64,000 bases of DNA from the IMG/VR virus record IMGVR_UViG_3300029286_000009, positions 124,001 through 188,000 of that record. One strand, written 5' to 3'. Within the stretch, counting starts at the first letter, position 1. Each line of letters opens with the position of its first letter. Shown in pieces: positions 1 to 64,000 of this stretch. The translations under genes were made by a program, and so were the position numbers. A model generated the notes under the pieces. That model had not been told where the DNA came from and did not search any database. It saw only the letters and a list, made by a program, of their open reading frames with translations.

Positions 1-94
1 TATGGAGCACCTGGTAGGGGCACAACCGGGAACCTGCCTCTAGTCTAAGGGGCGCGCTTAGGGTGGGGCAGCCACCAATAACAGGAGGTGCCCA
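1..94 (+). promoter_or_regulatory. Structured 5' leader (copy A, truncated by window edge) upstream of peptide ORF 95
   Basis: CTGCCTC(34-40)/GGGGCAG(65-71) stem with inner TCTAAG/CTTAGG; GCACCT(7-12) can pair with AGGTGC(86-91), masking SD GGAGG(84-88); same layout as 19373-19502. Confidence 0.6.
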
Positions 95-409
95 ATGGAC
101 TCCTACAACAGCATTGAAGGTTTGGCTCGAACCACAGTGCAGTGGTTCAAACGCCATCGTCGAGCAGTAGTGATCGTGGCAAAGATTCTGTATATTCTCT
201 ATAGAATCTGTAGAATCTATATGTGCGACCCAGACTACTTGATGCGGAGGATGACAGACTCACACTCTGCCATCTGTAGCACCGCCGCCCTTAGCAAAAT
301 CACTTCTTCCATAGTCTCTTCTCCTTTACTTCCCAACAAGATAGGGGTTCCTATACTGGTCTGTTGTTTCTGGGGTAATGATACCTTGTCTCAAAAAGGA
401 ATCTCGTAG
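95..409 (+). CDS. Cationic-hydrophobic peptide, homolog of 19503-19607, with C-terminal extension
   Basis: SD GGAGG; WFKRHRRAVVIVAKILYILYR aligns with WLTRHRRMLLIVVKVILWLVYK. Confidence 0.55.
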   Translation: MDSYNSIEGLARTTVQWFKRHRRAVVIVAKILYILYRICRIYMCDPDYLMRRMTDSHSAICSTAALSKITSSIVSSPLLPNKIGVPILVCCFWGNDTLSQKGIS

Positions 410-595
410 AAGCATCCGAGATAAGTGACCAATTTCGTCCTCGATAAAGAGCAAGTCATTGGTGATGTGTGTTATGTCTTTTCCATCCGCCACCATTCTA
501 AATTTGGACTTTGTGAGGAATCGGTAAGCGAACCAGTTGAGTCGCAGAAGGCTTTTTACCAATAACCGTAACCACCAAGTTAATGGTCGATCCAT
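326..595 (-). CDS. hypothetical protein
   Basis: 89 aa ORF on arm coding strand with purine-rich upstream RBS. Confidence 0.5.
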   Translation of the reverse strand: MDRPLTWWLRLLVKSLLRLNWFAYRFLTKSKFRMVADGKDITHITNDLLFIEDEIGHLSRMLLRDSFLRQGIITPETTDQYRNPYLVGK

Positions 596-622
596 TTTAA
601 TTTTCCTTTCTTTTACATTTTT

Positions 623-708
623 CAGCCAAACGGCGACGGGGAGTTGAACCCCGCCACCTCCGGGTATGAGCCGTTGGTCAGACCGCTTTACCGTTTAGCT
701 GCTCCGCC
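623..708 (-). tRNA. Degenerate tRNA-Met(CAT)-like element
   Basis: Minus strand: T arm CGGGG-TTCAACT-CCCCG, CGG-CTCATAC-CCG anticodon-like arm, fMet-like GGAGCAGC; D arm and acceptor non-canonical, no encoded CCA. Confidence 0.4.
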
Positions 709-1021
709 CTCCTCAGGCTGGCCGGGACCGCGGGGAAAACAGAAACCAAATTTTTTGTTTTGCTGGCGACAATTGGAGTTGGCCACCAGCAGTTTGAAAG
801 GAGACGAAAGAGATAAGTCAAGAACTGGAAGAGGTTTGTGAGACAACCCTCATGTATGTGCTATCTTGATTATCCCGAATATTCATTAAATATACCTTAT
901 TGGGGTAGTGGGACTACCAATAAAGGCATATTAGAAAGGGTACATGCGTAATTAACTTAGGTAGGGGCCTCTACATAAGAGACTCCTACTCTTTCGGAAC
1001 GTCTTTTTCTAGGATGATTAG

Positions 1022-1312
1022 TTACTGCATAAACTGAAGATTGACAGTCATCTGGGGTTCTTCTCCATTGTGTTTTTTAGCTTCCATGTCTGCTCCTTGC
1101 TGGATTCCGACTAGGAAGATTGATTGCATCGCCAAGGCCAGCGGAATATCAAGTTTAGTAGTTAACTCAAGTGCACGTCTGGCAAGATATTCTGCCCACC
1201 GCATTCCTTCTTGGTCTAGAAGGTTCTGGGCGTTTTTCCTGGTTTCAACGAAACTCTCATTCTTCAGTTTTTTTTCCAGTGTCATAATATCGTTAATTGT
1301 GAATTTTGGCAC
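1022..1312 (-). CDS. hypothetical protein
   Basis: 96 aa ORF, SD GGAGG upstream. Confidence 0.6.
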   Translation of the reverse strand: MPKFTINDIMTLEKKLKNESFVETRKNAQNLLDQEGMRWAEYLARRALELTTKLDIPLALAMQSIFLVGIQQGADMEAKKHNGEEPQMTVNLQFMQ

Positions 1313-1313
1313 T

Positions 1314-1580
1314 TTACCTCCGTTCTCCGGGCGGGTTCTTTTGCAAGAGGTTTAGCCTCACCCATAGTTCTGCATGCTCTTTTTGCACTACTTCTTCAAT
1401 TTTGTCGAGCTTATAGTCAATATAGGCGGCTTCATAGCCTGCGGTTCTTCCACTAATCCTACCTATTGTAGCACCAATTGACAAGCTCAGAACGAGAATG
1501 ATTAGAACTAAGAGACTTACGTCGTTATCATTCCACATGCGACCTCCTACTTTTTGACTACCGGGTCGTACTTGAGCCAC
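1314..1580 (-). CDS. Single-pass membrane protein
   Basis: Hydrophobic stretch VSLLVLIILVLSLSIGATIG. Confidence 0.55.
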   Translation of the reverse strand: MAQVRPGSQKVGGRMWNDNDVSLLVLIILVLSLSIGATIGRISGRTAGYEAAYIDYKLDKIEEVVQKEHAELWVRLNLLQKNPPGERR

Positions 1581-2470
1581 GTAAATTCATCCGGGTTTTC
1601 GGCATCATTCCACGAAGGATGTGACCCATTCATTTCCTTGATATCTTGCAGGTTGTCCAGCAAGCACTGTTTAAATGCAAGTATTTGACTTACCTTGGAC
1701 GCACTGGAATAGTTCCACACAGCAACAATATTGCGGGGAGCTGCAGTAATGATACCCATGGCCCCAAGCTTGGGGTAGTTGAGCTTCACGAGCTTGTAAG
1801 GCTCACCTAGTTTTTTCACGTAGCTTTCATCCAGACTGGCAAGCGTGAAAGTGTTTGGGTCAAGATCATCTATCCACTCGATAGGCCACCCAGCTGTAGC
1901 AAACACTGCTACGACTTCGCCGCTCTTTAGCATGCCCGTAGCCTCTGCGGGGGACTTCATCCTTACCAACTGCAGCCCTGCCTGAAGTCTTTCGTTCAGA
2001 AATTCTCCGGTTACAATCGCACTACCAAAACATCCAATCTTTTTGCCGCGTAGATCACGCAAATCTTGAATGACCATTCGGTTGTCGCCACCTATCCCTA
2101 TACGACTGAACCACCCACCTTTGGAAGCACTCCCGTCTTTCATGATTACAATGTGTAATGAGTTATAGTGCAGACCCACTAACCCACGCACGTTCTTGGC
2201 TACATTGGGATCAGTACGCCGTGCCATTTCCATAACATCCTCAGGTACGATACCCATGTTGACCTTCTTTGTCATTATGAGGTTGAGGTTGTCGAATCCA
2301 CCCGTAGTGTCATTATATTCTTTGACCATCGGACAATAGGTGGCGAGGTTTCGAAACATCATTGAATAGGTTGCTTTGGGATTCCCAGTAGCAAGGGTCA
2401 GGGGATCCTCAGCAAACGCACCTGTAAAGGTAATGGCTACCAACATAACTACCACAATCAAGCTTTTCAT
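1547..2470 (-). CDS. TAXI-family TRAP transporter solute-binding protein
   Basis: Signal peptide; LTLATGNPKATY, TTGGFDNLNLI, VNMGIVPEDV, LVGLHYNSLHIV motifs typical of TAXI SBPs. Confidence 0.75.
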   Translation of the reverse strand: MKSLIVVVMLVAITFTGAFAEDPLTLATGNPKATYSMMFRNLATYCPMVKEYNDTTGGFDNLNLIMTKKVNMGIVPEDVMEMARRTDPNVAKNVRGLVGLHYNSLHIVIMKDGSASKGGWFSRIGIGGDNRMVIQDLRDLRGKKIGCFGSAIVTGEFLNERLQAGLQLVRMKSPAEATGMLKSGEVVAVFATAGWPIEWIDDLDPNTFTLASLDESYVKKLGEPYKLVKLNYPKLGAMGIITAAPRNIVAVWNYSSASKVSQILAFKQCLLDNLQDIKEMNGSHPSWNDAENPDEFTWLKYDPVVKK

Positions 2471-2712
2471 TTTTCTTCTTCCTTTTTCTTGTTTGTTCTG
2501 AGCAAGGGGAAATATTCTTCCCTGGGTCTGTCGTGAAAGAGATCGAAATCAGTTTCGTCCAAGAATTTATTTAGATTTTCTGGAGAGCTAAAAACTTTCT
2601 CTATGTAGTCCTCCATTTCCTTCTCCCACGCAGGTTTAATTATGCTGCTCTTCGTCCGCATAACCACCTCAGTCTTCTTGCAAGAGCATACCAATTGCGA
2701 TTGCAATCGCAA
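2467..2712 (-). CDS. hypothetical protein
   Basis: ORF overlapping neighbour by 4 nt; true start probably downstream. Confidence 0.45.
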   Translation of the reverse strand: MRLQSQLVCSCKKTEVVMRTKSSIIKPAWEKEMEDYIEKVFSSPENLNKFLDETDFDLFHDRPREEYFPLLRTNKKKEEEK

Positions 2713-2753
2713 CAGTAACTATCACACCAATTATGATATCAGGCATTTTTCGA

Positions 2754-2891
2754 TTACCTCCTAAACATTGATGAGGGTTGGTCGGCTGAACGGGGTGTGG
2801 GGTTGTCGGGGGCAGAAAGTACGAGTAGTAGGCATACTAGTGCGACTGCTATTACACCAGCGATACGAAACCATTTCCAAAATGTAGTCAT
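2754..2891 (-). CDS. Small membrane peptide (45 aa, below ORF-track cutoff)
   Basis: Read by hand: MTTFWKWFRIAGVIAVALVCLLLVLSAP...; ATGA overlap with 2888-3637. Confidence 0.55.
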   Translation of the reverse strand: MTTFWKWFRIAGVIAVALVCLLLVLSAPDNPTPRSADQPSSMFRR

Positions 2892-3637
2892 CCAAGGTTC
2901 CTTTCGACTGTCTTAGGTTTAAGCAACTCCTCCAAGTTGGTGTGAGTAGTTTCAATTTGTTCTGCTTGGGACAGCACACTCTTAACTTCTAGCTCTCCGA
3001 ATATCTTATCAAACTGTTCAGAAACTGACTTAAGTGCTTCATCGGTAAGGAGCTGCTGCATCGCATCCCCTTCAGCTCCCTCGACACTCGCCATAGCTGT
3101 TTTGCCCGCCTCTACGAACGTGAGCTCAAAACGTTTACGTTCTATTTCTTTCTCATAATCCTTACACGCTTGTACAGCGGACTGAAGTTTTGTCATATTG
3201 GTAGCGTGAAACATCTGCATTGCAGCTAGAGACTTTCGGGGGATCGCGAGGTCGTGGTCAGGGTCGCGGTGAACTTCGTCATCGAGCATCCGTTCCATAG
3301 TCTTAACGATCCCACCAATACGTCCAAGGGCCCCCTCAGTAACTTTTATCTGTTCTTTTCGCTTGAGCAGAGTATTCTGTAGCTGCTCAATGGGGTTCGT
3401 GCGGGCTTCGGACTTGCGGGCAGATAGAATTGCATTTTCCCATTTCTGTCCTAGCATGGGCAAAGCAGAGAACAGCCCAAATCCCAAAATGCCCACAATC
3501 CCGATTCCCAATAAACCTAGTCCTGCCAGAAAGGCAGAGTAGATAATTGGGAGCAAGATTGCTAGTCCGGCGATACCGCCAAGGATAGCTATTCCTCTTA
3601 CCAACAGTTTTTGTTTTTTCTCATCCATTTGTAGCAT
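2888..3637 (-). CDS. Membrane-anchored coiled-coil protein, PspA/IM30-like
   Basis: Two N-terminal TM helices followed by long heptad-rich helical region. Confidence 0.55.
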   Translation of the reverse strand: MLQMDEKKQKLLVRGIAILGGIAGLAILLPIIYSAFLAGLGLLGIGIVGILGFGLFSALPMLGQKWENAILSARKSEARTNPIEQLQNTLLKRKEQIKVTEGALGRIGGIVKTMERMLDDEVHRDPDHDLAIPRKSLAAMQMFHATNMTKLQSAVQACKDYEKEIERKRFELTFVEAGKTAMASVEGAEGDAMQQLLTDEALKSVSEQFDKIFGELEVKSVLSQAEQIETTHTNLEELLKPKTVERNLG

Positions 3638-3809
3638 TCACCTCCGTAGATTCAACGACTCCGTCCCAATGGCCCCGGTAGTAAGCTCTTCGTGCTATTC
3701 TTTCAACAATGTGCATCACCAAGTCCTCACAGTTTGCCGGATCCAGCTCTTCGTGTACCATCTTATTGCACCACTCTCTTGTCTCGTCAAACCTAGACAT
3801 TTTATCTCC

Positions 3810-4028
3810 TTATTCTTTGGGTGAAAATCTTTCGCAATTTCCGTAGTAGTTATCGTTGCAGGATGCCCAAGTGACTTCTCCAGTTCTGCAGTCGATATTT
3901 TTCTTAGAATGACACTCCCAAAAGCAACTATGTTTAGCTTTCCAGTGGAACGGCCACATGAATGTTGTATTCCCCGCAAACTTGCACTCTATGCATAACG
4001 TTTTGCATATAGGTGTTGCTATTTCCAT
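3810..4028 (-). CDS. Cys-rich hypothetical protein
   Basis: CIECK...C...C motifs. Confidence 0.5.
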   Translation of the reverse strand: MEIATPICKTLCIECKFAGNTTFMWPFHWKAKHSCFWECHSKKNIDCRTGEVTWASCNDNYYGNCERFSPKE

Positions 4029-4029
4029 A

Positions 4030-4290
4030 TCATTTCTCCGTGTTGATTTCTCTATTCCTTCTAGCCCATGCTAGAAATTGTGGTACCGTGCCATAAAATA
4101 CATCCTCGTCTTCGTCGCGTACACACACATGCGGGTCTATCCTGTTACCTTCGCAGTCTACGTCTGCTACCGATACGCAAAAGTCCATCGGGTCTCCAAC
4201 GTAGACCGCTACGTCGCGGTCGTTTATTTCTCTTACATAAGGTTTGTCCTCGTCCGTGTATATCGTAACTGTTACCATGTACCTCCTCAC
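4030..4290 (-). CDS. hypothetical protein
   Basis: SD GAGG, coupled to neighbours. Confidence 0.55.
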   Translation of the reverse strand: MRRYMVTVTIYTDEDKPYVREINDRDVAVYVGDPMDFCVSVADVDCEGNRIDPHVCVRDEDEDVFYGTVPQFLAWARRNREINTEK

Positions 4291-4628
4291 AGAACCTCAA
4301 CGGATATTTGTGCATCTGAAGACATTTCATTAAGTTCTTTTTCCACTTGGTCTAGCAGATAGGCCAGATGACACAATATTCGTTTTACGTCATCGGGCAA
4401 GTCTACTTCCGGATCAAAGCCTCCGCGGGCGTCTAGTATGCAAGCTTGGATGCCCCCCTTCTTGACTTTAGGACACACTGCCGGTCCGAGTGCACGAGCA
4501 GTCTTACTGGCTTGCTTCTTTAGCTCATTTACAAAATGAACAATGAGAACAATCTCTGGATAAGAATGATGGGTTTTAAATAGGTAATTTTCCAGATGTT
4601 CCCACATTTGTTTATAATCAAGTTCCAT
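4287..4628 (-). CDS. hypothetical protein
   Basis: 113 aa, coupled ORF. Confidence 0.55.
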   Translation of the reverse strand: MELDYKQMWEHLENYLFKTHHSYPEIVLIVHFVNELKKQASKTARALGPAVCPKVKKGGIQACILDARGGFDPEVDLPDDVKRILCHLAYLLDQVEKELNEMSSDAQISVEVL

Positions 4629-5181
4629 CTTCTAGTTCCCTTTTTGTCCATGAATCCTTTTCGTCATAATCAAAAACAAATCTACCCTTCTCTGTCTTGC
4701 CTATCATTTTTACTCTTGGTATCCCCGCAGTCTCCAATGTTTTGTCTTTTCTGTTAACAATAAAGTCTACTCTGCAGTGCTCGCACATTACCAAATACCC
4801 CTCGGGCTTGTTGACATAAGCTATCTTGGACCAGCTGCGCCGCCCCTTTGTGTCTTGTCCACAATAAGGGCATGTTACTGTTGCTCTTGGTGTGCCCCAT
4901 TTATCCCAAGTAAAGTCCGGGTCTAATTGAGGGGGTAGTAAAGGTGGGATGCCAATTATAGCCCGTAACTCATCAGGTGAAATTTTACCCGTTTCACAAT
5001 GCCAGTGGTGATCAGCACACAGTGATGCACCGTTGCTAAGGTAATAACCACCATCTGGCCACAGTGCTCTGTCTATTATATGATGGGCATCCACAGGGGG
5101 TTCTCCACAAATGACACACTTACAGTTATCTCGGTTAAATACGGCTTCCTTGAACTTTTCTCGTGTCAGTAATTCTTCCAC
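4618..5181 (-). CDS. HNH endonuclease with C-terminal Zn ribbon
   Basis: RDNCKCVICG..DAHHII..NGASLCADHH; CPYC/CEHC. Confidence 0.75.
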   Translation of the reverse strand: MEELLTREKFKEAVFNRDNCKCVICGEPPVDAHHIIDRALWPDGGYYLSNGASLCADHHWHCETGKISPDELRAIIGIPPLLPPQLDPDFTWDKWGTPRATVTCPYCGQDTKGRRSWSKIAYVNKPEGYLVMCEHCRVDFIVNRKDKTLETAGIPRVKMIGKTEKGRFVFDYDEKDSWTKRELEDGT

Positions 5182-5383
5182 TATTTTTGATCCCCTTTTT
5201 CTGTACCCCGTGTTCGTTTGTAGTATTACTCAGCTGCAGTGAGGAACAGGGTGTATTAGCTCTGCCACAATATCACCCTAGGTATCTTTCCATTCTCCGT
5301 CCGTTATTGGGTCTGCCCCGAAACAAGATTTTACTTCTTCAAAAGTCATTACTAACTCTCTCTTGATCTGTATCTTGTGTAGA

Positions 5384-5635
5384 CTACTTTGATTCCTCCC
5401 GTATTTCTGCTAATCTTTTGTTTACATGATCCTGCATGTTCACATATGCGTCACTGTAACCCAGCTTGTAAGCCATTATCATCATTGGATAGGCCACAGT
5501 ACCTCTTCGTTCCATCGATGCTTCGAGCCCAATCGCTTCTTCCAGCAATGCCAACATTTTTTCGTGTACTTCAGATTCGTATGGCACCTTTAATCCTCCT
5601 CGGGCACACGGCTTATGTATCCGCAGTTCGGGCAT
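5384..5635 (-). CDS. hypothetical protein
   Basis: 83 aa ORF on arm strand. Confidence 0.5.
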   Translation of the reverse strand: MPELRIHKPCARGGLKVPYESEVHEKMLALLEEAIGLEASMERRGTVAYPMMIMAYKLGYSDAYVNMQDHVNKRLAEIREESK

Positions 5636-5964
5636 TTACACAGGTCCTCAACTTGGTATAAGAAGGTCGCATCTAACATTACATGAAAGCCACAGCTTGG
5701 GCATTCATACGGGCCTTCTAGTTCACACTTTTCTACTTCAACGGGTAGCCATATTCCAGCTGGTGTGTGTAGTTCGTGGTACCAACTTATTGCTCGATAA
5801 ACGGATTGAGCCAAATCTTTAAAATCTTCTTTCATATCTATATGTCCTCTGCCCCACGATTGGCGCAGAAACCTATCTAATACTGCTACACACTGTGCAT
5901 CGGTTAAGATTTGCTCTTCACCTTCAGAATCCAAAAAGTCAGTATTTTCCGTGTCTGAATCCAT
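5590..5964 (-). CDS. Zn-ribbon hypothetical protein
   Basis: CPSCG and CPNCG; SD GGAGG. Confidence 0.6.
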   Translation of the reverse strand: MDSDTENTDFLDSEGEEQILTDAQCVAVLDRFLRQSWGRGHIDMKEDFKDLAQSVYRAISWYHELHTPAGIWLPVEVEKCELEGPYECPSCGFHVMLDATFLYQVEDLCKCPNCGYISRVPEED

Positions 5965-6091
5965 ATAATTTAAGCCTCCTTGCTACTTCTTTCTCTGAAA
6001 ACGTGCCCCCGCACCCGTAGTAAAGGTCTACCCAATCAGCCCTGTAATCGGAATACCAGTACGGAATATATTGGTAAACCTTTGTCTAATT

Positions 6092-6316
6092 TCATACGTC
6101 TTTCCTTTTAATCACCCATTTGTAACGTAGGATACATTCTACGCCAATTGAGTGAAGGACTGCGGGGCGGACCCAGTTAGCTGTCTGGTCAATCCATACC
6201 TGTTGATCTTCTGCCTTTAAGTATATGCTGTATTGATCAACATCTTCTGCATTGGCAATCTTTTCGCCAGCACGCAAGTAAGGAAGCATTTCGTCAAATG
6301 TAAGATACTCTGTCAT
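6092..6316 (-). CDS. Tad2/DUF2829-like small protein
   Basis: LTFDEMLPYLRAGEKI...ECILRYKWVI matches the F-x-E-x-L-x(4)-G...W-x-I frame. Confidence 0.4.
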   Translation of the reverse strand: MTEYLTFDEMLPYLRAGEKIANAEDVDQYSIYLKAEDQQVWIDQTANWVRPAVLHSIGVECILRYKWVIKRKDV

Positions 6317-6470
6317 CTACTATTTCCCCCACTTTAAATTGTTGATTTTGAACCATAAGAATGTCGTATGTCAGTATAAGTGCACTTCTCACTTTACCGA
6401 TATCCTTTGGTTTAATGCCCCCGAATTTATTCGTGGGGAGTAGTCACACATGGTAGAACTTCTATGAAGA

Positions 6471-6689
6471 TTACATTTTTTTTCTCCGTTTTCCCACATT
6501 CCAATCACCTGTAATTACTTCTTCCCATGAGAGGCTGCTACTCGCACCTCTGAGCTTTCGACCACGATCGAACCGGCGGTAGCCCAACCGATAGTCACTT
6601 CTCAGATAATACTCAGTTACAATTGCACCAATAACTACGTGAACTACCTCACCACGGATAAGGTTTGGCATTATTTCTTCAAACTTCAC
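6471..6689 (-). CDS. Tad2/DUF2829-like small protein
   Basis: MKFEEIMPNLIRGEVV...LSWEEVITGDWNV. Confidence 0.4.
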   Translation of the reverse strand: MKFEEIMPNLIRGEVVHVVIGAIVTEYYLRSDYRLGYRRFDRGRKLRGASSSLSWEEVITGDWNVGKRRKKM

Positions 6690-6898
6690 TTTTCGCTCCC
6701 GCTCTCCCTCTTACGCAAAGATTCTTTTGATGTCGGTCCGACTCGAATGTGTGCGAATTCTGTGTTTTCAAACCAGATAAAACTTCCATCTGTAAACCCA
6801 ATGCGGATAACATCATCATCGGCTGCTTCACTTCCGTTTATCTTCGTTGAAGAAATTGTTTTGCCTATAATTTGGTTTAATTTATTTTGATTTTCCAT
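6686..6898 (-). CDS. hypothetical protein
   Basis: SD GAAGGAG, coupled. Confidence 0.55.
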   Translation of the reverse strand: MENQNKLNQIIGKTISSTKINGSEAADDDVIRIGFTDGSFIWFENTEFAHIRVGPTSKESLRKRESGSEK

Positions 6899-6951
6899 CT
6901 TATCTCCTTCAGTAAACTGTTAATTGTTGCTCGCGAAGTTCTTTCTGAATT

Positions 6952-7509
6952 TCAGGGCTTTTCCATCTCCGCAGCTATATCTGCTAAATTACATAAATCA
7001 ATGGTATCAGCAGCATAAGCAGCAGCACGAGCAGCATAAGCAGCAGCACGAGCAGCATTGGTGGCGAGATATTCTCTTGCCGCCTTAATCGCTTTGCGTG
7101 GGCGGTCGTCGGATGGGTATTTAGTCTCGAAGATCGAAAGCACCGCCTCGGCACAGAGCACAGCAAACTGTATCCGCATACACTGTCGCTTCTTGTTGTC
7201 CAGATACCAATCCGGCAATTTGAGACGTTGCGTTGTTGTCAAGACAAAGCAGCCTACTTTCCCCCAATCCTCAATGACGATCTCGCCTTCTGCTTCCCAC
7301 AAAAGAGGCTTCTGGATATTAGCGTGGAGCGGGTTTAATAGCAAAGCTAGATTGCTGTTACGGTAAGCGTGTACAACATCCACAGAGCATAGTTGCGGAT
7401 CGACACACACCGGGAGTTTTAGTGTTTTACCGGAGTACCACTGCGTTTCTCCGGGCTTCTTACGTTGAGTATACCCTTCTTGGTCAGTTAACTTGTATAG
7501 TGTAACCAT
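6952..7509 (-). CDS. Conserved phage protein (DUF7666-like N-terminus, DRPRKAI..AR helical C-terminus); paralog of 31465-32169
   Basis: LYKLT..W..G..LCS..HAY..LNP.H..WEAEG..DWGKVGC shared with 31465 gene. Confidence 0.6.
   Translation of the reverse strand: MVTLYKLTDQEGYTQRKKPGETQWYSGKTLKLPVCVDPQLCSVDVVHAYRNSNLALLLNPLHANIQKPLLWEAEGEIVIEDWGKVGCFVLTTTQRLKLPDWYLDNKKRQCMRIQFAVLCAEAVLSIFETKYPSDDRPRKAIKAAREYLATNAARAAAYAARAAAYAADTIDLCNLADIAAEMEKP
7009..7058. repeat. 21-bp tandem repeat, 2.4 copies
   Basis: AGCAGCATAAGCAGCAGCACG x2 plus partial; encodes ARAAAYA repeats. Confidence 0.9.
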
Positions 7510-7700
7510 TTGGTGCGCAAATCCTTTCTAACTGGGATCGAATCGTTTACTAACATAAAGAACGTGTTTTCGAGTTTGTCATTAAACAAACAAAACTCAA
7601 ATATTGTGCCTATTGGTTGATTCTGTGCCCACACATTTTCCCGGCTCACTGGAATACCGTCTCCTTGCTCAATAGGTAAAATTAATACGGAATTATGCAC
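7488..7700 (-). CDS. hypothetical protein
   Basis: 70 aa ORF. Confidence 0.4.
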   Translation of the reverse strand: MHNSVLILPIEQGDGIPVSRENVWAQNQPIGTIFEFCLFNDKLENTFFMLVNDSIPVRKDLRTKWLHYTS

Positions 7701-7760
7701 TTGGCAAAATCACATCTTAAGCTTATAATTCCACAGTTTTCTTGCGCTGGGGTGACCTGC

Positions 7761-8549
7761 CTACGCGCTTCTAATCCGTCCCCAAAATATCAGATCTTCG
7801 ACATCCTTTTTGTCCGCGTACCAGCATTTCCCTACTGCATCTTTTACCCAAATCTGCTCCAAGTCTGATGTCAAGACGCTTAATTGTGCAGGCTTCCAAT
7901 ATATCTCAGTATGTGAGTCCCCAGGTGCAAGTAATTTGGGTAGGTCATAGGGAGGGAGAAAGGTAAAACGATCACCGTCCGTTCTTGCCTGTCTCCATTT
8001 TCCTCCAACCGTATTCACTGTGATAGGGTGACGACCAACATTCGTGATTGCCACCTGCAAACAGTGTTGGGGCTCGCCTATTGGCATACCGTCGAGAGCG
8101 TGCTGACTGACCCCAAACTTGGCATCAACCTTTCTATTGTGAAGATATTCTCGAATGAGGGATTCTAGTTGTATTTCCATGATTTTGCCAACTGTATGCA
8201 AGTGTACATCCAGGGGCTGATGCTTGTCTAGATTCTCAAAAAGTTCATCAGGAGCATCAATTACTAAATTGCCTACGATTGTTATTGGGGACGTATACCC
8301 CCTAAAGATTATCTCAGTGAATTTTTCATTTCTAACATCTTTTGGGACTGCTGATGGGGGATGTAAATATTTAATATTACAAACTTCACAGTAATACCCG
8401 GTTGGTTGGTTTTCGTGTGGAAGTCCTGTTCCTGTGGGTGCACCGAACGGTGGTCTCCAAAGCCATTCTTGTTCCAGTCTCCCCCCGCAATTACACTTTG
8501 GCGAGTCAGGCCCCTCGACCAGTTTGTCAGATCCTCCAGGTGTTTGCAT
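7761..8549 (-). CDS. hypothetical protein with N-terminal Zn finger
   Basis: 262 aa; CNCG/CEVC. Confidence 0.6.
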   Translation of the reverse strand: MQTPGGSDKLVEGPDSPKCNCGGRLEQEWLWRPPFGAPTGTGLPHENQPTGYYCEVCNIKYLHPPSAVPKDVRNEKFTEIIFRGYTSPITIVGNLVIDAPDELFENLDKHQPLDVHLHTVGKIMEIQLESLIREYLHNRKVDAKFGVSQHALDGMPIGEPQHCLQVAITNVGRHPITVNTVGGKWRQARTDGDRFTFLPPYDLPKLLAPGDSHTEIYWKPAQLSVLTSDLEQIWVKDAVGKCWYADKKDVEDLIFWGRIRSA

Positions 8550-8752
8550 AACTTTTGCTCCTTTCTTTTCTCAGTTTGCTTTCCCTTATTTCTCGCTAGA
8601 GAACCACAAGTAGTTTACAAGTGAGTAAAGTATCAGTGTTCCCAGAATGGCACCCGAAGGTAATGCATTAGTAGCCATTAGTGCTCCCACCCGCAAAATG
8701 CTTGCCCGCGTAATATTGCCTACTTGCGTTGTGTGAATTTGAATGGGTGTAA

Positions 8753-8998
8753 TCATAATTCTTCTTCATAGAGGTTACGGAGGTCTTCAATGCCACCTAA
8801 AACATAGTGGTAGGATTCACACAAGTGTTCTATATCGACGAAAAGGTCGACCAATCGACCAACCATGTCTGTGTAGTCGTCGACTGTCTCTGGCTTGGGT
8901 GTGCTCTGATCAAGTTGTAAGTTCAATTTGTCCAGGACAGATACGTCTAAGTTAAGTAGTTCCGTTTCTATTCGATCTATTATTTCTGACAACTTCAT
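8753..8998 (-). CDS. hypothetical helical protein
   Basis: SD GGAG. Confidence 0.55.
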   Translation of the reverse strand: MKLSEIIDRIETELLNLDVSVLDKLNLQLDQSTPKPETVDDYTDMVGRLVDLFVDIEHLCESYHYVLGGIEDLRNLYEEEL

Positions 8999-9009
8999 CT
9001 TTTCTCCGA

Positions 9010-9285
9010 TTATTCTATAATGGTATGCCGGTCCTCTATATCCATTTTAAGGAACGGTCCCGAACGGTCTTCCCAGGGACGTCTACGTGGCCAGCGACGA
9101 TACCAGCACCGTTCGCGTTCGATCTGCCCACTCCCACAGCATTCAGGGCATATCACTTTGATACCATCGCAGCGAGTCTGTATTCCGGTTCCATCGCAAC
9201 AAGGACAAGGTTCGGTAAAGGCATATCTGTAAGATTCGTAAGTTGTGTAGTCGGTATCTACTGGGCCATGTCCGATTCTAATCAT
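9010..9285 (-). CDS. DnaJ-type Zn-finger protein
   Basis: CPCCDGTG...CPECCGSG (CxxCxGxG repeats). Confidence 0.65.
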   Translation of the reverse strand: MIRIGHGPVDTDYTTYESYRYAFTEPCPCCDGTGIQTRCDGIKVICPECCGSGQIERERCWYRRWPRRRPWEDRSGPFLKMDIEDRHTIIE

Positions 9286-9412
9286 GGTTTATTCTCCTTT
9301 CTACATTCTTGACCTAATTCTTTGAGTCCTGCAATAAACTCAATTCCTGCGAGAATTATACCCGCAAGCACCCCGAGTATAACAATCGCGCATAGGATAT
9401 TTTCTGTCATCT

Positions 9413-9637
9413 CTATTTCCTCCACTTGCTGCGTAACCAATCTGCGCTGCGGTTTATAGACTCGGGGAGCTGCAAGCGAACGACGTCTATGGCATTCATA
9501 AGATCGTGATAGGCTTCTTCTAGCAATGGCACATCACTTATCCTGTATGATCCTACCCACTCTACTTTGTGCTTCGCCCACATAGCACCAAGAGCAAACG
9601 CCCCTACTGCTAAAACAACGTTTCCTATGGTTCCCAT
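9413..9637 (-). CDS. Small membrane protein
   Basis: SD GGAGGAG; N-terminal hydrophobic helix. Confidence 0.55.
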   Translation of the reverse strand: MGTIGNVVLAVGAFALGAMWAKHKVEWVGSYRISDVPLLEEAYHDLMNAIDVVRLQLPESINRSADWLRSKWRK

Positions 9638-9781
9638 GTCACTCCTCCTTGCTTAGTGCGTCTTCTGTTAAAAGCTGTTCCTCAGTAAAACAATCAATAC
9701 AGATTAATTCACCGCAATAATCAAACAATGTATCGCGTGCCCCGCACTTTGTGCATATTTTGTCTTCCACTGTCAGCCTCC

Positions 9782-10018
9782 CTAGTCAAGAAAGTGGCGG
9801 GGTAAACCTGTACAACTACATCCGCTTTCGTGGATGTGCTGGTCAAAGTCATCCCTGAAGTATCTAAGATCATCATTTAGTGTTTCTATCTTTTGTCGCT
9901 GTTCTTCTACTTCTTCAAACAGCTTCTCTACAACCTTAGAAAGAGACGTTACGGTTGCCAACAGTGCATCTGGCTCCTTCGCGTCAACAGCTTTGTAGTA
10001 TGTACCTTCGTCGTGCAT
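9782..10018 (-). CDS. Coiled-coil hypothetical protein
   Basis: SD GAGG, heptad pattern. Confidence 0.55.
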   Translation of the reverse strand: MHDEGTYYKAVDAKEPDALLATVTSLSKVVEKLFEEVEEQRQKIETLNDDLRYFRDDFDQHIHESGCSCTGLPRHFLD

Positions 10019-10059
10019 TTCTTACCTCAATGCAGTATTGTTGATTCTTGATTGACAAT

Positions 10060-10371
10060 CTATCGTTGATGGACGTCTATCACACAGCGTAGTCGTTCTA
10101 TCTCCGTATTCTTGCGTTTTAACTCTACTTGTAACCGATGTATCGTTTCCTTAGCACCGTATAGGTCCTCTGTTATCTCTTCTGCTACTTTAAGTAAAGT
10201 TATCTCCCACGTGCGGCTCACTCCGGGGCACTCTTCTATTTCATCTTCGTAGAATTGAATTGCTTCTTGAAACTGCTGCAGCAACTCCCCGTAGTCTGCC
10301 CCCGAGTCCGCCTCTCGGTCTACTTGCACCTGTTGTTCTTTCCTCAAACTCCGCCCCCCATTCTCCTCCAT
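10060..10371 (-). CDS. Coiled-coil hypothetical protein
   Basis: 103 aa. Confidence 0.5.
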   Translation of the reverse strand: MEENGGRSLRKEQQVQVDREADSGADYGELLQQFQEAIQFYEDEIEECPGVSRTWEITLLKVAEEITEDLYGAKETIHRLQVELKRKNTEIERLRCVIDVHQR

Positions 10372-10805
10372 TCGTGGAATGTATACTTGCGGGCAGCTCG
10401 CAAAATATTGTGCTTGACAGCGTCCATTGTTTTACGCCACCACTTGGCTTCGGGTAGTCCGGTCATCTCATACAGCTCGTTCCACATTGCCTCGTAGCAG
10501 ACTTCCTCTGCTACCCCTTTCTCATTTTCCAGAGCATCTATAGCTATACCTAAGCTGAACCAAGCCGCGGGGCTATCCTTCTGCTCCTTTTGCAATGCCT
10601 TGAGCACATTTATTACTGTTACGTCATATTTGCAGTTGACCATTGTGTCTCCTATAAAGATGTTGTAGACGTTGGGAGGCTCATTCGGCAATGGGAGGCT
10701 CATTCGGCAAACCGTAATCTGGTATTGTGCCTCCCCCAGGTTTCTAACTATGCATAATCTTGATGATTGATTCATAGGCATGCCCCTCATTGCGCTTGAA
10801 CTCAT
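10344..10805 (-). CDS. hypothetical protein
   Basis: 153 aa, start uncertain. Confidence 0.5.
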   Translation of the reverse strand: MSSSAMRGMPMNQSSRLCIVRNLGEAQYQITVCRMSLPLPNEPPNVYNIFIGDTMVNCKYDVTVINVLKALQKEQKDSPAAWFSLGIAIDALENEKGVAEEVCYEAMWNELYEMTGLPEAKWWRKTMDAVKHNILRAARKYTFHEWRRMGGGV

Positions 10806-11418
10806 CTGTTAGAAAGATGTAACCTCTTCCAAGTAGTTCGTTGAGAAATGCATTGCGACCCCGCCGATAATCCTCGTCAGACACAGTGGGGTATTCTGCT
10901 CGGATTCGTCGCTCAGATTCCATTACGATATGTTCTGTGTCAAGAAACCCTGCTAAATCTAGGTCGCATATAAGTTTTTCTTCCGAGCTAGAACTGTTAT
11001 ACTCCAGATTCTTATACGCCCGGCTGAGCCCATGCATAGTTGCCCATATACAATGGGATACTTTATTGTAGTCTAGTTTTGTGTAGGCATCAGTTAGACA
11101 AGCTCCTAGCTGTTGGCTACGTAGCTCGTTATCTGTCCGCGACGGATCGCAATAGATATCATGAAACCATATAGCCCACTCTATCTCATTCCAGTACCTT
11201 GTGAAATCTGGGTTACGCACGCGAAAGCGATAGAAGGTGTTGAGCATGTTGGGTATATGCCAACCTAACCCGTGATATTCTCGCTTGGGAATATGATAAA
11301 GATGCCATAACAGCTCCCACATGCCTTCTAGGAAGTGTCTGTCAAGGTCCATGGAGAACGCGTAATCTACCCACATTGTTCTTGCTTTATTATAGACCAT
11401 CCTCTTCCTCTCTTTCAA
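10744..11418 (-). CDS. HD-superfamily metal-dependent phosphohydrolase (COG4339-like)
   Basis: YH..W.HI, AIWFHDIY.DP..DNE..S, DLDLAG, IRAEY..R..FL. Confidence 0.8.
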   Translation of the reverse strand: MKERKRMVYNKARTMWVDYAFSMDLDRHFLEGMWELLWHLYHIPKREYHGLGWHIPNMLNTFYRFRVRNPDFTRYWNEIEWAIWFHDIYCDPSRTDNELRSQQLGACLTDAYTKLDYNKVSHCIWATMHGLSRAYKNLEYNSSSSEEKLICDLDLAGFLDTEHIVMESERRIRAEYPTVSDEDYRRGRNAFLNELLGRGYIFLTDEFKRNEGHAYESIIKIMHS

Positions 11419-11641
11419 TCTGTAGATTTAGTAGAGACAGAGTGAGTAGCACTTGGTTTATGTGAGTCACACCAGGTACCTCTATGAACCTCTGTCTTGG
11501 ATAATAAGCACCTCTTACTTTTACCCCCGCCCGAAATTCAGGAGAAGCTATATAAGCTTTCTACCACCTGAAGTTCGTCGGGGGTTAGGTTACAATTTTC
11601 TACGACTACATTACAACATATGTAGTTTATCACTGTAACCT

Positions 11642-12223
11642 CTACAATATGCCGAGTGGTTTAGTGGTCTCAGCCACGGTGACCCTAACCAATCGATATT
11701 TGTATGTAAGACCATTGTTGTAACCTGCTTTTCTTACCAAATTTAGTGCAGAGATGCCCTCGTCCAATGATGAAAATCCAAATTTGATGTGATCATCATG
11801 AGAGGACCGCTCAATTACTACGTCGTAGGCACACGCGGGCACAGTGTCATAATTAATTACTTGCCATTCCCCGTCAGGTGATAGCTGGGCCTGGATAGTA
11901 TAGTAGGTAATGAATCTGGCTGGTGAGGTAGTTGTAATTGCTCCGTCACACTTGTCTTTACTTTGCCCAGAGAAGCGGGGGTCATACGTATGCCAACCCC
12001 ACTCTTCTTCGTTCCTCTCGTTCACCCCTATACACCATTCATAGAAGGTCTTATTTTCGAATGAACGGAGGACAATGTCACTATTCATGTAACCAACTAG
12101 AACCTCTTGTTGTGTGTAGTTTGCGAACGCTGCTAGAGCTCTTTCGTTAAGGGCACCAGTAAAATTATAGCAACGATAATGAGGGACCAAATACTGGCTC
12201 TGGTGTCGTGTGATTAGAAACAT
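11642..12223 (-). CDS. hypothetical protein
   Basis: 193 aa, SD GGAG. Confidence 0.6.
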   Translation of the reverse strand: MFLITRHQSQYLVPHYRCYNFTGALNERALAAFANYTQQEVLVGYMNSDIVLRSFENKTFYEWCIGVNERNEEEWGWHTYDPRFSGQSKDKCDGAITTTSPARFITYYTIQAQLSPDGEWQVINYDTVPACAYDVVIERSSHDDHIKFGFSSLDEGISALNLVRKAGYNNGLTYKYRLVRVTVAETTKPLGIL

Positions 12224-12460
12224 TTATTTTTCTCCTATTTGCTTTTTTCTGACTGAAATGTGAATGTAAGGAAGACCTAACTCTAGCGTTACTGTGATTT
12301 CCCCACCGTCTCCAAACCAACTGATATTACCCCCGAATCCGATATTGTGTCCCAGACCATATTTGGAGTAAAGCCTCCGATATCCCAAGAGAAAGATAAT
12401 ATCGGTTCTGAAGATGCTACACCAAATTTTCAAACTACCAAAAGCTATGTTTACTTTCAT
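12224..12460 (-). CDS. hypothetical protein
   Basis: coupled ORF. Confidence 0.45.
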   Translation of the reverse strand: MKVNIAFGSLKIWCSIFRTDIIFLLGYRRLYSKYGLGHNIGFGGNISWFGDGGEITVTLELGLPYIHISVRKKQIGEK

Positions 12461-12924
12461 TCCCCCCGTTCCTGTGCGTGCTGTTTACCCTGCAAGGACT
12501 TCCAGCCTCGTTGCGTGTATGCTTTGAGTGTGTCCCTCTTTCCTAGCACCACCATCTTAACCGAGCCTAAGAGATACTTTCGGTCTGTCCAAAACTCATA
12601 TAAGCGGTGTCCTTCCGTCCACGGAGAACACCCCCGCAGTTCGTCTGCGTAGGTGGTAGCCTCCTTAATTGCTTCGTCCAAGATTTTGATGACTTCTTCC
12701 GGAACCCACATTGCATTCTCTTGTCCAATTTCCATAGTGAGCGTGCTTGGGTTAAATTCGAACAGTTGAAGTTGTATGGAGCTTCTTCGCTTGCATAGGG
12801 CATCAATTGATATCCGAAAAATCTCTATGAGGTCACCTTTATCGTAGTCTTTGAGTGGCATCTCTGCTGGTAGGTCGAACTTGATGCACGCTTTAGTAGC
12901 TGGTGGTGTCGTAGACTCTTTCAT
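12457..12924 (-). CDS. hypothetical protein
   Basis: 155 aa, coupled. Confidence 0.55.
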   Translation of the reverse strand: MKESTTPPATKACIKFDLPAEMPLKDYDKGDLIEIFRISIDALCKRRSSIQLQLFEFNPSTLTMEIGQENAMWVPEEVIKILDEAIKEATTYADELRGCSPWTEGHRLYEFWTDRKYLLGSVKMVVLGKRDTLKAYTQRGWKSLQGKQHAQERGE

Positions 12925-13118
12925 GATACCAACTCCTCCGCATTATGGGTGGGGCCTTCTTGGTAGAATACACACAAATGAGTAGTTTCTTCTCTATTCT
13001 TCACTTTTACACGTATTAAAACTCTTGCACGAGAACCATCTGTAAACGAAAGTAGTAATCGATCCTCTTTAAGAGTAGCTACAGCGATCTCTTTTTCAAC
13101 TAGTTTTGGAATTTCCAT
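12921..13118 (-). CDS. hypothetical protein
   Basis: SD AAGGA. Confidence 0.5.
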   Translation of the reverse strand: MEIPKLVEKEIAVATLKEDRLLLSFTDGSRARVLIRVKVKNREETTHLCVFYQEGPTHNAEELVS

Positions 13119-13159
13119 TATCTTTCCTTTCTACTTGCACTCATTTTCCTACGTTTCCA

Positions 13160-13375
13160 TCAGACAATATCAATACACGCTGTAGGGATTTCCCACTTGC
13201 AAGTTTTGAGTTGGTCACCCTTGCACGAATGTCTCTTTTTGCAGACTTGGCATTTAACCGGAAGTCTTCTACATTTATTGCAGTAAGCATCGCGGGGGTA
13301 GTTATTTGGAACACTGACTTCCCAGCATATACCACAGAGTGCTGTATCATCCTTGGCATAATGGTCTGTAAACAT
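13160..13375 (-). CDS. Cys-rich Zn-finger hypothetical protein
   Basis: Multiple CxxC pairs. Confidence 0.45.
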   Translation of the reverse strand: MFTDHYAKDDTALCGICWEVSVPNNYPRDAYCNKCRRLPVKCQVCKKRHSCKGDQLKTCKWEIPTACIDIV

Positions 13376-13398
13376 TTTTATCCTTGGTTATTATCCTC

Positions 13399-13659
13399 TT
13401 ACTTTCTTGTGCAGCTTTCGCTTTGATCCGTGTAAAACTTGTGTTCACATATAATATCCTCTATAACTTGGCAGCATATAACTCTGAGTGGTTTCTTATA
13501 ATTGTGTTCGATCCTCAGTTTGTAGAAGCTCATTGCCTCGTGAAGATGTGTGAACCCATTACGTTCACCGAGCTCAGCCCCACACCACCCATATCGCGTG
13601 TCCCATGTGAACCACTCTGCTCCCTCCGCTCCAGCTTCTTGGACAAAATATTGCTTCAT
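13399..13659 (-). CDS. hypothetical protein
   Basis: 86 aa. Confidence 0.5.
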   Translation of the reverse strand: MKQYFVQEAGAEGAEWFTWDTRYGWCGAELGERNGFTHLHEAMSFYKLRIEHNYKKPLRVICCQVIEDIICEHKFYTDQSESCTRK

Positions 13660-13859
13660 AACTCTCCCCAGAGCGTATTCTTTGGTGTAAGTGCTTTATC
13701 GAGTAACCTTTTAATATCTTCTTCCGCATCACTTTTTATGGTGATAAGAATTCCTTTTTCTTCGCCCTCACACCATGTACACTCCTTAGGGAAGGCATCG
13801 CTTGCGTAAACTTGTACTCGGCACTTACTGCATTGTAACAACCGTATTATACCCATCAA
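13656..13859 (-). CDS. Zn-ribbon hypothetical protein
   Basis: CSKC/CTWC; SD GGAG. Confidence 0.55.
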   Translation of the reverse strand: MMGIIRLLQCSKCRVQVYASDAFPKECTWCEGEEKGILITIKSDAEEDIKRLLDKALTPKNTLWGEL

Positions 13860-13874
13860 TGTCTCCTTTCTATC

Positions 13875-16082
13875 TTAATTTGCCTTCTCCTTGGTGCCGC
13901 TGAGGTATCTGTCAATTTCCTCCACCAACACACGATTGATAAGTTTACGGTTAGGCGATTTGGGCAATGAAGATTTATCCATTACTTCATTCAGTGCTTT
14001 GTCTTCCTTTTCCGCCCACTCGATTAGTTCCTCATACTTCCAAGCACCATTACGAATAGCGAGTAATTCTTCTGCGTCAGGGCGTCGTACGATTACGCCT
14101 TTACCTTCTAGTATTTCTCGTGCCATACGCATGAGACGAACAAGGTGAAGGGCGTGTTTAGAGTTCCCATGAATCGCAATTTTACCTTTTCTTCTGGTGA
14201 TAAGAACTTCGTTTGGAACCGTAAAACACACAACATGTCCATTTTTAACCCTGACAGGATGAATGTGTTGAGACTTACTCAAGTATGCACAGGTTCTAGT
14301 TTTTCCGATATATACCTGATACATTGCACAGTTGCCAAATTCTCTTGGTTTACGATCATAATAGTAAGGGCCCCATACTTGTGATACAATTCCGGCTTGT
14401 AAACACATTATCTGGACATCATCAGCTAGCCTCTTCAGGCTTGTATAGTATATACTACTAAATTTTCGGTATGTGCCGTCTCCGCCAATTAATCCTTCTA
14501 GCATCAATCTAGCTTGTCTTTCGTTAAGTTTGTCTTTAAAATGTGGGAGATGTTTGTTTTTTGCTTTGCCACACAAACCATATATCTCATCAGCAAGTTG
14601 GGCAGAGAATGAGTAAACACATTCTTTTGTAATTCTGCCTGACTTTAGTGTACGCTCATAATAGTATCGCTTCGCACCGTAACATTCTCTCAGATTTTCT
14701 AACCAAGGAATAAGGGGACTAGCAGGGTGTTGCGATATATTTAAAGACTTTGCTTTGTTTTTATAGAAAATTATAGACCCTTCGGCAATATATACACCAA
14801 TCAGCCTAAGTTTTTCGTTAGGTATCGGGTAATCTTCTCTGGGATTACAAGTTAATCTTGCATGAAAAGATCCGTAACGAGATTTTTCTATCTTGTCTAC
14901 CGATATTAGTGCCCAATCTGCCTGCTCTGGGTTGTATTTGATAGTAAAGTTATTGGATTTTTGTCGGTGGGTTCTGGTTACAAGTAATCTATGGTTGCTT
15001 GTCACAACACAGTTAGATTGTTGCATCCTTATCTCATATAGGAACCCAGAAGCTCTGTATGAATCTCGACCCAAGAAATGTTGATACTCTAAATTTCCTT
15101 CAGTGTTGATCGTTCCTAATTTATCGTTCTCAGATATTTCTCTGTATAACTTCCAACCTGTATCAGTCAAAAACTCGGTATCACTTAGATAACAGTCAAA
15201 TCCGTGCTTTTGTTCAAGTTCTGATCTTTTCGGATTACGTTCCTGCTTCCACTTTTCGTAATGATTCCAATCTTCCAGGTGGTTCTTGTAAGCAGAATAT
15301 CTTTGAAGATAGTTTACGAAGTCAGAATCGAATCCCAGCGTTCTGTTCGCCGCCCGTTCTAACACATCCTTGAGATGGTCTACATTAGCCTCTATGTAGA
15401 GTTGTTCAGTCACTACATTAACCATACGAACCATTTCTGGTCCTAGCTGTATCTTGGTGTCTTCCGTCAAGTGGGTCTGATCAACTAACCATTCACCTAC
15501 TTGAAGTTCTATCATTTTCAGAGCACCGTGTAGTTGGTCCTTCGGGAATTTCATTCCTTCTATCCCGTAGTCTGCACGCGTAGGATAGGTGGGCGGGTTG
15601 CTAGTCCAGCGATGATGGTTGCGCATCCTTTTGAGCTGTTGCATAGCGTACCCACTAAAGCGGTGTTTAAGTAGCTTACTGAGGAATGCATCCTTGATTT
15701 TGGAGAACCTTTCCATAAGTGGGTGTGCATAGATGATTGAATCTTCAGGAACGAACAACAGTTCCAGCATATTCGGGTTTCCATCTGCTGCTAATCCGAT
15801 CATTTTTTTAAGTGACCAGATTACAATATCACTATCGGGAACCAAGTCTCTCCTTGTTCCTTTAGCAACCAGAGGAATTACTTCTTTGCTATCAGTTTGC
15901 TCGAAGTTACCAAACCCGTAGAAATATTCTTTAGGAGGAATAGTCGCCCCCCGGTAATCCATATCTGATTCGGGTGTATTTGTCCCGTAAAGTTGAGATC
16001 CTGCGGGGGTAAGATAGACAATGTTTGAACCTATCCAGTTTTTTATGTTTATCAAGCTTCCTTCCCTTCTATAATTCTCCAT
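13875..16082 (-). CDS. Predicted nucleotidyltransferase (Pol-beta superfamily, Nuc-transf/COG3541-like), intein-interrupted
   Basis: GSQLYGTNTPESDMDYRG motif; NPNMLELLF; after intein removal KHGFD|SKHALHLVRLMRMAREIL. Confidence 0.85.
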   Translation of the reverse strand: MENYRREGSLINIKNWIGSNIVYLTPAGSQLYGTNTPESDMDYRGATIPPKEYFYGFGNFEQTDSKEVIPLVAKGTRRDLVPDSDIVIWSLKKMIGLAADGNPNMLELLFVPEDSIIYAHPLMERFSKIKDAFLSKLLKHRFSGYAMQQLKRMRNHHRWTSNPPTYPTRADYGIEGMKFPKDQLHGALKMIELQVGEWLVDQTHLTEDTKIQLGPEMVRMVNVVTEQLYIEANVDHLKDVLERAANRTLGFDSDFVNYLQRYSAYKNHLEDWNHYEKWKQERNPKRSELEQKHGFDCYLSDTEFLTDTGWKLYREISENDKLGTINTEGNLEYQHFLGRDSYRASGFLYEIRMQQSNCVVTSNHRLLVTRTHRQKSNNFTIKYNPEQADWALISVDKIEKSRYGSFHARLTCNPREDYPIPNEKLRLIGVYIAEGSIIFYKNKAKSLNISQHPASPLIPWLENLRECYGAKRYYYERTLKSGRITKECVYSFSAQLADEIYGLCGKAKNKHLPHFKDKLNERQARLMLEGLIGGDGTYRKFSSIYYTSLKRLADDVQIMCLQAGIVSQVWGPYYYDRKPREFGNCAMYQVYIGKTRTCAYLSKSQHIHPVRVKNGHVVCFTVPNEVLITRRKGKIAIHGNSKHALHLVRLMRMAREILEGKGVIVRRPDAEELLAIRNGAWKYEELIEWAEKEDKALNEVMDKSSLPKSPNRKLINRVLVEEIDRYLSGTKEKAN
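14163..15194 (-). mobile_element. Intein (344 aa) with LAGLIDADG homing endonuclease
   Basis: Starts CYLSDTEFLT..GW, ends VCFTVPNEVLITRRKGKIAIHGN with +1 Ser; motifs LIGVYIAEGS and LEGLIGGDG. Confidence 0.9.
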
Positions 16083-16624
16083 TTACTTTTGAACGCCCAG
16101 TCTAGACTTAGTGGTGAGGTTCTCAGTCCTGTTAAACAGAATTCATAGCCGTTTTCGGCCTCAATAGCGTTAACTTCACCAGACTCCATACCTTTCAAGG
16201 CTTCTAGAAAAGAAAGGGGGTAATCTTTTACGACTTGCCACTTCATCTGTGTGAGTAAGCCATTCACCGAGCATCCGGAATCTAGCCATTTGTCCATAAA
16301 CACCTGCAATTTACCTTTACAGTATCTGTAGTTCCAGCAATTTCCTACGGGGCGCATGATGATAGTCTCATCCTCCGACATTTTATTCAGGGCGTCCAAA
16401 AAACTCACCCCACTGTCTGCGAGCTGAGAACAATTACCCGTAACTTCCCACTCTTCTTCTGGGAAGGAATTAACTGTAAGCATAGAGATTACCCACCTGC
16501 CACAATTACAGAGTTCCAGCTTTCCCTGGTTGAATCGATAGTTATTGTTGTTAGCATGCCCTACGGGCCTCATAACGAGACCTTCACACTCTGCCATCTT
16601 CTTCAAAGCGTCTATGAAGTTCAT
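16052..16624 (-). CDS. Protein with three tandem Tad2/DUF2829-like repeats
   Basis: MNFIDALKKM..EEWEV / SFLDALNKM..MKWQV / SFLEALKGM..SKWRI; start moved to ATG 16624. Confidence 0.5.
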   Translation of the reverse strand: MNFIDALKKMAECEGLVMRPVGHANNNNYRFNQGKLELCNCGRWVISMLTVNSFPEEEWEVTGNCSQLADSGVSFLDALNKMSEDETIIMRPVGNCWNYRYCKGKLQVFMDKWLDSGCSVNGLLTQMKWQVVKDYPLSFLEALKGMESGEVNAIEAENGYEFCLTGLRTSPLSLDWAFKSKWRIIEGKEA

Positions 16625-16643
16625 TTTGCCTTTGCTCCTGTCT

Positions 16644-16874
16644 CTATAACTTACACAGTTCCTCAAGTTCGATCAGCCTTAATTTTCGCAAAGTGTGAGC
16701 GACCCAACTTAAGTCGGCGAGCCTCTGCATTTTTATGATCCTTTGTTTAGGGTAGTAAGATGCAATAACTTCTATGCCATCTGGAGATGGGTCTTGTTTT
16801 TTGATTAAATCCTCTAATTCTTTGGCTGTCACATCACAGTTATCTACTACCAGTGCACAACATACGATATTCAT
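16644..16874 (-). CDS. hypothetical protein
   Basis: SD GGAGG. Confidence 0.55.
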   Translation of the reverse strand: MNIVCCALVVDNCDVTAKELEDLIKKQDPSPDGIEVIASYYPKQRIIKMQRLADLSWVAHTLRKLRLIELEELCKL

Positions 16875-16935
16875 ATTGCTCCTCCCTCCTAGTTCTCCTC
16901 TACTTTCGCAAAACGTCGGTATCAGACAGTTGCTG

Positions 16936-17145
16936 TTATTGTGCTATCTCCTCAGTAAAATACTGATCGCAATGCGGGCATCTACTACTCTCGTAATCTC
17001 CCCCGTCGTATACTACCCTGGAGTCTGGGTGCACTTTGCGATAATGTTTGTTGTTGGGGGCGACCTTAGAATTATTCCACGGATCTTCTGCAGTGCATAT
17101 AAACTCGTAAAAATCAGACAATGTTGGATGTTTTACGAATGGCAT
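16936..17145 (-). CDS. hypothetical protein with Zn ribbon
   Basis: CPHCDQ; SD GGAG. Confidence 0.55.
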   Translation of the reverse strand: MPFVKHPTLSDFYEFICTAEDPWNNSKVAPNNKHYRKVHPDSRVVYDGGDYESSRCPHCDQYFTEEIAQ

Positions 17146-17154
17146 TAGAATCTC

Positions 17155-17388
17155 CTAATTTTCCCCCTTACTTTCACAAGGACGCCATTCCTTGTTACCG
17201 TGAGTATTGCACCAACTTTGAACCCCGTCTCCCAAGGTGCACTGTACCGTGTAATATTTGTGGTCGCAGAAGATACAATTCAACCCATTATCCCATCGTT
17301 GTTGTGTCAGAGTAATTGGTGGGTCGTATTTATCGTTCTCGTAAACTATTTCCATTATTTCTCCACTAGACCTTTCTGCTCTTCCCAC
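17155..17388 (-). CDS. Cys-rich hypothetical protein
   Basis: CIFC; start uncertain. Confidence 0.45.
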   Translation of the reverse strand: MGRAERSSGEIMEIVYENDKYDPPITLTQQRWDNGLNCIFCDHKYYTVQCTLGDGVQSWCNTHGNKEWRPCESKGEN

Positions 17389-17660
17389 TTGCCAGTAAGC
17401 TTATTGAGCCCCCATGTGTGGTCAGCCCAATTACGGGAATATACCCCCTCTATTTTGAATCCTTCAAATATCGTATGCATCTCCATAAGAGCATTAAGGT
17501 CGGTCAGACAGTCTACATGGATAGCGTGCCATGTGGAGCTGATGTCTCCCCATTCATAAACTTCTTCTTCAAGTATAAGGTACATTACTTTTGCTCCAGT
17601 GCCTGTAGTCCAATGTAATAACCTCCGTCCACTCTTATACAGCGGACCCCGTAGTCCCAT
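17355..17660 (-). CDS. hypothetical protein
   Basis: 101 aa, start uncertain. Confidence 0.45.
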   Translation of the reverse strand: MGLRGPLYKSGRRLLHWTTGTGAKVMYLILEEEVYEWGDISSTWHAIHVDCLTDLNALMEMHTIFEGFKIEGVYSRNWADHTWGLNKLTGKWEEQKGLVEK

Positions 17661-18082
17661 TCACCGTTCCACTCCTTAATGTTGTATGGATGGTATTCTG
17701 AGAAAGCAATATCTGCATCACTGACGAACAAAGGTGCCTTCATGTTGTCTTCCCAGAAGCGTAAAAGAAGCAGTATCACAAGTTCAGAAATTGGACTCGC
17801 GATGAATGGTCCCTCAGGTATACTCTCGTTCTCATCCCGCGCACGCCCCTCCCCTCTTCCCTGTTCCGGGGTGCTCCAGCCCCTTACCCAATCGTTGGTG
17901 GCGACAAGCGTGCCGTCAGGAGCATAAAAGTAGCTTACTGACACATCTTCAACTAGCCCTTCATCACTGAGAAACATAGTAAATCCTTCGTAAGGAGGTT
18001 TCACGTTTTCCACTTTGGTCTCAACTCTGAGAGGTTGAGCCGTCAGCCTTTTCTTCTGATTTTCTAATGTTAAAGACATCAA
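17585..18082 (-). CDS. hypothetical protein
   Basis: 165 aa. Confidence 0.55.
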   Translation of the reverse strand: MMSLTLENQKKRLTAQPLRVETKVENVKPPYEGFTMFLSDEGLVEDVSVSYFYAPDGTLVATNDWVRGWSTPEQGRGEGRARDENESIPEGPFIASPISELVILLLLRFWEDNMKAPLFVSDADIAFSEYHPYNIKEWNGEWDYGVRCIRVDGGYYIGLQALEQK

Positions 18083-18190
18083 ACTTATCCTTTCTGTAAA
18101 AGACTAGGCTGTAGCAGTTCATTACTACATTTAATCCCTCTAGCATGGTTCAGGGTGTCCTGCCATACAGCGTTTGGAACCTAGTTATCC

Positions 18191-18454
18191 CTACATAATG
18201 AAGAAGTTGAGTTCACTATAGTTGTAAAGCTCAGCAAGATGTGCATTTATAGCTTCCCACTGACTTACATCTTCTTCATTGTCCGAATCCCAGGGATTTG
18301 GTCCCAAACTTCTCACCCACAACTTATACTTTTCCCTTATTGTTCTCCAAGACGAAGGTGTTCCTTTTTCCGTATCGGCAAAGTAACACAAATCCGTTAC
18401 CCAAGTGGGGGTTTGGTAAAGGTCCATCTCCTCACACTGCAGATTTATACTCAT
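18191..18454 (-). CDS. hypothetical protein
   Basis: SD GGAG. Confidence 0.55.
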   Translation of the reverse strand: MSINLQCEEMDLYQTPTWVTDLCYFADTEKGTPSSWRTIREKYKLWVRSLGPNPWDSDNEEDVSQWEAINAHLAELYNYSELNFFIM

Positions 18455-18704
18455 ACGGTTACTCCTTCGTGGCGATATGTTTATAGGAGAATTTCCTTAG
18501 TCTATTTCGATGTTAAGTATGTCCAAGACATCCCGTAGCTCATTCATAGCCTGGTCAGCATAATCAGTGCATGGGGGTTCCACACTACGTCTAATAACCT
18601 GAAGCAGAACTAGCACAGTGCCCAACTTCATTCCGATCACTGCACTCTCGGGGTCTATAACTGTCTGTTCAGACATAATCGCCCTCTGTTTCTTTCGTTG
18701 TAAA

Positions 18705-18917
18705 TCAGCACCATCTTATAATGGGGTCGTAGATTGATGCCTCGTGTTTCCAACCAGGGTGGTTCTTCTGCACTCCTTTTTCTTCGGGTTTTACTACACC
18801 TGTGCCGTTACATACCGAGCACAGAGTCGGAGTTCCATCGTGTCGTGTTTGCTTACCTGTGCCACAACAGCACGGGCAAGGTTGTTCCTCTCTTTTGAAT
18901 GACCACATAACTGCCAT
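18705..18917 (-). CDS. DnaJ-type Zn-finger protein, paralog of 9010-9285
   Basis: PCPCCCGTGKQTRHDG..CSVCNGTG vs PCPCCDGTGIQTRCDG. Confidence 0.65.
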   Translation of the reverse strand: MAVMWSFKREEQPCPCCCGTGKQTRHDGTPTLCSVCNGTGVVKPEEKGVQKNHPGWKHEASIYDPIIRWC

Positions 18918-18928
18918 TTAAACGCTCC

Positions 18929-19297
18929 TTAACTTATTTGCCTTTTTCCTCGACCCACTCCCTCCCCCACTTGGGTGTTTGCTACTTGCCATAGCTTGCG
19001 GAGTGGGGACAGGGGAGATACGTTAATATATGCCTGGTGCTCTTTGTGAATATACACATGAAGGCAGTATAGGGGCAGCCAACCTTTATCTTCGCGAAGC
19101 GTTAGACTTATTTGCCCACCCCCATCTTTACCTGTCAGATATTCGCCGGTACACTGCCACGAGATAACTTTGAAATTAGTGAGTGAAATTATCATCTCAA
19201 CAATTTCGCGTTCATCCTTGGGGCACCATACGAACACTATCCAATACATAATATAAGCTGTTGTTATCAATAATATTATTGCTAGTTCCATTTGCAT
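18929..19297 (-). CDS. Membrane-anchored hypothetical protein
   Basis: N-terminal TM helix. Confidence 0.55.
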   Translation of the reverse strand: MQMELAIILLITTAYIMYWIVFVWCPKDEREIVEMIISLTNFKVISWQCTGEYLTGKDGGGQISLTLREDKGWLPLYCLHVYIHKEHQAYINVSPLSPLRKLWQVANTQVGEGVGRGKRQIS

Positions 19298-19340
19298 TAT
19301 CCTTTTCTTTTACGGAACTATTCACCTGCCAAATAACGCA

Positions 19341-19369
19341 TTGACAAGAGCGAGGGCTATCCGTACACT
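19341..19369 (+). promoter_or_regulatory. Sigma70-type promoter, antisense to the arm
   Basis: TTGACA(19341-46)-17 nt-TACACT(19364-69). Confidence 0.75.
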
Positions 19370-19372
19370 ATC

Positions 19373-19502
19373 GGAGGCCGGTTAATCTGGGTGTTCACGG
19401 GCCCAGAACGCCTCTGGGCCAAAGGTAAGAACACAGCCGGTCAACCTGCCCCTGTGGGGGCGACCATAAGGGGGCAGGATACATTAATCCCGAGGTAGTA
19501 TT
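19373..19502 (+). promoter_or_regulatory. Highly structured 5' leader (copy B)
   Basis: Stems GCCGG/CCGGT, GTGTTC/GAACAC, GGCCCAGA/TCTGGGCC, CCTGCCCC/GGGGCAGG; SD GAGGT(19492-96) can pair with ACCTC(19510-14). Confidence 0.7.
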
Positions 19503-19607
19503 ATGAGAAACCTCAAATTCCTTCGGCGGTGGCTTACACGTCATCGTCGAATGCTCTTGATTGTAGTGAAGGTAATCTTATGGCTTGTCTATAAATACTG
19601 GATATAG
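19503..19607 (+). CDS. 34-aa cationic/hydrophobic peptide, type I toxin-like
   Basis: Read by hand: MRNLKFLRRWLTRHRRMLLIVVKVILWLVYKYWI*; promoter, SD and a homolog at 95. Confidence 0.65.
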   Translation: MRNLKFLRRWLTRHRRMLLIVVKVILWLVYKYWI

Positions 19608-19618
19608 TTTAATTTGTT

Positions 19619-19656
19619 AGGAGGCTCTAGCAGTGTCCCCCTGCTATCCTCCATTT
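19619..19656 (+). terminator. 3' hairpin downstream of peptide ORF
   Basis: GGAGG..TAGCAG/CTGCTA..CCTCC. Confidence 0.45.
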
Positions 19657-19664
19657 CTACTCCA

Positions 19665-19853
19665 CTATTCTTTTTTCTTCGTACCTTCTACTTCTCTGCA
19701 CCAGTAATCGATTTGGTCCATCGCCCACTCGTGGAGATACTCTTCCTCCACGTAAGTGTGCTTGTCTCCTACTTCCTCTAACTCCTCATCATTTATATCA
19801 ACAACCTCTGAGTACAATTTGATTCCTAATTCTATATTGAATTCGAATTTCAC
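19665..19853 (-). CDS. Acidic hypothetical protein
   Basis: GTG start after GGAG; VKFEFNIELG... Confidence 0.5.
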   Translation of the reverse strand: MKFEFNIELGIKLYSEVVDINDEELEEVGDKHTYVEEEYLHEWAMDQIDYWCREVEGTKKKE

Positions 19854-20071
19854 CCGTCTCCTTTCTTTTCGGATTCTCTGACAACTTGAACAGTTACCGT
19901 GTTCCCGCAATATGGGCAGGTAATAGTATGGGGACACAATGGGCGAATAAAACGGTCTTCGAAGCCCATCTTTTTGTGGCAGTGGGGGCACTCCATTACT
20001 GTATCTATCCCAGGAACTGAAAAGTGAGACCAAGTATTCTCGAAATCATTCAGGATATCTTTCATTCTCAT
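19850..20071 (-). CDS. Zn-ribbon hypothetical protein
   Basis: CPHC/CPYC. Confidence 0.55.
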   Translation of the reverse strand: MRMKDILNDFENTWSHFSVPGIDTVMECPHCHKKMGFEDRFIRPLCPHTITCPYCGNTVTVQVVRESEKKGDG

Positions 20072-20119
20072 CCTTTTATTACTCCTATAGGCATCAGTTT
20101 AGTCACAACTTCAACCAAG

Positions 20120-20872
20120 TCAGAATGCACAACTTTCCCAGTTTAACAGTTGGTCAAACCGTTTTAGTATCAAACCCGGGTTCTCTTTCCACTCCTTTTC
20201 CCAGATAGTATAAACACTATATCCCAGGTCTTTGATTAACTTTATCCTTTCTTCATCTCTATTCCAAATGTTTTGAGCTGTAAGACCATGATGGATAATG
20301 TCAGATGCACTGTATGTCTCTGGATTAGCATGCCAGAAATTACCATAGAACTCTATTACTACCCCATCTTTTCGAATGATACCATCTGGAAATAACCATG
20401 ATGCTTTCCCATAACTAATCGTCTCAGTAGTCACATTGTCATGGACTTCCTGTAACTCTTTAATAAATTTCTGTTCAATACGACTCCTGTTACAAGAAAA
20501 ATCATTTTTGGTAATCTTTCCTTCTCGCCATGACCTCCTCATATGTTCGCGACGGGCTTCACGTTGCTCTGGGTTATCTCTATACCATTGTTTGACACGA
20601 GCAGACTGTTCCTTTTTAAATCCCTCTCTCCTGGGCTTTGAGACTGCTTTAATAACCTTTTCTCTATATTCTTCATCCTTCCACAAATCTTTACTAATTT
20701 GTCTTAGCTTCTCCTTAGTTTGTGCAATTGTTTCTGGGTTATGTGTCTTTCCATAGAATGAGTTGTTCTCTCCGGTTCTATCTCTGTGGTGGTTACAAAA
20801 TCCAGTTTTATTCATATCTTGGAGAAGCTTCCCGCAAGTTTTGCACCGTTTGTTTAATTTAGGTTTTCCCAT
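20120..20872 (-). CDS. Homing-type endonuclease: NUMOD3-like repeat plus Vsr/EDxHD-like PD-(D/E)XK domain
   Basis: GENNSFYGKTH; FPDG..VVIEFYGNFWHANP..WNRDEER..LGYSVYTIWEKEW. Confidence 0.75.
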   Translation of the reverse strand: MGKPKLNKRCKTCGKLLQDMNKTGFCNHHRDRTGENNSFYGKTHNPETIAQTKEKLRQISKDLWKDEEYREKVIKAVSKPRREGFKKEQSARVKQWYRDNPEQREARREHMRRSWREGKITKNDFSCNRSRIEQKFIKELQEVHDNVTTETISYGKASWLFPDGIIRKDGVVIEFYGNFWHANPETYSASDIIHHGLTAQNIWNRDEERIKLIKDLGYSVYTIWEKEWKENPGLILKRFDQLLNWESCAF

Positions 20873-21254
20873 TTCTTATAATTTGTTCTCCTGTATTACT
20901 CCTTTCTGTCTCTTTGCAGTGTTTGACTCTGTCTCGTTTCAATTTCTGCAGGTCAGTTTTGGCAGCGAGAACGTCTCAGCCAATGTCCTTCCTAATTATA
21001 TTCATACTTAGTCAGCTACTTCATACCTAGGCCCAATGCTTCCCCCTGGACAGGGTGGGGTGACTCATTTTTCTGGGAAACCCGTGCGTGGTCCCTGATA
21101 CGCTTGTATGTGTCCGCGTTTACAGCGTGTCATAATTACTGGACCATCATCATCTGGGTTGAACTGGTCGTAGCAGAATATCCTGTCAAATACTCCCTCC
21201 GCAACTCCAAAGATAGCCTCTCTTATCTTGTGTATCGCCCCCATGATCCTCCGA

Positions 21255-21821
21255 TCACCATTCCCTTTCCGGTTCCGGTATTTTTACTCCTTCTTCTAAG
21301 TACTCCCGTAGCAACATTTTCTTGATCTCTTCCAAGCTTTCCAGGGCGTCCTCTGGGGTCTCCCCGTCGGCACACGATGCATGCCGCCCTAACCGAGGGA
21401 TACAAACATGCCAGCCCCCACCTTGGTTATGCGGTATTTTGGATATTACCACATCGTAGGAAAGCCTCATATAACGGTTTAATTCTTGTTCCACACGGTC
21501 CATCTTTTTCTTTTGTTCGCAGTATTGCCAGTACGAAGAAAGAGAGGGTTCACTAATTTCTATAGTGGGATAATAACGAGATTCTCCAAGTCCAAGTGTA
21601 GCATTTATTACAAAGTTTCTGGCTACTACAGAGCTATCGGCTAACATAGAGCAGTTAAGGTGATTCTTACACCAGAGAATACCATTCTCATCAATTAACT
21701 CTTCGACGCCTTCGTAAATAAGTGCCCCATAAAACATACAATCAACGAAGATGAAGTTTTCACAACCCCTCTTCCTAACCTTTTCAACTTTAACGATAAG
21801 TTTCATTGTTTGTTGCTCCAT
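21255..21821 (-). CDS. HicB-like antitoxin domain with N-terminal extension
   Basis: C-terminal YDVVISKIP..GGGWHVCIPRL..CADGETPEDALESLEE..LEEGVKIPEP. Confidence 0.7.
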   Translation of the reverse strand: MEQQTMKLIVKVEKVRKRGCENFIFVDCMFYGALIYEGVEELIDENGILWCKNHLNCSMLADSSVVARNFVINATLGLGESRYYPTIEISEPSLSSYWQYCEQKKKMDRVEQELNRYMRLSYDVVISKIPHNQGGGWHVCIPRLGRHASCADGETPEDALESLEEIKKMLLREYLEEGVKIPEPEREW

Positions 21822-22011
21822 TTGTTGCTCCGTTTATTTCCACATTTTGTGAGTAATCCTCAAGAGCATCACAAAGTTTAGAGAGGCTGTAATGTATGTC
21901 ATCTTCATGACTTACCAGTCTCTCCCACTCCTTTCGCATAACTCTTGCCATATCGAGACACGCCCCTAACAAGGTTTTTGCTGCTATCGGGTCTACTGTC
22001 CTTGCTATCAT
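21790..22011 (-). CDS. hypothetical protein
   Basis: coupled to rpoZ. Confidence 0.5.
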   Translation of the reverse strand: MIARTVDPIAAKTLLGACLDMARVMRKEWERLVSHEDDIHYSLSKLCDALEDYSQNVEINGATNGATNNETYR

Positions 22012-22196
22012 TATTCTTCCTTTCTTACTTTGCCTGCCGCAATCTCCCGTAAAGCAGTTACTATCTCTTTGTTGTCACTCTCAACTAGGGGCTCTGCTCC
22101 TCCCTTTAACTCCTTCACTCTTTTGCTAGTCAAGTGCACCAATTCAAAGCGATTCCCTATTTCATTCAAGCAGTCATCAATGGTTACTCGTGCCAC
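22011..22196 (-). CDS. rpoZ: RNA polymerase omega subunit
   Basis: (M)[51 protein letters not shown]; GTG start after GGAGGAGG. Confidence 0.9.
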
Positions 22197-22347
22197 TATA
22201 TACCTCCTCCATCTTGATATTCGAGTTCTTTGTCCAATTTTGTCCTGAGATGCCGCCAGTAAATGTAAGTAGGAGGGATAGCAGTTGCGATAGCTAATAT
22301 TATTGCTACCCCTACCCTGAAAAGTGTGTCTTCCATTATTCACCAAC

Positions 22348-22815
22348 TTAAACTGGGTTCAGAAGTGTGACTACACCCACAACGTTGATTAGTACCCACG
22401 CAACGTATAGAAAGAGAACATTCAACCAGCGTGATTCTACGTCCTCAAAGGAGTAATCAGACTCATCTTTTCTGTCACCTGTTTTACGTTGCCCAAAATA
22501 TTTGTGGTGGACTCTGTAAAGCAGGGTGTTCCCAACGATTAGAAGTGCAGTAGCTCCACAAATTTTCCATAAAGCAAATCCACAATAATTCCAAAACAGA
22601 ATCCACCATAACAGTTTGCCATAGGAAGTCTTGGAAAATTCTTCGGGTGTCAGGGACATTTCTTTCGCTGCCGCGGCTATCCCTTTAGCAACTTCTTCGA
22701 CTGTGGTTGTGTTGGTGGCGGACACTGGAGTTACTGTGTTTGCTGATGCACACGCTACAGAACAGACTACCAAACTTAGAATTAGAAACAAACTTTTCAC
22801 TGGGATTCCTTTCAT
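22348..22815 (-). CDS. Membrane protein with signal peptide
   Basis: Signal peptide plus 2-3 TM segments. Confidence 0.6.
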
Positions 22816-23309
22816 ACAACTATTTTTTCTATAACTTTGAAAGTTTCTTCAGTAACTAAAATCAGAGTTTCTCCCTCTTTACCGGATTGCTCCTTGTCGT
22901 AATTAACTTGTGTACGCATGCCTTCAACTATATTTTGTGCTGCAATCAAACTTCTGGTGGAGATACTCTCTGGCTTGCGAGAATAGTCTAGGAATATCTT
23001 CTGTACCCGGTAAGGATACAGTTTTCCCTCAATCCTACTTTGGATATACTCCTCTGAATATTTCTGAGCAACTTTCTTTTTGGTTCTTTCTCCTTTATTT
23101 TTGAAGCTACTTGCATATATAAATCGGTAACACCAGTCAGGTGGTCCCATGTCTGTAGCATCTGTAATGTAAACACAGGGATATTCAGCGGGAGATGAAC
23201 GAGGGCAGTATTCTGCTTTCAATGTATCAAGGAACTCTTCCCACTCTTCCCTATCGTTGATAACTCCGGATACCCACATAGTTTCATTCCTCCTACTTGT
23301 ATTATTCAA
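22812..23309 (-). CDS. hypothetical protein
   Basis: 165 aa; likely start MWVSG. Confidence 0.55.
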   Translation of the reverse strand: MNNTSRRNETMWVSGVINDREEWEEFLDTLKAEYCPRSSPAEYPCVYITDATDMGPPDWCYRFIYASSFKNKGERTKKKVAQKYSEEYIQSRIEGKLYPYRVQKIFLDYSRKPESISTRSLIAAQNIVEGMRTQVNYDKEQSGKEGETLILVTEETFKVIEKIVV

Positions 23310-23324
23310 ATATTGGAACTCTTG

Positions 23325-23741
23325 TTACTCTCTCTCTATCGCGTCATGTGTGGTCTCAACTTTTCCACACCTGGAGCATACACGACTCCACGCTAAATAG
23401 TTCCCATCACGAGATATAGCTGTTGGTTTATCCCATTTGTGTTCGCAGTCTCTCTGAATGGCTTCAAGGTTAAGAGCACGCCCGGCAAACTGCGTATCTT
23501 CGGGATCCCAGTCATACCATGTGATATTCCTACTTTCTTTCTGAAGAAAGTCTGGCACGTCTCTAAACACACAGATACCGACGAGACAATCTAGTTCGCA
23601 CAAAAGAGTTTCGACTCCTTCTCTGGTATAGTCTTGAAAGTTCGATAAGTCATACACATCCCAACTCCTGACACCATAATCGTCTTCTTCTGATGTAACT
23701 ATAATCATTTTATTTCCTTTCTTAGCATCCCAAATCAACAT
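23325..23741 (-). CDS. hypothetical protein with C-terminal CxH..CxxC
   Basis: 138 aa. Confidence 0.5.
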   Translation of the reverse strand: MLIWDAKKGNKMIIVTSEEDDYGVRSWDVYDLSNFQDYTREGVETLLCELDCLVGICVFRDVPDFLQKESRNITWYDWDPEDTQFAGRALNLEAIQRDCEHKWDKPTAISRDGNYLAWSRVCSRCGKVETTHDAIERE

Positions 23742-24513
23742 CTATAGTTGTGTATGTTGGGCTACCATAAGTTGCTTGCCCTACCCACACTGCTATTTTA
23801 TCGTTGATGTTCACTCTTACTTCTTCATGTGTATGACCACACAGAATAGAGAGTCTTGCATTTGTTTTGCAAGCCACTTCACTCAATGCCTTACCCATTC
23901 CTACATTGGAAAAGTGGGGAATGTACATATCGTCTGTTGCTAGCCCATTATACATACATGCTCTTACATAGGGTGGGGCATGAGTTACTACAATGATATG
24001 CCTTGCTCCAATCTTTAGTATTTGGTTGGTTAGTCTATTGGATGCTTTATCCGCTATCTTTTGCATCAAACCGAATGTTGCCCCGACTGTCAACCCGTGA
24101 AAATCATATATTGCACGATAGTCATTGAGTAGAAGCCCAGACCGTTGACTTCCGCCAGCACGACCATCCGCCCAGCCATCGTGACCAATTAGATAAGTGT
24201 GATCAGTTAGTTTAATTGCTGTGCAATTAGTAAGCCAAAATAAATTCTTGTGATCTTCTACAGACCTACGAACCATAGCATATACATGCTCGAATGTTGC
24301 CGCGTATATGTCATGGTTTCCTAAAACGAAGTACACAGGCATCGGGAGATTACCTAGCACTTTCAAGTGATATTTGATATGTTTCGCATCGCTAATATCG
24401 CCACTTATCACTACACCATCCGTTTCTGAAGTGGACAACCTACGCAAGAAATCGCCAAGTGCGTGATCATTCAACCATTCCAAATGGGGGTCAGTTACCC
24501 ATGCGAGTTGCAT
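23722..24513 (-). CDS. Calcineurin-like metallophosphoesterase
   Basis: TDPH, SGDIS, GNHD, THAP, CGHTH motifs. Confidence 0.9.
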   Translation of the reverse strand: MQLAWVTDPHLEWLNDHALGDFLRRLSTSETDGVVISGDISDAKHIKYHLKVLGNLPMPVYFVLGNHDIYAATFEHVYAMVRRSVEDHKNLFWLTNCTAIKLTDHTYLIGHDGWADGRAGGSQRSGLLLNDYRAIYDFHGLTVGATFGLMQKIADKASNRLTNQILKIGARHIIVVTHAPPYVRACMYNGLATDDMYIPHFSNVGMGKALSEVACKTNARLSILCGHTHEEVRVNINDKIAVWVGQATYGSPTYTTIDVDLGC

Positions 24514-24831
24514 CTATATCACCTCCAACTCTTCTTTCTCAGAAATCTCTGCCCGCCTTTCTTGCCATGTTAAATTTTTGACATGCTTTTGGCGACGAGG
24601 ATTTCCGCAACAAAAAGGATTGCTACATGTAGGCATATTTTCCGAAGCGACACACACCCAGTGCCAAAAGTCACTATAATCATCGAATCCATACATACCG
24701 CCCCATCTTCCCCAACGCCTACCTATCTGCTCCCACTTCTGCCGTACACGCTCTCTGTGGCTCCTTCTGTAGGCAATACCTCGTGCTGGCCTACCTCTTG
24801 ACAATAGTTTTGCTATCTTTCGGGAAGACAA
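24514..24831 (-). CDS. Basic hypothetical protein
   Basis: CSNPFCCGNPRR. Confidence 0.55.
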   Translation of the reverse strand: MSSRKIAKLLSRGRPARGIAYRRSHRERVRQKWEQIGRRWGRWGGMYGFDDYSDFWHWVCVASENMPTCSNPFCCGNPRRQKHVKNLTWQERRAEISEKEELEVI

Positions 24832-24929
24832 TTGCTTCTATCCTTTTCTGCGGAAGTATGTTCTCGCATAACAACCTCTCATGGGCGGGATAGTAAACTA
24901 AAAAGCAGCTTACTACCCCACTGAATTGA

Positions 24930-25940
24930 TTATTTACGAAACCGAGCGATGAGTTCCTTTGATGTTACCAGATTCATGCCTCCCTGTCTGAACCGGTCAA
25001 ATGCTTCTTCCATTGGTCCCGTGAAGTCAGCAACACCCGGAATCACAACAGCACTAGTACAATCTGTCACAATAGAGACCTTTTTAGCCAGGAACGGGTC
25101 TTTGGCAGCTATAATATCCAATAGGTCTTGTACAGTCCATGCTAAGCAATGAGATCCTGCCTGCCCTAAAATCCAGACTTCATCGTGGCTGAGTAGATTC
25201 TCTATGAACTTCACATTGAGCTCTCCAACAACAACCCCATCATGGGACTGGGTAACCTCAGGGCGTAACACCGAGTAGTTTTCGGTTAGCACCTTGCCAC
25301 CCTTTATTTGAAAACCGGTCTGTGATCCGCGAGCGACAGCGTGGAAGAATACTGCTTCGTAGAGCGAGGGGTTCATTGCGTGACCGGTTTCCCCGAGCAT
25401 TGTATGGTAGGGCCAGATCATCAGGGCGTACTTGCCAGTCGCACTAAGGCACTCTGTGTAGTACTGGCAATACTTCTGTAACCACATCAGCGGGGCGTTA
25501 ACCTCCTTACAGAGTGCTGGATTGAGTTTCCACAGACCAGTTTTCACATCTTTCTCGGAGAGAATGGTTCCAGGGGACGGGTGTTCACCATGGTCGTTTA
25601 CCCACGCTATCGAGAAGAATATCTGGTAGAGCATATGCGTATCCAAAGTAGGGCAAATTCGAGTGATCACGTCCATTAGCTCGTAAATCAGAACGCAGGT
25701 ACGGTTAGTATCGTCAATAGCTCCATGACCACTCCTACCCGTCACTGGCAGATTACCGTCGCTGTTTACGAAATCAATTTGTCCATCAATAATAAGCAAG
25801 CAGATTTTCAATGTGTCACTGGCTGCCGGTTTGAAGTTGTGGGTTCTCGCCCAGTCTATAGCGTCTTTCTGAAGACTGATCATATCGACTTTGCGCCGTG
25901 TATCGGTAAGTGTCGAATTATAAACTGCTGGAATTGGCAT
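24930..25940 (-). CDS. Cysteine hydrolase (isochorismatase/nicotinamidase-like)
   Basis: LLIIDGQIDF, TLDTH, WPYH, GQAGSHC, DCTS. Confidence 0.75.
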   Translation of the reverse strand: MPIPAVYNSTLTDTRRKVDMISLQKDAIDWARTHNFKPAASDTLKICLLIIDGQIDFVNSDGNLPVTGRSGHGAIDDTNRTCVLIYELMDVITRICPTLDTHMLYQIFFSIAWVNDHGEHPSPGTILSEKDVKTGLWKLNPALCKEVNAPLMWLQKYCQYYTECLSATGKYALMIWPYHTMLGETGHAMNPSLYEAVFFHAVARGSQTGFQIKGGKVLTENYSVLRPEVTQSHDGVVVGELNVKFIENLLSHDEVWILGQAGSHCLAWTVQDLLDIIAAKDPFLAKKVSIVTDCTSAVVIPGVADFTGPMEEAFDRFRQGGMNLVTSKELIARFRK

Positions 25941-25951
25941 GATTTCTCTCC

Positions 25952-27814
25952 TCAGGAAATTTTGACTAGACTGATATAGTGTGCCGACACAGCATATATG
26001 CCGCCGCTTCCTGCTTGTATCCTGTGTCCGCTGTTGATAAATGGTTCTGTGTCTGGGAAGGTCTTGTCCACGAAGATGGTATGAGATTTATCATATGTTA
26101 TGCGTGCTAGACCTCCGTCGGTTGCTGCAAATAGGTAGTTCCCAGCTGGTGTCTTTCCTCTGATTGTTCCTGCCCAACTACCATCTTGCCATGTGGTAGT
26201 GGTGTGTGCGAGGGGACTACCAAGAGAGTCTATGACCGTCCATGCAGTACGGGTGATGCCTTGATCTTGGTAGGCAACACCGAACCAGGCAATATTGCCA
26301 CTAAACAAGCATGTCGAGTCTACAAGCTGCCCTCGTATTGTAAGAGGAAGTTTGACGAAGTTATTAATGCCAGGCAGTTTTGCATTAAAGACGAATGCAA
26401 AATCAACTTCTCCTGCTCGGTAGAAACCAAACCCGAACTTTTCTCCTACCCAAAACAAGGATTGCCCGCTAAGTATATCTCCAATATATGTTGGAGCATA
26501 CACGTCTTCTCTCATTAACCTCCCATTCTCCACCCAGTATAGGTGGTGAGAGTTGACATCAAAAATAGGTAGATTTCCAAATTGATCGATGTTCCGTATT
26601 TCTTTTCCATTGAGCAATCGAGAACCCTTACCAACAAAAGTACTGGAAGGTGTGATTCTAAAACGCAGAAATGGGTCTAAATCGCCTTCTATAAAAGTTT
26701 GCCCTGTTTCCCGTTTGAATTTTCCACCTTCATGATACAACCAGAGCAAGTTACCCATGTAAGCGGTGTGAAGAATAGTTCCTTTCGTTTCGAAAATACG
26801 CTCGCACGTGACTTGTCCTCTTACCTGTATGGTTACGTGCTTCTGGGGTAGTTGGGTCTGACATATGGGGCATGTATGGCGACAGTGGGTTGCCCCGCAT
26901 AATTTGCACGTTTGCCATACTACTCTCTCGATAAGCTTTAAAGGAAATTTTCCGCGTAAGTCTTTCGTAAAGACTTGCTGAAAATGATGTAGTAAGTCAT
27001 CGGTTAAAGCTTCAAAATGTATTGCTGCTTTAGGGTATCTTACGTCAGGATGAAACACTGAGATTCTCTTGAGGGGGCGTTCTTCGTCTTGTAATAGATT
27101 CTTTCCAGTGGCTTTATAGACGCCTTCGTACGGAGCTACATACAACCAAGATTGGAATAAGAGAACATTGAAAGCGTACCAGTCAGAATCTAGTGTATGC
27201 GGATTTACCATTACAAGACGTTCTAGGGCAGGATCGCATAATAGTGGGTCTACAAATTTGGCTGTAAAAGTTTTGCAAAGGTAGGGACCAAACTGTGTGG
27301 AGTCTGCATCAATAACAAAAACATCCATATACTTAATTAGAATGTTAAGGTCATTTAGAGCGTCTCCTAACACCACACCTAAGTTGTGTGCTTCTGTGAT
27401 CCCATAGTGGAGATTCTGTGCGATGTGAGTAATCTGGTCATTCGATATCCCGCCACCCTCCCTGAACTTCCTTTCGCTATATTTCAGGATTACTTCAGCA
27501 TCTGCAACTAACGGCATCGAATACCCGATGATATTTCCGCCCTTCTCCCTAATCAAATCATTACCTTTTACTACACAGGACGGAAATGTTTGTTGTAGGA
27601 AAGCGGGGAGTTTTTGTTGGTGTTCTTTGATCCTCTCGTCAGCCATCTTCTGGGCATGCGGTTGTCCACGGTAATCAGAGTGGTTAGGGGGTTTAAATAT
27701 TTTGGCGATCAGACCGGGAGTTAACCTGTAGATGTCTGCTTCGCCCCCCTTGCCCCCAGACAATGCGTCTTTGGGAGTAAGAATCGTTTTCTTCCCACAA
27801 ATGTAAATATCCAT
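25952..27814 (-). CDS. Ser/Thr kinase-like protein of TerY-P type with long C-terminal domain
   Basis: GGKGGEADIY, IAKIF, VLGDALNDLNILI, IDADS, DWYAF; CKLC/CPIC Zn ribbon. Confidence 0.8.
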   Translation of the reverse strand: MDIYICGKKTILTPKDALSGGKGGEADIYRLTPGLIAKIFKPPNHSDYRGQPHAQKMADERIKEHQQKLPAFLQQTFPSCVVKGNDLIREKGGNIIGYSMPLVADAEVILKYSERKFREGGGISNDQITHIAQNLHYGITEAHNLGVVLGDALNDLNILIKYMDVFVIDADSTQFGPYLCKTFTAKFVDPLLCDPALERLVMVNPHTLDSDWYAFNVLLFQSWLYVAPYEGVYKATGKNLLQDEERPLKRISVFHPDVRYPKAAIHFEALTDDLLHHFQQVFTKDLRGKFPLKLIERVVWQTCKLCGATHCRHTCPICQTQLPQKHVTIQVRGQVTCERIFETKGTILHTAYMGNLLWLYHEGGKFKRETGQTFIEGDLDPFLRFRITPSSTFVGKGSRLLNGKEIRNIDQFGNLPIFDVNSHHLYWVENGRLMREDVYAPTYIGDILSGQSLFWVGEKFGFGFYRAGEVDFAFVFNAKLPGINNFVKLPLTIRGQLVDSTCLFSGNIAWFGVAYQDQGITRTAWTVIDSLGSPLAHTTTTWQDGSWAGTIRGKTPAGNYLFAATDGGLARITYDKSHTIFVDKTFPDTEPFINSGHRIQAGSGGIYAVSAHYISLVKIS

Positions 27815-27823
27815 AACACTACC

Positions 27824-28684
27824 TCATACAAGGGGGCCCGAGAATCGCTTACACACCACTACTGTAGTGTCGTCTGATAGCATCCCAAGTGCACGCAAGG
27901 ATGGACGAGTGATAGGGTTGGCCTTGGCTAGGAAACGTTGTAATTGGGCTGGATGATCATACCACGTTGCATCCTCCCAGATGTTCTGTATATTAGGAAT
28001 TATGACATCATTTCTACCAGGCAAAGTATGTCCTTCTTTCGCAAGGAAATCATCTATACCGTCTGTGGCTATTGCGATCGAAGTAACATCTCGGGGAAGC
28101 TTAACGATAGAGAATTGTCTGCAGGTCCCAGCATCCGGGTGATTCGCATCCAATTGATGGGCTAAATACGGCGGGGCATTTCCAGGAAATGGTCCTAACG
28201 CGGTGTGTTCTCCTTCAATCCAAATATGCCCGTCGCCAAAGTGAAATGCAAAACTCAGGTTGGGTGATAGATAGAACCCAATCACTGTAAAAAGATAACT
28301 TTCATAGATTAGATTCTTCACTACGTTCTCGTCGTCAGTAATGTCCACAGTACCCGCACGAATTAGCTCCAATAGTCTCTGGCGGCAACACTCCATTACC
28401 CAGGTAGGAATATCCTCCTCTGTAACCCACCAGGAGACGCGGCGTGCGTGTATTACAAGTGCAGGCACCAGATGCACTAATACTTGCGTGCATATTCGAG
28501 AACCAACTTCACTGAAACGCCCCGATCCGCAACCATCCGATACTACTGCGACTATATAGCCAGGGGTAGAAATGTGATCATACGCGTCTTGGTTGTTATA
28601 ACCCGCCGAATCATGGAAGGTACCTATTACACTCGCACCTGCAATCTTGTAGTTGTGCATTATATTCTCCGCATCGGGTAGCAA
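27824..28684 (-). CDS. PP2C-like protein phosphatase
   Basis: GASVIG..H..NNQDA, VVSDGCGS, FGDG, IATDG, DDTT. Confidence 0.85.
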   Translation of the reverse strand: MLPDAENIMHNYKIAGASVIGTFHDSAGYNNQDAYDHISTPGYIVAVVSDGCGSGRFSEVGSRICTQVLVHLVPALVIHARRVSWWVTEEDIPTWVMECCRQRLLELIRAGTVDITDDENVVKNLIYESYLFTVIGFYLSPNLSFAFHFGDGHIWIEGEHTALGPFPGNAPPYLAHQLDANHPDAGTCRQFSIVKLPRDVTSIAIATDGIDDFLAKEGHTLPGRNDVIIPNIQNIWEDATWYDHPAQLQRFLAKANPITRPSLRALGMLSDDTTVVVCKRFSGPLV

Positions 28685-28771
28685 AGAATGCCGCTTACTG
28701 TTGATTCAGTTATCAGAGATGGCATGTTGTATCCTTTCGAGAGGGGGCGGTTACCCACCCCCACTGTTGTA

Positions 28772-29593
28772 TCAAGTAGTAAAGCCACCTAGCACGGTTT
28801 GGCTGCCAAAACCTGCTTGGGAAACCGGTCCCAGGTTGGCTGCTTGAGAGACCGCGATGGCACTTTGAGAAAAGACAGCAAACGCTTTTCGGATGTCAGA
28901 CGCTGAATTTCCTGGGGTGAGGATCCACTGTGCAGGAATCCCCATACCGGTAAATACGCGGGTAAAGTTGGTATGACGGTCTTCTATACCCATCCCAACT
29001 ATAATATTACGCTCCATACGCAAGAGGTCCTCTGCAATAGTCTTAACATCTTGGGCGGACACCCCGCGTGAGGCGTTGTCTGCCCCATCAGTTGCGAACA
29101 GTGTAACTGTTCGGCAGGACTGTGCTTCTTCAGCAAGTTCTTGTGCTTTAAGGAAAACTGTTCCAAGTACCACCTTAGCTTGTGCATAAAGAGGAGTACT
29201 CCCGTAGCTTGGATCGTAAACACCAAGACCGAAAGGTGGCACGTTGTCCAGCTCGCAATAGGGGGTGTAAACTTGTCCAGATAGTGCACGAGCGTGGAAA
29301 AGAATGGCGTCCTTTTGTTTAGATTCTTTTAATGCTCGGATACACCCGTTCACACCCTTTACCATGGCATCAGGACCATCTTTGATGCAACTGATGGATC
29401 CGGAGTCATCAATTAGTAGAGTAACCAATATCACTGTGGAGGGTAGTTGCATCTGCCCCACATTGTTCCCCATGCCACCCTGGATTTGGGCACCAATATC
29501 CTGCAAGTTTAGAAGGTTGGCAGAAGTAGGGGACAACACCCCGTCGTCTTGTGCAGACTGGAGTAAGTTCTGAAGACTTGCGTTCTGGCTCAT
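28772..29593 (-). CDS. vWA-domain protein (TerY-like)
   Basis: MIDAS-like LLIDDSGSI, STPLY, ATDG.DN. Confidence 0.8.
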   Translation of the reverse strand: MSQNASLQNLLQSAQDDGVLSPTSANLLNLQDIGAQIQGGMGNNVGQMQLPSTVILVTLLIDDSGSISCIKDGPDAMVKGVNGCIRALKESKQKDAILFHARALSGQVYTPYCELDNVPPFGLGVYDPSYGSTPLYAQAKVVLGTVFLKAQELAEEAQSCRTVTLFATDGADNASRGVSAQDVKTIAEDLLRMERNIIVGMGIEDRHTNFTRVFTGMGIPAQWILTPGNSASDIRKAFAVFSQSAIAVSQAANLGPVSQAGFGSQTVLGGFTT

Positions 29594-29681
29594 CCTATTT
29601 TCCTTTCATATTTGTTAGGTTAGATGCATTACTAGGGGGATAGCTCTGATTACTCCTAGGATTTGCTTGTGGGGGGACAAT

Positions 29682-30143
29682 TTAGTTATATTCTTCAGTT
29701 TCTATAAAATCAGGATATATCTCTTCTATGGGGAGCCGGTTAAAACGTAAAAAATCGTCTCGATACAAGTAATATCCCATCCCTTCATGCCACCACTGCC
29801 CATTTGCGCACCAGTGTTCGTCTATACTCAGCCCATGATCGGGCTGCCACACTGGAATAGGAGAAAGATGGCATCCTTTCGGCCCCAAACTACAACAATT
29901 TCTGCATACCAGTTCTTCTACATTTACATGCCACATATCTTGTACGCCTTTCTGTTTTTGATATCTTGCGCGGGTAAACAAAAACCGGAAATTCTCTATG
30001 GGGGTTGTTGGGACGATTTCTACGCGTCCGTATTGACGCTCCACCGCCCCAACAGTTCTATGAATAATACTAGCTTTTGTAAAGGGGAGAACGCCTTCCC
30101 TTGCGTTCCCCCCGGTCCATATACTTTCAATATAGTAAAACAC
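29682..30143 (-). CDS. hypothetical protein; true start uncertain (N-terminal half overlaps structured RNA)
   Basis: Cys-rich C-terminal part MWHVNVEELVCRNC...; 5' part coincides with strong hairpins. Confidence 0.4.
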   Translation of the reverse strand: MFYYIESIWTGGNAREGVLPFTKASIIHRTVGAVERQYGRVEIVPTTPIENFRFLFTRARYQKQKGVQDMWHVNVEELVCRNCCSLGPKGCHLSPIPVWQPDHGLSIDEHWCANGQWWHEGMGYYLYRDDFLRFNRLPIEEIYPDFIETEEYN

Positions 30144-30205
30144 TACATCGTTAGTTGCCTAGCGTATTCCGTTCGCTTATTCATGCTTTAGGCGCTTGAA
30201 AATTC

Positions 30206-30280
30206 CGTGTCGCACTACTGCTATGCTACCACGCCATATTTTTTGGGGGCGTGGGGTGGATCTGCACCACCGTCTACACG
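30206..30280 (-). ncRNA. Circularly permuted tRNA-like domain (Y RNA/YrlA-like or two-piece tmRNA-like)
   Basis: CGTGT-AGAC-GGTGG-TGCAGAT-CCACC-CCACGCC-C-CCA-AAAAATAT-GGCGTGG-TA-GCAT-AGCAGTA-GTGC-G-ACACG; all four cloverleaf stems pair, 3' half precedes 5' half. Confidence 0.75.
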
Positions 30281-30431
30281 TAAGTTGCCATAGCACTGCT
30301 AATGGGAAATTGCTTAACGGCGTTTAGCCTTGGGTCAATCACCTCACGGGATTTAGCCTGATACACCCCTATGCCGTAGTGGGTGCTCTTGTGAACGTGC
30401 TCCTAAGCTTACGACCCAACTGTATGGAACC

Positions 30432-30519
30432 TTCTTGCTTGCTAGATAGTATATTCGTCTAATTATTTAACGTCCAATCGCCCCAACTAACTATTTGTAC
30501 ACTACCTAGCAAGCAAGAA
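30432..30519 (-). repeat. 22-bp inverted repeat (long hairpin)
   Basis: TTCTTGCTTGCTAG arms are perfect; extension pairs via two G-U only on minus strand. Confidence 0.85.
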
Positions 30520-30605
30520 AGTCCTGGTATTTTTGGCGGTGTGCCATCTACCTACACATGTGTAGCATGTAGGGTGGCTAAAGACAGCACACCACAGACA
30601 TAACA

Positions 30606-31376
30606 TTAACTGGTGGTTCGTATCGCGTCCAGAAAGCAGGAATAAACTTCTTCTCCTATCGCTGCGACGGGCACCGCCACCTGATTGGCACGTGCTCTTG
30701 CCTGCTTTACCTCACGTATCATCTGGTCAAGGACACTGAGTCCAACCATCTTCTGCCGTGGGGTGGGGCAACCGGTGTAACGTGTATTCTCATAGTGACC
30801 AACGACCTTTTGTTCGTCAACCACAATGACCTGTTCCTTATGTTCTTTTGTCGCGGGGGCGATGGACACGGGAACCTTCGTCATCTCGGTCTTATTCGCC
30901 TTTACAGGCTCAACAGTTCGACGTACACCTTCCAGCTCAGCAGATGTGTCGTTCTCCCAGTGTACGGTTGTATCCAGCGTAGGAATCCTGTCCGCAAGAT
31001 TCCGAATCCGGATAAGTTCTTTTTCAAGCCACATCAACATCGTGACCGGAACTGCTGTGATCACTTTGCCATTGGGCAGCGTAAGATCTGCAACCGCCTG
31101 CATATTGGCGAGCTCACGCTGGTACTCGGCGTCCATGCGATCAACAATTGCCTTGCCTATATACTTAAATCTTTCCGGCACGGTTGTCGTCAGACTGACC
31201 CTTTCTCCAGCACCGGCTTCCTCCGCCACACGATCATCGTCGTGCATCTTCAAAATTTTAACGTGTCCATTGAGCAGTTCTTTCTTGTCCAAGAGTCGAC
31301 TGGTCTCGTCCAGCATCTTAGCCTGAACCGCCTCCAGCTCCGGAATTTTTGCCAAAAGTTCGTGCAACATTCCCAT
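30606..31376 (-). CDS. Conserved coiled-coil protein (recalled as DUF7873-like)
   Basis: LHELLA, TTV, VPVTMLMWLEK, IPTLD..W, ATKEH.EQV, VVG, VKQARARAN pattern; family name from memory only. Confidence 0.55.
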   Translation of the reverse strand: MGMLHELLAKIPELEAVQAKMLDETSRLLDKKELLNGHVKILKMHDDDRVAEEAGAGERVSLTTTVPERFKYIGKAIVDRMDAEYQRELANMQAVADLTLPNGKVITAVPVTMLMWLEKELIRIRNLADRIPTLDTTVHWENDTSAELEGVRRTVEPVKANKTEMTKVPVSIAPATKEHKEQVIVVDEQKVVGHYENTRYTGCPTPRQKMVGLSVLDQMIREVKQARARANQVAVPVAAIGEEVYSCFLDAIRTTS

Positions 31377-31464
31377 TGTTTTAGTCTCCTTTTCCTTTCG
31401 TACATGAGGCTGAACTTACTCTCTTCTACTTATTATTAAATATATCAAAAGACGCATGTGTGCT

Positions 31465-32169
31465 CTAGGTGGGTCTTGTCTCTATATCGACCGCTCGATT
31501 TATCAGTTCTAGCGTATTGTTACCACTTGCTGCACAGGCACTAAGTAGGAGTGCACACTGACGTTCTATTGCTATCCTATTACTATTATGCCGGACATCA
31601 GTAGCTATAGCAAGGGCATAAAGTAAGGTTTCCACGAAAGGCTGCAGTGTGCTGAAGCGAGGTGGGTTGAATCTGCCCACTGCTCTTTCTAGTTCTAGCG
31701 AAATAGTAGTAAACTGTTTTTGTCCTGCATATACCTCTTTAATCACATCAATCACCTGCTGCACTAAATTGCTCTCTGTATATTCTTTTTCTATTTCACA
31801 GGACACTGCTTCAACACAAAGAAGTGCTAATTGGAGAATTACTCTATTTTGTTTTACCTTATCGGAGTACCATTCGGGGTAATCTATCCTTTTTATTGTA
31901 GTTAACGCGAAACAGCCAACCTTACCCCAGTCCTCTACTACTACTTTCCCTTCTGCCTCCCATATTAGCGGGTTTCTAAACCCGGCATGCACAGGATTTA
32001 GTAATAGAGCACTGTTTGGATCTCGGTACGCATGGATAACATCACAAGAGCAAAGTTGTGGGTCCAGGCATGGTAATAGGGTTAAAGTTTGTCCTTCTCT
32101 CCAGTGTGTTTCTCCTGTTAGGTCGCTCCTAGTGACCCCACGTTCGTTTGTCAGCTTGTAAAGAACCAT
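31465..32169 (-). CDS. Paralog of 6952-7509 with different C-terminal helical region
   Basis: MVLYKLT..LCSCDVIHAY..WEAEGKVVVEDWGKVGCF. Confidence 0.6.
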   Translation of the reverse strand: MVLYKLTNERGVTRSDLTGETHWREGQTLTLLPCLDPQLCSCDVIHAYRDPNSALLLNPVHAGFRNPLIWEAEGKVVVEDWGKVGCFALTTIKRIDYPEWYSDKVKQNRVILQLALLCVEAVSCEIEKEYTESNLVQQVIDVIKEVYAGQKQFTTISLELERAVGRFNPPRFSTLQPFVETLLYALAIATDVRHNSNRIAIERQCALLLSACAASGNNTLELINRAVDIETRPT

Positions 32170-32188
32170 ATTTTTCCCTTTTCTTGGT

Positions 32189-32839
32189 TTATCCCAAGAT
32201 TGTGTCCAGAGCATTACTCAACTCCTGTTTTGGGAACAATTTTACTATATGGAAAACATTTACACCACCATCTAATACGCATGTACCCAGATAATGGCAA
32301 TTAGGTGGTAAGTCCCAACCTGAAGGTAATAAGGAAAAGTAACGACGTTCGTAGGGAGCAGTCGGATACACAATCGCCCACATACTGGGGGGCTCGCCAT
32401 CATTAGGAACCTCTATATGCACAATGTTTGCACCCACAGGCATGTCTAATTCGGTTACATCATCTACCGGATCAACTTCATATCTCCAAATTTGCATTTT
32501 TGTTCCCGTTCCAGTGTCGTTCCTTACTGGATGTTCGCAGATTTTGTAATCTCGGATAGTGACATGTTCCTCGTAATAATCTCGCCACTCTGCGACTTTC
32601 TGATTTAGTGTGGTAGCTAGTTCATCTTTGTTGCATACAATGAAGAAGGGTGCACTAAAGGCCCCAGTTTTAATATAGTTCGTAGCCTCCGCAACGTCAA
32701 CCATTGTAATGATGGGAAGCTTTGCACCTATTGCGGTTTCAATAGTCAATATCGCATCTGTTATTGATCTACCGGAGTTGCTCATAACTAATTCCTTTCT
32801 CATTCTCTGTAATGCCAATCTTAATGCAGTTAATTCCAT
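32189..32839 (-). CDS. hypothetical protein with common phage C-terminal beta domain
   Basis: IWRY..MPVGA.I..MWAIV..P..R.F..G..YLGT..VFH. Confidence 0.55.
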   Translation of the reverse strand: MELTALRLALQRMRKELVMSNSGRSITDAILTIETAIGAKLPIITMVDVAEATNYIKTGAFSAPFFIVCNKDELATTLNQKVAEWRDYYEEHVTIRDYKICEHPVRNDTGTGTKMQIWRYEVDPVDDVTELDMPVGANIVHIEVPNDGEPPSMWAIVYPTAPYERRYFSLLPSGWDLPPNCHYLGTCVLDGGVNVFHIVKLFPKQELSNALDTILG

Positions 32840-32878
32840 ATTATCAGATTTATCATTTATATTTTCTTCTATTTCTCT

Positions 32879-33088
32879 CTAACGAAGTAGCTGCCCACAC
32901 TTAGGACACGGTTTGCCCACTGATAAGGGGGGTGTAAATTCAGCTATTCTAATCCTGTCCTCCATGTGTGCTTGGATCGCTTCTAGCTTTTCACGCAGCA
33001 TAGCCACCATTACACGAAGGGTGTTTCTTTCCCTTTCAATACTTTCATAAGTTTCTGGCATCACTACCTCCTCCAAGACATGCAACAC
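32879..33088 (-). CDS. hypothetical protein
   Basis: Coiled coil plus CPKCG; likely GTG/ATG start after GGAGGAGG. Confidence 0.5.
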   Translation of the reverse strand: MLHVLEEVVMPETYESIERERNTLRVMVAMLREKLEAIQAHMEDRIRIAEFTPPLSVGKPCPKCGQLLR

Positions 33089-33106
33089 AAGCTCTAATTG
33101 AAGTTG

Positions 33107-33955
33107 TTAGAATACAAGGTTTAGTCTGGCGTAGGGGCCGTTCGTGCTGACTTCTACGTTTCCTGTGTCAAACGGGAGCTTTCGTGTGCTATAACGATAG
33201 CCAATCTCCGCCCACATATTGTTTTGGCGGTAACCAAGTCCTGCCTCTAACAAACACCCACTTGTATGCCCGCCTGATGTGTAAAGTGCTCTGTAGGATA
33301 CGCACATCGGTGTCTGTACCGATTCCCCAGATACACCTACGCCAAGCATAATCTTGTTGAAGTCCTGCTTAACCTCAATTGTTGCTTGGCTCGTAGTTGA
33401 GGTGTTCGGGATGCCGCTGGCGATAGTATTCAAATGCCACCACTCACACATTCCAGTTGGCATTACTCTACGGTTGGTGAAGTAGGGTGTTGCTAACATA
33501 AAACGTTCCCCAGACAAACTGGCTTTCAGCGAAATGGTGTCAGCAAGTCGGGGTCCGAAAGTGTAACCACCTATACTTATCGGTACTGTAGGCACTCCTA
33601 CTCCAGAACGTACTAAGGGCGATATCCATGTGAATTCGGCATCTGCATATTGCGGCATATGTACACTGACCGAGAACTCAGGAATTGCTGCTTTAGCACT
33701 CCACCCAAACGCCGCCCCGAAATTGAGGTCAGGGTAGCCATTTTGTTGCAAGATGGACTTATAATCGGTCATATAGACGGTTAGCCCACCCGATGCGAAC
33801 ATTCGCGGAGGCGTAGGAGGAGGTGGTGGAGGCGGAGGGGCTATCACTGGAAGAGGAGGTGGAACTGCACGTGTCAGCATAGGGCCACCAGCCAATGTTG
33901 CCGAGAAGCAACCAGCGATAATAAAAAGGATAACAAACAATGTGAACTTTTTCAT
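33107..33955 (-). CDS. Putative outer-membrane beta-barrel protein with Pro-rich linker
   Basis: Signal peptide MKKFTLFVILFII..., poly-Pro, alternating beta strands, C-terminal YARLNLVF. Confidence 0.6.
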   Translation of the reverse strand: MKKFTLFVILFIIAGCFSATLAGGPMLTRAVPPPLPVIAPPPPPPPPTPPRMFASGGLTVYMTDYKSILQQNGYPDLNFGAAFGWSAKAAIPEFSVSVHMPQYADAEFTWISPLVRSGVGVPTVPISIGGYTFGPRLADTISLKASLSGERFMLATPYFTNRRVMPTGMCEWWHLNTIASGIPNTSTTSQATIEVKQDFNKIMLGVGVSGESVQTPMCVSYRALYTSGGHTSGCLLEAGLGYRQNNMWAEIGYRYSTRKLPFDTGNVEVSTNGPYARLNLVF

Positions 33956-33975
33956 TTTTAATTTTTTCCTTTCTT

Positions 33976-34491
33976 CTATTGGATGCATTTCCAAAGATCG
34001 GCTCTGTTATTGGGGTCCATAAACATGTGCCAGGATGCCTGTCTTAGTTTAGATCGTCGTAAGATATGGTGTTCACGTAATTCAACAAGCCCACTACTAT
34101 AACTTTGGGGGTCACCATCTGCGAATTTCACTCTCAAATCTTCCTCTTCTTTTTGTGTCTCACACTCTTCTTGTTCGAGCATTTGGCAGTATTCCTTCTC
34201 TGCATCCCTACTAAGTAGCCCGATTGGTGTGTCTCCAAACCACCGTGCAAACTCGCCACGCACCAATGCTTCCCTAATCTCTTTAGGAAAGTTAGAGGGG
34301 TAGTCGAATCCAGTGAATTCCTGATTATAACCACCTTCTAGTGAGTAAAACCACCGGATAGCACCATGCCCTGAAACCTCCTCCCATTGTATAAAATCCC
34401 GCAGTTCCTTGCCCCGAGGGCTCTCAATGTTAGCTGTTGTTAGGTACCAGATAGTTCCATTCTTTTCTATCCACGACACAAAGTCACACAT
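33976..34491 (-). CDS. hypothetical protein, paralog of 47834-48241
   Basis: MC.F.S..WYLTT..IES..GKELR.F..GHGAIR.FY. Confidence 0.6.
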   Translation of the reverse strand: MCDFVSWIEKNGTIWYLTTANIESPRGKELRDFIQWEEVSGHGAIRWFYSLEGGYNQEFTGFDYPSNFPKEIREALVRGEFARWFGDTPIGLLSRDAEKEYCQMLEQEECETQKEEEDLRVKFADGDPQSYSSGLVELREHHILRRSKLRQASWHMFMDPNNRADLWKCIQ

Positions 34492-34506
34492 AATATCGAT
34501 CCCTTC

Positions 34507-34761
34507 TTACCGACCAAAAACGATGTAAGTCACACTTTTCAGCACACGCACTGGTAGGAGTAAAATTTGTTCGACACACCCCGGAGTTCTTCTTAGCGGA
34601 ATAGGGGACGGGGGTGGACAATAGTAGATAGGTGGCAATGGTTGCACAACTTGTGCTTTCCAATGAACTGTCTTCATTTGAGGACCACCTGAGTATGCAC
34701 CGCTGATCAGAATTCCGATGACGATAAGGATCACTAAACCTATAATAACTTTCTGTTTCAT
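34507..34761 (-). CDS. Membrane-anchored Pro-rich protein
   Basis: N-terminal TM helix. Confidence 0.55.
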   Translation of the reverse strand: MKQKVIIGLVILIVIGILISGAYSGGPQMKTVHWKAQVVQPLPPIYYCPPPSPIPLRRTPGCVEQILLLPVRVLKSVTYIVFGR

Positions 34762-34764
34762 CTA

Positions 34765-35100
34765 TTATTCCTTTTGGTGTAGTTTTCTATGTTTTGTCCT
34801 AGTTATACACGTTAAATTAGTAAGACAATCATTATTATGATCTCCATCTAAATGATGTATATCGTCGCTAGGACCTAGTGTTATGTGGGGGTGACCCAGT
34901 GAATATATAACTCTTGCTAGCGGAAAAGCAATCCCCCTGTAAGCCAGGATGTTTCTCTTCTTGTAACGCATTATTCGCCCTCGCCCCGCGAGTTTTCTGT
35001 AAAACGTGGGTGGGAATGTTCCTGTGGGGAATACTAGCCCTGGCATGATATGGGTCTGCTTTATTTGGTCAATTATGGCATTGAATTCCTTCTTTGTCAC
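34765..35100 (-). CDS. HNH endonuclease (HNH_3-like)
   Basis: DIHHLDGDHNNDCLTNL..TKHRKLH. Confidence 0.75.
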   Translation of the reverse strand: MTKKEFNAIIDQIKQTHIMPGLVFPTGTFPPTFYRKLAGRGRIMRYKKRNILAYRGIAFPLARVIYSLGHPHITLGPSDDIHHLDGDHNNDCLTNLTCITRTKHRKLHQKE

Positions 35101-35112
35101 TGCTATGCCTTT

Positions 35113-35310
35113 CTAGCATATTCTGTTGCATGAAACAACGCAAGAAACCGCTTTGTCAAGTGCTGCTTCAAGATACTCACTTGGGAACACCCCATCGAGT
35201 GACCTCCCCCGATGGGCCCGTTCCAGCAGGATAATCAGCATCCTAGCCACTTCCTCTAAACTCAGACCGGGCGGTGGGTTTCTTATTCCGTAATCTACTG
35301 CTCCTAACAT
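35113..35310 (-). CDS. hypothetical protein
   Basis: 65 aa coupled ORF. Confidence 0.5.
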   Translation of the reverse strand: MLGAVDYGIRNPPPGLSLEEVARMLIILLERAHRGRSLDGVFPSEYLEAALDKAVSCVVSCNRIC

Positions 35311-35816
35311 TATCTTATCCTTCCTAGATATTTTTTCTCAATGAACACTTCCAGGTCGTCCACATCATAGGGATACCCAAATCCAGCCCTACCCCTTTTG
35401 TATGGATCGGTTGGAAATCTATCTCCTACTCGAAGAGGACAACGGAACCATGTTTTCACAATCGTGGTGTTAAGAAAGTGTTTATTGTCACGGAGAAGTT
35501 TAATGAACCTAGATGTAGTTACTTGTCGCCAAGAACCTACCCATTCAATGTTGGTAGTATCCTCTTTAGGTGAAGTAAGGTGTGTCCACAACAAACCAGT
35601 ATACCAAAAGTCTCGGCAACCATTGTGTAATACCTCTTGATTCCCTTTTTCATGCCAACAGACAAAAAATAAGCTCATGTGAGGCCATGGGAAAGCAAAG
35701 ATACCTTTTCGGCGGGGAGGACAGTGAAACGTTGGATTTCCTTCGTCATCAATTCTCTCTTTTATGGCCTCCTTGTAAGATACTGGAGAAAGCCCCCCGA
35801 ACCGTAATAATCTCAT
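35310..35816 (-). CDS. hypothetical protein
   Basis: 168 aa, SD GAGG. Confidence 0.6.
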   Translation of the reverse strand: MRLLRFGGLSPVSYKEAIKERIDDEGNPTFHCPPRRKGIFAFPWPHMSLFFVCWHEKGNQEVLHNGCRDFWYTGLLWTHLTSPKEDTTNIEWVGSWRQVTTSRFIKLLRDNKHFLNTTIVKTWFRCPLRVGDRFPTDPYKRGRAGFGYPYDVDDLEVFIEKKYLGRIR

Positions 35817-36244
35817 TCCTCATCCTCCTCGTAGGGGAACACGGAATCCATGAAAGCATGAGTAGAGTCTCGATTAGCGTCGATCTCAGCCATCTTCCAC
35901 AGAATTTCTTGGTAAACTTCTGACCGATAACTTTTCTCTCCTACGCGTGGGCTCGGGCTGTAATCGAACACATAGCTAGAATGATGATAATCTACGTCAG
36001 TCGCAGGGGGTGTCAACACGCCCTTTTCTTCGTAAAGAATGACAGCCTTGACGAACTTTCTGAGTTCAGACCACATCTTATGTCGAGACTTACGTTGCAC
36101 CTTGGGTAGCCTAACGGGATGTTTGCACCTTTTTGTGCCTCCTGAAGACACAACCATTTGTGTACTTCTGCTTGGATCTATCATGGGGACTGTCTTTCTT
36201 TGATACTTCTTCTGGGGGTATGCACCCCAAAGATGGTAACGCAA
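35813..36244 (-). CDS. hypothetical protein
   Basis: start uncertain. Confidence 0.45.
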   Translation of the reverse strand: MRYHLWGAYPQKKYQRKTVPMIDPSRSTQMVVSSGGTKRCKHPVRLPKVQRKSRHKMWSELRKFVKAVILYEEKGVLTPPATDVDYHHSSYVFDYSPSPRVGEKSYRSEVYQEILWKMAEIDANRDSTHAFMDSVFPYEEDEE

Positions 36245-36887
36245 TTACACACTCCGGAAACACAGTATCCATTGATCGCCACTCCCCATTTTGTGTGCAA
36301 TACTCTAATTTCCATGTCTTGTCAGAGACTTTTGTGACAACCGATTCAGAGCAACCAGACAGAGCTTCCCAAACGGGGATATCGTCGCAGACAGACCAGT
36401 AGTAATCTGTAGGGCCTCGGGAGTCATTGTCATTACCACCCAGTATTACAATTTCCGGATCTGACACAACATACCAGAACAGGTCCCGGAAGAAGGCATT
36501 GCAAATACGGCGTTCCGGATCGCCTGCTCTATATGGCAGAGCAACACAACTTTGGTGGTCGATGTAATAATCGTCGCAATCCTTGTCCAGCACGTTGCGT
36601 TGTATGATACGGTTTACCTTCTCTATGTCAGCTTGCGTGATCCCTCTGAGTGTATTGGTAAGGCTTTGCAACAACTGAACTGCCATATAAACCGCCTTGT
36701 CCTCAGGTTTAGTTAACTTAAAGAATTGCCAGCCAAATTCGCCTGGCTTCCAGCCAGCTCCCGATATACCTGGCCCCTTCTTCTTGTTCAGAGTCACAAC
36801 GGAGTGACTAGAGGATGAATTAGTTGTAAAGGTTTCTCTCTGGTAAATGTGTCGATTTAAACAAATACGAAAAAATATTGATTGCAT
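36111..36887 (-). CDS. hypothetical protein
   Basis: 258 aa. Confidence 0.55.
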   Translation of the reverse strand: MQSIFFRICLNRHIYQRETFTTNSSSSHSVVTLNKKKGPGISGAGWKPGEFGWQFFKLTKPEDKAVYMAVQLLQSLTNTLRGITQADIEKVNRIIQRNVLDKDCDDYYIDHQSCVALPYRAGDPERRICNAFFRDLFWYVVSDPEIVILGGNDNDSRGPTDYYWSVCDDIPVWEALSGCSESVVTKVSDKTWKLEYCTQNGEWRSMDTVFPECVIALPSLGCIPPEEVSKKDSPHDRSKQKYTNGCVFRRHKKVQTSR

Positions 36888-37222
36888 TTACCTGCCTTTC
36901 TTGTAATTCGGAGTAACCCGAGTTTCTCCATTTGTATCGTATACCGCCCCACAACTGAATTAGACCAGCCAGCAACAGATCCGATTTGTTTTTGGTCATA
37001 GCCACTAATACCGCGGCTTAGTTCCCCAGGATGTCGGCGGGCGATAATTAGTAAAGCCTGTAGTACATCGATACACGTACGAGCGGCTTTAGTGTGACCT
37101 GCTCCAAACGAACATTTTATCTTTTCAATTGCTTCGTCAATTTTTCTTTGTTCTTTTTGAGCAGGGGTGGTAGGTTCACCTATCACCGCAATCATCTGCT
37201 CACACCATTCCGCTCGTGGCAT
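36857..37222 (-). CDS. Winged helix-turn-helix protein
   Basis: DQKQIGSVAGWSNSVVGRYTIQMEKLGLLRITR; SD GGAAGG. Confidence 0.6.
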   Translation of the reverse strand: MPRAEWCEQMIAVIGEPTTPAQKEQRKIDEAIEKIKCSFGAGHTKAARTCIDVLQALLIIARRHPGELSRGISGYDQKQIGSVAGWSNSVVGRYTIQMEKLGLLRITRKAGKCNQYFFVFV

Positions 37223-37233
37223 GGTTCACCTTC

Positions 37234-37509
37234 CTATGCTAGGTTATCAGGAGAAACATTCATACTGAGGACCCTGGTCATGTCAGGGACTTCCGCCCGA
37301 GGAACATAGCCAGTCTCAGTCCCTTCTCTCTTGGGAAGGGTGCTTGACAGAGCTTCCACCTCATAATACATGTCATTGAGCAGCTTGTCTCTTTCTTCTT
37401 TTGCTTCTCGGAGTGAGTTTTCTATACTCTTGATTTCCAGCTGCCATTGGTCATAGGTGTCTATCAAACTAACTAGTGAATCTACTTTGTTTCTGAATTC
37501 TGATACCAT
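37234..37509 (-). CDS. Coiled-coil hypothetical protein
   Basis: 91 aa. Confidence 0.55.
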   Translation of the reverse strand: MVSEFRNKVDSLVSLIDTYDQWQLEIKSIENSLREAKEERDKLLNDMYYEVEALSSTLPKREGTETGYVPRAEVPDMTRVLSMNVSPDNLA

Positions 37510-38147
37510 CGTTTTGGTTCTCCTTTGAATTTGGGTTGCAGTCTTTGTACGGTAAATTCTATCCGATCAGCCCCCGGTCCGTACATCCGGTTGCACCGCT
37601 TGATTATTTTGTTACGTTCTTCAGCAAACTGGGTGTATTTATCCAAGTAGTCAGTCACACCAGGATTGCGATAAATCAGCCATGAATAATATTTAGATCT
37701 TAGCCAGGCTAACCTTTGTGCATCTGAAAAACTGCCCTTGAACTGTGTAAGATAATAATCGTAAAGACAAGCTATGGTGGTCGCAGAAAGTAAATTTGCG
37801 TTCGCACCACGAATTACAAATAGAGAAGTTCCTTCGGAATCATGACATTTAGTAAGAACAACACTTAGCCTAAGTTTTTGCAACACACGCTGAAGGATGT
37901 CTTCGTTCCATCCCCCTGTGCTAATCCCAGGTACAGAATGACTGGGAGAACGTTCAACTCCGTCTTCATGGACTTGTCTTATAAGAGCATATTGAGCCAG
38001 CTCTTCAGCTATAGGCCCGCAAAAGCCACACTCTTCAATCTTGCTAACTAGTCCAGGGTAGAACTCTGTTATGTGTTCTTCAAAAGATTTGCCGCTACAA
38101 AAGTTGGGCAATAACAAAACTAATGTAATACTTAGGACTTTTTGCAC
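37482..38147 (-). CDS. Secreted or membrane-anchored hypothetical protein
   Basis: Signal-like N-terminus; SD GGAGG. Confidence 0.6.
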   Translation of the reverse strand: MQKVLSITLVLLLPNFCSGKSFEEHITEFYPGLVSKIEECGFCGPIAEELAQYALIRQVHEDGVERSPSHSVPGISTGGWNEDILQRVLQKLRLSVVLTKCHDSEGTSLFVIRGANANLLSATTIACLYDYYLTQFKGSFSDAQRLAWLRSKYYSWLIYRNPGVTDYLDKYTQFAEERNKIIKRCNRMYGPGADRIEFTVQRLQPKFKGEPKRWYQNSETK

Positions 38148-38419
38148 AAATCCTCCTTGTGTTAGTTAAAATTCAGTTGCAGATTCCCACCGATAAACAT
38201 TTTCTTGCTCCATTCTTTCTATGTCCCACGTTCCTTCTGGGGTTTGGTAGACAAAGCCAACAAAGTATACATCATTACCTTTTCCGCAATCTGGAGAATA
38301 GAAGTCATCAATGTAAGCCCAACACGGAAACTGCTCGGGGTCCCCGCTAACTTCAGTAAACTCGTTCTTCTCTTCAATTTGCTTCCTGAGTCTAACCCAC
38401 TCAGCTTCATTTGTAACTA

Positions 38420-38560
38420 ATGGCGTTTTGTTTTCCTTTTTATTTATTTTTTTTATTCTTACCCTCCTCTTTTACTATATATATATTTGAGGGTATAGCG
38501 GTATTAGTACTCTAATACTGCCTATACTAGTATAGGAGGGTTGAGAAAGAAAATGATATA
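38420..38560. promoter_or_regulatory. Divergence point between the two gene arms, with stacked palindromes
   Basis: Pyrimidine-to-purine switch; GCGGTATTAG/CTAATACTGC hairpin(38498-38521); perfect 16-bp palindrome CCTATACTAGTATAGG(38521-36). Confidence 0.6.
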
Positions 38561-38731
38561 AAAGAAAGAGGTGCGGAATGTCTCATGATAGAGACAATAA
38601 ATGTCAGAGAGAAGACTGTAAGTGGTGGAATCCTGATTTTCCGATCAGTTGTCTTCAGTGGGATATTCAACGTTCTGCTGTGATTCTCGGTATCGAGAAG
38701 TGTGCTCGACATACAGTGGAGGAGAAGCGAA

Positions 38732-38926
38732 ATGCCGCACAGCATTGACGACAAATGTTATCGAGAAGATTGTTGGTGGTGGGATAATCAGCAGCCTTGT
38801 AACTGTTTATTGACCGCAACAAAATCGGTAGATCCTCAAACTTGTGAGGACCATAGACGTAATGCTAATTATCTCTGTGGATGCGGATTTTTTCATGGAC
38901 CAGGGGAACGGTGCGGTCCATGGTAA
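38732..38926 (+). CDS. Cys-rich small protein ending CGCG.FH.P.ERCGPW
   Basis: SD GGAGGAG; motif shared with 46051. Confidence 0.6.
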   Translation: MPHSIDDKCYREDCWWWDNQQPCNCLLTATKSVDPQTCEDHRRNANYLCGCGFFHGPGERCGPW

Positions 38927-39017
38927 ATTTGAATTTAGGAGGTTAGCATGTGGCACATAAATGCCCCAAAACTCTCGGATTTGATGCCGAGGGACTACAT
39001 TAAGAAGGAGCCTATAA

Positions 39018-39536
39018 ATGGCACAATTGAAGTTACTGAACGAAGAGAGCCTCAACAAGGAGTTACTGAACATTGGGAAGAAGCGGGATGCTGTGGAGAA
39101 AGTTCTGGAGCAGTCCCGCCAGCAGATGAACGAAGCCTACGCTAAAGCCGACGAGTTGAAGAAACAGAAAGTATTGTTTCAAACACTGAAAGAAACGATC
39201 GGTGAGACAGCAAAAGTGAGATCTGCTTACGCACGTGGTCTAGCTCAAGGTATGGGTATTGTTTTCGCTGATGGGGAGGCAGAATCATCATTGTTGGCGT
39301 TACTGGAGGAGTTTGCATTACAGGATGCGAGCAAAGAGACACGAGAGTCCAAGGGGAAGTCAACACCTAGAGCAAATGTTATTGTGCCTGAGAAGCCGAA
39401 AGGTAAACGTGGACGACCGCCTAAGGTCAAGGTTACAGAATCTGAAGAGCTCGAGGTTAATACCTCAGCCATTTCTAATCTTGCTGACTCTGATAGCGTG
39501 GAGGAAGTTGAGTATGACGATGGTTACGACGACTAA
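39018..39536 (+). CDS. Coiled-coil protein with AT-hook and acidic tail
   Basis: KGKRGRPPK; acidic C-terminus. Confidence 0.6.
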   Translation: MAQLKLLNEESLNKELLNIGKKRDAVEKVLEQSRQQMNEAYAKADELKKQKVLFQTLKETIGETAKVRSAYARGLAQGMGIVFADGEAESSLLALLEEFALQDASKETRESKGKSTPRANVIVPEKPKGKRGRPPKVKVTESEELEVNTSAISNLADSDSVEEVEYDDGYDD

Positions 39537-39773
39537 TTAAGCATCCTTCTGTACTGCCTAGCATTTAAAAGAGATATTGGAAAGGAGAAGAATGGAAGTT
39601 TTCTTTAAATGCGGAGATTGCAAGATAGGGATATTCTCTAAAGATAGGCTCACACGAAGACGAAAACATATTATCTATAAGTGTAACGTTTGTGGTAGAG
39701 AAGTCGTTGTCAAACGTAATCCGCGCAGTACAGAGTCACAACCCCAAATTAACTAGAAAGGCAGAATTCCAAG

Positions 39774-40523
39774 ATGAATGCCAAGCCGCTCGACCACCCG
39801 ATCTACGGGTCTATCCCACACCTGCCTCAATCACGTTTGGGGCCGTCTGATAAGCAAGCCTCGATTGGACATGTCCGCATCGCAACTGAAAAGCCACGCG
39901 ACAAATGCGATCTAATCATTGTGAGCGAGAAAATAGACGGGAGCAATGTTGGTGTAGCTAAGTTACCAGATAGCTCTCTCGTTCCCCTAATACGGTCAGG
40001 GTACGTAGCCGATACTTCGCCCTATCTCCAGCACCGCTATTGGGCTAGCTGGGTGTATGAGCACAGCCACAGGTTTAACTCACTTTTATCTAACGGGGAA
40101 TGGTGTGTAGGAGAGTGGTGCATTCAAGCACATGGAACTAAGTATACTTTTCTGGATGAACCTTTTTTCCTATTTGATATTTTCTCTACTGATAAACGTA
40201 TCACTAAATTACAGCTTGACTTAAGAAACAACTCTCTTTTAAAGCCATTTTGTTGCCCGCGGGTGTTCTTCTGTGCCAACTCAGCTCTTCCTGTTTGCGA
40301 AGCATCGGCAGTTCTCGGGGATCACGGTTTTCACGGAGCTCTCGACAAGGCAGAAGGTGCGGTTTGGCGGGTGGAACGTAATGGAATGGTAGACTTTCTA
40401 TGTAAATACGTTCGCCCACAGAAATATGACGGTATCTACCTCCCTGAGATAGCAGGTACTCATTATATTGTGTGGAACGAATGGGGTAGCGATTGTCAAT
40501 CACTTAAACATTTATTAAGATAG
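39774..40523 (+). CDS. ATP-dependent RNA ligase family protein
   Basis: YGSIPHL, EKIDGSN (motif I), GEW, LFDI, EGAVWR, CKYVR. Confidence 0.8.
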   Translation: MNAKPLDHPIYGSIPHLPQSRLGPSDKQASIGHVRIATEKPRDKCDLIIVSEKIDGSNVGVAKLPDSSLVPLIRSGYVADTSPYLQHRYWASWVYEHSHRFNSLLSNGEWCVGEWCIQAHGTKYTFLDEPFFLFDIFSTDKRITKLQLDLRNNSLLKPFCCPRVFFCANSALPVCEASAVLGDHGFHGALDKAEGAVWRVERNGMVDFLCKYVRPQKYDGIYLPEIAGTHYIVWNEWGSDCQSLKHLLR

Positions 40524-40539
40524 AAAAGGGAAGGAAAAG

Positions 40540-41319
40540 ATGGGACGTCGGCGTGTTATAACACCGGAACAGAAAGAAATGATTTTGGAACTCACAGCAG
40601 ACCTCAAGCTCCCCGAACAGTTACCTGTGGAGAGTGCGTTGTGTCTCATGTTCGTGATGGCAAATAAGTTTAATGGACAGCTCAACAAATCCGATTATTA
40701 TGTATTGGGTCGCACAGTGATGGGTGCAACCAATGCATATTATGATGTTTATCGGATCACAGCATTTGGACTTGGCTACGGCGATAGTGTCAAGGATGTA
40801 AATACGATATTTATACCCGGTAACTACCGACATTGGGGAGACCTTAAGAAGTCTTTCAGCGTATGGAGACGGGACTACTTCAATCGCATACCACAAAAAC
40901 TCCGAAAACAGGGGCGTAAGCAAAAAGATGAGACCTATGAATTACCGGTATGCCGGTTCAATGATGATGCAGTCGAACAGCTCTTTCAATCGAATGTTGC
41001 ACTCAAAGCAGATGTTAGTGCTCTTTTTGACTGCATCTCTGACCGCTTCTTGTCGTTGCGCCCCAAAGACTTCAATGAGGATGGGGAAGAAAATATTTTT
41101 GCAGGCTACAAGAAATTGAAACAAGAAGTGTTTGAGTTGCGAAAGATTGTTCGCATTTTGGGATACGAGCCTGATTTTGTGCGTAAGCAGTTGGCAACTG
41201 CTCAGCATATGGCAACTCAATCAGCTTTGTTTGCATCTTCTGCTATGGAGATACTCTTCAAACTGGCGGGAGGGAAGGACGAAGAATCAGGTCCTGCATC
41301 TGCTGTTGCCCGCCACTAA
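40540..41319 (+). CDS. hypothetical protein
   Basis: 259 aa. Confidence 0.6.
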   Translation: MGRRRVITPEQKEMILELTADLKLPEQLPVESALCLMFVMANKFNGQLNKSDYYVLGRTVMGATNAYYDVYRITAFGLGYGDSVKDVNTIFIPGNYRHWGDLKKSFSVWRRDYFNRIPQKLRKQGRKQKDETYELPVCRFNDDAVEQLFQSNVALKADVSALFDCISDRFLSLRPKDFNEDGEENIFAGYKKLKQEVFELRKIVRILGYEPDFVRKQLATAQHMATQSALFASSAMEILFKLAGGKDEESGPASAVARH

Positions 41320-41365
41320 CCGCATAGGGGTTCCCCTAAGGGAACCCTTTCCTAAAGGAGGAACA

Positions 41366-41806
41366 ATGACAGGGTATGAGGCTATTCGTTATGCTTGCGG
41401 GGGTAGTAAAATTCGTAACTCATCTTGGACATGGGCTCCGTGTTCATTTATAACTCTCCGTATCAGCCCACCCCCACAAGGCAATGAGTTTATGATCCAC
41501 ACCGATGCTGGTGCTTTCCCGCGTCCGTATACGTGGGACAACTCAGCGTTACTGGACACAAATTGGGAAGTCATAAGCGAAAAATCCATCTCTTCTTGCA
41601 CACCCGTAACCCAAGAGAAAAGAGATATTCGTGTTTGGCACACAAGCCTGGCAGGAACACCTATGACTTATGCGACAGCTATAGAATGTGCTAAAGAGCG
41701 GGCCCGCAGTAATCCTAATGTGAAGTATATTCTCGTCAGAGAGATACAGTCTGTTTGCTATGAAGTCCCAGATGTTGAACCGAAACTAGTGATCAAAGAG
41801 TTGTAA
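41366..41806 (+). CDS. Tad2/DUF2829-like domain fused to a C-terminal phage domain
   Basis: MTGYEAIRYACGGSKIRNSSW..WDNSALLDTNWEVI; SD GGAGG. Confidence 0.5.
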   Translation: MTGYEAIRYACGGSKIRNSSWTWAPCSFITLRISPPPQGNEFMIHTDAGAFPRPYTWDNSALLDTNWEVISEKSISSCTPVTQEKRDIRVWHTSLAGTPMTYATAIECAKERARSNPNVKYILVREIQSVCYEVPDVEPKLVIKEL

Positions 41807-41829
41807 ATTATTCAGAAAGGAAGGTCGGT

Positions 41830-43320
41830 ATGCGAGCCAAGTTGCCATATTGGGATAAAACTATGGAGTTAGCTCTTAATGTGGCTTTTGCAATAAGAGA
41901 TACAGGTCATTCCGTGTATGTTAACGGTGGACAGGCTCGTGAGTCTGTATTAGCGGTATTGGAAAATCGTGACCTTCACCCCGCTAAAGACATCGATATG
42001 TGCACATCAATGCCTGTTAGTGTAATGAAGCAATTGATAGTAGATGCACATATAGTGCCTACTGGTGAACAGTACGGGACGCTTACGTTTGTAAAGGATG
42101 GTGTTAGTGTAGAGGTTACCCAATACCGGAAAGATTTTGGTGATGTGAACGGCCCAACTGACAATCGTAAAGAGGTTTTCCCCACATTTTCATGTGACCC
42201 TGTTAGTGGTCCTCATTTTGACGTAGCCCGCCGTGACCTTACTATCAATGGGCTCTTGATAGACCCTTTTACAAGAGAAGTCATCGACTATGTAGGTGGA
42301 GTTGAAGACCTTTGTGCACACAAGATTAAGTTTATTGGAGGTGCTGTTGAGCGTTGCAGAGAAGATGCTCTTCGGTTGTTGCGGGCTATACGTTTCGCGG
42401 CACGCTATGATTACTCTCTGTCTCCTGAGGTGTTTGATGCAGCCGAAGACGAAATCGTGCAGAGACGCCTGAAGCTTCTGTCCGCTGAACGTGTAAGAGA
42501 TGAGTTCTTGGCCATTATGTCTGTTGAATCAGGGCACAATGTGGCGTGGGCACTCACAATGCTCGCTGAATTTGGTGTGCTGGGTTTCTGGTTCCCCGAA
42601 CTAGTTGCTATGATGGACGTGGAACAAAACATATATCACAGCCATGATGTTTGGGGACATACACTATTAGCTGTTGAACAGTCTGATCCTAATTTATATT
42701 GTCGTTTATTCGCTTTGTTCCATGACATAGGCAAACCCCCAACACAAGAGTTCGTTCATGAGGATTATGGCTACTCGTTTCATGGTCACCCCCATGTATC
42801 GTGTGATATGTTGGACACAATATTCGAACGATTGCGTTTCGGGCAAACCCGTACAGGCCAGTATGATTTTAATACAGACATACTTAAACATCTGGTGGGG
42901 CACCACATGGATGCATTCATTGATGGCAAGATGTCGCGTATGCTAAAACGTATTGGTATCGCACAGTATGGGAAGCATATGCTCGATTTGTCTTGGCGAG
43001 CAGGACGAGCAGATTTCTACGGAAGGAGCCCCAGGTGGCAAGTCAACCCGGATTTTCGGGGGGCAGACGAAAAGCTGCACCATACATACAATAAGGTTGC
43101 TGCTTACATCCATAGCATAGAGAACCCAGTGTTCTCAACTCGCGATTTGCAAATCGACGGGCGAGTAGTCATGCAAGAACTCCAAATTCCTCCGGGACCA
43201 GTTGTAGGTGAGGTGCTGAAACACCTTTTAGCTACAGTTCAAGATAACCTGGTTGCTAACACACAAGAGGAACTACTGTCTGAAGCTAAGCTGTATTGGC
43301 GAACCAGGGGTATAAACTAG
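41830..43320 (+). CDS. cca: Class II nucleotidyltransferase (CCA-adding/poly(A) polymerase family) with HD domain
   Basis: GGQAR..DID, RRDLTINGL, EDALRLLRAIRFAAR, SAERV.DE, HDVWGHT, LFHDIGKP. Confidence 0.85.
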   Translation: MRAKLPYWDKTMELALNVAFAIRDTGHSVYVNGGQARESVLAVLENRDLHPAKDIDMCTSMPVSVMKQLIVDAHIVPTGEQYGTLTFVKDGVSVEVTQYRKDFGDVNGPTDNRKEVFPTFSCDPVSGPHFDVARRDLTINGLLIDPFTREVIDYVGGVEDLCAHKIKFIGGAVERCREDALRLLRAIRFAARYDYSLSPEVFDAAEDEIVQRRLKLLSAERVRDEFLAIMSVESGHNVAWALTMLAEFGVLGFWFPELVAMMDVEQNIYHSHDVWGHTLLAVEQSDPNLYCRLFALFHDIGKPPTQEFVHEDYGYSFHGHPHVSCDMLDTIFERLRFGQTRTGQYDFNTDILKHLVGHHMDAFIDGKMSRMLKRIGIAQYGKHMLDLSWRAGRADFYGRSPRWQVNPDFRGADEKLHHTYNKVAAYIHSIENPVFSTRDLQIDGRVVMQELQIPPGPVVGEVLKHLLATVQDNLVANTQEELLSEAKLYWRTRGIN

Positions 43321-43346
43321 GAACGTCACTAGATAGGAGGAATATA

Positions 43347-43508
43347 ATGGCTAAGTCTAAGAAAAAAATCAGGCACAGTCGTCCGCGGAACTTTGTAGTG
43401 GAGATTATGATACTCCATTGCAAGGCAGGTGGGCACATTAATCAGAAAAAGGAGAAAGATAGAAAAGCATGCCGGAACTTCTGTCTAAACGACGCTTTGA
43501 ATCTGTGA
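43347..43508 (+). CDS. Small basic protein
   Basis: SD GGAGG; MAKSKKKIRHSRPRN. Confidence 0.5.
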   Translation: MAKSKKKIRHSRPRNFVVEIMILHCKAGGHINQKKEKDRKACRNFCLNDALNL

Positions 43509-43765
43509 TTGACCGAATACCTGTATTAGATAAAGCTCTGTATTCATTTGCAGAAGCTGTTTCGGATTATGAGCCCACGGCAGTAGATTTGGATGCATAC
43601 GATGAAGTCGACGCGTGTATCATCAGTTTACTAGACTCACTAAGTGAGGTGGAAGAAGCCCTAGAGAGACTTTCTGATAAGTTTCTTAACGGATTAACCC
43701 GCCTTGATGAAGAAGGTTTTGTTTTAGACCAGGAACTGGAGTCTGAAGAGTACGAGGTGGGCTGA
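43469..43765 (+). CDS. Acidic hypothetical protein
   Basis: 98 aa. Confidence 0.55.
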   Translation: MPELLSKRRFESVIDRIPVLDKALYSFAEAVSDYEPTAVDLDAYDEVDACIISLLDSLSEVEEALERLSDKFLNGLTRLDEEGFVLDQELESEEYEVG

Positions 43766-44085
43766 TGGTTTACAAAGGCACACGTAATATGGTATGCCCT
43801 GTTTGTAAAAAGACGATGACTTATGGGCACCCAGTGATGTATCGTGTGAACAACGTTGAGACACGGGGGCATTTGTGGTGTCCTACTTGCTTTACAAAAG
43901 TGTATTCGCAATATACAACCTCAAGAGAAGCAGACTTGGAAACATTTCAATCCTCAATTAAAGATGTGGTCGATAAAGCACACCGTGAAATAACAGATCG
44001 GGCATTCCCTGCTATAAATGGCTTTTGGTTTTGTTATTTTGAAAACCACAATCTGGGACTTGTTATCAACTATGCTATAGAATAG
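43765..44085 (+). CDS. Zn-ribbon hypothetical protein
   Basis: CPVC/CPTC. Confidence 0.55.
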   Translation: MVYKGTRNMVCPVCKKTMTYGHPVMYRVNNVETRGHLWCPTCFTKVYSQYTTSREADLETFQSSIKDVVDKAHREITDRAFPAINGFWFCYFENHNLGLVINYAIE

Positions 44086-44094
44086 GGGGTTACC

Positions 44095-44280
44095 ATGGGC
44101 AAGGACTTAAGAAAGTGTCCTCATTGTAAGGGGAGTGGCTGGGACCCTAAAGGGGGAGAGTGTTATGTATGTGATGGTACCGGGGTCATTGCCTCGGGAG
44201 ATGACGCTCCTGCGACTATACAGGACGCTGATGATTTCTTCAGCGACTATTACCAGCGGAAAACCGCACAAGACTTCTAA
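44095..44280 (+). CDS. DnaJ-type Zn-finger peptide
   Basis: CPHCKGSG..CYVCDGTG. Confidence 0.6.
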   Translation: MGKDLRKCPHCKGSGWDPKGGECYVCDGTGVIASGDDAPATIQDADDFFSDYYQRKTAQDF

Positions 44281-44292
44281 AAAGGAACTGAC

Positions 44293-44739
44293 ATGAGTTC
44301 AAAAATGGTTGGAATCACAGTTATCAATAGATGCCAAAAGTTACTGTATAACATGATCGACAACAAGATCAAGATCGCTTGCCAAGGCATGAGTGCAGAA
44401 CAAATTAACAATTTTGCTTGGAAGCTGTTGGGACAAGAAGACCTTATGGCGGAAAAGCGAGAACTGAAGAAACGGTTGGAGGATATAAATACAGAACTCG
44501 ATAAGTTTGGGAGACAGCTCTACTTCCAGTATGACGGATTTTCTCACGGGGATAAAGACTGCAATAGTAACTCGAAACTGGCACGGGCACAGATAAAAGC
44601 CCAAGACATGCTCTACCCGCAAGTCAAAAAATTGCAGAAGTTGAAAGACTCCATTGAGGAGCGGACTTTATTGTGTATCGCACCAGAAGACTTACAAGCG
44701 TTACTTAAGGAAGTTAAAGCAGAGATAGAAAACTGCTGA
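44293..44739 (+). CDS. Coiled-coil hypothetical protein
   Basis: 148 aa. Confidence 0.6.
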   Translation: MSSKMVGITVINRCQKLLYNMIDNKIKIACQGMSAEQINNFAWKLLGQEDLMAEKRELKKRLEDINTELDKFGRQLYFQYDGFSHGDKDCNSNSKLARAQIKAQDMLYPQVKKLQKLKDSIEERTLLCIAPEDLQALLKEVKAEIENC

Positions 44740-44805
44740 CCTCTGACCTAAATGGGGGTGGCAATCTTTTTTAAAGAGGTTGCCTCCCTATGAAAGGAAC
44801 AAAAA

Positions 44806-45054
44806 GTGATAGAACATCCTGTTATGATAGGGCAGACCGCTACCGCACTTACTTTGCTCTACGGATCTAACATTCAAATCGGAACGGATAATCAGCAACG
44901 ACTGTATGTATATGACTCTAGTTTGCACCATACCAAATATTTCAACTCAGAAGACGACTTGATGATATGGCTGTTGGAGCAAATCCACACAATCTCAGGT
45001 ATCAAACTTGTGTGGTTCAAGGACCACGGGGTACAAGTGAAAAATACCGCCTGA
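44806..45054 (+). CDS. hypothetical protein
   Basis: SD AAGGA. Confidence 0.5.
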   Translation: MIEHPVMIGQTATALTLLYGSNIQIGTDNQQRLYVYDSSLHHTKYFNSEDDLMIWLLEQIHTISGIKLVWFKDHGVQVKNTA

Positions 45055-45164
45055 CGCGGTTGCGGGGTAGTGTGCACACACAACAATGAATATAGCCACA
45101 ACTACGCTGCATAATACCACAATGCTGCTATCGAAACAAAATTTAACAACAATAAGGATTACAC

Positions 45165-45872
45165 ATGACCAGATTGACTGGATTTGAAGCTCAGATATAC
45201 ATACTGGGGGGTGGCAAGGCTCGGCAGCTCATATGGCCGCTCGGGTGGTATGTGGTTATTGATGAGTTCGGGCACTTCATTCATACTAACTCTACAGGTG
45301 CCAAGATCGTAACCTGGGAGTGGACTGCAGACTCTCTTGAATGTGCGATATGGGAACCCTATATTGAGCCGAAGGGTGACCCGGCGGAAGACCGGCGCTG
45401 TGCGACGTGCGGGGGATGGAAAACTGATGCATATCAGCAGGCTGGTGTGTGCACGAATACTTCTAGCCCCTTTTGCGGACGCACTTATGGAACTTCAGCT
45501 CTTCCGTGTAAAGATTGGTATCCTATTGTCATTCCCCCTTCCTCCTTCTTCATCGTCTGGTCACCCGAAGGAGCCACGCCACCCGAAATGCGATATGCGA
45601 CACATGATCAGGCTAGAGAAGCAGCCGAGGGCATGGCACTACTGCATCCAAACCAAAAGTTTTACCCGTTGTTCTGTAACGAATACTGTGTCTCTTCCGC
45701 GACACGGTGTCCCTTACCATCGGAGTGGGAGAGAGCGTGGGATGGTTTGCAACAGTCGTTTGATGGCGACAATTGTCGCCATATACTTAAAACGATTTGT
45801 GACCATGATCCCCGTAGGAAGACCGAAGTTCGTCCAGTATGGAAGGAAACGAAAGAGAGGGAGATGCTATGA
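45165..45872 (+). CDS. Modular protein: Tad2-like N-terminus, Cys-rich domain, shared phage domain
   Basis: LTGFEAQIYILGGGKARQLIW..WEWTADSLECAIWE; CATC; FIVWSPEG..PNQKFY. Confidence 0.5.
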   Translation: MTRLTGFEAQIYILGGGKARQLIWPLGWYVVIDEFGHFIHTNSTGAKIVTWEWTADSLECAIWEPYIEPKGDPAEDRRCATCGGWKTDAYQQAGVCTNTSSPFCGRTYGTSALPCKDWYPIVIPPSSFFIVWSPEGATPPEMRYATHDQAREAAEGMALLHPNQKFYPLFCNEYCVSSATRCPLPSEWERAWDGLQQSFDGDNCRHILKTICDHDPRRKTEVRPVWKETKEREML

Positions 45873-46050
45873 TTGAGATTGGTTCTAATTTAATGGAAAC
45901 TGTTCAGGCGGGGCGGACCTGATAGCGACACTAAGCGGGTGGGTATGCCCAGATTGCGAGTACAAGCAATATTGGGTGCATGATTTTATGTTTAGTTGGT
46001 GCACAACAGACCTAAACGCCGTGTTTCTTCTTGGATAGTGGGGTCCAACT

Positions 46051-46242
46051 ATGCCGACTAAAGAAAAGCTGTGTTCAAAATGCGGTTCCGAAATGACCCT
46101 TAGCGGAACCTACGGTTATTTTTGGAGTTGCCCCTGTTGTGGGCAAATTGAACAACTCACCGAAGAGGAGCAACCCGAGAAAGCTCATATGTGCGGTTGT
46201 GGACATTTTCACAGGCCAAGCGAACGGTGCGGCCCTTGGTAG
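46051..46242 (+). CDS. Zn-ribbon peptide ending CGCG.FH.P.ERCGPW
   Basis: CSKC/CPCC; motif shared with 38732. Confidence 0.6.
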   Translation: MPTKEKLCSKCGSEMTLSGTYGYFWSCPCCGQIEQLTEEEQPEKAHMCGCGHFHRPSERCGPW

Positions 46243-46339
46243 AAGGAGACCAGTTCAACTAAATCTACAAGTATAAAATATAGACGGTGCCAGTGAACTA
46301 CACAGATTAAAATTAACGGGACCCCAAAGGAGTGCAAAG

Positions 46340-46720
46340 ATGCGAATTCAACAACAAATACAACAAAAACTAACAACAGCGATGGTAGAAAAAGATGAGG
46401 ATACTAAGTCTACTCTCCGATTCATTTTGGGGGAGTTTAGCCGGTGCCGAGAAAAGGAAATTCCCGACCTATTGGCTATTAAGATTGTGCGTAAGGCGAT
46501 TGAAGATGAGCAGTCTATAAACGGTTCCCAACAGTTTATCAATATCCTCAAACAGTTTATCCCAACCCCTGTCACAAAAGAAGAAGTTTTGGTATGGATT
46601 CAAGACAATATCGACTTTTCCCTTTTCCGTAACAAACCACAAGCAATGCAGCCCATTATGGCACATTTTGCCGGGCGAATAAGTGGGAGTACAGTAAAAG
46701 AGATTATAGAGGCTTTGTAA
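46340..46720 (+). CDS. yqeY: GatB/YqeY domain protein
   Basis: ..TAMVEKD..KSTLRFILGE..ILKQFIP..EEV..I..N..AM..IM..F.GR.SG..VK. Confidence 0.75.
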   Translation: MRIQQQIQQKLTTAMVEKDEDTKSTLRFILGEFSRCREKEIPDLLAIKIVRKAIEDEQSINGSQQFINILKQFIPTPVTKEEVLVWIQDNIDFSLFRNKPQAMQPIMAHFAGRISGSTVKEIIEAL

Positions 46721-47821
46721 ATGCCAAGTGACACAATTGTAAGATGTGCACGAGTTGATGCTATTACTGAGCATCCCCACGCAGACAACTTGTTGATATT
46801 GGACATTCTTGGTTGGCAAGTAATTACTAATAGAGACACAAACCCCAAGGTAGGAGAGTTAAGAGTTTTTATTGCACCTGATCTTATTCTTCCTCAGGAA
46901 TTGGCAGAGCAACTAGGAGTTACTGTATATTTAAAAAATGGGAATCGGGTAAGACAAGTAAAGCTCAGAGGAATTATGTCATTTGGTATCGCCGCGTCTA
47001 ACCATTGGAATTTCCAAGAGGGCGAAGAAGTATCTGAGCAACTAGGTATAACAAAGTATAGCCCTCCTGAAGAGTTCACAGTCGGTGATCAAGCACGGGA
47101 ACATCCACTTTTTACTCACTACTCTAACATCGAAAACTTTAGAAACTTTCCTAAAGCTTTTGAGGAAGGTGAAGTGGTAGCAATTTATGAAAAGATTGAA
47201 GGAACAAACTCTAGAATGGGAGGTGTTCGTATAACTGAAGCAGAAGTTATGGGTGTTGACCAGAGAATGCCTATCCCCCGTAAACACTTGCACCATGAGA
47301 CTTTTGTGGGGTTTATGATTGGCTCTCATAGCACACAAAAGAAGTTTGAGGCCGCTAAACCTACGATTTACGCATCTCCCTATAACCCACACGTTCGGGA
47401 TGCAATTTGCAAAATTATGTATGACTATAATGCCAACGTGGTCATTTTCTTTGGAGAAATATTTGGTAGGGGCATTAAGAATGGTGCTAGAAGTATGACT
47501 TACGGAAGGAACACACCGGACTGGCGGCTATTCGATATTTACATAGACGGTAGATTCGCTGGTGTTCAGGAACTAACTAATTTGGCAACTCTATACGGAC
47601 TAGAGTTAGCTCCTCTCCTTTATTGTGGGCCATTTAGTTTGGATGCCTTAAAATTGCATGCCAATCAACCAACTCAGTTAATGGACCAAAGCCCCCATCT
47701 CAGTGAAGGAGTGGTCATAAAGCCTCTAAGCGAACGTGTGTATGATGGGTGCAGGCGTCTCTTGCTCAAATACAAGAGCGACGCCTATGAGGAACTAAAA
47801 GCAAAGGGAAAAGCTGGGTGA
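46721..47821 (+). CDS. RNA ligase, DRB0094/Rnl5 family
   Basis: N-terminal OB (HPHADNL..GWQVI..FIAPD), VRQVKLRG..SFG, EKIEGTN, FGEIFG, FDI, EGVVIK, KYKSDAY. Confidence 0.85.
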   Translation: MPSDTIVRCARVDAITEHPHADNLLILDILGWQVITNRDTNPKVGELRVFIAPDLILPQELAEQLGVTVYLKNGNRVRQVKLRGIMSFGIAASNHWNFQEGEEVSEQLGITKYSPPEEFTVGDQAREHPLFTHYSNIENFRNFPKAFEEGEVVAIYEKIEGTNSRMGGVRITEAEVMGVDQRMPIPRKHLHHETFVGFMIGSHSTQKKFEAAKPTIYASPYNPHVRDAICKIMYDYNANVVIFFGEIFGRGIKNGARSMTYGRNTPDWRLFDIYIDGRFAGVQELTNLATLYGLELAPLLYCGPFSLDALKLHANQPTQLMDQSPHLSEGVVIKPLSERVYDGCRRLLLKYKSDAYEELKAKGKAG

Positions 47822-47833
47822 AAGGACATAACG

Positions 47834-48241
47834 ATGTGTGAATTTATCTCAGTAGTCAAACTAGGTGAAACCTTATGGTATTTAACCACACCAGATATTG
47901 AGTCTAAAAAGGGAAAGGAGCTGAGACATTTTTGTGAATACCCCAGTGATTTGAGGGGACATGGGGCAATCAGGTATTTCTATGATATACCTGACAACGT
48001 AGGAGAAGACTTGGAGTTTATTAACTTCCGTGACCCCGCAAATTTACCCGCTGAGCTCGTGTCTGCTATGGTAAACGGGAAATTTGTCAGGTGGTTTGGG
48101 GAACCCCCGTATGGACTTCTTAACGAGAAGCATGAAGACGGCTATACGGAAACTTATGAGGCTCTCCGGAGGCCATATGTAGATATGGGGGTAAGAAGTC
48201 AACTACCTCCAATTGAAATCGGAGGCTTTCCAGCTGCTTAA
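47834..48241 (+). CDS. hypothetical protein, paralog of 33976-34491
   Basis: shared N-terminal motifs. Confidence 0.6.
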   Translation: MCEFISVVKLGETLWYLTTPDIESKKGKELRHFCEYPSDLRGHGAIRYFYDIPDNVGEDLEFINFRDPANLPAELVSAMVNGKFVRWFGEPPYGLLNEKHEDGYTETYEALRRPYVDMGVRSQLPPIEIGGFPAA

Positions 48242-48407
48242 ACCTCTCTGCGAGGGGTTGACAAAACTTGTAATGCATCCGGAAGATTACCAACAGTTTA
48301 ACCCCCCAAATGGATGGGGAAATTACGATGGGTTGGTGCAATTCGTGAGAGATTACTTGACTGCATGCACAAATTACCCGGAAGCAACAGTAAGGGTGTG
48401 GAGGTAA
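48213..48407 (+). CDS. hypothetical protein
   Basis: NPPNGWGNYDG..CTNYPEA. Confidence 0.5.
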   Translation: MKSEAFQLLKPLCEGLTKLVMHPEDYQQFNPPNGWGNYDGLVQFVRDYLTACTNYPEATVRVWR

Positions 48408-48412
48408 AACTA

Positions 48413-49486
48413 ATGGGTGACACACGGTACGTAAATAGTCCAGAAAAATACGTAAATAGTCAAGAAGAATACGACTCTATCCCAGATGACTTCGACGGGT
48501 ATATCTATGTGCGGGGAAACATACCCCGTATAATGAAAACCCCACCACGGGCACATGTTTATCTTGTTAATCAGGCATGTGTGGGCTTTATTGGTGGAGA
48601 TGCCCATATCAGTAGTATTTTTGACAATTCTACGGTTACATCTATTCGGGATAATGCCTGTGTAAGCCACATAAGTGATGCTGCTGTGGTTCACGCCATC
48701 AGGGGAAAGGCACGGATTTATTGCATTTCTGGGCGTGCAGCTATCACCAGCGTTGGCGAATCCGCCCGTATCGATTCCGTAAGTGGTAGTGTAATCATAG
48801 ATGTGGTAGAGGGGAGTGCTAGCATAGATGTTTTGCTGGGGTCTGCTCATATCAGGAGGGTGGGGCAAGATGCTGTAATTCGTGACATGTTCGGAAACAC
48901 GCAAATTGAAGAACTTCGGGATGGGGCCCGCATTAAACGAGTTGGGGGAGCTGCTATTGTTGCTTTAAAGGGAAACTCCATTATAGAACATGCTTACTCC
49001 TCTGCAGTTATTAGGGTATATTCTACCGCTGCTAAGATAAAAAACGCTTATCAGAATGTAGTCATTCTCGGTTATGGTTGCTCCCCTGCAATTAATGAGT
49101 GTGCTAGCAGTGTTTCAGTAATCGACATACCACCATCCGAGGTAAGTCCCAGAGATTTCCGTGATATATTTGACTTGGTAAGACAACCTGATGGACGTAT
49201 CGTTCTCTTCAAAATAACACAACCAGACGGAACTGATTACTTCTCTGGACAAGTCTTATATGAGGGCATCGTTGAATGTAGTGATTGGGATCCAGATCCT
49301 GGGATACAATGTGGGCAGGGTCTTCACCTTTCAGCTACGTCTGCACTAGCAGCACTGTATCATTGTTCCGGAAGAGTGAAACGCTGTTTAGTGGATCCGG
49401 AGGACATTGTATTCTTCAAGGATGACCTTTCTAAAGTAAGATGCAAAAAGGTTGAGGTTATTGAAGATTGTGGTTTATTGACTTAA
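48413..49486 (+). CDS. Beta-solenoid repeat protein with DUF7666-like C-terminal domain
   Basis: ~9-aa repeats (A-x-I-x-x-I-x-G/D); C-terminal DWDP..CGQGLH..V..EDIV..KVRC; SD GGAGG. Confidence 0.65.
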   Translation: MGDTRYVNSPEKYVNSQEEYDSIPDDFDGYIYVRGNIPRIMKTPPRAHVYLVNQACVGFIGGDAHISSIFDNSTVTSIRDNACVSHISDAAVVHAIRGKARIYCISGRAAITSVGESARIDSVSGSVIIDVVEGSASIDVLLGSAHIRRVGQDAVIRDMFGNTQIEELRDGARIKRVGGAAIVALKGNSIIEHAYSSAVIRVYSTAAKIKNAYQNVVILGYGCSPAINECASSVSVIDIPPSEVSPRDFRDIFDLVRQPDGRIVLFKITQPDGTDYFSGQVLYEGIVECSDWDPDPGIQCGQGLHLSATSALAALYHCSGRVKRCLVDPEDIVFFKDDLSKVRCKKVEVIEDCGLLT

Positions 49487-49547
49487 AGGAATGGGAGCAT
49501 CGTGGTATCCACACCACACCAGAATAGGGAAAAGAAAAAGGGAAAAC

Positions 49548-49757
49548 ATGGTATACGAATACGAATGCTCAAATTGCGGTCAAATTACTGAGGTATCCTT
49601 TCCTATCAGTGCTAAGAAGCCAAAAGTGTTACCTTGTGGGCATTGTCAAAGTTGTGCCAAGCTAATTATCAGCCGGAGTAACTTTTTCTTAAGGGGAGGG
49701 GGCTGGTACAAAGATGGTTATGAAAAGAAACCCAATCCTAGCCCCGCCCCAACCTGA
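49548..49757 (+). CDS. FmdB-family zinc-ribbon protein
   Basis: YEYECSNCG..CGHC..F.LRGGGWYKDGY. Confidence 0.8.
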   Translation: MVYEYECSNCGQITEVSFPISAKKPKVLPCGHCQSCAKLIISRSNFFLRGGGWYKDGYEKKPNPSPAPT

Positions 49758-49797
49758 ACTTCAAAAGAACCTGGCAGTTGCCAGTAGGAGAAATAAT

Positions 49798-50058
49798 ATG
49801 GCAGCAGTAGTTCTTGGACAAGCTGACGACGCCACTATGCAACGAGTTCAAGATTGGAATAACAAGAATGTTCTGCAAAAACAAGCAGACAATGCACTCA
49901 TTTTGAAAGAGTTTGGTGATCTGGGGAACTTTCATGCACATCTACGCAAAACCAATAGTTCTCGAGAAAAGTGGCTAAAAGAGTCTGTTGTGTCTTATGC
50001 GGTTGAAGATGCTTTTGATTATTTACTTGATTGGCTTCTTCCTCGCGGAAGAGTGTAA
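49798..50058 (+). CDS. hypothetical protein
   Basis: SD GGAG. Confidence 0.55.
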   Translation: MAAVVLGQADDATMQRVQDWNNKNVLQKQADNALILKEFGDLGNFHAHLRKTNSSREKWLKESVVSYAVEDAFDYLLDWLLPRGRV

Positions 50059-50063
50059 CATGT

Positions 50064-50086
50064 GGGGGTCTACGTACCCCTTTTTT
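50064..50086 (+). terminator. Intrinsic terminator-like hairpin
   Basis: GGGGT-ctacgt-ACCCC followed by T6. Confidence 0.55.
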
Positions 50087-50090
50087 CTTT

Positions 50091-50129
50091 ATCAAACCTT
50101 TAGATGGTACCCTCTACCCATCAAAGGTA
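50091..50129. repeat. Recurrent hairpin motif, copy 1 (others at 52050-52092, 53043-53096, 54029-54066)
   Basis: ATCAAACCT..ATGGTA-CCCTC-TACCCAT..AGGT. Confidence 0.65.
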
Positions 50130-50312
50130 TATCTTAAGAGTAAGGGTAAGATTGATTAATTACCGCATGCGGTAAAGTTCTTTATTGAAGGGTTTAATGG
50201 CTACTATAGCCCGCAATCAATCTTACCCTATTCAAGACTGATTAACAAAGCGGGTCTTCCCGCAAAACGTTATTGTTCAAGTAACGTAGCTTTTACTGTT
50301 CGGAGGTTGTGA

Positions 50313-50483
50313 ATGAACAAGAAACAGATTAGTAAAAAGAAGTCTCGTGCAACACAAACCATTCAACATGATTATAGCTCGCTTACCTACGAAGCAGTTG
50401 CTGTTGATATGAGAAAAATAGAGATCAGTCGGCTGAAACGCGGCAAAGGCTTCGACTGTTTCGTTGTCCCCTCGGGGCGTTAA
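50313..50483 (+). CDS. Small basic protein (56 aa)
   Basis: SD GGAGG; MNKKQISKKKSRA...PSGR*. Confidence 0.55.
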   Translation: MNKKQISKKKSRATQTIQHDYSSLTYEAVAVDMRKIEISRLKRGKGFDCFVVPSGR

Positions 50484-50762
50484 TCCCCCAAATCACATTC
50501 GTTAGCCTTGTTTGTAGGGGGTCTGAATTTCTTCCTGGCTCTTTGCAAACTCTAAGGATGTCATCCAGGCAGGGGCTACACAAACTGCTGTGGGCAGTTT
50601 TCGCAATAGAATAAGAAACAAAGGCTTTTGTTTTCCTGTTCTAAGCTTTACTGTCTTAAATCGGTGGTTACTCCACCATACACTTACGTTCCGGGGCTAA
50701 AAAAGCCCAAAATATATGCCATTCCAATAGGCAGATTTCTCACTAAAAGAAAGGAATTTGAC

Positions 50763-51239
50763 ATGGCAACACAGAAGAATTCGAAGAAAGGTAACCGCCC
50801 GTTCAAAGCCCCGCTTCGAAAAGTCGGTATCAAGTCAGTTAAAGTAAATTATGACACGCTGGTGGTTACGTTCTGGCGACGACAGACCACAGCAACTAAA
50901 GCTGGTATCAAGACTGGTCCGTCTATAGGACGTCCGGCTGTCCAGCGAATTGACGACAAAAATCCCGTAGAATTTAACTGTGAGTCTGAAGACTATGCTA
51001 CTCTCCTCGCTCAGCATGTCCTAAAGATGGGAGCTACCACAAAAAAGAGCGGGCTGGTGTATCAGATTCGCCGGCTGGTAGAAGACCCTACTCGTTTCAC
51101 CGCAGCTACCATGCGCTCGGCAAACCGGCGTGTATACCGCGGTAAGATGAAAGTCATAAAAGAAGAGCGGCGGCGGCGTGAAGAAGCACGCCTTTTGGCG
51201 ATGCAAAAACGTTCTGGGGCGGGACAACAAAGACCTTAG
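50763..51239 (+). CDS. Basic hypothetical protein
   Basis: SD AAGGA; Arg/Lys rich. Confidence 0.6.
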   Translation: MATQKNSKKGNRPFKAPLRKVGIKSVKVNYDTLVVTFWRRQTTATKAGIKTGPSIGRPAVQRIDDKNPVEFNCESEDYATLLAQHVLKMGATTKKSGLVYQIRRLVEDPTRFTAATMRSANRRVYRGKMKVIKEERRRREEARLLAMQKRSGAGQQRP

Positions 51240-51254
51240 ATAGAAGAGGATAAT

Positions 51255-51473
51255 ATGGACAACAAGATCAACTTTCTAATTTTGGGGTTCAGTGTAATTG
51301 TGATTAGTATTGCACTTCTCTGTATTTCAATTAAAACAAGTTCAAGAATTATATCCCTGGAACAACAGGTTGTTGAGATAAAAACACACCAACAAATGTT
51401 ATCCAGCCCAACTGAAGATTGGGTGGTTAGGTCTAACGATCAGTTGTGGCTGCCAATGTCAGGTAAACGATAA
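51255..51473 (+). CDS. Small membrane protein
   Basis: N-terminal TM. Confidence 0.55.
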   Translation: MDNKINFLILGFSVIVISIALLCISIKTSSRIISLEQQVVEIKTHQQMLSSPTEDWVVRSNDQLWLPMSGKR

Positions 51474-51514
51474 AGAATCTCCGTAAAACTGCCCAACACA
51501 TTAAAGGAAAAAAA

Positions 51515-51934
51515 ATGGACCACGAAGAAGTTTCGTTTGTAAGGTTCGCCCTCTGGGCCGCAACACTTGCCCTTGTAGTGACTGTTCTCATCTTTTGGGC
51601 TTACCCTGTCTACACTGTTTGGCAAAGAGGACTGGCCGGGGAAGCTGAACTCCGACAAGCTGAATGGAACCGGCAGATAAAGATAAGAGAAGCCCAGGCT
51701 GCTGAAGAATCTGCGGGGCATTTGGCGTCAGCAGAAGTGAAGCGGGCGGAAGGTGTAGCAAAGGCAAATTTAATCATCGGCGGCAGTCTCAAGGATAATG
51801 AAGGGTATCTTCGTTGGCTTTGGGTGGAAGGAATGAAAGAAAATACTGGTAAAACCACAGTATATATTCCCACTGAAGCCAACTTACCTGTTCTTGAGGC
51901 AACACGACTCCATCTCCCAGCATCTTCTAAGTAG
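51515..51934 (+). CDS. Phage membrane protein (SPFH/band-7 C-terminal-like)
   Basis: TM, then GEAELRQAE..EVKRAEGVAKAN..YLRWLW..YIPTEANLP. Confidence 0.65.
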   Translation: MDHEEVSFVRFALWAATLALVVTVLIFWAYPVYTVWQRGLAGEAELRQAEWNRQIKIREAQAAEESAGHLASAEVKRAEGVAKANLIIGGSLKDNEGYLRWLWVEGMKENTGKTTVYIPTEANLPVLEATRLHLPASSK

Positions 51935-52049
51935 GTAGTTCTGTGTAAGGGTCGTCTGGTGCTGCAACTAGGCGACCTATTCCTTCAATTTGGATTCATC
52001 TCCAATTATTGTACGTTCCAAAATCCCCCTTCTCGTGTATACGTGTTAT

Positions 52050-52092
52050 ATCAAACCTAATAATGGTAACCCTCAGTTACCCATTTTAGGTG
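52050..52092. repeat. Recurrent hairpin motif, copy 2
   Basis: ATCAAACCTAATAATGGTAACCCTCAGTTACCCATTTTAGGT. Confidence 0.65.
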
Positions 52093-52502
52093 CAGATATA
52101 TTTATAAGACAATAGGGTTTATTAGGTGCAGTAAGATAAAAAAACAGTCGCGCGAGGGTTACACACGCGTACGCAACTATAAAGCCTTATTGGTAAGTCC
52201 CTCTTACCCATATATAAGGGTTTATAGAGTATCTTAAAGTACATTAGGGTACAAGAGGAAAAATGACAAAAAGGAGAAGTTAACACCTTTTTTGTTTCGC
52301 GTGCGTTAAATCTATAGACTAATGGTTTAATATACGTGCGTGTAAATAAAGTAATCAAAGTTCTCGGCTTTGTTTTTGGATATAAACAATTAATAGCTTC
52401 TTGGGTTTTACACTTACTACTACTCACCTTCTTATCTCTTTCACTTTTGGCTCTCATCTAGGGCCGTTCAGTTTCTGTCTATCAGGAATAGGGGAGGGAT
52501 GT

Positions 52503-53006
52503 ATGGATTTATGTGTCAAGGCAGTTTTGGCTGTCTTAGTTGGTGAGGTTAGTCGAGTTCACATGGAGCAGATTCTGCTCCCTTTTCAATCCATCCGGTC
52601 CGGAGGGAACATGTCATTATGGGTAAGAGAGTCTGGTGATAGCTTAAAGAATACAACAAGAAAAATGTATTCGCCAGATGCGGTATCAAGTTTTGTGTGT
52701 TCACTGTTTATCTCCTCGAAAAGTGTGTTGAGAAGCACTACCAGAGGAGGAGGAAAGGAGATGCATAACTATTATGCAGAAATGGGAAGAGAGGTTCCCG
52801 AGAACAACTCTATATCTACCAACACTACTACTAACGAAGACAATCGGATTTATTGTCTTTCAACCGACTCCCGCCGTTTTCTGCTACGCAAAAGTAGGAC
52901 CAGACCTGTGAGGAAGAGTACTGTTGAGAAGTGCGATTCCAGGGACAGGGCAGCCGTTCACTGCGTTGAACGTTTGTCACATTCCTTGATTGCCCAACTA
53001 CAATAG
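52503..53006 (+). CDS. hypothetical protein
   Basis: start inferred from GGAGG; weak. Confidence 0.35.
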   Translation: MDLCVKAVLAVLVGEVSRVHMEQILLPFQSIRSGGNMSLWVRESGDSLKNTTRKMYSPDAVSSFVCSLFISSKSVLRSTTRGGGKEMHNYYAEMGREVPENNSISTNTTTNEDNRIYCLSTDSRRFLLRKSRTRPVRKSTVEKCDSRDRAAVHCVERLSHSLIAQLQ

Positions 53007-53042
53007 CTAGATTGGAGTCGTACGCGTTAGGCCCATGCCTTT

Positions 53043-53096
53043 TAGCCTAGTAATAATCCCTCTAACCCATCAAGGGTTTTAGGGTTATATAGGCTA
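53043..53096. repeat. Recurrent hairpin motif, copy 3
   Basis: TAGCCTA/TAGGCTA outer stem; core CCCTCTAACCCATCAAGG. Confidence 0.55.
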
Positions 53097-53208
53097 TCTT
53101 AGTACAATCGGGTTAAAGAAGAAAGTACCCAAGAAGAAAGGAAGACAAACTTTTGGGTAGTTACTTACAACCTACAGCTTTTTGCTGGCGCAGGAAAGGA
53201 GGTTAGTT

Positions 53209-53565
53209 ATGCATCAGCAATATACGGTATGGGTCTACAGGGGAAAAAGTCCAATGCTGTGCTGTGCTTCAATTCTCAATCGTCGGGCACCAGTGATGCC
53301 CCAACTTAAGCAGATATTGGAGGAGGAATATGAACAAAAGCTTCCGCCAAGGATTAGTATTTGGCTTGCAGCATGGTGCAATGAGAACGGTCCTTACTGG
53401 AGTATTGATCGGTACGTTTGTATTAAGCGTAATTCCAGTCGATCAATCCTTCAAGTCAACGGACGTTCTTTTACTGGTAGACATCTCTTGTTGCCGGTGT
53501 TGGAGACGCCTCGACGATGGTACGAGGTTTTATATGGGGATCATCGAACAGGGTTACTGTTATAG
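53209..53565 (+). CDS. hypothetical protein
   Basis: SD GGAGG. Confidence 0.55.
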   Translation: MHQQYTVWVYRGKSPMLCCASILNRRAPVMPQLKQILEEEYEQKLPPRISIWLAAWCNENGPYWSIDRYVCIKRNSSRSILQVNGRSFTGRHLLLPVLETPRRWYEVLYGDHRTGLLL

Positions 53566-53634
53566 TTACCCTGGGGGGTTTTGCACAGACACTGTCCCAT
53601 GCTTTGGAAATTAGTGAGAAAGGAGTAACTAGGT

Positions 53635-54006
53635 GTGGGTGGAAGGCAACTCTCGTACAATCTTGCGGGGGTGGTAAAGGAGGAAATCAAATTGGCTAGA
53701 ATGCACAGTGCGGAGCGAGAAGAGAAAATATGTCACTTGAGACACCAGGGTTTTTTCTATCATGAGATAGCCTTGATAGTTGGGGTAGCCAAACGGACTG
53801 TCGTACAGGTGTGTAAGGCTGCTGGACTAAATAAAATTCGGTGCCACAAGTGGTTAAACGATCCAGAATTTGTGAAAGCAATCATGGATCCAACTATTTC
53901 CTATGCCCGCATTGGACAAAAGTATAATCTGTCCCGCCAACGAATTCAAGTTCTGGCAAAAGAAATCGGCGTAACTCGGCGAAGAAGCGGGGAGAATGCA
54001 GAGTGA
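53635..54006 (+). CDS. Double helix-turn-helix DNA-binding protein
   Basis: FYHEIALIVGVAKRTV; SYARIGQKYNLSRQRIQ. Confidence 0.65.
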   Translation: MGGRQLSYNLAGVVKEEIKLARMHSAEREEKICHLRHQGFFYHEIALIVGVAKRTVVQVCKAAGLNKIRCHKWLNDPEFVKAIMDPTISYARIGQKYNLSRQRIQVLAKEIGVTRRRSGENAE

Positions 54007-54028
54007 AAGCGTGCACGCAAATAATCAT

Positions 54029-54066
54029 ATGTACCTTTTAGGGTAACCCCTTACCCAAAAGTACAT
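54029..54066. repeat. Recurrent hairpin motif, copy 4
   Basis: ATGTAC..GGGTAA-cccc-TTACCC..GTACAT. Confidence 0.55.
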
Positions 54067-54165
54067 TTATAGAATTAGGGTTTAGTTGGTACATTACACA
54101 AGTGTACCTACACAACTGCCCAATGTATGTTGGGCATACCACAACATATCGAGGAGGAAAAAGAA

Positions 54166-54357
54166 ATGATCACATTACTATTGACAGTCGGGTTTATGAC
54201 GTGGCCTCTCTGGGGCACCCCACCTGCGTGGGCATCCACTCCGGCGATGATGCTCGGGTTTGGGGTGGTGGGATTTTTTACTGGTAGGGCTGCTGAAGAG
54301 GTCTTCTCGGGGCGGCCTTGCGAGCAAACGCAAACGTCCCTTCAGCAAGCCGCGTAG
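54166..54357 (+). CDS. Small membrane protein
   Basis: SD GAGGAGG; two hydrophobic segments. Confidence 0.55.
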   Translation: MITLLLTVGFMTWPLWGTPPAWASTPAMMLGFGVVGFFTGRAAEEVFSGRPCEQTQTSLQQAA

Positions 54358-54416
54358 GTCTCACCTGCTAGGAGGAACTTTGTTCCCCCTAGCACTTCTC
54401 ACCAAGGAGGAAAATT

Positions 54417-54854
54417 ATGAGTTACTTTAGTGAGTTGTCACCGTTTGGGAAATTACTGGCGGTGTGGATTGCTTGCCCTACCACTGTGGCTTCGGTAGCA
54501 TGGCACCTTCCTGAACTATTCAACAAGGAACTCGAAAATGCCGCACTCTCCATTCAGAGTGCCCCCCGCGGGTGGGCGTTCATAAAGGAATGGAGAAGCA
54601 CCACCAAGAAAATGGCAGAGCTTGTCGGGAAGCTTCGCGAGTACGAGGAGCGTACCCGGTTCGGCGAGAATCTGAACGAAGCTGTTATCACGGTTCAAGC
54701 TGAAATCCTGCAGCTTCAATCTCGATTGCTGCAGCTAAAGGCAGAGTCGGACGAGCTGGATAAGAAGTTCGACGACATCGGAGCAGTGATCAGCAAAATT
54801 AGGAAGGCCACGCACTGGTTCGATCGAGCCATGTTTGGTTCGATAGCTACGTAG
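54417..54854 (+). CDS. TM plus coiled-coil protein
   Basis: SD GGAGG. Confidence 0.6.
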   Translation: MSYFSELSPFGKLLAVWIACPTTVASVAWHLPELFNKELENAALSIQSAPRGWAFIKEWRSTTKKMAELVGKLREYEERTRFGENLNEAVITVQAEILQLQSRLLQLKAESDELDKKFDDIGAVISKIRKATHWFDRAMFGSIAT

Positions 54855-54861
54855 GTGCAGA

Positions 54862-55230
54862 ATGGAACTAAACTCTCTCCGTGGCCAACAGGAAATGATC
54901 CAACTCTTGACAGGAAATCGGCGACATGCTAATAATGTTTATACGATGCATATCGCTATTCCGGACAGGGTTGACTTGCTTCCTGTAGATGTCCTGTACG
55001 TTTGTCGGGGATTTCTTGCTTGGTGGAGAAACATCTGGGAACGTGCAAGACTAGCACGGCTTCGTGTTCTGCAGGAGCGGGTATTGATGGATGCTCTGGC
55101 AGTGCAAGATGCCTTTGTCAAGTACAACAGGTCGTCTGAAGAGTACAAAGGGCAGCACCAGCTGTGCGAACGGAATGGGGACCGCATCCCCAAGGTAGGT
55201 AAACTACCCAGACCTTTTGTTGAAGAGTGA
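54862..55230 (+). CDS. hypothetical protein
   Basis: 122 aa. Confidence 0.5.
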   Translation: MELNSLRGQQEMIQLLTGNRRHANNVYTMHIAIPDRVDLLPVDVLYVCRGFLAWWRNIWERARLARLRVLQERVLMDALAVQDAFVKYNRSSEEYKGQHQLCERNGDRIPKVGKLPRPFVEE

Positions 55231-55364
55231 GGTAATCATGGACACCAAGTGGTGGCATGTCCCGTTATATCCCGCATGTGTTCTTGCGGTAATAGCGGGA
55301 TTCGGTTTGAAGTTGGTTGGGGACGTGCTGATCACAATTGGCAGGTTCCTAAAGACACTGTGTA

Positions 55365-55790
55365 ATGAGTAATCATCCGGAGCCACCAGCATCTTCCAGG
55401 GGGTGTTGGTGGCTCTGCAATACCCTTTTGGAGTGGGGAATGTGGAGTACGATTAGGGAGGCGGTAAACTTTGCGTACTGGCAACGTACTACTTGTTACG
55501 GGAGGTATGCACCGTTCGTTGTAGTTTACACTTTTTTAACCACATTTCTTTGGGTATGGGCACTTGCACTAAATCCTGTGCTCACGATAGGCTTGTCATT
55601 AATCTGTTTCGCCATGTTCCGCTTGTGGTACTTGTTTAACCGCGAGTCAATCCTGTGGGAAACCTTGGAGAGAGCACGGGCGAGACAACCAACAATTTTG
55701 GGTTCCTCAATGGAACTCCCCACCGGCTTGTATGCTTTTGCGTTTGTAGCGTGTTGTGTATACGTTATCGTGACAGCGTACTTCTGGTAG
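55365..55790 (+). CDS. Multi-pass membrane protein
   Basis: 3 hydrophobic helices. Confidence 0.55.
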   Translation: MSNHPEPPASSRGCWWLCNTLLEWGMWSTIREAVNFAYWQRTTCYGRYAPFVVVYTFLTTFLWVWALALNPVLTIGLSLICFAMFRLWYLFNRESILWETLERARARQPTILGSSMELPTGLYAFAFVACCVYVIVTAYFW

Positions 55791-55801
55791 AAAGGAATAC
55801 C

Positions 55802-55993
55802 ATGTTTGATATACAGTGGGTGGGTACGCCAACGGGCGTGATTTCGTTGCTCACCTTTAACGGTGCCCCCATCGATCATCTCCCTGGGTGTTGGACACCC
55901 TGGGTGAAGCCAGTTCTTGAACAGTATATGCTCCCGGAGCAGGCATTAGCGTTCATCCGGACGCACTTCTGGGAAACAGGAGCAATGCTATGA
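55802..55993 (+). CDS. hypothetical protein
   Basis: SD AAGGA. Confidence 0.5.
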   Translation: MFDIQWVGTPTGVISLLTFNGAPIDHLPGCWTPWVKPVLEQYMLPEQALAFIRTHFWETGAML

Positions 55994-56238
55994 CTCCCAA
56001 ACACGAGGAAGCCATAGCCTTGTTTCAAGACACCGTGGAAGACATGATTCGTGCTGCGGCGGCAGGACTCGGAGAGGCGACGGTAGACTGCGATGATGAC
56101 GCAATCGATATTTACTACCAAGCTATTCGGCATTTGGATGAGTTGAATCGTAGCATCGTGGTCATCCCGGATACGGTCGATAAACCCTTACTGCGGGTAG
56201 TTCCCGCGGATAAGAACACCAACGAAGGAGGTGCTTGA
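55990..56238 (+). CDS. hypothetical protein
   Basis: coupled ORF. Confidence 0.55.
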   Translation: MTPKHEEAIALFQDTVEDMIRAAAAGLGEATVDCDDDAIDIYYQAIRHLDELNRSIVVIPDTVDKPLLRVVPADKNTNEGGA

Positions 56239-56825
56239 TGAGAATGCCGCCTGAGGACCGCATGTACAATCGCATCATTCGCGTGATGCAACTTTCTCCC
56301 GGAAAAGAATTTACGGTAGACGATGTGGTAGAAGCTCTCGGAAGCAAAAACCACAAGCCTTCCGTCAATACAGCTTTGGGAAAACTTCGGCAAGACAGGA
56401 TTCTCAAATGGCTTCGGAAGGGAGTGTATACGTATCCGCTACCTGAGGGGCAGCAACCTACTTTACATGTGGTAGCGGAGCCGGAACCAATGGACACCCA
56501 CGCGCCCGAGGAATCCCCTTCCCGAATAGCTCTTCCGCCAACAGGCACCGTTTCTCGTCGGGTGCATGAGATTTCTCAGCAAGTGACCGAAATGGAAACC
56601 CGAGTTGTGGAAGCTGAGGAGTTGGTGCTCCAACTTCAAGCACAATTAGAGGAACGGGACCAGGAAATAGCCAAGTTGCGTCAGCAGATTGCCGGGATAT
56701 ACGAGGTAGCAAAGAATGACATCATGGACTATGTCCAGCGGTTCACGAAACAGGATGCGGAAAGAGGAGAGGAACAAGTGACTCGCCCTTTCGATCAAAG
56801 AAAACAAAACTCCCTGGCGAACTAA
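56235..56825 (+). CDS. Winged-helix plus coiled-coil protein
   Basis: FTVDDVVEAL..SVNTALGKL..WLRKGVYTY. Confidence 0.6.
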   Translation: MMRMPPEDRMYNRIIRVMQLSPGKEFTVDDVVEALGSKNHKPSVNTALGKLRQDRILKWLRKGVYTYPLPEGQQPTLHVVAEPEPMDTHAPEESPSRIALPPTGTVSRRVHEISQQVTEMETRVVEAEELVLQLQAQLEERDQEIAKLRQQIAGIYEVAKNDIMDYVQRFTKQDAERGEEQVTRPFDQRKQNSLAN

Positions 56826-56836
56826 TCACTTCCAGA

Positions 56837-57073
56837 GTGGTTAGTATCCTAGAGGAACTGGGGTTCACTGTTGCACCATCAAAGCGTGCGCCCCATATGA
56901 ATGCTAGTAGGGGTAATGGCAAGGGACAAAGTACAACTGGATTTTGTTTTCACACCCCCGCCGTTAGCCCTACAACGAGAACCAAGGTCATACTGGGTAA
57001 GATAGGCAGGGCCTTCGGGGAGGAAACCCGCAAGGCGGTCGTTAGGTCCTATCTTAAAAGTATGAAAAGGTAA
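56837..57073 (+). CDS. hypothetical protein
   Basis: 78 aa. Confidence 0.4.
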   Translation: MVSILEELGFTVAPSKRAPHMNASRGNGKGQSTTGFCFHTPAVSPTTRTKVILGKIGRAFGEETRKAVVRSYLKSMKR

Positions 57074-57229
57074 CGTCGGGAGGGACAGTCTAGCAACCAC
57101 TAGGCTGTCCCTATCGCGGCTATCAGATCGACTTGTCTATATACTTGCCGGAACCTTGTCCCATGAACAGCATCTTGCAACCAGAGGATTTCCGGCAATT
57201 TTATAGGCAGGGTCGCTGAGGAATGAGGT

Positions 57230-57973
57230 ATGATATTAAACACCTGCTTGAAATTGAATTATGATTGGGGACCACAAGAGATTAGGGAGTTATCGGGGGA
57301 ACTGGTGATTATGCCCGTTCGTGAGCTGCAGTACCATCTAGATATCCCTCTAGACACCGCAGGGGGTAGCTTAACTCCGCGAGAGATTCTTGCGAACCCA
57401 CATTCGCATCCTTTGGGTTACTCCAAGGTATTATGGGGTGGGTGTCAATCTTACGTGGTTGTAGTTAAACACCCGGTTTGTGAGCACTGGGTAATACTCG
57501 AAGGAATTTTCCATCTGATGGCAGAGGCCATACTAGGGCATTTTGCTGTGAAAGCAAAAATTCTCCAGTGGGATGACTTTCAAAGAGTAGCACATCCCAA
57601 GGGAGGGAAGACGGTGTTCAAAAAACAGTATCGTGTCGAACTGGGCGAACACTGGTGGCCACGATCGTTTGACCAATACCGGTACAACCTTCATGTTGCA
57701 AGAAGGGCTGGGGTTATACCGGATGAAAAGCACCCCCATATTGTAGACTTAGAAAAGGCGAAGCAACTCCGAAACTTAGATACGCTAGGTGGTCCTCCTG
57801 AAGATTTACAAAGTATAGAGGGAGAAGCAGTTGTGGAACTGGAACGTATCTGGGTAGCGTGGGTGGGGTGGGCACGCAATGAAGGATTCGACTGGATATA
57901 CGAGGATGGCCGGGGTCATACCCAAGGGGGTCAACATGTTCTCCATCCAGTTACACAAAACACTGATGGATAG
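57230..57973 (+). CDS. hypothetical protein
   Basis: 247 aa, SD GAGG. Confidence 0.6.
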   Translation: MILNTCLKLNYDWGPQEIRELSGELVIMPVRELQYHLDIPLDTAGGSLTPREILANPHSHPLGYSKVLWGGCQSYVVVVKHPVCEHWVILEGIFHLMAEAILGHFAVKAKILQWDDFQRVAHPKGGKTVFKKQYRVELGEHWWPRSFDQYRYNLHVARRAGVIPDEKHPHIVDLEKAKQLRNLDTLGGPPEDLQSIEGEAVVELERIWVAWVGWARNEGFDWIYEDGRGHTQGGQHVLHPVTQNTDG

Positions 57974-58349
57974 ATTCGAGGAGTCTGTCCATCAAACACA
58001 CGTGGTGATGTTATACGCAGGTAAGCCGTTTGCTCGCCTAGAATTACACTGGTGGGAACACTTTGACGATCTTCCTCTACCAACTAGGGCGGTCTTTTCG
58101 TTACCTCTGATTGACACGTGGGAAAAGATCAGTTCTTCCAGAAGACTCTCACACCTTGGCCACGGGTATTGGCTAGAAGTTTATGAGGAAGAGTGTGGGG
58201 TTCACAACATCTATCTTCTCCACAAAAACAGGGAAGGGAAGTGGATGAAAGCACCATTTTCAACGAGCACAGGAAAATTAGGTGCTCGATGCGAGCTTAA
58301 GTGGATACCTGCAATTCTGGCAATGTTTTCACAAGAGAAAGGAAAATAG
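57879..58349 (+). CDS. hypothetical protein
   Basis: start probably downstream. Confidence 0.5.
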   Translation: MKDSTGYTRMAGVIPKGVNMFSIQLHKTLMDRFEESVHQTHVVMLYAGKPFARLELHWWEHFDDLPLPTRAVFSLPLIDTWEKISSSRRLSHLGHGYWLEVYEEECGVHNIYLLHKNREGKWMKAPFSTSTGKLGARCELKWIPAILAMFSQEKGK

Positions 58350-58731
58350 GATGTGTGTAGACCGGCTATTCGAGGAACTGATAGAGGCAGTGGAAAGGGG
58401 AAATGAGAGGCAATGGTCCATTGCCTCTGATCTTTTGGTGGCACTTTTTCAGGAAGGTTTATACCCAACATTCTTTGATATGTGCATGTACCTCCTGTCC
58501 ATGTCAGAAAAACAAAGTAAGTCTGGTAAGGAGCTGGGGGTGTTGCTGAGCCCTAGGGCTCTTGTAATCTGGATTTATGGTCTTGGCTTTCTTAAATTTG
58601 TAGGTGACTCCTCGGCGGCAAACTACGCGTTCCAGAGTGCCCGCCCCAACGGAAAGGAGACTATGATGAACACGGTGGTTAAAGATGCAGTAGTCTTGGC
58701 GATGGACATCCACCGGGGGCAAGCCCAATGA
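58282..58731 (+). CDS. hypothetical protein
   Basis: likely start MCVDRLF. Confidence 0.5.
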   Translation: MLDASLSGYLQFWQCFHKRKENRMCVDRLFEELIEAVERGNERQWSIASDLLVALFQEGLYPTFFDMCMYLLSMSEKQSKSGKELGVLLSPRALVIWIYGLGFLKFVGDSSAANYAFQSARPNGKETMMNTVVKDAVVLAMDIHRGQAQ

Positions 58732-58873
58732 CTGCTTCAAAGAGGGCGGGATTCTTTTCCGGAGAGTAAGTCCGCAGTATATCTGCAACTTACTTGGCGT
58801 AGGGGCGGCTAAGGCAAACCCAAGCTCTACCATGGAAGCGGTTTAGCACCAGCATACTTGAGGGGGGTCTGAT

Positions 58874-59236
58874 ATGATGAGTATGAGGCAATGGCAAATA
58901 CAAACGCCTCTACGTGAGAGCATGAGTGACTCAGCGTTACCTCTTGTCCATCAATTCTATGTTGATCACAAGGAACACATGGATAAGTTACTGACAAGGA
59001 CCCGGGTACACATTTATAGGTCGCCTGTTGATTTTATCCTTGTTGAGTTCTTCCCCAAGATGCGTAGAGCCTGCATCTTATTCTACCTGGAAAAGGGGAA
59101 GCCCTTTTCAGAACTTTACACAGGGGAGTATCAAGAGCTGGTAGATTTGTGGATTCACCATTGGCTTCCAGCGTTACTCGAACAACCCTGGAAAAGTTGG
59201 GATTCCTTTATGCAACTTGTCCACCACAATGTGTAA
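58874..59236 (+). CDS. hypothetical protein
   Basis: 120 aa. Confidence 0.55.
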   Translation: MMSMRQWQIQTPLRESMSDSALPLVHQFYVDHKEHMDKLLTRTRVHIYRSPVDFILVEFFPKMRRACILFYLEKGKPFSELYTGEYQELVDLWIHHWLPALLEQPWKSWDSFMQLVHHNV

Positions 59237-59289
59237 CGCCTTATAGGTAGAAAAGACCCACATACGAATCTAAATGAAAGGAAAAGGTA

Positions 59290-60030
59290 ATGGCAATGGC
59301 GGATTATAAGATATATAAGAAGGCTAACACCGGCTACATGGACCAAGTCTATGCCGATCTGGAAGAACGGGTAGAGCTGCTCGTACAACAAGGAGTCATC
59401 GATCGAGATAAGAGGATATGGCTTTTGGAACGGCTCCATCACCTACTCGTATGTGACCCACCTTCCGTAACAAAGGACCGTGATCTTGCGGAAGGATTTG
59501 GTTACCTTCTTCGTTTGCTCTGCGGTGATAGAAGACGTGGTATCACTACACCTATTTTGCATGTCCTTATGGGGACACAGGGAAGTGGTAAAACCACTTA
59601 TGCAACCCGAGAAATGCCGGCGTTGATATTACTTTCTTCTGATTCTTGGTTCAGTGTCGACGATGCGGGGCGCAAGTACTGGAATAACCACAACCACCGG
59701 GCTTACTACTCAGCAGATCTGAACCCGCAGACACTGGACACAGCAGGGAAATGGGTGTGGCAAGTATTTGGGGAGCTCCTTCGACGGAGTGAGTCCTTTG
59801 TTCTAGAGGGGACCTTTCCATCTAAGATATCGCGCTCTGCCGCAATCAATATTGCCCATTCCTTCGGGTATCGGGTCAAAGTAGTGTGGTTCAATACTGA
59901 ATTGGCTGAATGCTTGCGGCGGAATAACAAAAGGGTTGATGCTATACCTGACGCTGTTTTAGCCAGCACCTTTGCAAGCATGGAGCCCCCGCGAGAGGAT
60001 GAAGGTTGGGATCACATAGAGGTTGTGTAG
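59290..60030 (+). CDS. P-loop kinase (AAA_33 / polynucleotide-kinase-like)
   Basis: GTQGSGKTT, LSSD, VLEGTF..R, CLRRNNKR..IP. Confidence 0.8.
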   Translation: MAMADYKIYKKANTGYMDQVYADLEERVELLVQQGVIDRDKRIWLLERLHHLLVCDPPSVTKDRDLAEGFGYLLRLLCGDRRRGITTPILHVLMGTQGSGKTTYATREMPALILLSSDSWFSVDDAGRKYWNNHNHRAYYSADLNPQTLDTAGKWVWQVFGELLRRSESFVLEGTFPSKISRSAAINIAHSFGYRVKVVWFNTELAECLRRNNKRVDAIPDAVLASTFASMEPPREDEGWDHIEVV

Positions 60031-60132
60031 GAAAGAGGCAAAGTATGTTCTACTCGGATTGTGGATAAGTAATTATCCTCAAACGTTTTTAAATAAGCTG
60101 TCAACTCTAGACACTTACCAGAAAGGCTGTCG

Positions 60133-60354
60133 ATGAACGCAGAAAATATTAGTGTCGAGATGTATAATTGGTGGGGACATCTAGAAACAAGAAGTGGGCT
60201 CACCATGGAAGAAGCAGAGGTTTTTATAGAGGGACACAAGGAGAAATCCAAACCACCTCTCACTTACCACATAAAGGAACTGGACTCTTTTGGTGTTTAC
60301 AAAACACGCTGTAGTGTTGCTACCAGTGGGGACGTGATACAGCATTGGTGGTAG
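60133..60354 (+). CDS. hypothetical protein
   Basis: 73 aa. Confidence 0.45.
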   Translation: MNAENISVEMYNWWGHLETRSGLTMEEAEVFIEGHKEKSKPPLTYHIKELDSFGVYKTRCSVATSGDVIQHWW

Positions 60355-60532
60355 GGGTTCCAGTGTGCAGCATGCACGCGTATTAAATATAACTTTAGAT
60401 AGAGGAAAGCAGACTCCTGATTCCTGACTGCGAAGCCCGTAAGGGTAAGTGGGAAGGGATTGAAATGGAAAAAGAAAGCATGTAGGTGCTTTCTATAATA
60501 AAATCCCTTTGAAAGGGCGGGTGGGAAAGAAA

Positions 60533-61042
60533 ATGGAATTGCTGGAAGTAGTAAGGGATATAGAGAAGCGTGTGGCAGGACACTTCGAATGTCCTGCCCC
60601 GTGGTCCAACGGGACCCAGTGGGTCCGTATCGTCCCTATCGGGACGAGTAAGACCCTGGTGTGGGAACTCTCCTATGGAGGGGGTTCCTACGAAGACGAG
60701 TGGTCAACCATTCGATTCTTCGTCTCCGTAGAAGCTGCTCAGGCGGCATTTGCGGAGCATCTCCGGGAAGAGCGCATCAGGGTGCTCTCCTCCACCCCGT
60801 TATCCGAGTTGAGGTGGAAGCGGGGAAAAGAGGAGGGTGCAATTGATGTGATGGACTCCATGGGTTATTGGACTCATGGAGTTCCTTGCAATAAAGACCT
60901 TCCACCTTCAGAGGAACCAGCCCCTGAGTGGAAGGAGGCGGGATGTTGGGAGGATAAATCCCAGCAGTTTGGGTGGAGGTGGAAGGGGTATAAAGTAAAC
61001 CCCGCCACGGGAGAGTGCATGTTCTTCTCCCACGATATGTAA
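60533..61042 (+). CDS. hypothetical protein
   Basis: Trp-rich, ~169 aa. Confidence 0.55.
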   Translation: MELLEVVRDIEKRVAGHFECPAPWSNGTQWVRIVPIGTSKTLVWELSYGGGSYEDEWSTIRFFVSVEAAQAAFAEHLREERIRVLSSTPLSELRWKRGKEEGAIDVMDSMGYWTHGVPCNKDLPPSEEPAPEWKEAGCWEDKSQQFGWRWKGYKVNPATGECMFFSHDM

Positions 61043-61156
61043 ATTATACTTTTACGCCCTAACCCGAGGCGTATAATAAATATCGGGTTTTGCATTTTTC
61101 GCGGGCGCGATAATTAAAAAAATGTTACCCGTGCCCTTAAACACTAAAGAAAGGAG

Positions 61157-61525
61157 ATGAGAGTAGATATGGATATAATAATTTCTTGTTATGGAACTTT
61201 ATACCATAGGGAGGAATACGCGGCCCCTTATGGATTTAGGAGGCCCGCCGGAGAGCGGGTAGACCTGTGGGGGCTCGAGGGGAAGTGGGTTAGGATAATA
61301 CCTGATCAGTCTATTTTTGTGTTCTCAGCTAAGGAAGAAGGTGAGGTTGTTATTATTGAGAGTGGTTTCACTAATACTGCTCTTAATGGAGCAACGTTAC
61401 CCATCCAGGTATTAACGATGGGTAATGATGCAGAACTTAAGGCAGCCATGAAAGAGTGTGGACTGCCTTCGTGTACCCGTAAGAATTTGTTAAAGGATTT
61501 TTTGAGGTGGTACTTTCTAGATTGA
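61157..61525 (+). CDS. hypothetical protein
   Basis: SD GGAG. Confidence 0.55.
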   Translation: MRVDMDIIISCYGTLYHREEYAAPYGFRRPAGERVDLWGLEGKWVRIIPDQSIFVFSAKEEGEVVIIESGFTNTALNGATLPIQVLTMGNDAELKAAMKECGLPSCTRKNLLKDFLRWYFLD

Positions 61526-61529
61526 CCCC

Positions 61530-63779
61530 CTCCCGATAGCTCCGGGTGTATGCGTCGAATAGGATACGTGTACACCTGGAGTTACAGGTAGCAAAAAGGC
61601 TTTTTTGTTACCCGTGTAGATGGGGTAAAATACGCACTAGGAGCGTTATAGTGCGAAGAACGACACTGGGGTGATAAAAGGTATAGGGATACGCGTAGGA
61701 AGGCTGAGAAGAGCTTAGAAGCGGTAATAGCATAGGCAGCAACAGAATATACACCTTTGAATAGGGGTACATGTTATCCTGCCCGCAGAGAGTAAAACAT
61801 AGACGTAAAGAGGAGAATCGTAACGGAGAAGAAGGAAAGCGTATACAATGGGGTGTAAGAGTATAATTACACAGGTGGGGACGCGTGTATATGAATATGC
61901 ATATATAGCTATATAATATACGTTCACAGAGTAAAGTGTAGAAGCAAAGAAGAGAATGGAGATGCAACGAATAAAGAAATGAGTAGAGTGATAGATAAAA
62001 CAGAGTATGACGATATGATTATAGAGAAGGGGACGAGAATATATAAATATTCATATATACATATAATACTATGCCCACTGTGTCTTTTATATAGAGAGCA
62101 CCCGCACCCTTGTTTCTGACCTTTCGTTTTCATTTTGCCGCGTCTTTTTCGTTTTCTAGTCTTTATAACCCCTTGTTTTCCCTATTTTTTCTATTTAAGG
62201 TCTTTTTGTCCCCGCTTTGACTCTATTTCCCATTTTTGTCTTCCCTGTTTTTACCCTTTCTAACCCTAATCTTCCACTTTAACTTTTCTTTGATTCCTTA
62301 ATAGTAAAAACTACTTAACTAGCGTTGTACCAAATCGTATTTTTCATGATTTTTTCTGAAAAAGGTATCTCACTAATATCACTCATCTTCCTTTTTAAGG
62401 GTGTCCCGATTTCCCATCCTGACAAAAAATACCTATTTTCACTTATGCGTAATTATTAAAGTAGTCATACGTGAGTATTTGTATATAAACATGCAAATAT
62501 ACAAACAATTACTACACACAGTGACACCCTGCCCGCAATTAGCACATTTAACTACGCAACTATATACTATGAAACTGTGGCTGTTGTCTGGATCAGCCTG
62601 AACTAAATACCAGTAGGTTGTATTTAATTTGGTTATGTTCTTTTTATTCTCTTGCGAAAGTTGAGGTGACTCCGATGCAAGAGCAACTACACTCAAGTGT
62701 TCGAGGGTGTATAAACAGAGAGACGCCAGGCGTTGTTTCCTGTACCCAATAAACAATATGTTACCTGTGCATATAAACACTAGGTGGTATTAGACTCTCA
62801 TATAACTCATAACATGGTCAGGGCAGACCTTTAATCCTCTTCGCCGAGGGTATCGTTAAGGGATATAAGATGAGTAAGAATACAAGGACAACGATTTTTT
62901 CAAAAACAAATGAATATGTCTTCATTAAAGCTTTTCCCGCGATCTGCCAGTAAAAGGAGCTTGTCTAACTCAGAAAGAGGCGATCGGGAGATTGCTTTAG
63001 CTTTGTACAGCGCCCGCCAAAATTTTCTTTTATACACGCCTGCGTATAATTATATTTATAGTATAATGGAGAGGGAACAAAGGATACCTGTTTACCGTAG
63101 TAGGCGGTACATAAGCTATACAGGTATCATCACCCTCTCCTATAGTAGCTGATAAAACCCGGCTCCCATCGGAGTTCCTCCTAGCTTCAAGGGCTCTGGG
63201 TTTTTCTTTCTTTGGGTGTGCTAATAGTTACACCCTGCGGTGCGGGATGCCTAAGGTGTGATGGCCCCGCAATCAAGACATATGCACCAGGAAAAGAAGT
63301 GGCTACCTTTCTCGGGGGGAGACCATTTCTTTTCTTGTACCTTTCTTTTCTTACCCACTAACCCAGTTAGTTTGAAGGGGTTATTACAATTATGCACGCG
63401 TGTTTATACTTATAGTAGAATAGAGGCATATCAAATTTTACTGGTGTGTCTCAATTTATACTTGGCAGTAGGAGGTTAAACTGCCAGAAGCTCGTCCCTC
63501 GTATTGTGCGGGGCTGAACGAGTGCAATTGTAAACATGATTTTCTTCTTTGGAAGGAGAAGGGAATGATTATCAGAGTTTACCCGGATGGCACGATCGAT
63601 CGTGTTATTGCGGTAGTGCGGCACTAGATGCCGCGGGGGAGTAGAAAGCACTCCCTGGCAACAGAAACAAAGGCTTTCATTATACCCGCGTGCAATTGTG
63701 TGGGTATAATATATGTAATAATTAATAGGAGAGAGACCCGCCATATAAAGGGGTTCAACGTCTTTTGTAGGAGGTTGTC
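61530..63779. other. Long, essentially non-coding region with purine/pyrimidine blocks and hairpins
   Basis: No convincing ORF; A/G-rich ~61925-62060 then T/C-rich ~62105-62300. Confidence 0.6.
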
Positions 63780-64000
63780 ATGAAGGCTTTCACAATCGCT
63801 GGTGCATTGTTGGATCTCGCAATAACAAAATCGTATGCGGCTGTTCAGAGTGAGGTGAGGAACGAACTCACCAACGCGAAAGATTTCGTTGAGAAGATTA
63901 AATACGAACATGCGGTCAGAAAAGAACTGGCTGTAATCAACAGGCAGTCCGAGGAATTGAGGCGGCGACAGGCAGAGTATGCAGTCGCCCGGAAGTATTT
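63780..64000 (+). CDS. hypothetical coiled-coil protein (runs off window)
   Basis: SD AGGAGG; MKAFTIAGALLDLAITK... Confidence 0.6.
   Translation, partial: MKAFTIAGALLDLAITKSYAAVQSEVRNELTNAKDFVEKIKYEHAVRKELAVINRQSEELRRRQAEYAVARKY

What the first reader, a model, noticed from the sequence alone, without database searches (positions are those of the whole stretch)
6092..6689. Expansion of Tad2/DUF2829-like small domains (five genes, seven domains)
Seen: 6092-6316, 6471-6689, 16052-16624 (three repeats), 41366-41806 and 45165-45872 all begin F/Y-x-E/D-A/hydrophobic-L...G and end with a D/E/K/N/I-W-x-V/I/P strand. Established: SPO1 Tad2 (DUF2829) has this frame (SFGEALEVLKQG...DVLAEDWDIV) and sequesters Thoeris/CBASS nucleotide signals. 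Inference: a diversified sponge repertoire against several signalling immune systems. The similarity is at motif level only.
Basis: partly seen in the sequence, partly recalled or inferred. Interest (0 to 1): 0.6.

Follow-up and report, generated by a model that had tools for sequence, protein, structure and literature searches.

The report
Orphan phage genes, two possibly Tad2-like
Five small orphan genes of a freshwater jumbo phage share a loose helix-to-tryptophan motif, but only the two at 6092-6689 show any measurable likeness to the Tad2 immune-signal sponge, and those two lack its ligand-contact residues, so a sponge repertoire is not shown.

Summary
They are not a demonstrable family.

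- **Within-set similarity:** it is significant only between repeats 1 and 2 of the 16052-16624 protein (E 3e-13). It is probable between the 41366 and 45165 proteins.
- **Pfam Tad2-like model (PF11195):** none of the five matches, either in the protein scan or in a six-frame scan of the whole 259.7-kb phage. The SPO1 Tad2 control scored 84.8 bits.
- **Gene A (6092-6316):** weak but real sequence likeness to Tad2 (hhalign P 1.7e-4; rank 2 of 329 small genes).
- **Genes A and B (6471-6689):** both have ESM Atlas models whose structural neighbours include Tad2-like clusters (TM 0.67-0.74). This is a lead, not a test.
- **Ligand residues:** in alignment, A and B lack the W-N and S-Q-T-D gcADPR contacts that are invariant in my Tad2 alignment.
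- **The other three proteins:** both AlphaFold2 jobs failed (pLDDT 32 and 41), so their fold is untested.
- **Relatives:** none was found for any of the five.

Verdict: A, and perhaps B, are divergent Tad2-fold proteins without the canonical pocket. The "diversified sponge repertoire" remains a hypothesis. Interest is modest.

The parts
6092..6316 (-). Gene A, 74 aa. An orphan and the best Tad2-like candidate. Its N-terminal helix/beta1 and the beta3-beta4 hairpin resemble the Tad2 family. The W-N-G-K loop and the S-Q-T-D motif are absent.
   Evidence: ORF and gene call. hhalign P 1.7e-4. BLASTP 48% identity over 23 aa to P0062. Global hhalign z 4.3 against shuffles. Rank 2 of 329. Atlas neighbours include PF11195 clusters. 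Alignment A5.
6471..6689 (-). Gene B, 72 aa, GTG start overlapping the stop of the upstream 70-aa gene by 4 nt. An orphan. Its ESM Atlas model resembles the Tad2-like fold. There is no sequence signal and the W-N loop is absent.
   Evidence: gene calls 19727-19939 and 19936-20154 in L024. Atlas pLDDT 0.75, TM 0.74/0.70 to a Tad2-like cluster. hhalign probability 0.7%. Global z 0.3. Alignment A5.
16427..16624 (-). Gene C (16052-16624, 190 aa), repeat 1.
   Evidence: 40% identity to repeat 2, E 3e-13. Profile domain hit 141.9 bits.
16217..16414 (-). Gene C, repeat 2. The only segment with a W-N dipeptide near the beta1-beta2 loop position.
   Evidence: hhalign of the repeat profile against Tad2: P 0.009, probability 4%.
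16055..16222 (-). Gene C, shorter third segment, a degenerate repeat. It shares the 14-residue N-terminal helix motif and a terminal K-W-R-I. Gene C's stop overlaps the start of the RlaP gene (13875-16082).
   Evidence: Smith-Waterman z 3.4 to repeat 2. Only 1.0 bit against the repeat 1+2 profile. Overlap with RlaP.
41366..41806 (+). Gene D, 146 aa. N-terminal motif-bearing segment about 41366-41578. C-terminal segment shared with E about 41621-41764. It lies between a 259-aa ORF and the CCA-adding enzyme gene (41830-43320).
   Evidence: Alignment A1. BLASTP to E. Word search found only itself.
45165..45872 (+). Gene E, 235 aa. N-terminal segment 45165-45374. Cys-rich insert about 45399-45509. 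Segment shared with D about 45543-45683. It lies upstream of a YqeY-like ORF and an RNA ligase gene.
   Evidence: AF2 of residues 1-75 with D as second row gave pLDDT 41.

Best explanation
The five ORFs are real accessory genes of a roughly 260-kb jumbo phage from lake water. No relatives were detected for any of them. They fall into four unrelated or only loosely related groups, not one expanded family.

- **A** is most likely a highly diverged member of the Tad2-like (DUF2829) fold. It keeps the N-terminal helix, beta1, the beta3-beta4 hairpin and the terminal tryptophan strand.
- **B** probably has the same fold.
- Both A and B have lost the W-N loop and the S-Q-T-D helix that hold gcADPR in Tad2. 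They are therefore most likely small non-enzymatic binding proteins on a Tad2-type scaffold whose ligand, if any, is not gcADPR bound in the canonical way (inferred).
- **C** is an internally duplicated protein: two clear copies of about 60 aa plus a decayed third. It is translationally coupled to an RlaP RNA-repair nucleotidyltransferase.
- **D and E** are probable paralogs with two shared segments, sitting among RNA-repair genes.
- For C, D and E the Tad2 likeness rests only on the loose motif and a compatible helix-then-strands hydrophobic pattern. Their fold and function are open.

Shown: the genes, the repeats, the D/E paralogy, the failure against PF11195, and the missing ligand residues in A and B. 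Inferred: the fold of A and B, and any binding function.
For: - **Genes and boundaries:**
- **Groupings:**
- **A against Tad2:** (z 4.2-4.5; rank 2 of 329; z 4.3; 0 of 60 shuffles reach it).
- **Atlas fold neighbours for A and B:**
- **No PF11195 match:** (hmmscan at E 10; six-frame, whole phage, 0 matches; the control scored 84.8 bits; own profile of 121 Tad2 proteins, all filters off, best 3.8 bits).
- **Ligand residues:** family invariants; their absence in A and B; their role.
- **Orphan status:**
- **Context among RNA-repair genes:**
Against: - The fold evidence for A and B is one source only, the ESM Atlas. Its own caveats apply: feature scores under 0.9 are leads only, TM above 0.5 means little for short chains, and A's model has pLDDT 0.57.
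- Other neighbours at similar TM belong to unrelated families: ResT/TelK, HTH_23, NTP_transf_5.
- B has no sequence signal at all.
- The residue mapping for A and B rests on a MAFFT alignment at 21-33% identity.
- No fold could be obtained for C, D or E, so they could still be Tad2-like, or something quite different.
Confidence: 0.5

Rival explanations
1. All seven segments are Tad2/DUF2829 domains, and the phage carries a diversified set of sponges, each sequestering a different immune signal (gcADPR isomers, His-ADPR, cyclic di- and trinucleotides, cCMP/cUMP).
For: - A common frame with similar spacing, 54-62 residues from the N-motif aromatic to the terminal W in six of seven segments.
- Collinear end-to-end hhalign alignments of the C-repeat and D/E profiles on Tad2, placing the tryptophans in equivalent columns (P 0.009 and 0.026).
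- Atlas neighbours for A and B.
- The Tad2 family is known to be functionally versatile (10.1101/2025.08.24.671296; 10.1101/2023.11.15.567273).
- Motif enrichment of 3 against 0.32 expected.
Against: - No PF11195 match for any.
- hhalign probabilities of 2-4% for C and D/E.
- B, C1, C2 and the E N-domain are at shuffle level in global alignment.
- Genome-wide ranks are 11 for C, 97 for B and 158 for E, of 329.
- Cross-group similarity is at chance.
- The gcADPR site is reported as conserved in about 99% of Tad2 proteins, yet it is absent in A and B.
- No ligand or oligomer evidence.
Confidence: 0.12
2. Coincidence. The five are unrelated fast-evolving orphan proteins. An N-terminal amphipathic helix ending in glycine followed by a few strands and a buried tryptophan is a generic small alpha+beta pattern, and none of them, A and B included, descends from or works like Tad2.
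For: - Cross-group pairwise scores at chance.
- The looser motif is only 4 against 1.8 expected.
- Atlas neighbours at similar TM include unrelated families.
- HMMER finds nothing.
- The top hhalign scorer in the genome is an unrelated 249-aa ORF.
Against: A's similarity to Tad2 proteins exceeds every one of 60 shuffles. It covers two separate segments, the N-terminal 23 residues and the I-Y-hydrophobic-K...W hairpin. Sequence and the Atlas model point independently to the same family for A, and B's best named structural neighbour is the same family.
Confidence: 0.25
3. C, D and E are accessory subunits or specificity factors of the phage's RNA-repair machinery rather than anti-signalling sponges. 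C would work with RlaP; D and E with the CCA-adding enzyme and RNA ligases.
For: - Gene neighbourhood only.
- C's stop overlaps the RlaP start by 4 or 31 nt, depending on the gene caller.
- D lies 23 nt upstream of the CCA-adding enzyme gene and downstream of an RNA ligase gene.
- E lies upstream of the YqeY-like and Rnl-type ligase genes.
Against: No homology to any RNA-binding or repair family. Related phages identified by terminase lack these genes. Adjacency in a jumbo-phage accessory region is weak evidence.
Confidence: 0.13

Closest known systems
Tad2 of Bacillus phage SPO1 (gp34.65; Pfam PF11195 Tad2-like/DUF2829; PDB 8SME, 8WJE)
   Same: Small size. N-terminal helix F-x-E-A-L...G followed by an antiparallel sheet and a terminal D-W-x-V strand. 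Alignment A5 keeps F, L, G and the last W invariant across A, B and five Tad2 proteins. A also matches the I-Y-M-K...W hairpin. Atlas structural neighbours of A and B are PF11195 clusters. Encoded by a phage among small accessory genes.
   Different: No match to PF11195. The R-x-G-W-N-G-K loop is missing and S-Q-T-D is replaced in A and B. These residues are invariant in the family alignment and contact gcADPR. Tetramer formation and ligand binding are unknown. C is a tandem multi-domain protein, and D and E carry extra C-terminal segments.
HgmTad2 / AcrIIA7 and SptTad2 (PDB 8KBI, 9KZR, 8WJD)
   Same: They show that the Tad2 scaffold tolerates large changes and can gain other pockets. Cyclic dinucleotides are bound by the beta2-beta5 insertion.
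   Different: Those proteins keep the W-N and S-x-T-D gcADPR site and carry a 35-41-residue insertion. A, B and the C repeats are short, with no comparable insertion and no conserved gcADPR site.
Tad2-like/WDGH fusion proteins (ESM Atlas cluster, PF11195 + PF25311)
   Same: Structural neighbour of A at TM 0.67 by query. Shows that Tad2-like domains occur in multi-domain proteins, as proposed for C, D and E.
   Different: No WDGH domain or any other Pfam domain is detected in the five proteins.
Other phage signal sponges (Tad1, Acb2, Acb4)
   Same: Small, phage-encoded, oligomeric ligand binders.
   Different: Unrelated folds. No sequence or family match here.

Membership tests
Tad2-like / DUF2829 (PF11195) | Match to the Pfam profile at or above its gathering score of 25 bits. 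| tested here: not met
   hmmscan of all five at E up to 10 gave no PF11195 row. A six-frame search of the whole 259.7-kb phage gave 0 matches at E 10. The same search gave 84.8 bits for SPO1 Tad2. My own profile of 121 Tad2 proteins with filters off gave at best 3.8 bits.
Tad2-like / DUF2829 (PF11195) | Fold: N-terminal helix, five-stranded antiparallel sheet, short helix before the last strand (10.1101/2023.05.01.538930). | tested here: inconclusive
   A and B: ESM Atlas models have PF11195 clusters among their nearest structures, at TM 0.67-0.69 for A (pLDDT 0.57) and 0.74/0.70 for B (pLDDT 0.75). This is lead-level evidence from a single source. C, D and E: AlphaFold2 gave pLDDT 32 and 41, so no fold search was meaningful.
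Tad2-like / DUF2829 (PF11195) | gcADPR-contact residues W25, N26, W73 and S76/T78/D79 (SPO1 numbering), invariant in the family. | tested here: not met
   They are invariant in the 14-sequence family alignment A6. In alignment A5, A and B have a gap or other residues at W25-N26-G27-K28 and no S-Q-T-D. A keeps a W at the W73 column. In C repeat 2 and the E N-domain only some of these residues can be matched, by low-confidence hhalign alignments.
Tad2-like / DUF2829 (PF11195) | Significant sequence similarity to family members by profile-profile comparison. | tested here: inconclusive
   A: hhalign probability 49%, P 1.7e-4, N-terminal 22 residues only, and rank 2 of 329 genes. B: 0.7%. C-repeat profile 4.4% and D/E N-domain profile 1.9%.
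Tad2-like / DUF2829 (PF11195) | Homotetramer with ligand pockets at protomer interfaces. | not testable with these tools
   Needs size-exclusion chromatography, light scattering or a structure. No usable computational answer was obtained (see Tried and rejected).
Tad2-like / DUF2829 (PF11195) | Binds and sequesters a nucleotide immune signal and rescues phage from Thoeris, CBASS or Pycsar. | not testable with these tools
   Requires binding and plaque assays.

The most novel reading that the evidence does not exclude
A freshwater jumbo phage has built a set of seven Tad2-fold domains that have diverged beyond profile detection. The set would include a three-domain tandem protein that imitates within one chain the oligomer interfaces where Tad2 pockets form. 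Rewired pockets would capture immune signals other than gcADPR.
Probability: 0.08. Interest if true: 0.7.

Novelty: new variant of a known kind. Interest (0 to 1): 0.3.

Why it matters
If A and B truly keep the Tad2 scaffold while lacking the gcADPR site, they would be natural examples of how far this sponge fold can drift. They would also be candidates for new ligand specificities in an environmental jumbo phage. A tandem Tad2-like protein would be a new architecture for a sponge. As it stands the evidence supports only a weak family link for one or two genes, so the practical value is a short list of five orphan genes worth a binding screen.

Tried and rejected
- **AlphaFold2:** C alone gave pLDDT 32. 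E residues 1-75 with D as the only homolog gave pLDDT 41. Both models are unusable, so I ran no Foldseek or VIA searches, whose matches would be meaningless.
- **Circular modelling avoided:** I did not add Tad2 sequences to the alignments. That would force the fold and make the test circular.
- **Complex prediction of B as four copies:** no answer. This is not evidence either way.
- **Exhaustive HMMER search with C:** only itself, plus two long, highly repetitive proteins (P0122, P0123) whose scores are summed over many short stretches. I rejected these as spurious.
- **Word searches with C and D:** each found only itself.
- **IMG/VR scans with C, A and the D/E alignment, and a metagenome scan with the D/E alignment:** nothing but the source contig.
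- **Four related phages found by terminase (49-61% identity), plus a 50-kb fragment with an identical terminase:** no A, B, C-repeat or D/E homolog in any of them. No PF11195 match in the four related phages.
- **PDB sequence searches:** with A, B, C, the C-repeat profile and the D/E profile there were no Tad2 hits, although Tad2 entries are present.
- **PHROGs and NCBIfam:** nothing useful.
- **tblastn of A against phage genomes:** noise only.
- **IMG/VR scan with a Tad2 alignment:** returned only canonical Tad2 genes, so it did not broaden the profile.
- **Other limits:** No alternative genetic code was needed.

Full report
**Setting.** The window is bases 124001-188000 of a 259,732-base IMG/VR virus record, 96% complete by CheckV. 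The record is from a lake-water metagenome. The same sequence recurs without a single difference in freshwater runs of six studies and in a 320-kb ENA contig. Terminase comparison finds only distant relatives, at 49-61% identity, with genomes of 211-545 kb. Genes run on the minus strand up to about 38 kb and on the plus strand after that, with a matching change in GC skew. Most genes have no family. The recognisable ones are largely RNA-repair enzymes: RlaP, two RNA ligases, a CCA-adding enzyme, a metallophosphatase and an AAA_33 kinase.

**The observation.** I call the five ORFs A to E:
- A: 6092-6316, minus strand, 74 aa
- B: 6471-6689, minus strand, 72 aa
- C: 16052-16624, minus strand, 190 aa
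- D: 41366-41806, plus strand, 146 aa
- E: 45165-45872, plus strand, 235 aa

All five are open, and independent gene callers call them with exactly these boundaries. B starts at a GTG that overlaps the stop of the upstream gene by 4 nt. C's stop overlaps the start of the RlaP gene. In D and E the N-motif is one residue shorter than stated.

**Is it a family?** Pairwise Smith-Waterman scores were compared with shuffles.
- Clear homology appears only between C repeats 1 and 2 (z 22.5; 40% identity, E 3e-13).
- The N-terminal parts of D and E score z 6.6 and their C-terminal parts z 3.75. MAFFT aligns D and E collinearly at 37% identity, and BLASTP gives E 8e-4 for the N-terminal piece. They are probable paralogs with two shared segments. 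E has in addition a Cys-rich insert and a tail.
- C's third segment shares a 14-residue helix motif with repeats 1 and 2. It scores only 1.0 bit against their profile, so it is a decayed copy at best.
- Every other pairing is at chance, and phmmer within the genome finds no further paralogs.
- A strict regular expression for the motif hits A, B and C against 0.32 proteins expected. A looser one hits 4 against 1.8. Both were written post hoc.

**Sequence tests against Tad2.**
- The Pfam model PF11195 (Tad2-like) finds none of the five at E up to 10. It also finds nothing in a six-frame search of the whole phage. The same search recovers SPO1 Tad2 at 84.8 bits.
- I took SPO1 Tad2 from that locus and collected 120 homologs, all annotated PF11195. 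A profile built from them and run with all HMMER filters off gave a best score of 3.8 bits.
- Single-sequence hhalign against that family gives 28.7% probability for A and under 6% for the rest.
- Against a 14-sequence representative alignment, A reaches 49% (P 1.7e-4), over residues 1-22 only. B reaches 0.7%.
- In global hhalign, A exceeds all 60 shuffles (z 4.3). C3 and the D N-domain are marginal (z 2.1 and 2.4). B, C1, C2 and the E N-domain are at shuffle level.
- Ranked against all 329 genes of 50-260 aa in the phage, A is 2nd, C 11th, B 97th and E 158th.
- Profiles of the C repeats and of the D/E N-domains align end to end and collinearly on Tad2, with probabilities of only 4.4% and 1.9%.
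- BLASTP of A against its best family member gives 48% identity over the first 23 residues. That E of 1e-5 is for one comparison picked from 121.
- MAFFT also lines up A's I-Y-L-K...W hairpin with the family's I-Y-M-K...W.

By sequence, then, only A has a believable link to Tad2.

**Fold tests.** The ESM Atlas holds A and B letter for letter.
- A (model pLDDT 0.57): structural neighbours include a cluster that is 46% PF11195 (TM 0.69/0.61) and a Tad2-like/WDGH cluster (TM 0.67 by query). By language-model features the fourth hit is a cluster that is 12% PF11195, at 0.88.
- B (pLDDT 0.75, pTM 0.69): the second structural neighbour is a 77-aa cluster named Tad2-like (78% PF11195), with TM 0.74/0.70 over 65 residues.
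- The tool's own caveats apply. Feature scores under 0.9 are leads only. TM above 0.5 means little for short chains. Unrelated families appear at TM about 0.6.
- I had two AlphaFold2 jobs. C alone gave pLDDT 32. The E N-domain with D as the only available homolog gave pLDDT 41. Neither model can be searched meaningfully, so the fold of C, D and E is untested.

**Ligand site.** In SPO1 Tad2, gcADPR is held by W25, N26, W73 and D79, with T78, S76, I63, T65, D67 and H71 contributing (10.1101/2023.05.01.538930). In HgmTad2, mutating the equivalent W-N and S-T-D residues markedly reduces gcADPR binding. The site is reported as conserved in about 99% of Tad2 proteins (10.1101/2023.11.15.567273). In my 14-sequence family alignment R22, W25, N26, G27, K28, W73, S76, Q77, T78 and D79 are invariant. 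When A and B are aligned with five Tad2 proteins, only F7, L14, G17 and the last tryptophan are invariant. A and B have a gap or other residues in place of the W-N-G-K loop and nothing resembling S-Q-T-D. A keeps a tryptophan in the W73 column. By low-confidence alignment, C repeat 2 has a W-N two residues out of register plus the sheet tryptophan. E has tryptophans near both positions and a T-A-D that may answer to T-D. No segment keeps the full set.

**Orphan status.**
- Word searches with C and D return only themselves.
- The exhaustive HMMER search of 1.84 billion representatives with C returns itself and two spurious repeat proteins.
- IMG/VR and metagenome scans return only the source contig.
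- The terminase relatives lack all five genes, and the four related phages have no recognisable PF11195 gene.
- PDB sequence searches find no Tad2 hit, although Tad2 entries are present.
- PHROGs and NCBIfam give nothing useful.
- There is no sequence variation among samples to test selection, and no RNA run.

**Interpretation.**
- The best-supported picture is four groups, not one expansion.
- A is probably a much-diverged Tad2-fold protein. My estimate is about 0.7 for the fold.
- B probably has the same fold, about 0.5, resting on one predicted model.
- Both lack the canonical gcADPR contacts, so if they are sponges they bind something else or bind differently. They may equally be small protein-binding inhibitors.
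- C is an internally duplicated protein coupled to RlaP.
- D and E are paralogs embedded among RNA-repair genes. For these three, a role with the neighbouring enzymes is as defensible from context as a sponge role, and neither has direct support.
- SPO1 Tad2 itself showed no binding of the CBASS-type cyclic nucleotides tested. That property belongs to HgmTad2-type homologs with a long insertion, which none of these proteins has.

**Novelty and score.** Tad2 and DUF2829 are well known and widespread, so one or two extra divergent members in a jumbo phage would be a modest addition. The interesting part is a scaffold that has shed the conserved site, together with a possible tandem architecture, and that part is unproven. 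I rate interest at 0.3. The novel reading, seven rewired Tad2 domains including an intramolecular pseudo-oligomer, I put at about 0.08 probability and 0.7 interest if true.

Noticed in passing
window 13875-16082 (-): The RlaP RNA-repair nucleotidyltransferase gene (735 aa; Pfam RlaP on residues 10-161) carries a LAGLIDADG_3 segment at residues 524-592. The protein is roughly twice the usual length, so this looks like an intein or homing-endonuclease insertion.
   Followed up: no
window 23722-24513, 39774-40523, 41830-43320, 46340-46720, 46721-47821, 59290-60030: An unusually rich RNA-repair set: a metallophosphatase, two RNA ligases (one with the PHA02142 OB fold), a CCA-adding/poly(A)-polymerase-type enzyme with an HD domain, a YqeY-like ORF and an AAA_33/zeta-like kinase. 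This suggests counter-measures against tRNA- or RNA-cleaving host defences.
   Followed up: partly
window 6952-7509 (-), repeat at about 7006-7058: An Imm5-like putative immunity protein lies next to B. Its Ala-rich short repeat attracts many unrelated metagenome contigs when reads are laid, giving a false depth peak.
   Followed up: no
window 41621-41764 and 45543-45683 (+): D and E share a second, C-terminal segment of about 45 residues (V-W...G-x-P...Y-A-T...P-N-x-K) with no Pfam family and only weak PHROG hits of unknown function.
   Followed up: partly
window about 36000-40000: The coding strand switches from minus to plus and GC skew changes sign at about 38-39 kb. This is a divergent transcription point or a possible replication origin.
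   Followed up: no
window about 22011-22196 (-), 27824-28684 (-), 30606-31376 (-), 32189-32839 (-): A 61-aa ORF with an RNA_pol_Rpb6 (omega-like) hit on record, a PP2C-type phosphatase, and DUF7873 and DUF7352 proteins.
   Followed up: no
window 31465-32214 (-): This 249-aa ORF gave the highest hhalign score of the genome against the Tad2 profile: 71 columns, P 0.0011, probability 20%. It is probably chance and has no Pfam family.
   Followed up: no

Follow-up and report, generated by a model that had tools for sequence, protein, structure and literature searches.

The window analysed here is a stretch of 64,000 nucleotides, bases 124001-188000 of a 259,732-bp IMG/VR virus record with an estimated completeness of 96%. 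The record belongs to a freshwater jumbo phage with a genome GC content of 42%; the identical sequence also appears in ENA, on a contig of 320 kb, and in several metagenome runs from lakes and freshwater, and microdiversity is absent among the identical contigs. RNA-repair and nucleotide-metabolism genes, typical of large phages, are encoded by this phage. Between about 88 and 162 kb of the genome, a span of about 70 kb, the genes lie mostly on the minus strand, and within this block a small cassette forms a plus-strand island. It is composed of a promoter-like block, a folded leader and the gene of a 34-amino-acid peptide, followed by a GC-rich hairpin. This cassette is called copy 2, its counterpart at the start of the window copy 1, and positions refer to the window unless the genome is named. 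The features in and around copy 2 are the following:

18929-19297, minus strand: membrane-protein ORF, mostly inside the 838-bp block
18997-19834: accessory block of 838 bp, missing in a closely related strain
19312-19325, plus strand: motif A, ACGGAACTATTCAC, opening a 43-nt block that is 84% identical between the copies
19341-19369, plus strand: sigma-70-like site TTGACA-17-TACACT, score 10/12, with a predicted start at about 19375-19377
19376-19442, plus strand: 5' domain of the leader (P1, P2, P3, loop L3 and joint J3/2)
19376-19383/19435-19442, plus strand: helix P1, in copy 2 only, its partner missing in copy 1
19391-19396/19429-19434, plus strand: helix P2, GUGUUC/GAACAC (GUGUCC/GGGCAC in copy 1)
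19400-19407/19413-19420, plus strand: helix P3, four pairs common to both copies, two of them changed on both sides
19408-19412, plus strand: loop L3, ACGCC, with CGCCU conserved
19445-19478, plus strand: 3' domain of the leader, P4, with a conserved outer stem CCUGCCCCU/GGGGGCAGG and an inner stem GUGG/CCAU
19458-19463, plus strand: loop L4, GGGCGA, complementary to L3
19490-19526, plus strand: start hairpin, with the Shine-Dalgarno (SD) sequence GAGG (19492-19495) paired with CUUCGG (19521-19526) and the AUG (19503) in the inner stem
19503-19607, plus strand: gene of the 34-aa peptide, MRNLKFLRRWLTRHRRMLLIVVKVILWLVYKYWI
19620-19652: GC-rich hairpin between the convergent peptide and DUF7167 genes
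19665-19853, minus strand: DUF7167 gene, 62 aa, GTG start at 19853 (25.4 bits against a cut-off of 24.4)

The initial annotation of this locus had pointed to a homologous cassette at 1-409. A diverged second copy is indeed present there, starting 74 bases before the window, and profile searches of the whole 259.7-kb record, including nhmmer, recovered these two copies only. The features of copy 1 are:

1-409, from 74 bases before the window (genome 123926), plus strand: paralogous cassette, homologous to about window position 280
34-71, plus strand: P4, the 3' part of the leader
84-88, plus strand: SD sequence GGAGG
95-409, plus strand: ORF of 104 aa, of which residues 16-37 align with the 34-aa peptide
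about 246-274: hairpin

The promoter block, the leader and the peptide are homologous between the copies, while the flanking genes are not. Since the flanks are unrelated, the module is discrete, and by their sequences the two cassettes are true, old paralogues of it. The 104-aa ORF of copy 1 continues across the hairpin until it overlaps an 89-aa minus-strand ORF (326-595) at the latter's 3' end. Copy 1, with this long ORF, the overlapping opposite ORF and neither a recognisable -10 nor a P1, may be decaying or working differently. All evidence of conservation comes from these two sequences of the same genome, with thin support from covariation, and in the alignments MAFFT shifts one arm of P4, 3' or 5', out of register.

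A 34-aa ORF with a cationic N-terminus and one transmembrane helix had been described, and this ORF is present and conserved in the paralogue. Residues 2-16 hold seven R/K and one H; the C-terminal 18 residues are hydrophobic, with a 15-residue Kyte-Doolittle mean that peaks at 2.15, and are predicted to form a single transmembrane helix. The peptides of the two copies match at E 5e-6 in a pairwise BLASTP, with 11/23 aligned residues identical, and share the motif W-[FL]-x-RHRR followed by the hydrophobic helix with a conserved lysine. Five of these 11 residues are encoded by synonymous codons that differ between the copies, including CTG versus TTA, which argues for selection on the protein; in addition, replacements are conservative and the hydrophobic helix is kept. 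Predicted from its sequence, the product is a small hydrophobic membrane peptide, as type I toxins are. Neither peptide matched a family in Pfam (E<=1), PHROGs, NCBIfam or PADLOC.

The best-conserved part of the cassette is the 43-nt promoter block, which combines motif A (ACGGAAyTATTCAC) with TTGACAA. In copy 2, TTGACA (19341-19346) and TACACT (19364-19369) are separated by a spacer of 17. The near-consensus promoter noted earlier is thus present, but sites with a score of at least 10/12 occur 65 times genome-wide, many of them within genes, so that the match alone is at chance level. Moreover, its -10 is not conserved: copy 1 keeps TTGACAA and has no recognisable -10. On the sigma-70-like consensus, the site at 19341-19369 may act as a promoter for plus-strand transcription. 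Host inference via the NMT1-like protein of the phage gave no match in a search of genome contigs.

Motif A, in the form ACGGAAyTATkCwC, occurs five times in the genome, each time upstream of a -35-like hexamer:

Genome 40822: ahead of tiny ORFs and the gene of a SocA/Panacea antitoxin-domain protein
Genome 123926: copy 1
Window 7687-7735: facing the end of a minus-strand gene
Window 19312-19325: copy 2
Genome 191783: upstream of about 280 nt without ORF

At three of these five sites, the -35 hexamer follows immediately and a good -10 is present; in both cassettes, TTGACA lies 15 nt further. Motif A may be bound by a shared regulator, or it may serve as an upstream promoter element; it could thus mark out a small regulon. 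A pattern of the promoter block found no match in IMG/VR.

With the promoter block as the most conserved part (84%), the RNA itself might be the product. The plus-strand transcript would then work as an antisense or interference RNA against minus-strand genes, as lambda OOP and P22 sar do, and the peptide would be incidental or secondary. The transcript does run against a gene block that is mostly on the minus strand over about 70 kb, the plus-strand ORF of copy 1 overlaps the 3' end of the 89-aa minus-strand ORF, and the motif-A promoters at window 7687 and genome 191783 oppose genes or precede ORF-free stretches. We nevertheless consider it unlikely that the RNA is the product: the peptide gene shows synonymous changes and conservative replacements, a sign of selection at the protein level, and an SD at the right distance, together with an anti-SD, is kept in both copies.

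Between promoter and peptide gene, a folded leader of about 130 nt is present, as had been reported, and it is GC-rich. Its "four nested stems" are in fact three nested helices (P1 outermost, then P2 and P3), and the hairpin P4, built in two tiers, stands apart downstream of them. The segment 19373-19510 folds with -56.5 kcal/mol on the plus strand (z -2.64), compared with -48.0 for its reverse complement (z -1.79). The helices shared by the copies contain two G-U pairs in copy 2 and three in copy 1, which are A-C mismatches on the minus strand, in agreement with the earlier observation that the G-U pairs favour the plus strand. The GC content of the leaders is 64-65%, versus 42% for the genome, which corresponds to percentile 99.97 among 100-nt windows and ranks both leaders in the top five GC-rich islands.

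The fold is partly maintained in copy 1. There, P4 has an outer stem CUGCCUC/GGGGCAG, an inner stem UCUAAG/CUUAGG and a loop GGGCGCG; the inner stem differs wholly in sequence between the copies, and its pairing is kept. The blocks conserved across the copies are CGCCU, GGUAR (GGUAA in the J3/2 joint of copy 2), the joint CACARCCGG..AACCUGCC, GGGCG and GGGGCAG. In both copies, CGCCU of L3 could pair with GGGCG of L4 over 5-6 bases, so that the loops may form a kissing contact of 5-6 bp. RNAalifold, applied to an unbiased MAFFT alignment, recovered P2 and P3 with a score of -17.9 versus 8.4 +/- 2.7 for column shuffles (z -3.55). On the core of copy 1, the shared fold reaches -31.9 kcal/mol, 7.6 above its own minimum of -39.5. 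An upstream ORF within the leader (GTG at 19391, 35 aa) was considered and rejected, as it is not conserved in copy 1.

A leader of this kind could be a sensor, that is, a riboswitch, a thermometer or a protein-binding operator, in which a ligand or factor acts on the kissing-loop fold to free the SD. The conserved blocks, kept in copies that have otherwise diverged, are in line with this, as are the two hairpins with complementary loops. Copy 1 offers two partners for GGGCAC, the 5' GUGUCC and a GUGCCC located between SD and AUG, an alternative without counterpart in copy 2. The sequence AGCCGGUCAACCUGCC offers a further lead, as it resembles a B12 box. This resemblance was rejected, as Rfam 15 gives no match over either leader, the cobalamin models included: there is no match at the gathering score in the window and none at E<=10 on the plus strand of either leader. 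The initial annotation is supported in that the leader matches no known riboswitch. The comparison is also confined to two sequences, the gene context points to no ligand, and the exact 22-base core of the leader found nothing else in viral or JGI metagenome contigs. From the latter it retrieved 38 stretches, of which the real ones are the two from the phage's own record; two exact DNA patterns of the leader core gave chance matches only, or none, in viral contigs. A sensor function appears improbable on this evidence. The same holds for its boldest form, a new cis-regulatory RNA built on the CGCCU-GGGCG kiss and the CACARCCGG joint, which would sense a signal and release the translation of a new family of membrane-depolarising peptides; the phage would then carry a toxin that is switched by the fold of an RNA and not by an antitoxin. 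The RNA switch of the initial annotation is a conjecture.

Downstream of P4, the start of the peptide gene is predicted to fold into a hairpin. It had been proposed that the SD is sequestered by ACCTC. In copy 2, the SD is buried either way, with an unpaired probability below 0.02, but its partner in the minimum-energy structure is CUUCGG, which forms codons 7-8. In copy 1, AGGAG pairs with CUCCU of codons 2-4 and the SD is partly buried (0.3-0.5 unpaired). Both copies thus carry an anti-SD within codons 2-9 and have the SD at the right distance. The local fold of the start region in copy 2 (-12.8 kcal/mol) lies at the 12th percentile of 276 phage genes and that of copy 1 at the 17th, so that neither is extreme.

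The 3' hairpin that had been described is present at 19620-19652. In copy 2, it folds with -17.9 on the plus strand versus -21.2 on the minus strand; the plus strand has a loose U-rich tract, the minus strand lacks a U-tail, and a terminator scan called nothing there. The hairpins of both copies fold better on the minus strand and lack a minus-strand U-tail. They resemble elements between convergent genes more than components of a fold-back switch. The hok-like pairing suggested between the 5' GGAGG and the 3' CCUCC is a complement of 5 nt that is not conserved, the 5' GGAGG being missing in copy 1.

The strand preference of these hairpins would also suit a feature of the minus strand, namely a hairpin and a restart promoter between operons, with the plus-strand ORF as a chance reading. 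A minus-strand TTGTCA-18-AATAAT in copy 1 shares the -35 heptamer. This explanation is very improbable, as the leader folds better on the plus strand, with its G-U pairs, the peptide is conserved, and the corresponding minus-strand spacing in copy 2 is 19.

The antisense side of the cassette bears directly on its classification. According to PMC8309996, type I antitoxins are antisense RNAs that are encoded in cis or in trans. At a true type I toxin-antitoxin (TA) locus, a dedicated small antisense RNA with its own promoter would block translation or trigger decay of the toxin mRNA. In size and shape, the peptide fits a type I toxin, the SD is predicted to be buried, the 5' end lies in a predicted helix (P1, copy 2 only) and two copies exist. 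The prophage systems bsrG/SR4 and txpA/RatA have a convergent layout as well. Against such a locus, promoter scans found no minus-strand promoter-like site inside either cassette. The CATAAT that had been put forward as the -10 of an antitoxin is CATTGG in the paralogue and is not accompanied by a -35. Moreover, the 5'-3' pairing is not conserved, no small antisense unit bounded by a terminator is found, and the convergent partners are unrelated protein genes. A true type I locus therefore seems a poor prospect. The proposed type I TA family stands as far as the peptide, the position of the cassette as a separate unit opposing its minus-strand neighbours, the structured leader, the SD predicted to be buried and the two copies are concerned, but no antisense antitoxin was found; for this reason the cassette is not to be filed as a type I TA family. 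As neither 3' hairpin has a minus-strand U-tail, antisense read-through is plausible. RNA arising in this way is a possible opposing RNA and would not count as a dedicated antitoxin.

The surroundings of copy 2 indicate how the cassette is distributed. In a related strain from another sample (runs X7 and X8), contigs that are 95-99% identical to the flanks join position 18996 to 19835 in frame. The missing 838 bp, a block of three genes, take in cassette 2 and the larger parts of the membrane-protein ORF and the DUF7167 gene. Copy 2 is accessory, either by gain in this phage or by loss from the related strain. A free-standing gene resembling a homing endonuclease is located at 20120-20872, just beyond the block.

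BLAST against deposited phages found no match for the cassette or the surrounding 10 kb, and the flanking proteins had no relatives in viral contigs. The 104-aa protein retrieved only itself among 5.8 billion protein clusters, as did the two-peptide profile among 1.84 billion representatives. Patterns of the peptide had no match in viral contigs and GTDB genome contigs, and the ESM Atlas yielded no usable match. More distant relatives of the phage, recognised by their NMT1-like protein (64-73% identity), lack the cassette within 10 kb. As far as these tools see, the cassette family is private to this phage lineage within the collections searched.

Taken as a whole, the cassette is real, conserved and beyond chance, and its reading as a TA system with an RNA switch goes beyond the evidence. 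The explanation we favour, with a probability of roughly 45%, is an accessory and self-contained gene for a small membrane-acting peptide, which is held off by the structure of its own mRNA and has no dedicated antitoxin. The sequence features and their conservation between the copies are direct observations; from these we infer transcription, translational repression, membrane insertion and toxicity. Motif A and the TTGACA region would drive a plus-strand transcript against the surrounding minus-strand genes. This transcript would open with the compact, GC-rich leader, in which the hairpin domains P2/P3 and P4 kiss through their loops CGCCU and GGGCG, and the next hairpin would bury the SD and the start codon. 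The mRNA would be stable, with poor translation before any refolding, processing or binding takes place. The peptide, its N-terminus facing the cytoplasm, would be an effector that acts on the membrane and is similar in kind to type I toxins, hok or PanT; depolarisation, exclusion and lysis timing are possible roles. Antisense control, if any, would come from read-through of the minus-strand operon across the hairpin, which is not a canonical terminator. Several points count against this explanation: the two sequences come from one genome, the shared fold lies above the minimum of copy 1 and its SD is partly buried, copy 1 lacks a recognisable -10 and P1 and has a long ORF, the start-region folds are not extreme, and sigma-70-like sites of this quality are common in the genome. 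In addition, neither relatives nor similarity to a toxin family were found in the collections searched.

If the peptide is toxic and gated by the leader, the cassette would be a toxin module without recognisable antitoxin in a jumbo phage of the lytic type. It would then represent a new structured RNA and small-protein family for a class known mainly from plasmids, chromosomes and prophages. The case consists of two paralogues in one genome, and its wider significance is unproven. More generally, GC-rich islands flag structured RNAs where a phage genome is AT-rich: here, three of the top five islands are candidates.

Several other features were observed in this genome. The most GC-rich island of all spans about 426 nt at window 600-1025 on the minus strand; it has no convincing ORF and folds with -135.7 kcal/mol (z -4.13). 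Its 3' part, at about 625-700, is tRNA-like, including an anticodon-like loop (CUCAUAC), an acceptor-like stem and a T arm, CGGGG-UUCAACU-CCCCG; no tRNA is called in the stretch by ARAGORN, and Rfam gives only a weak match to the tRNA-like mascRNA. RNA-repair genes are found in the phage as well as in its relatives; the latter also have Ro60/TROVE, a gene missing from the phage's own record. Because of these genes, a Y-RNA-like or other tRNA-mimic RNA is possible. Another GC-rich and ORF-free stretch of about 280 nt lies at about genome 191445-191735 (minus strand), downstream of a motif-A promoter and before a T-rich tract; it has no Rfam match and folds no better than shuffled sequences (z -0.67). 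Finally, a 735-aa ORF at window 13875-16082 (minus strand) joins an RlaP RNA-repair nucleotidyltransferase domain to a LAGLIDADG domain and may represent an intein or a fused homing endonuclease.

Among known systems, hok/sok of plasmid R1 and its chromosomal homologues share with the cassette a small peptide that has one transmembrane helix behind a basic N-terminus, an mRNA that is stable, folded and hides the SD (here by prediction), and several copies per replicon. Unlike hok, the cassette has no Hok_Gef match (Pfam, E<=1) and no overlapping frame like mok; its 5'-3' fold-back (fbi) pairing is not conserved, and no Sok-like antisense promoter is seen. The aapA/IsoA system of Helicobacter pylori also encodes a peptide of about 30 aa from an mRNA whose hairpins hide the SD. 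There, however, the 5' region is targeted by IsoA, a dedicated antisense RNA transcribed from a promoter of its own; no such RNA is seen in the cassettes, and the phage peptide shows no sequence similarity. In bsrG/SR4, txpA/RatA and yonT/SR6, carried by prophage elements of Bacillus subtilis, a small membrane toxin is likewise phage-borne and a convergent transcript overlaps the 3' end of its message; the convergent partners in the jumbo phage, by contrast, are protein genes (DUF7167 and the 89-aa ORF) and not a small RNA with promoter and terminator.

Known partners of Panacea antitoxins include PanT toxins in which a charged N-terminus is combined with transmembrane segments at the C-terminal end (PMC8832971). 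The phage itself encodes a Panacea-domain protein (PF13274, E 3.6e-18), and the promoter of this gene carries motif A. In contrast to PanAT, the gene (genome 41109-41567) is located about 100 kb away and not in the operon of the peptide. The predicted complex of this protein with the 34-aa peptide scored 0.01, which speaks neither for nor against binding. The SocA/Panacea gene is preceded by very short ORFs, one of them hydrophobic and 19 codons long, and is followed by a methyltransferase; it could belong to a PanAT-like module or be an orphan anti-defence antitoxin.

Two further comparisons come from aquatic organisms. msoT1/msoA1 of Microcystis aeruginosa is a freshwater candidate type I locus whose toxin is unlike the classical families; MsoT1 has 63 aa and two predicted helices, and a cis-encoded antisense RNA covers the 3' end (PMC12390103). 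MsoT1 has no similarity to the peptide of this phage. The conserved core of the Downstream-peptide/glutamine-II motif of cyanobacteria and cyanophages differs from that of the cassette leader, which no Rfam model matches; the general plan of a structured leader with a putative tertiary contact ahead of a short ORF, in an aquatic phage, is common to both. Set beside these systems, the cassette is type-I-toxin-like in several respects, a likeness that stops short of class membership.

What the first reader, a model, noticed from the sequence alone, without database searches (positions are those of the whole stretch)
24930..29593. TerY-P-like vWA/PP2C/kinase triad plus cysteine hydrolase carried by a phage
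Seen: four co-directional, tightly spaced genes in the order vWA, PP2C, Ser/Thr kinase, isochorismatase/nicotinamidase-like hydrolase. Established: the TerY-P triad is a bacterial stress/anti-phage module. Inference: the phage uses a phosphorylation switch with a hydrolase effector for inter-phage competition or host takeover. It lies directly downstream of the tRNA-like RNA on the same strand, so RNA and triad may be one system.
Basis: partly seen in the sequence, partly recalled or inferred. Interest (0 to 1): 0.6.

Follow-up and report, generated by a model that had tools for sequence, protein, structure and literature searches.

The report
Phage-borne kinase switch wrapped around nicotinamidase
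A freshwater jumbo phage carries a four-gene bacterial module in which a vWA protein, a PP2C phosphatase and a Ser/Thr kinase are tied to a nicotinamidase of NAD+ salvage, a pairing I found in no paper I could search.

Summary
Four co-directional minus-strand genes at 24930-29593 encode a vWA protein with a complete MIDAS motif, a PP2C_2 phosphatase, a 620-aa Ser/Thr kinase (kinase, Zn ribbon, beta-propeller) and a 336-aa long-form nicotinamidase.

The kinase is a remote homologue of E. coli YegI (hhalign 98.4%), so "TerY-P-like" is fair.

The four genes form a conserved tetrad. The kinase family gave at least 516 confirmed hits in species genomes. In 74 of 93 loci the order is PP2C>kinase>nicotinamidase>vWA. 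The window and its jumbo-phage relatives have the vWA gene first.

The bacterial context points to NAD+/ADP-ribose metabolism, not to defence islands:
- an NrtR gene lies beside 49 loci;
- an NrtR-type operator (TAGTGT-N7-ACACTA) lies before the PP2C gene in 53 of 69 loci;
- ADP-ribosylglycohydrolase and PncB genes are often inserted or adjacent.

In 301 sampled cyanobacterial species the nicotinamidase occurs in 80, and the kinase and vWA only in the same 6. The triad therefore looks like an accessory to a housekeeping enzyme, not the reverse.

The phage copy has no NrtR gene or operator. The "tRNA-like RNA" was not detected as a tRNA or an Rfam family and is not conserved with the module.

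Best reading: a phospho-switch coupled to nicotinamide salvage, co-opted by jumbo phages. The mechanism is inferred.

The parts
28772..29593 (-). vWA-domain protein (273 aa, P0001). It has a conserved N-terminal extension of about 50 aa, a complete MIDAS motif (DxSxS...T...D) and a conserved Ser-rich C-terminal tail ending in GGF.
   Evidence: There is no Pfam hit. ESM Atlas neighbours by structure and features are VWA and vWA-TerF-like clusters. The MIDAS residues are D62/S66/T133/D169 invariant and S64 nearly invariant; S242, S244 and S249 are also invariant in 47 homologues. It is 49% identical to the cyanobacterial cassette protein.
27824..28684 (-). PP2C-type Ser/Thr phosphatase (286 aa from the TTG start; probable ATG start at 28660).
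   Evidence: PF13672 PP2C_2, E 2e-21, covering the whole profile. BLASTP against E. coli PphC gives E 1e-4. It is 31% identical to the cyanobacterial cassette PP2C.
26924..27814 (-). Kinase gene (P0003), residues about 1-297: a eukaryotic-type Ser/Thr protein kinase domain with motifs GKGGEAD, K38/K41, GDaLNDLN, IDADS and SDWYA.
   Evidence: AlphaFold model pLDDT 94. Foldseek hits are protein kinases such as PDK1, Aurora B, PKA and LRRK2. hhalign to YegI 18-331 gives probability 98.4%, E 9e-15. The invariant residues are listed and the motif blocks.
26849..26917 (-). Kinase gene, residues about 300-322: a four-cysteine Zn ribbon (C303, C306, C315, C318).
   Evidence: The four Cys are invariant in 78 homologues. 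The stretch aligns with the YegI Zn ribbon. There is a weak Nop10 Zn-ribbon match.
25955..26818 (-). Kinase gene, residues about 333-620: an all-beta, WD40-like propeller domain. E. coli YegI has membrane helices in this position instead.
   Evidence: The secondary structure is all beta strands with pLDDT above 90. Foldseek hits are WD40 propellers and the LRRK2 kinase-WD40 arrangement. hhalign to YegI stops at residue 322.
24930..25940 (-). Long-form nicotinamidase (PncA/Pnc1-like cysteine hydrolase, 336 aa, P0004). It has candidate triad residues D52/K213/C265 and candidate metal ligands D100/H102/H179.
   Evidence: Model pLDDT 93. The top Foldseek PDB hits are nicotinamidases (2wta E 5e-13, TM 0.78 by target; Pnc1, PncA). 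The three PncA motif blocks align. The invariant residues are listed. Atlas clusters are named putative nicotinamidase. It is 50% identical to the cyanobacterial cassette enzyme.

Best explanation
The locus is a self-contained four-gene module. A TerY-P-type phosphorylation triad is dedicated to a nicotinamidase, the enzyme that turns nicotinamide, the leaving group of every NAD+ cleavage, into nicotinate for Preiss-Handler resynthesis. The triad consists of a MIDAS-bearing vWA protein, a PP2C phosphatase and a Ser/Thr kinase with a Zn ribbon and a beta-propeller.

Shown:
- The four genes travel together across phyla and into phages.
- In bacteria the operon sits behind NrtR operators.
- It often includes ADP-ribosylglycohydrolase or PncB genes.
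- The nicotinamidase also exists alone in many genomes, whereas the kinase and vWA were found only beside it.

Inferred for bacteria:
- ADP-ribose released by NAD+ consumption lifts NrtR repression.
- The kinase and PP2C pair then sets the phosphorylation state of a partner. The most likely target is the vWA protein, through its invariant Ser-rich tail, or the kinase itself.
- The vWA MIDAS site and the propeller act as binding platforms.
- Nicotinamide clearance and NAD+ recycling are thereby coupled to a cellular signal.

Inferred for the phage: a clade of freshwater jumbo phages captured the module without its NrtR control and moved the vWA gene to the front. The window's phage also keeps an unlinked ADP-ribosylglycohydrolase of the same type. 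It would express the module during infection to keep nicotinamide salvage and NAD+ recycling running, or to manage ADP-ribosylation, possibly against NAD+-depleting host immunity.
For: Gene identities.

Conservation as a unit:
- All four genes in the same order in 74 of 93 loci. Most exceptions lie at contig ends.
- Spirulina keeps the nicotinamidase on another contig.

NAD+ context:
- NrtR in 49 loci, ADP-ribosylglycohydrolase in about 20 and NAPRTase in 12.
- The palindrome TAGTGT-N7-ACACTA, with at most one mismatch, lies within -400..+60 of the PP2C start in 53 of 69 bacterial loci. 26 of them have two tandem sites.
- This matches the published NrtR core GT-N7-AC in a 21-bp palindrome, and ADP-ribose is the published NrtR effector (PMC2330246).

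Phyletic nesting: among 301 cyanobacterial species the kinase is in 6, the vWA in the same 6 and the nicotinamidase in 80. The nicotinamidase stands alone in 20 of 20 triad-less genomes inspected. It forms one clade with the triad-linked copies.

Phage lineage:
- The window, P0005, P0006, L087, P0009 and P0010 form a clade with support 100 in the kinase tree.
- The window, L087 and L098 (which encodes P0009) form one in the nicotinamidase tree.
- The vWA gene comes first in all members whose context was seen.
- The phage ADP-ribosylglycohydrolase is 44% identical to the cassette-linked one.
- The record is a phage: terminase large subunit, CheckV completeness 96%.
Against: - No enzymatic or binding data exist.
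- Triad-linked nicotinamidases show no conserved Ser or Thr that stand-alone ones lack, so direct phospho-control of the enzyme has no sequence support.
- The phage encodes no NAPRTase, NMNAT or Nudix gene. It could only feed a host pathway.
- Clearing nicotinamide would also relieve product inhibition of NAD+-consuming enzymes, so the net effect on NAD+ is not predictable from sequence.
- The distribution is patchy (2% of sampled cyanobacteria) with cross-phylum transfer, which is also what a conflict system looks like.
- Some CPR (candidate phyla radiation) contigs labelled as bacterial MAGs could be mis-binned phage DNA.
- The window's kinase has a one-residue insertion in its catalytic loop, shared only with its nearest relative.
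Confidence: 0.5

Rival explanations
1. The module is an anti-phage or superinfection-exclusion system of the TerY-P kind, with the nicotinamidase as effector. On sensing a competitor, the switch activates the hydrolase. The hydrolase removes nicotinamide and starves rival phages' nicotinamide-dependent NAD+ reconstitution, or acts on a larger nicotinamide nucleotide and depletes NAD+.
For: - The architecture is TerY-P-like and the kinase is homologous to YegI.
- TerY-P-like triads are reported as stand-alone defence systems (PMC11090510).
- The distribution is patchy and horizontally mobile.
- The enzyme has about 130 residues more than classical PncA, which leaves room for a larger substrate.
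- It is carried by phages, which often carry defence genes against other phages.
Against: - The hydrolase is the same orthologue that stands alone as a single-copy gene in 74 of 80 nicotinamidase-bearing cyanobacterial genomes, so it is unlikely to be toxic.
- The operon is under NrtR operators and linked to PncB, which is typical of salvage metabolism.
- The cyanobacterial flanks are housekeeping genes (BolA, PucC, an acyltransferase), not defence genes.
- The kinase carries a propeller, not the OB fold of the validated defence triads.
- PADLOC gives no TerY-P hit, but the E. coli triad gives none either, so this test is uninformative.
Confidence: 0.2
2. The module is a system for reversing ADP-ribosylation. 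It resembles the ADP-ribosylglycohydrolase-centred ("ARG-centric"), NrtR-controlled operons proposed to undo ADP-ribosylation. The vWA protein would act as a chaperone for modified proteins, the kinase and PP2C as a switch, and the nicotinamidase only as a clean-up enzyme.
For: - Iyer et al. 2022 (PMC9503650) describe ADP-ribosylglycohydrolase operons with Nudix-HTH regulators, phosphatases and vWA chaperones.
- About 20 tetrad loci have one or two such genes inserted between the PP2C and kinase genes.
- The phage keeps a 44%-identical glycohydrolase.
Against: - The glycohydrolase is present in only about a fifth of the loci. It is 86 kb away in this phage.
- The invariant partner of the triad is the nicotinamidase, not the glycohydrolase.
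- That paper does not mention a kinase, PP2C or nicotinamidase in these systems.
Confidence: 0.15
3. The kinase-like protein is a small-molecule kinase, for example for a pyridine nucleoside or ADP-ribose. The module would then be a purely metabolic pathway and not a protein phospho-switch.
For: - The protein-kinase-like fold includes small-molecule kinases.
- Source annotations call some homologues Bud32-like.
- The context is metabolic.
Against: - The domain aligns with YegI, which autophosphorylates on serines (bioRxiv 10.1101/819920).
- It keeps the protein-kinase subdomain IX motif D-W-Y/F-A.
- It is always paired with a PP2C protein phosphatase.
- It carries protein-interaction domains.
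Confidence: 0.07

Closest known systems
TerY-P triad (Anantharaman, Iyer and Aravind 2012, as summarised in PMC11090510); E. coli YegL / PphC / YegI
   Same: Both have three adjacent co-directional genes: a vWA protein with MIDAS, a PP2C_2 phosphatase and a Ser/Thr kinase followed by a Zn ribbon. The kinase plus ribbon aligns to YegI residues 18-331 at hhalign probability 98.4%. The PP2C matches PphC at E 1e-4.
   Different: - A fourth, nearly obligatory gene (the nicotinamidase) sits inside the operon.
- The kinase ends in a soluble beta-propeller where YegI has two membrane helices and the Gao 2020 defence versions have an OB fold.
- The vWA protein is barely similar to YegL (hhalign probability 15%).
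- No ter genes, nucleases or restriction genes are linked.
- The operon is NrtR-controlled.
Nicotinamidase PncA / Pnc1 (isochorismatase-like cysteine hydrolases)
   Same: It has the same fold, and the best structural matches are nicotinamidases. It keeps conserved Asp, Lys and Cys residues, and Asp/His/His residues in the PncA-like motif blocks. Linkage to NrtR and PncB matches classical pncA-pncB operons (PMC2330246).
   Different: It is about 130 residues longer (an N-terminal extension and an insertion). It scores below every Pfam and NCBIfam threshold. In this module it is flanked by signalling genes. Its activity is untested.
Phage NAD+ reconstitution pathways NARP1, NARP2 and NARP3
   Same: All are phage-encoded genes acting on products of NAD+ cleavage, in the setting of NAD+-centred phage-host conflict (PMC13464706).
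   Different: None of the three uses a nicotinamidase or a kinase, PP2C or vWA protein. This phage lacks a NAPRTase/Nampt-family gene (PF04095), an NMNAT-type gene and a Nudix gene. It cannot rebuild NAD+ by itself.
ADP-ribosylglycohydrolase-centred ("ARG-centric") NrtR/WYL-regulated systems (Iyer et al. 2022, PMC9503650 section 3.8)
   Same: Both have a Nudix-HTH (NrtR-like) repressor predicted to sense ADP-ribose, a vWA protein, phosphatases, and ADP-ribosylglycohydrolase genes in a subset of loci.
   Different: The core here is the kinase, PP2C, vWA protein and nicotinamidase. The glycohydrolase is optional. The phosphatase is a PP2C, not a rhodanese-phosphatase, calcineurin-like, HD or HAD enzyme.
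LRRK2-type kinase-WD40 proteins (structural analogy only)
   Same: A protein kinase domain is followed by a beta-propeller in one chain. These are the top Foldseek hits over the full length.
   Different: Sequence identity is about 11%, the RMSD is very high (about 20 A) and the intervening Zn ribbon is different. No homology is claimed.

Membership tests
TerY-P triad (vWA + PP2C + Ser/Thr kinase with Zn ribbon) | A Ser/Thr kinase fused at its C-terminus to a zinc ribbon and homologous to triad kinases such as YegI | tested here: met
   hhalign of the family alignment against YegI gives probability 98.4%, E 9e-15, over residues 15-322 including the ribbon. The four Cys are invariant. The fold is a kinase.
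TerY-P triad (vWA + PP2C + Ser/Thr kinase with Zn ribbon) | A PP2C-like phosphatase encoded beside the kinase | tested here: met
   PF13672, E 2e-21. It is adjacent in all loci that have upstream sequence. BLASTP against PphC gives E 1e-4.
TerY-P triad (vWA + PP2C + Ser/Thr kinase with Zn ribbon) | A TerY-like vWA protein with a MIDAS metal site | tested here: inconclusive
   The vWA fold and a complete MIDAS motif are supported. Specific kinship to TerY/YegL is weak (hhalign probability 15%), and there is no Pfam VWA hit at E<=1.
TerY-P triad (vWA + PP2C + Ser/Thr kinase with Zn ribbon) | Linkage to ter genes or to restriction or DNA-processing genes | tested here: not met
   Clustering of all flanking ORFs in 93 loci gave NrtR, ADP-ribosylglycohydrolase, PncB and housekeeping genes. 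No ter genes or nucleases recurred.
TerY-P-like stand-alone defence system (Gao et al. 2020) | Kinase fused to a C-terminal OB fold; matches to defence-system profiles | tested here: not met
   The C-terminal domain is a beta-propeller. The OB-fold criterion is taken from PMC11090510. PADLOC gives only a weak PD-T4-6 kinase hit. The E. coli triad behaves the same way, so the profile test alone is uninformative.
TerY-P-like stand-alone defence system (Gao et al. 2020) | Protection against phage infection | not testable with these tools
   This needs a plaque or efficiency-of-plating assay.
Nicotinamidase (PncA/Pnc1) | Isochorismatase-like fold closest to nicotinamidases | tested here: met
   Foldseek against the PDB ranks nicotinamidases first: 2wta (E 5e-13, TM 0.78 by target), Pnc1 and M. 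tuberculosis PncA.
Nicotinamidase (PncA/Pnc1) | Asp-Lys-Cys catalytic triad and Asp/His/His metal site | tested here: met
   D52, K213, C265, D100, H102 and H179 are invariant in 43 homologues. The D52, WPxH and C265 blocks align to PncA. Assigning D100/H102 as metal ligands rests on motif resemblance to known PncA and is an inference.
Nicotinamidase (PncA/Pnc1) | Reaches the curated family thresholds (PF00857; NCBIfam PncA) | tested here: not met
   There is no Pfam hit at E<=1. NF008623 scores 14 bits against a cut-off of 174.
Nicotinamidase (PncA/Pnc1) | Hydrolyses nicotinamide to nicotinate | not testable with these tools
   This needs an enzyme assay.
NrtR regulon (bacterial homologues only) | A 21-bp palindromic operator with core GT-N7-AC in the promoter, and an NrtR gene nearby | tested here: met
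   TAGTGT-N7-ACACTA lies before the PP2C gene in 53 of 69 bacterial loci. NrtR lies beside 49 loci. The core is defined in PMC2330246. The phage copy has no such site.
Phage NAD+ reconstitution pathways (NARP1-3) | Enzymes that rebuild NAD+ (Nampt or Namat, NMNAT, ADPR-PP synthase, or PnuC with NadR) | tested here: not met
   PF04095 (NAPRTase family), PF01467 (CTP_transf_like, the NMNAT superfamily) and PF00293 (Nudix) gave no match in the 260-kb phage record. PnuC, NadR and the ADPR-PP synthase were not searched.

The most novel reading that the evidence does not exclude
The tetrad is an undescribed signalling-metabolic device that senses NAD+ cleavage or ADP-ribosylation and gates nicotinamide clearance by Ser/Thr phosphorylation. 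Freshwater jumbo phages have stripped it of its ADP-ribose-responsive repressor. They would use it as a regulated counter-measure to NAD+-depleting immunity, that is, a further phage route into NAD+ restoration that runs through nicotinate and the host Preiss-Handler pathway.
Probability: 0.2. Interest if true: 0.78.

Novelty: new variant of a known kind. Interest (0 to 1): 0.62.

Why it matters
NAD+ has become a central battlefield between phages and bacteria. The known phage counter-measures rebuild NAD+ from ADP-ribose, nicotinamide or nicotinamide riboside. None involves nicotinamidase, and none is wired to protein phosphorylation.

This locus shows that a TerY-P-type kinase, phosphatase and vWA triad has a conserved, specific partner in NAD+ salvage. 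The physiological role and substrates of such triads are still unknown, even in E. coli. The same operon is under the ADP-ribose-sensing repressor NrtR in hundreds of species.

That gives the triad a testable output and a testable input. It also identifies a module that jumbo phages have repeatedly kept. Three of the four proteins lie outside current Pfam and NCBIfam models, so the module is invisible to routine annotation.

Tried and rejected
- BLASTN of the locus against 50,697 phage records found no match. TBLASTN of the kinase found only two distant hits in huge uncultured phages.
- Sequence-only searches of the PDB with single proteins and with family profiles gave only marginal hits: PncA E 0.04, kinases E 0.1, nothing for vWA. 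Structure prediction was needed.
- PADLOC gave no TerY-P match. I rejected this as evidence because the E. coli YegL/PphC/YegI control also gives none.
- Complex prediction of kinase plus nicotinamidase returned no verdict. It is not evidence either way.
- A search for Ser or Thr positions conserved only in triad-linked nicotinamidases, as candidate phosphosites, found none. Only G215 and F245 differ.
- For the tRNA-like RNA, ARAGORN and Rfam gave nothing at either threshold. The spacer is not conserved in related loci and is unique in the phage genome.
- The DUF7873, metallophosphoesterase and other window neighbours are absent from the 93 loci. DUF7873 recurs within 8.5 kb in L098, and the same family is called near the kinase on the P0010 contig.
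- The CTP_transf_like gene near the tetrad in L098 is a generic sugar-phosphate adenylyltransferase-like protein, not a recognisable NMNAT.
- The maximum-likelihood tree with the default method did not finish in time. FastTree was used instead, so supports are SH-like only.
- The Anantharaman 2012 Ter paper is not in the held library. Its definition of the triad is taken second-hand from PMC11090510.
- The search for homologous proteins was run only on the kinase. The big representative search was not used.

Full report
**What is there**

The window is bases 124001-188000 of a 259.7-kb IMG/VR virus record that CheckV rates 96% complete. The record encodes a terminase large subunit. The window itself holds typical large-phage genes: RlaP, RNA ligase, a CCA-adding enzyme and an RIIB-like protein.

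On the minus strand, 29593-24930 holds four ORFs of 273, 286, 620 and 336 aa. The last three are separated by only 9 and 11 nt. Contigs from four other freshwater and lake metagenome runs cover the stretch piecewise without a single difference. The locus is therefore real.

**Gene identities**

Only the second gene is recognised by a curated family (PF13672 PP2C_2, E 2e-21). The other three have no Pfam or NCBIfam assignment, so I used homologue alignments and structure prediction.
- Gene 1 is a vWA protein. The ESM Atlas model's neighbours, by structure and by features, are VWA and vWA-TerF-like clusters. The MIDAS residues D62, S64, S66, T133 and D169 are invariant or nearly invariant in 47 homologues.
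- Gene 3 folds with pLDDT 94 into three parts: a eukaryotic-type protein kinase, a four-cysteine Zn ribbon and an all-beta propeller. A profile of the family aligns to E. coli YegI residues 18-331, ribbon included, at hhalign probability 98.4%. YegI is an experimentally shown autophosphorylating Ser/Thr kinase of the yegL-pphC-yegI triad (bioRxiv 10.1101/819920).
- Gene 4 folds with pLDDT 93. Its best PDB matches are nicotinamidases: A. baumannii PncA (E 5e-13), yeast Pnc1 and M. tuberculosis PncA. D52, K213, C265, D100, H102 and H179 are invariant in 43 homologues, and the PncA motif blocks align.

By the definition quoted in PMC11090510, the triad is a TerY-like vWA protein, a PP2C and a kinase with a C-terminal Zn ribbon.

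**The four genes are one unit**

The kinase has more than 1,250 full-length relatives at 45-66% identity. They come from Patescibacteria, Cyanobacteria, Gammaproteobacteria, Planctomycetota, Acidobacteriota and one Aenigmatarchaeota MAG. Nine IMG/VR contigs also carry it.
- In 74 of 93 loci, all four genes lie on one strand in the order PP2C > kinase > nicotinamidase > vWA. Most exceptions end at contig edges.
- In Spirulina the nicotinamidase is on another contig of the same genome.
- Only the window and its closest relatives have the vWA gene first. These relatives come from contigs of 210-660 kb.
- They form a clade with support 100 in both the kinase tree and the nicotinamidase tree. The module was therefore inherited as a block within a jumbo-phage lineage.

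**What the context says**

I clustered every flanking ORF in the 93 loci and scanned representatives against Pfam. Three recurrent companions emerged:
- an NrtR regulator (Nudix plus NrtR winged helix) just upstream in 49 loci;
- one or two ADP-ribosylglycohydrolase genes, inserted between the PP2C and kinase genes, in about 20 loci;
- nicotinate phosphoribosyltransferase (PncB) in 12 loci.

The promoter regions carry a striking palindrome, TAGTGT-N7-ACACTA, often twice in tandem and overlapping a TTGACA box. Exact copies occur in 48 fetched loci. With at most one mismatch it lies within -400..+60 of the PP2C start in 53 of 69 bacterial loci. This fits the published NrtR operator, a 21-bp palindrome with core GT-N7-AC. 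ADP-ribose is the published effector that releases NrtR (PMC2330246). The bacterial operon is thus very probably a member of the ADP-ribose-responsive NAD+ regulon.

**Which part is accessory**

In an even sample of 301 cyanobacterial species, the kinase occurs in 6 genomes and the vWA protein in exactly the same 6. The long-form nicotinamidase occurs in 80.
- In 20 of 20 triad-less genomes inspected, the nicotinamidase is a stand-alone gene. Two of the 20 have a divergent NrtR beside it.
- Stand-alone and triad-linked cyanobacterial enzymes form a single clade.
- They differ at only two conserved positions, neither of them a Ser or Thr.

The enzyme is therefore an ordinary, autonomous component of nicotinamide salvage, and the triad is an optional attachment to it. 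This is the reverse of "defence triad plus hydrolase effector".

**The phage copy**

The phage module has no NrtR gene and no operator. The phage record has no NAPRTase-family, NMNAT-type or Nudix gene. It does have, 86 kb away, an ADP-ribosylglycohydrolase 44% identical to the cassette-linked one of Pseudanabaena.

The window's kinase and its nearest relative share a one-residue insertion in the catalytic loop (GDaLNDLN). All catalytic residues are kept.

**The upstream RNA and the 30606 gene**

ARAGORN and Rfam find nothing in the window. The 462-nt spacer 30144-30605(-) folds far better than shuffled controls (z -4.1) and has a long near-perfect hairpin. It is unique in the phage genome and absent from related loci.

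The DUF7873 gene at 30606-31376 recurs 8.5 kb from the kinase in L098, and the same family is called near the kinase on the P0010 contig. It occurs in no bacterial locus. I see no evidence that either belongs to the system.

**Mechanism**

Shown: the gene identities, the unit, the regulon context and the phyletic nesting.

Inferred for bacteria: NAD+ consumption releases ADP-ribose and nicotinamide. ADP-ribose derepresses the operon. The kinase and PP2C pair toggles the phosphorylation of a partner. The likeliest targets are the vWA protein, through its invariant Ser-rich tail, or the kinase itself. The MIDAS site and the propeller provide binding surfaces. Nicotinamide clearance and re-entry into NAD+ synthesis are thereby tied to a cellular signal.

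Inferred for the phage: the module is expressed free of NrtR control to keep salvage running or to manage ADP-ribosylation, perhaps against NAD+-depleting defences.

I put about 0.5 on this NAD+-centred reading as a whole, about 0.2 on a TerY-P-type defence or exclusion function, about 0.15 on a mainly de-ADP-ribosylation role, and below 0.1 on a small-molecule kinase.

**Comparison with what is known**

The triad matches TerY-P in architecture. It differs in four ways: the propeller, the weak vWA similarity to YegL, the missing links to ter or nuclease genes, and the obligatory nicotinamidase.
- The phage NAD+ reconstitution pathways NARP1-3 do not include a nicotinamidase or signalling proteins.
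- The NrtR-controlled operons centred on ADP-ribosylglycohydrolase, described by Iyer et al. 2022, share the regulator, the vWA protein and the glycohydrolase. They do not mention a kinase, a PP2C or a nicotinamidase.
- Four full-text searches for combinations of these terms found no description of the tetrad. That covers the held library only.

I class it as a new variant of a known kind.

**Limits**

- There are no experimental data.
- Tree supports are FastTree SH-like values.
- Some contigs labelled as MAGs of the candidate phyla radiation may be mis-binned phage DNA. The cyanobacterial cases come from cultured strains with housekeeping flanks.
- The host of the phage is unknown; its habitat is lake and fresh water.

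Noticed in passing
window 30144-30605 (-): This 462-nt non-coding spacer folds at -157 kcal/mol against -132 for shuffles (z -4.1). It has a near-perfect hairpin with a stem of about 27 bp and a second long stem. It is not a tRNA (ARAGORN) and matches no Rfam family. It is unique in the phage genome and absent from related loci.
   Followed up: partly
G000:C1:37944-38609 (outside the window; locus L096:1495-2310): The phage encodes an ADP-ribosylglycohydrolase (PF03747, E 2e-30). It is 44% identical to the copies inserted in the cyanobacterial tetrad operons but lies 86 kb from the phage tetrad.
   Followed up: partly
bacterial loci L002-L086, about 50-250 bp upstream of the PP2C gene (e.g. 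L074:4310-4328, L034:4985-5028): A conserved NrtR-type operator, TAGTGT-N7-ACACTA, often occurs as two tandem sites overlapping a TTGACA box. It also occurs in loci with no adjacent NrtR gene, which suggests control in trans. In viral contigs L090 and L091 a single site lies between the kinase and the nicotinamidase.
   Followed up: yes
window 27340-27370 (-), kinase residues 150-157: The window's kinase and its nearest relative P0005 carry a one-residue insertion in the catalytic loop (GDaLNDLN against GDFNDLN in 76 of 78 homologues). The window's protein alone also has an extra SG before the glycine-rich loop.
   Followed up: partly
window 13875-16082 (-): This 735-aa RlaP-type RNA-repair nucleotidyltransferase carries a LAGLIDADG domain, which looks like an intein or homing-endonuclease insertion. 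Elsewhere in the window are an RNA ligase (46721-47821), a CCA-adding enzyme with an HD domain (41830-43320) and an RIIB-like protein (48314-49486).
   Followed up: no
window 22011-22346 (-) and 20120-20872 (-): The first is a phage gene with an RNA polymerase Rpb6/omega domain (E 9e-19). The second is a nearby homing-endonuclease-like gene with I-TevI zinc-finger and NUMOD3 matches.
   Followed up: no
window 30606-31376 (-); L098:16516-17301: A DUF7873 protein lies near the tetrad in this phage and in related huge phages, on the opposite side in the latter. It occurs in none of the bacterial loci. This looks like lineage synteny and not membership of the system.
   Followed up: partly
L094:3245-4075 and 6001-6708; LR745208.1 214180-214947; LR756511.1 120787-121443: More distant variants exist in huge phages. 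One 203-kb viral contig pairs a 30%-identical nicotinamidase with a 25%-identical kinase domain. Two uncultured phages of 485 and 595 kb carry distant kinase relatives.
   Followed up: no
L098:10349-11560 and 15789-16292; the P0010 contig: In the closest huge-phage relatives, extra genes are inserted among the four tetrad genes. They include two nucleoside 2-deoxyribosyltransferase-like proteins (PF15891), a generic adenylyltransferase and, in one contig, a reverse transcriptase.
   Followed up: partly
L013 (Aenigmatarchaeota MAG); L032 and L040: One archaeal MAG carries the full tetrad with PncB. An Acidobacteriota MAG and a MAG labelled Clostridia carry nearly identical kinase and nicotinamidase sequences, which points to very recent transfer or a binning error.
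   Followed up: no
window 23722-24513 (-): A calcineurin-like metallophosphoesterase lies two genes downstream of the nicotinamidase. It is not found beside the tetrad in any other locus.
   Followed up: yes
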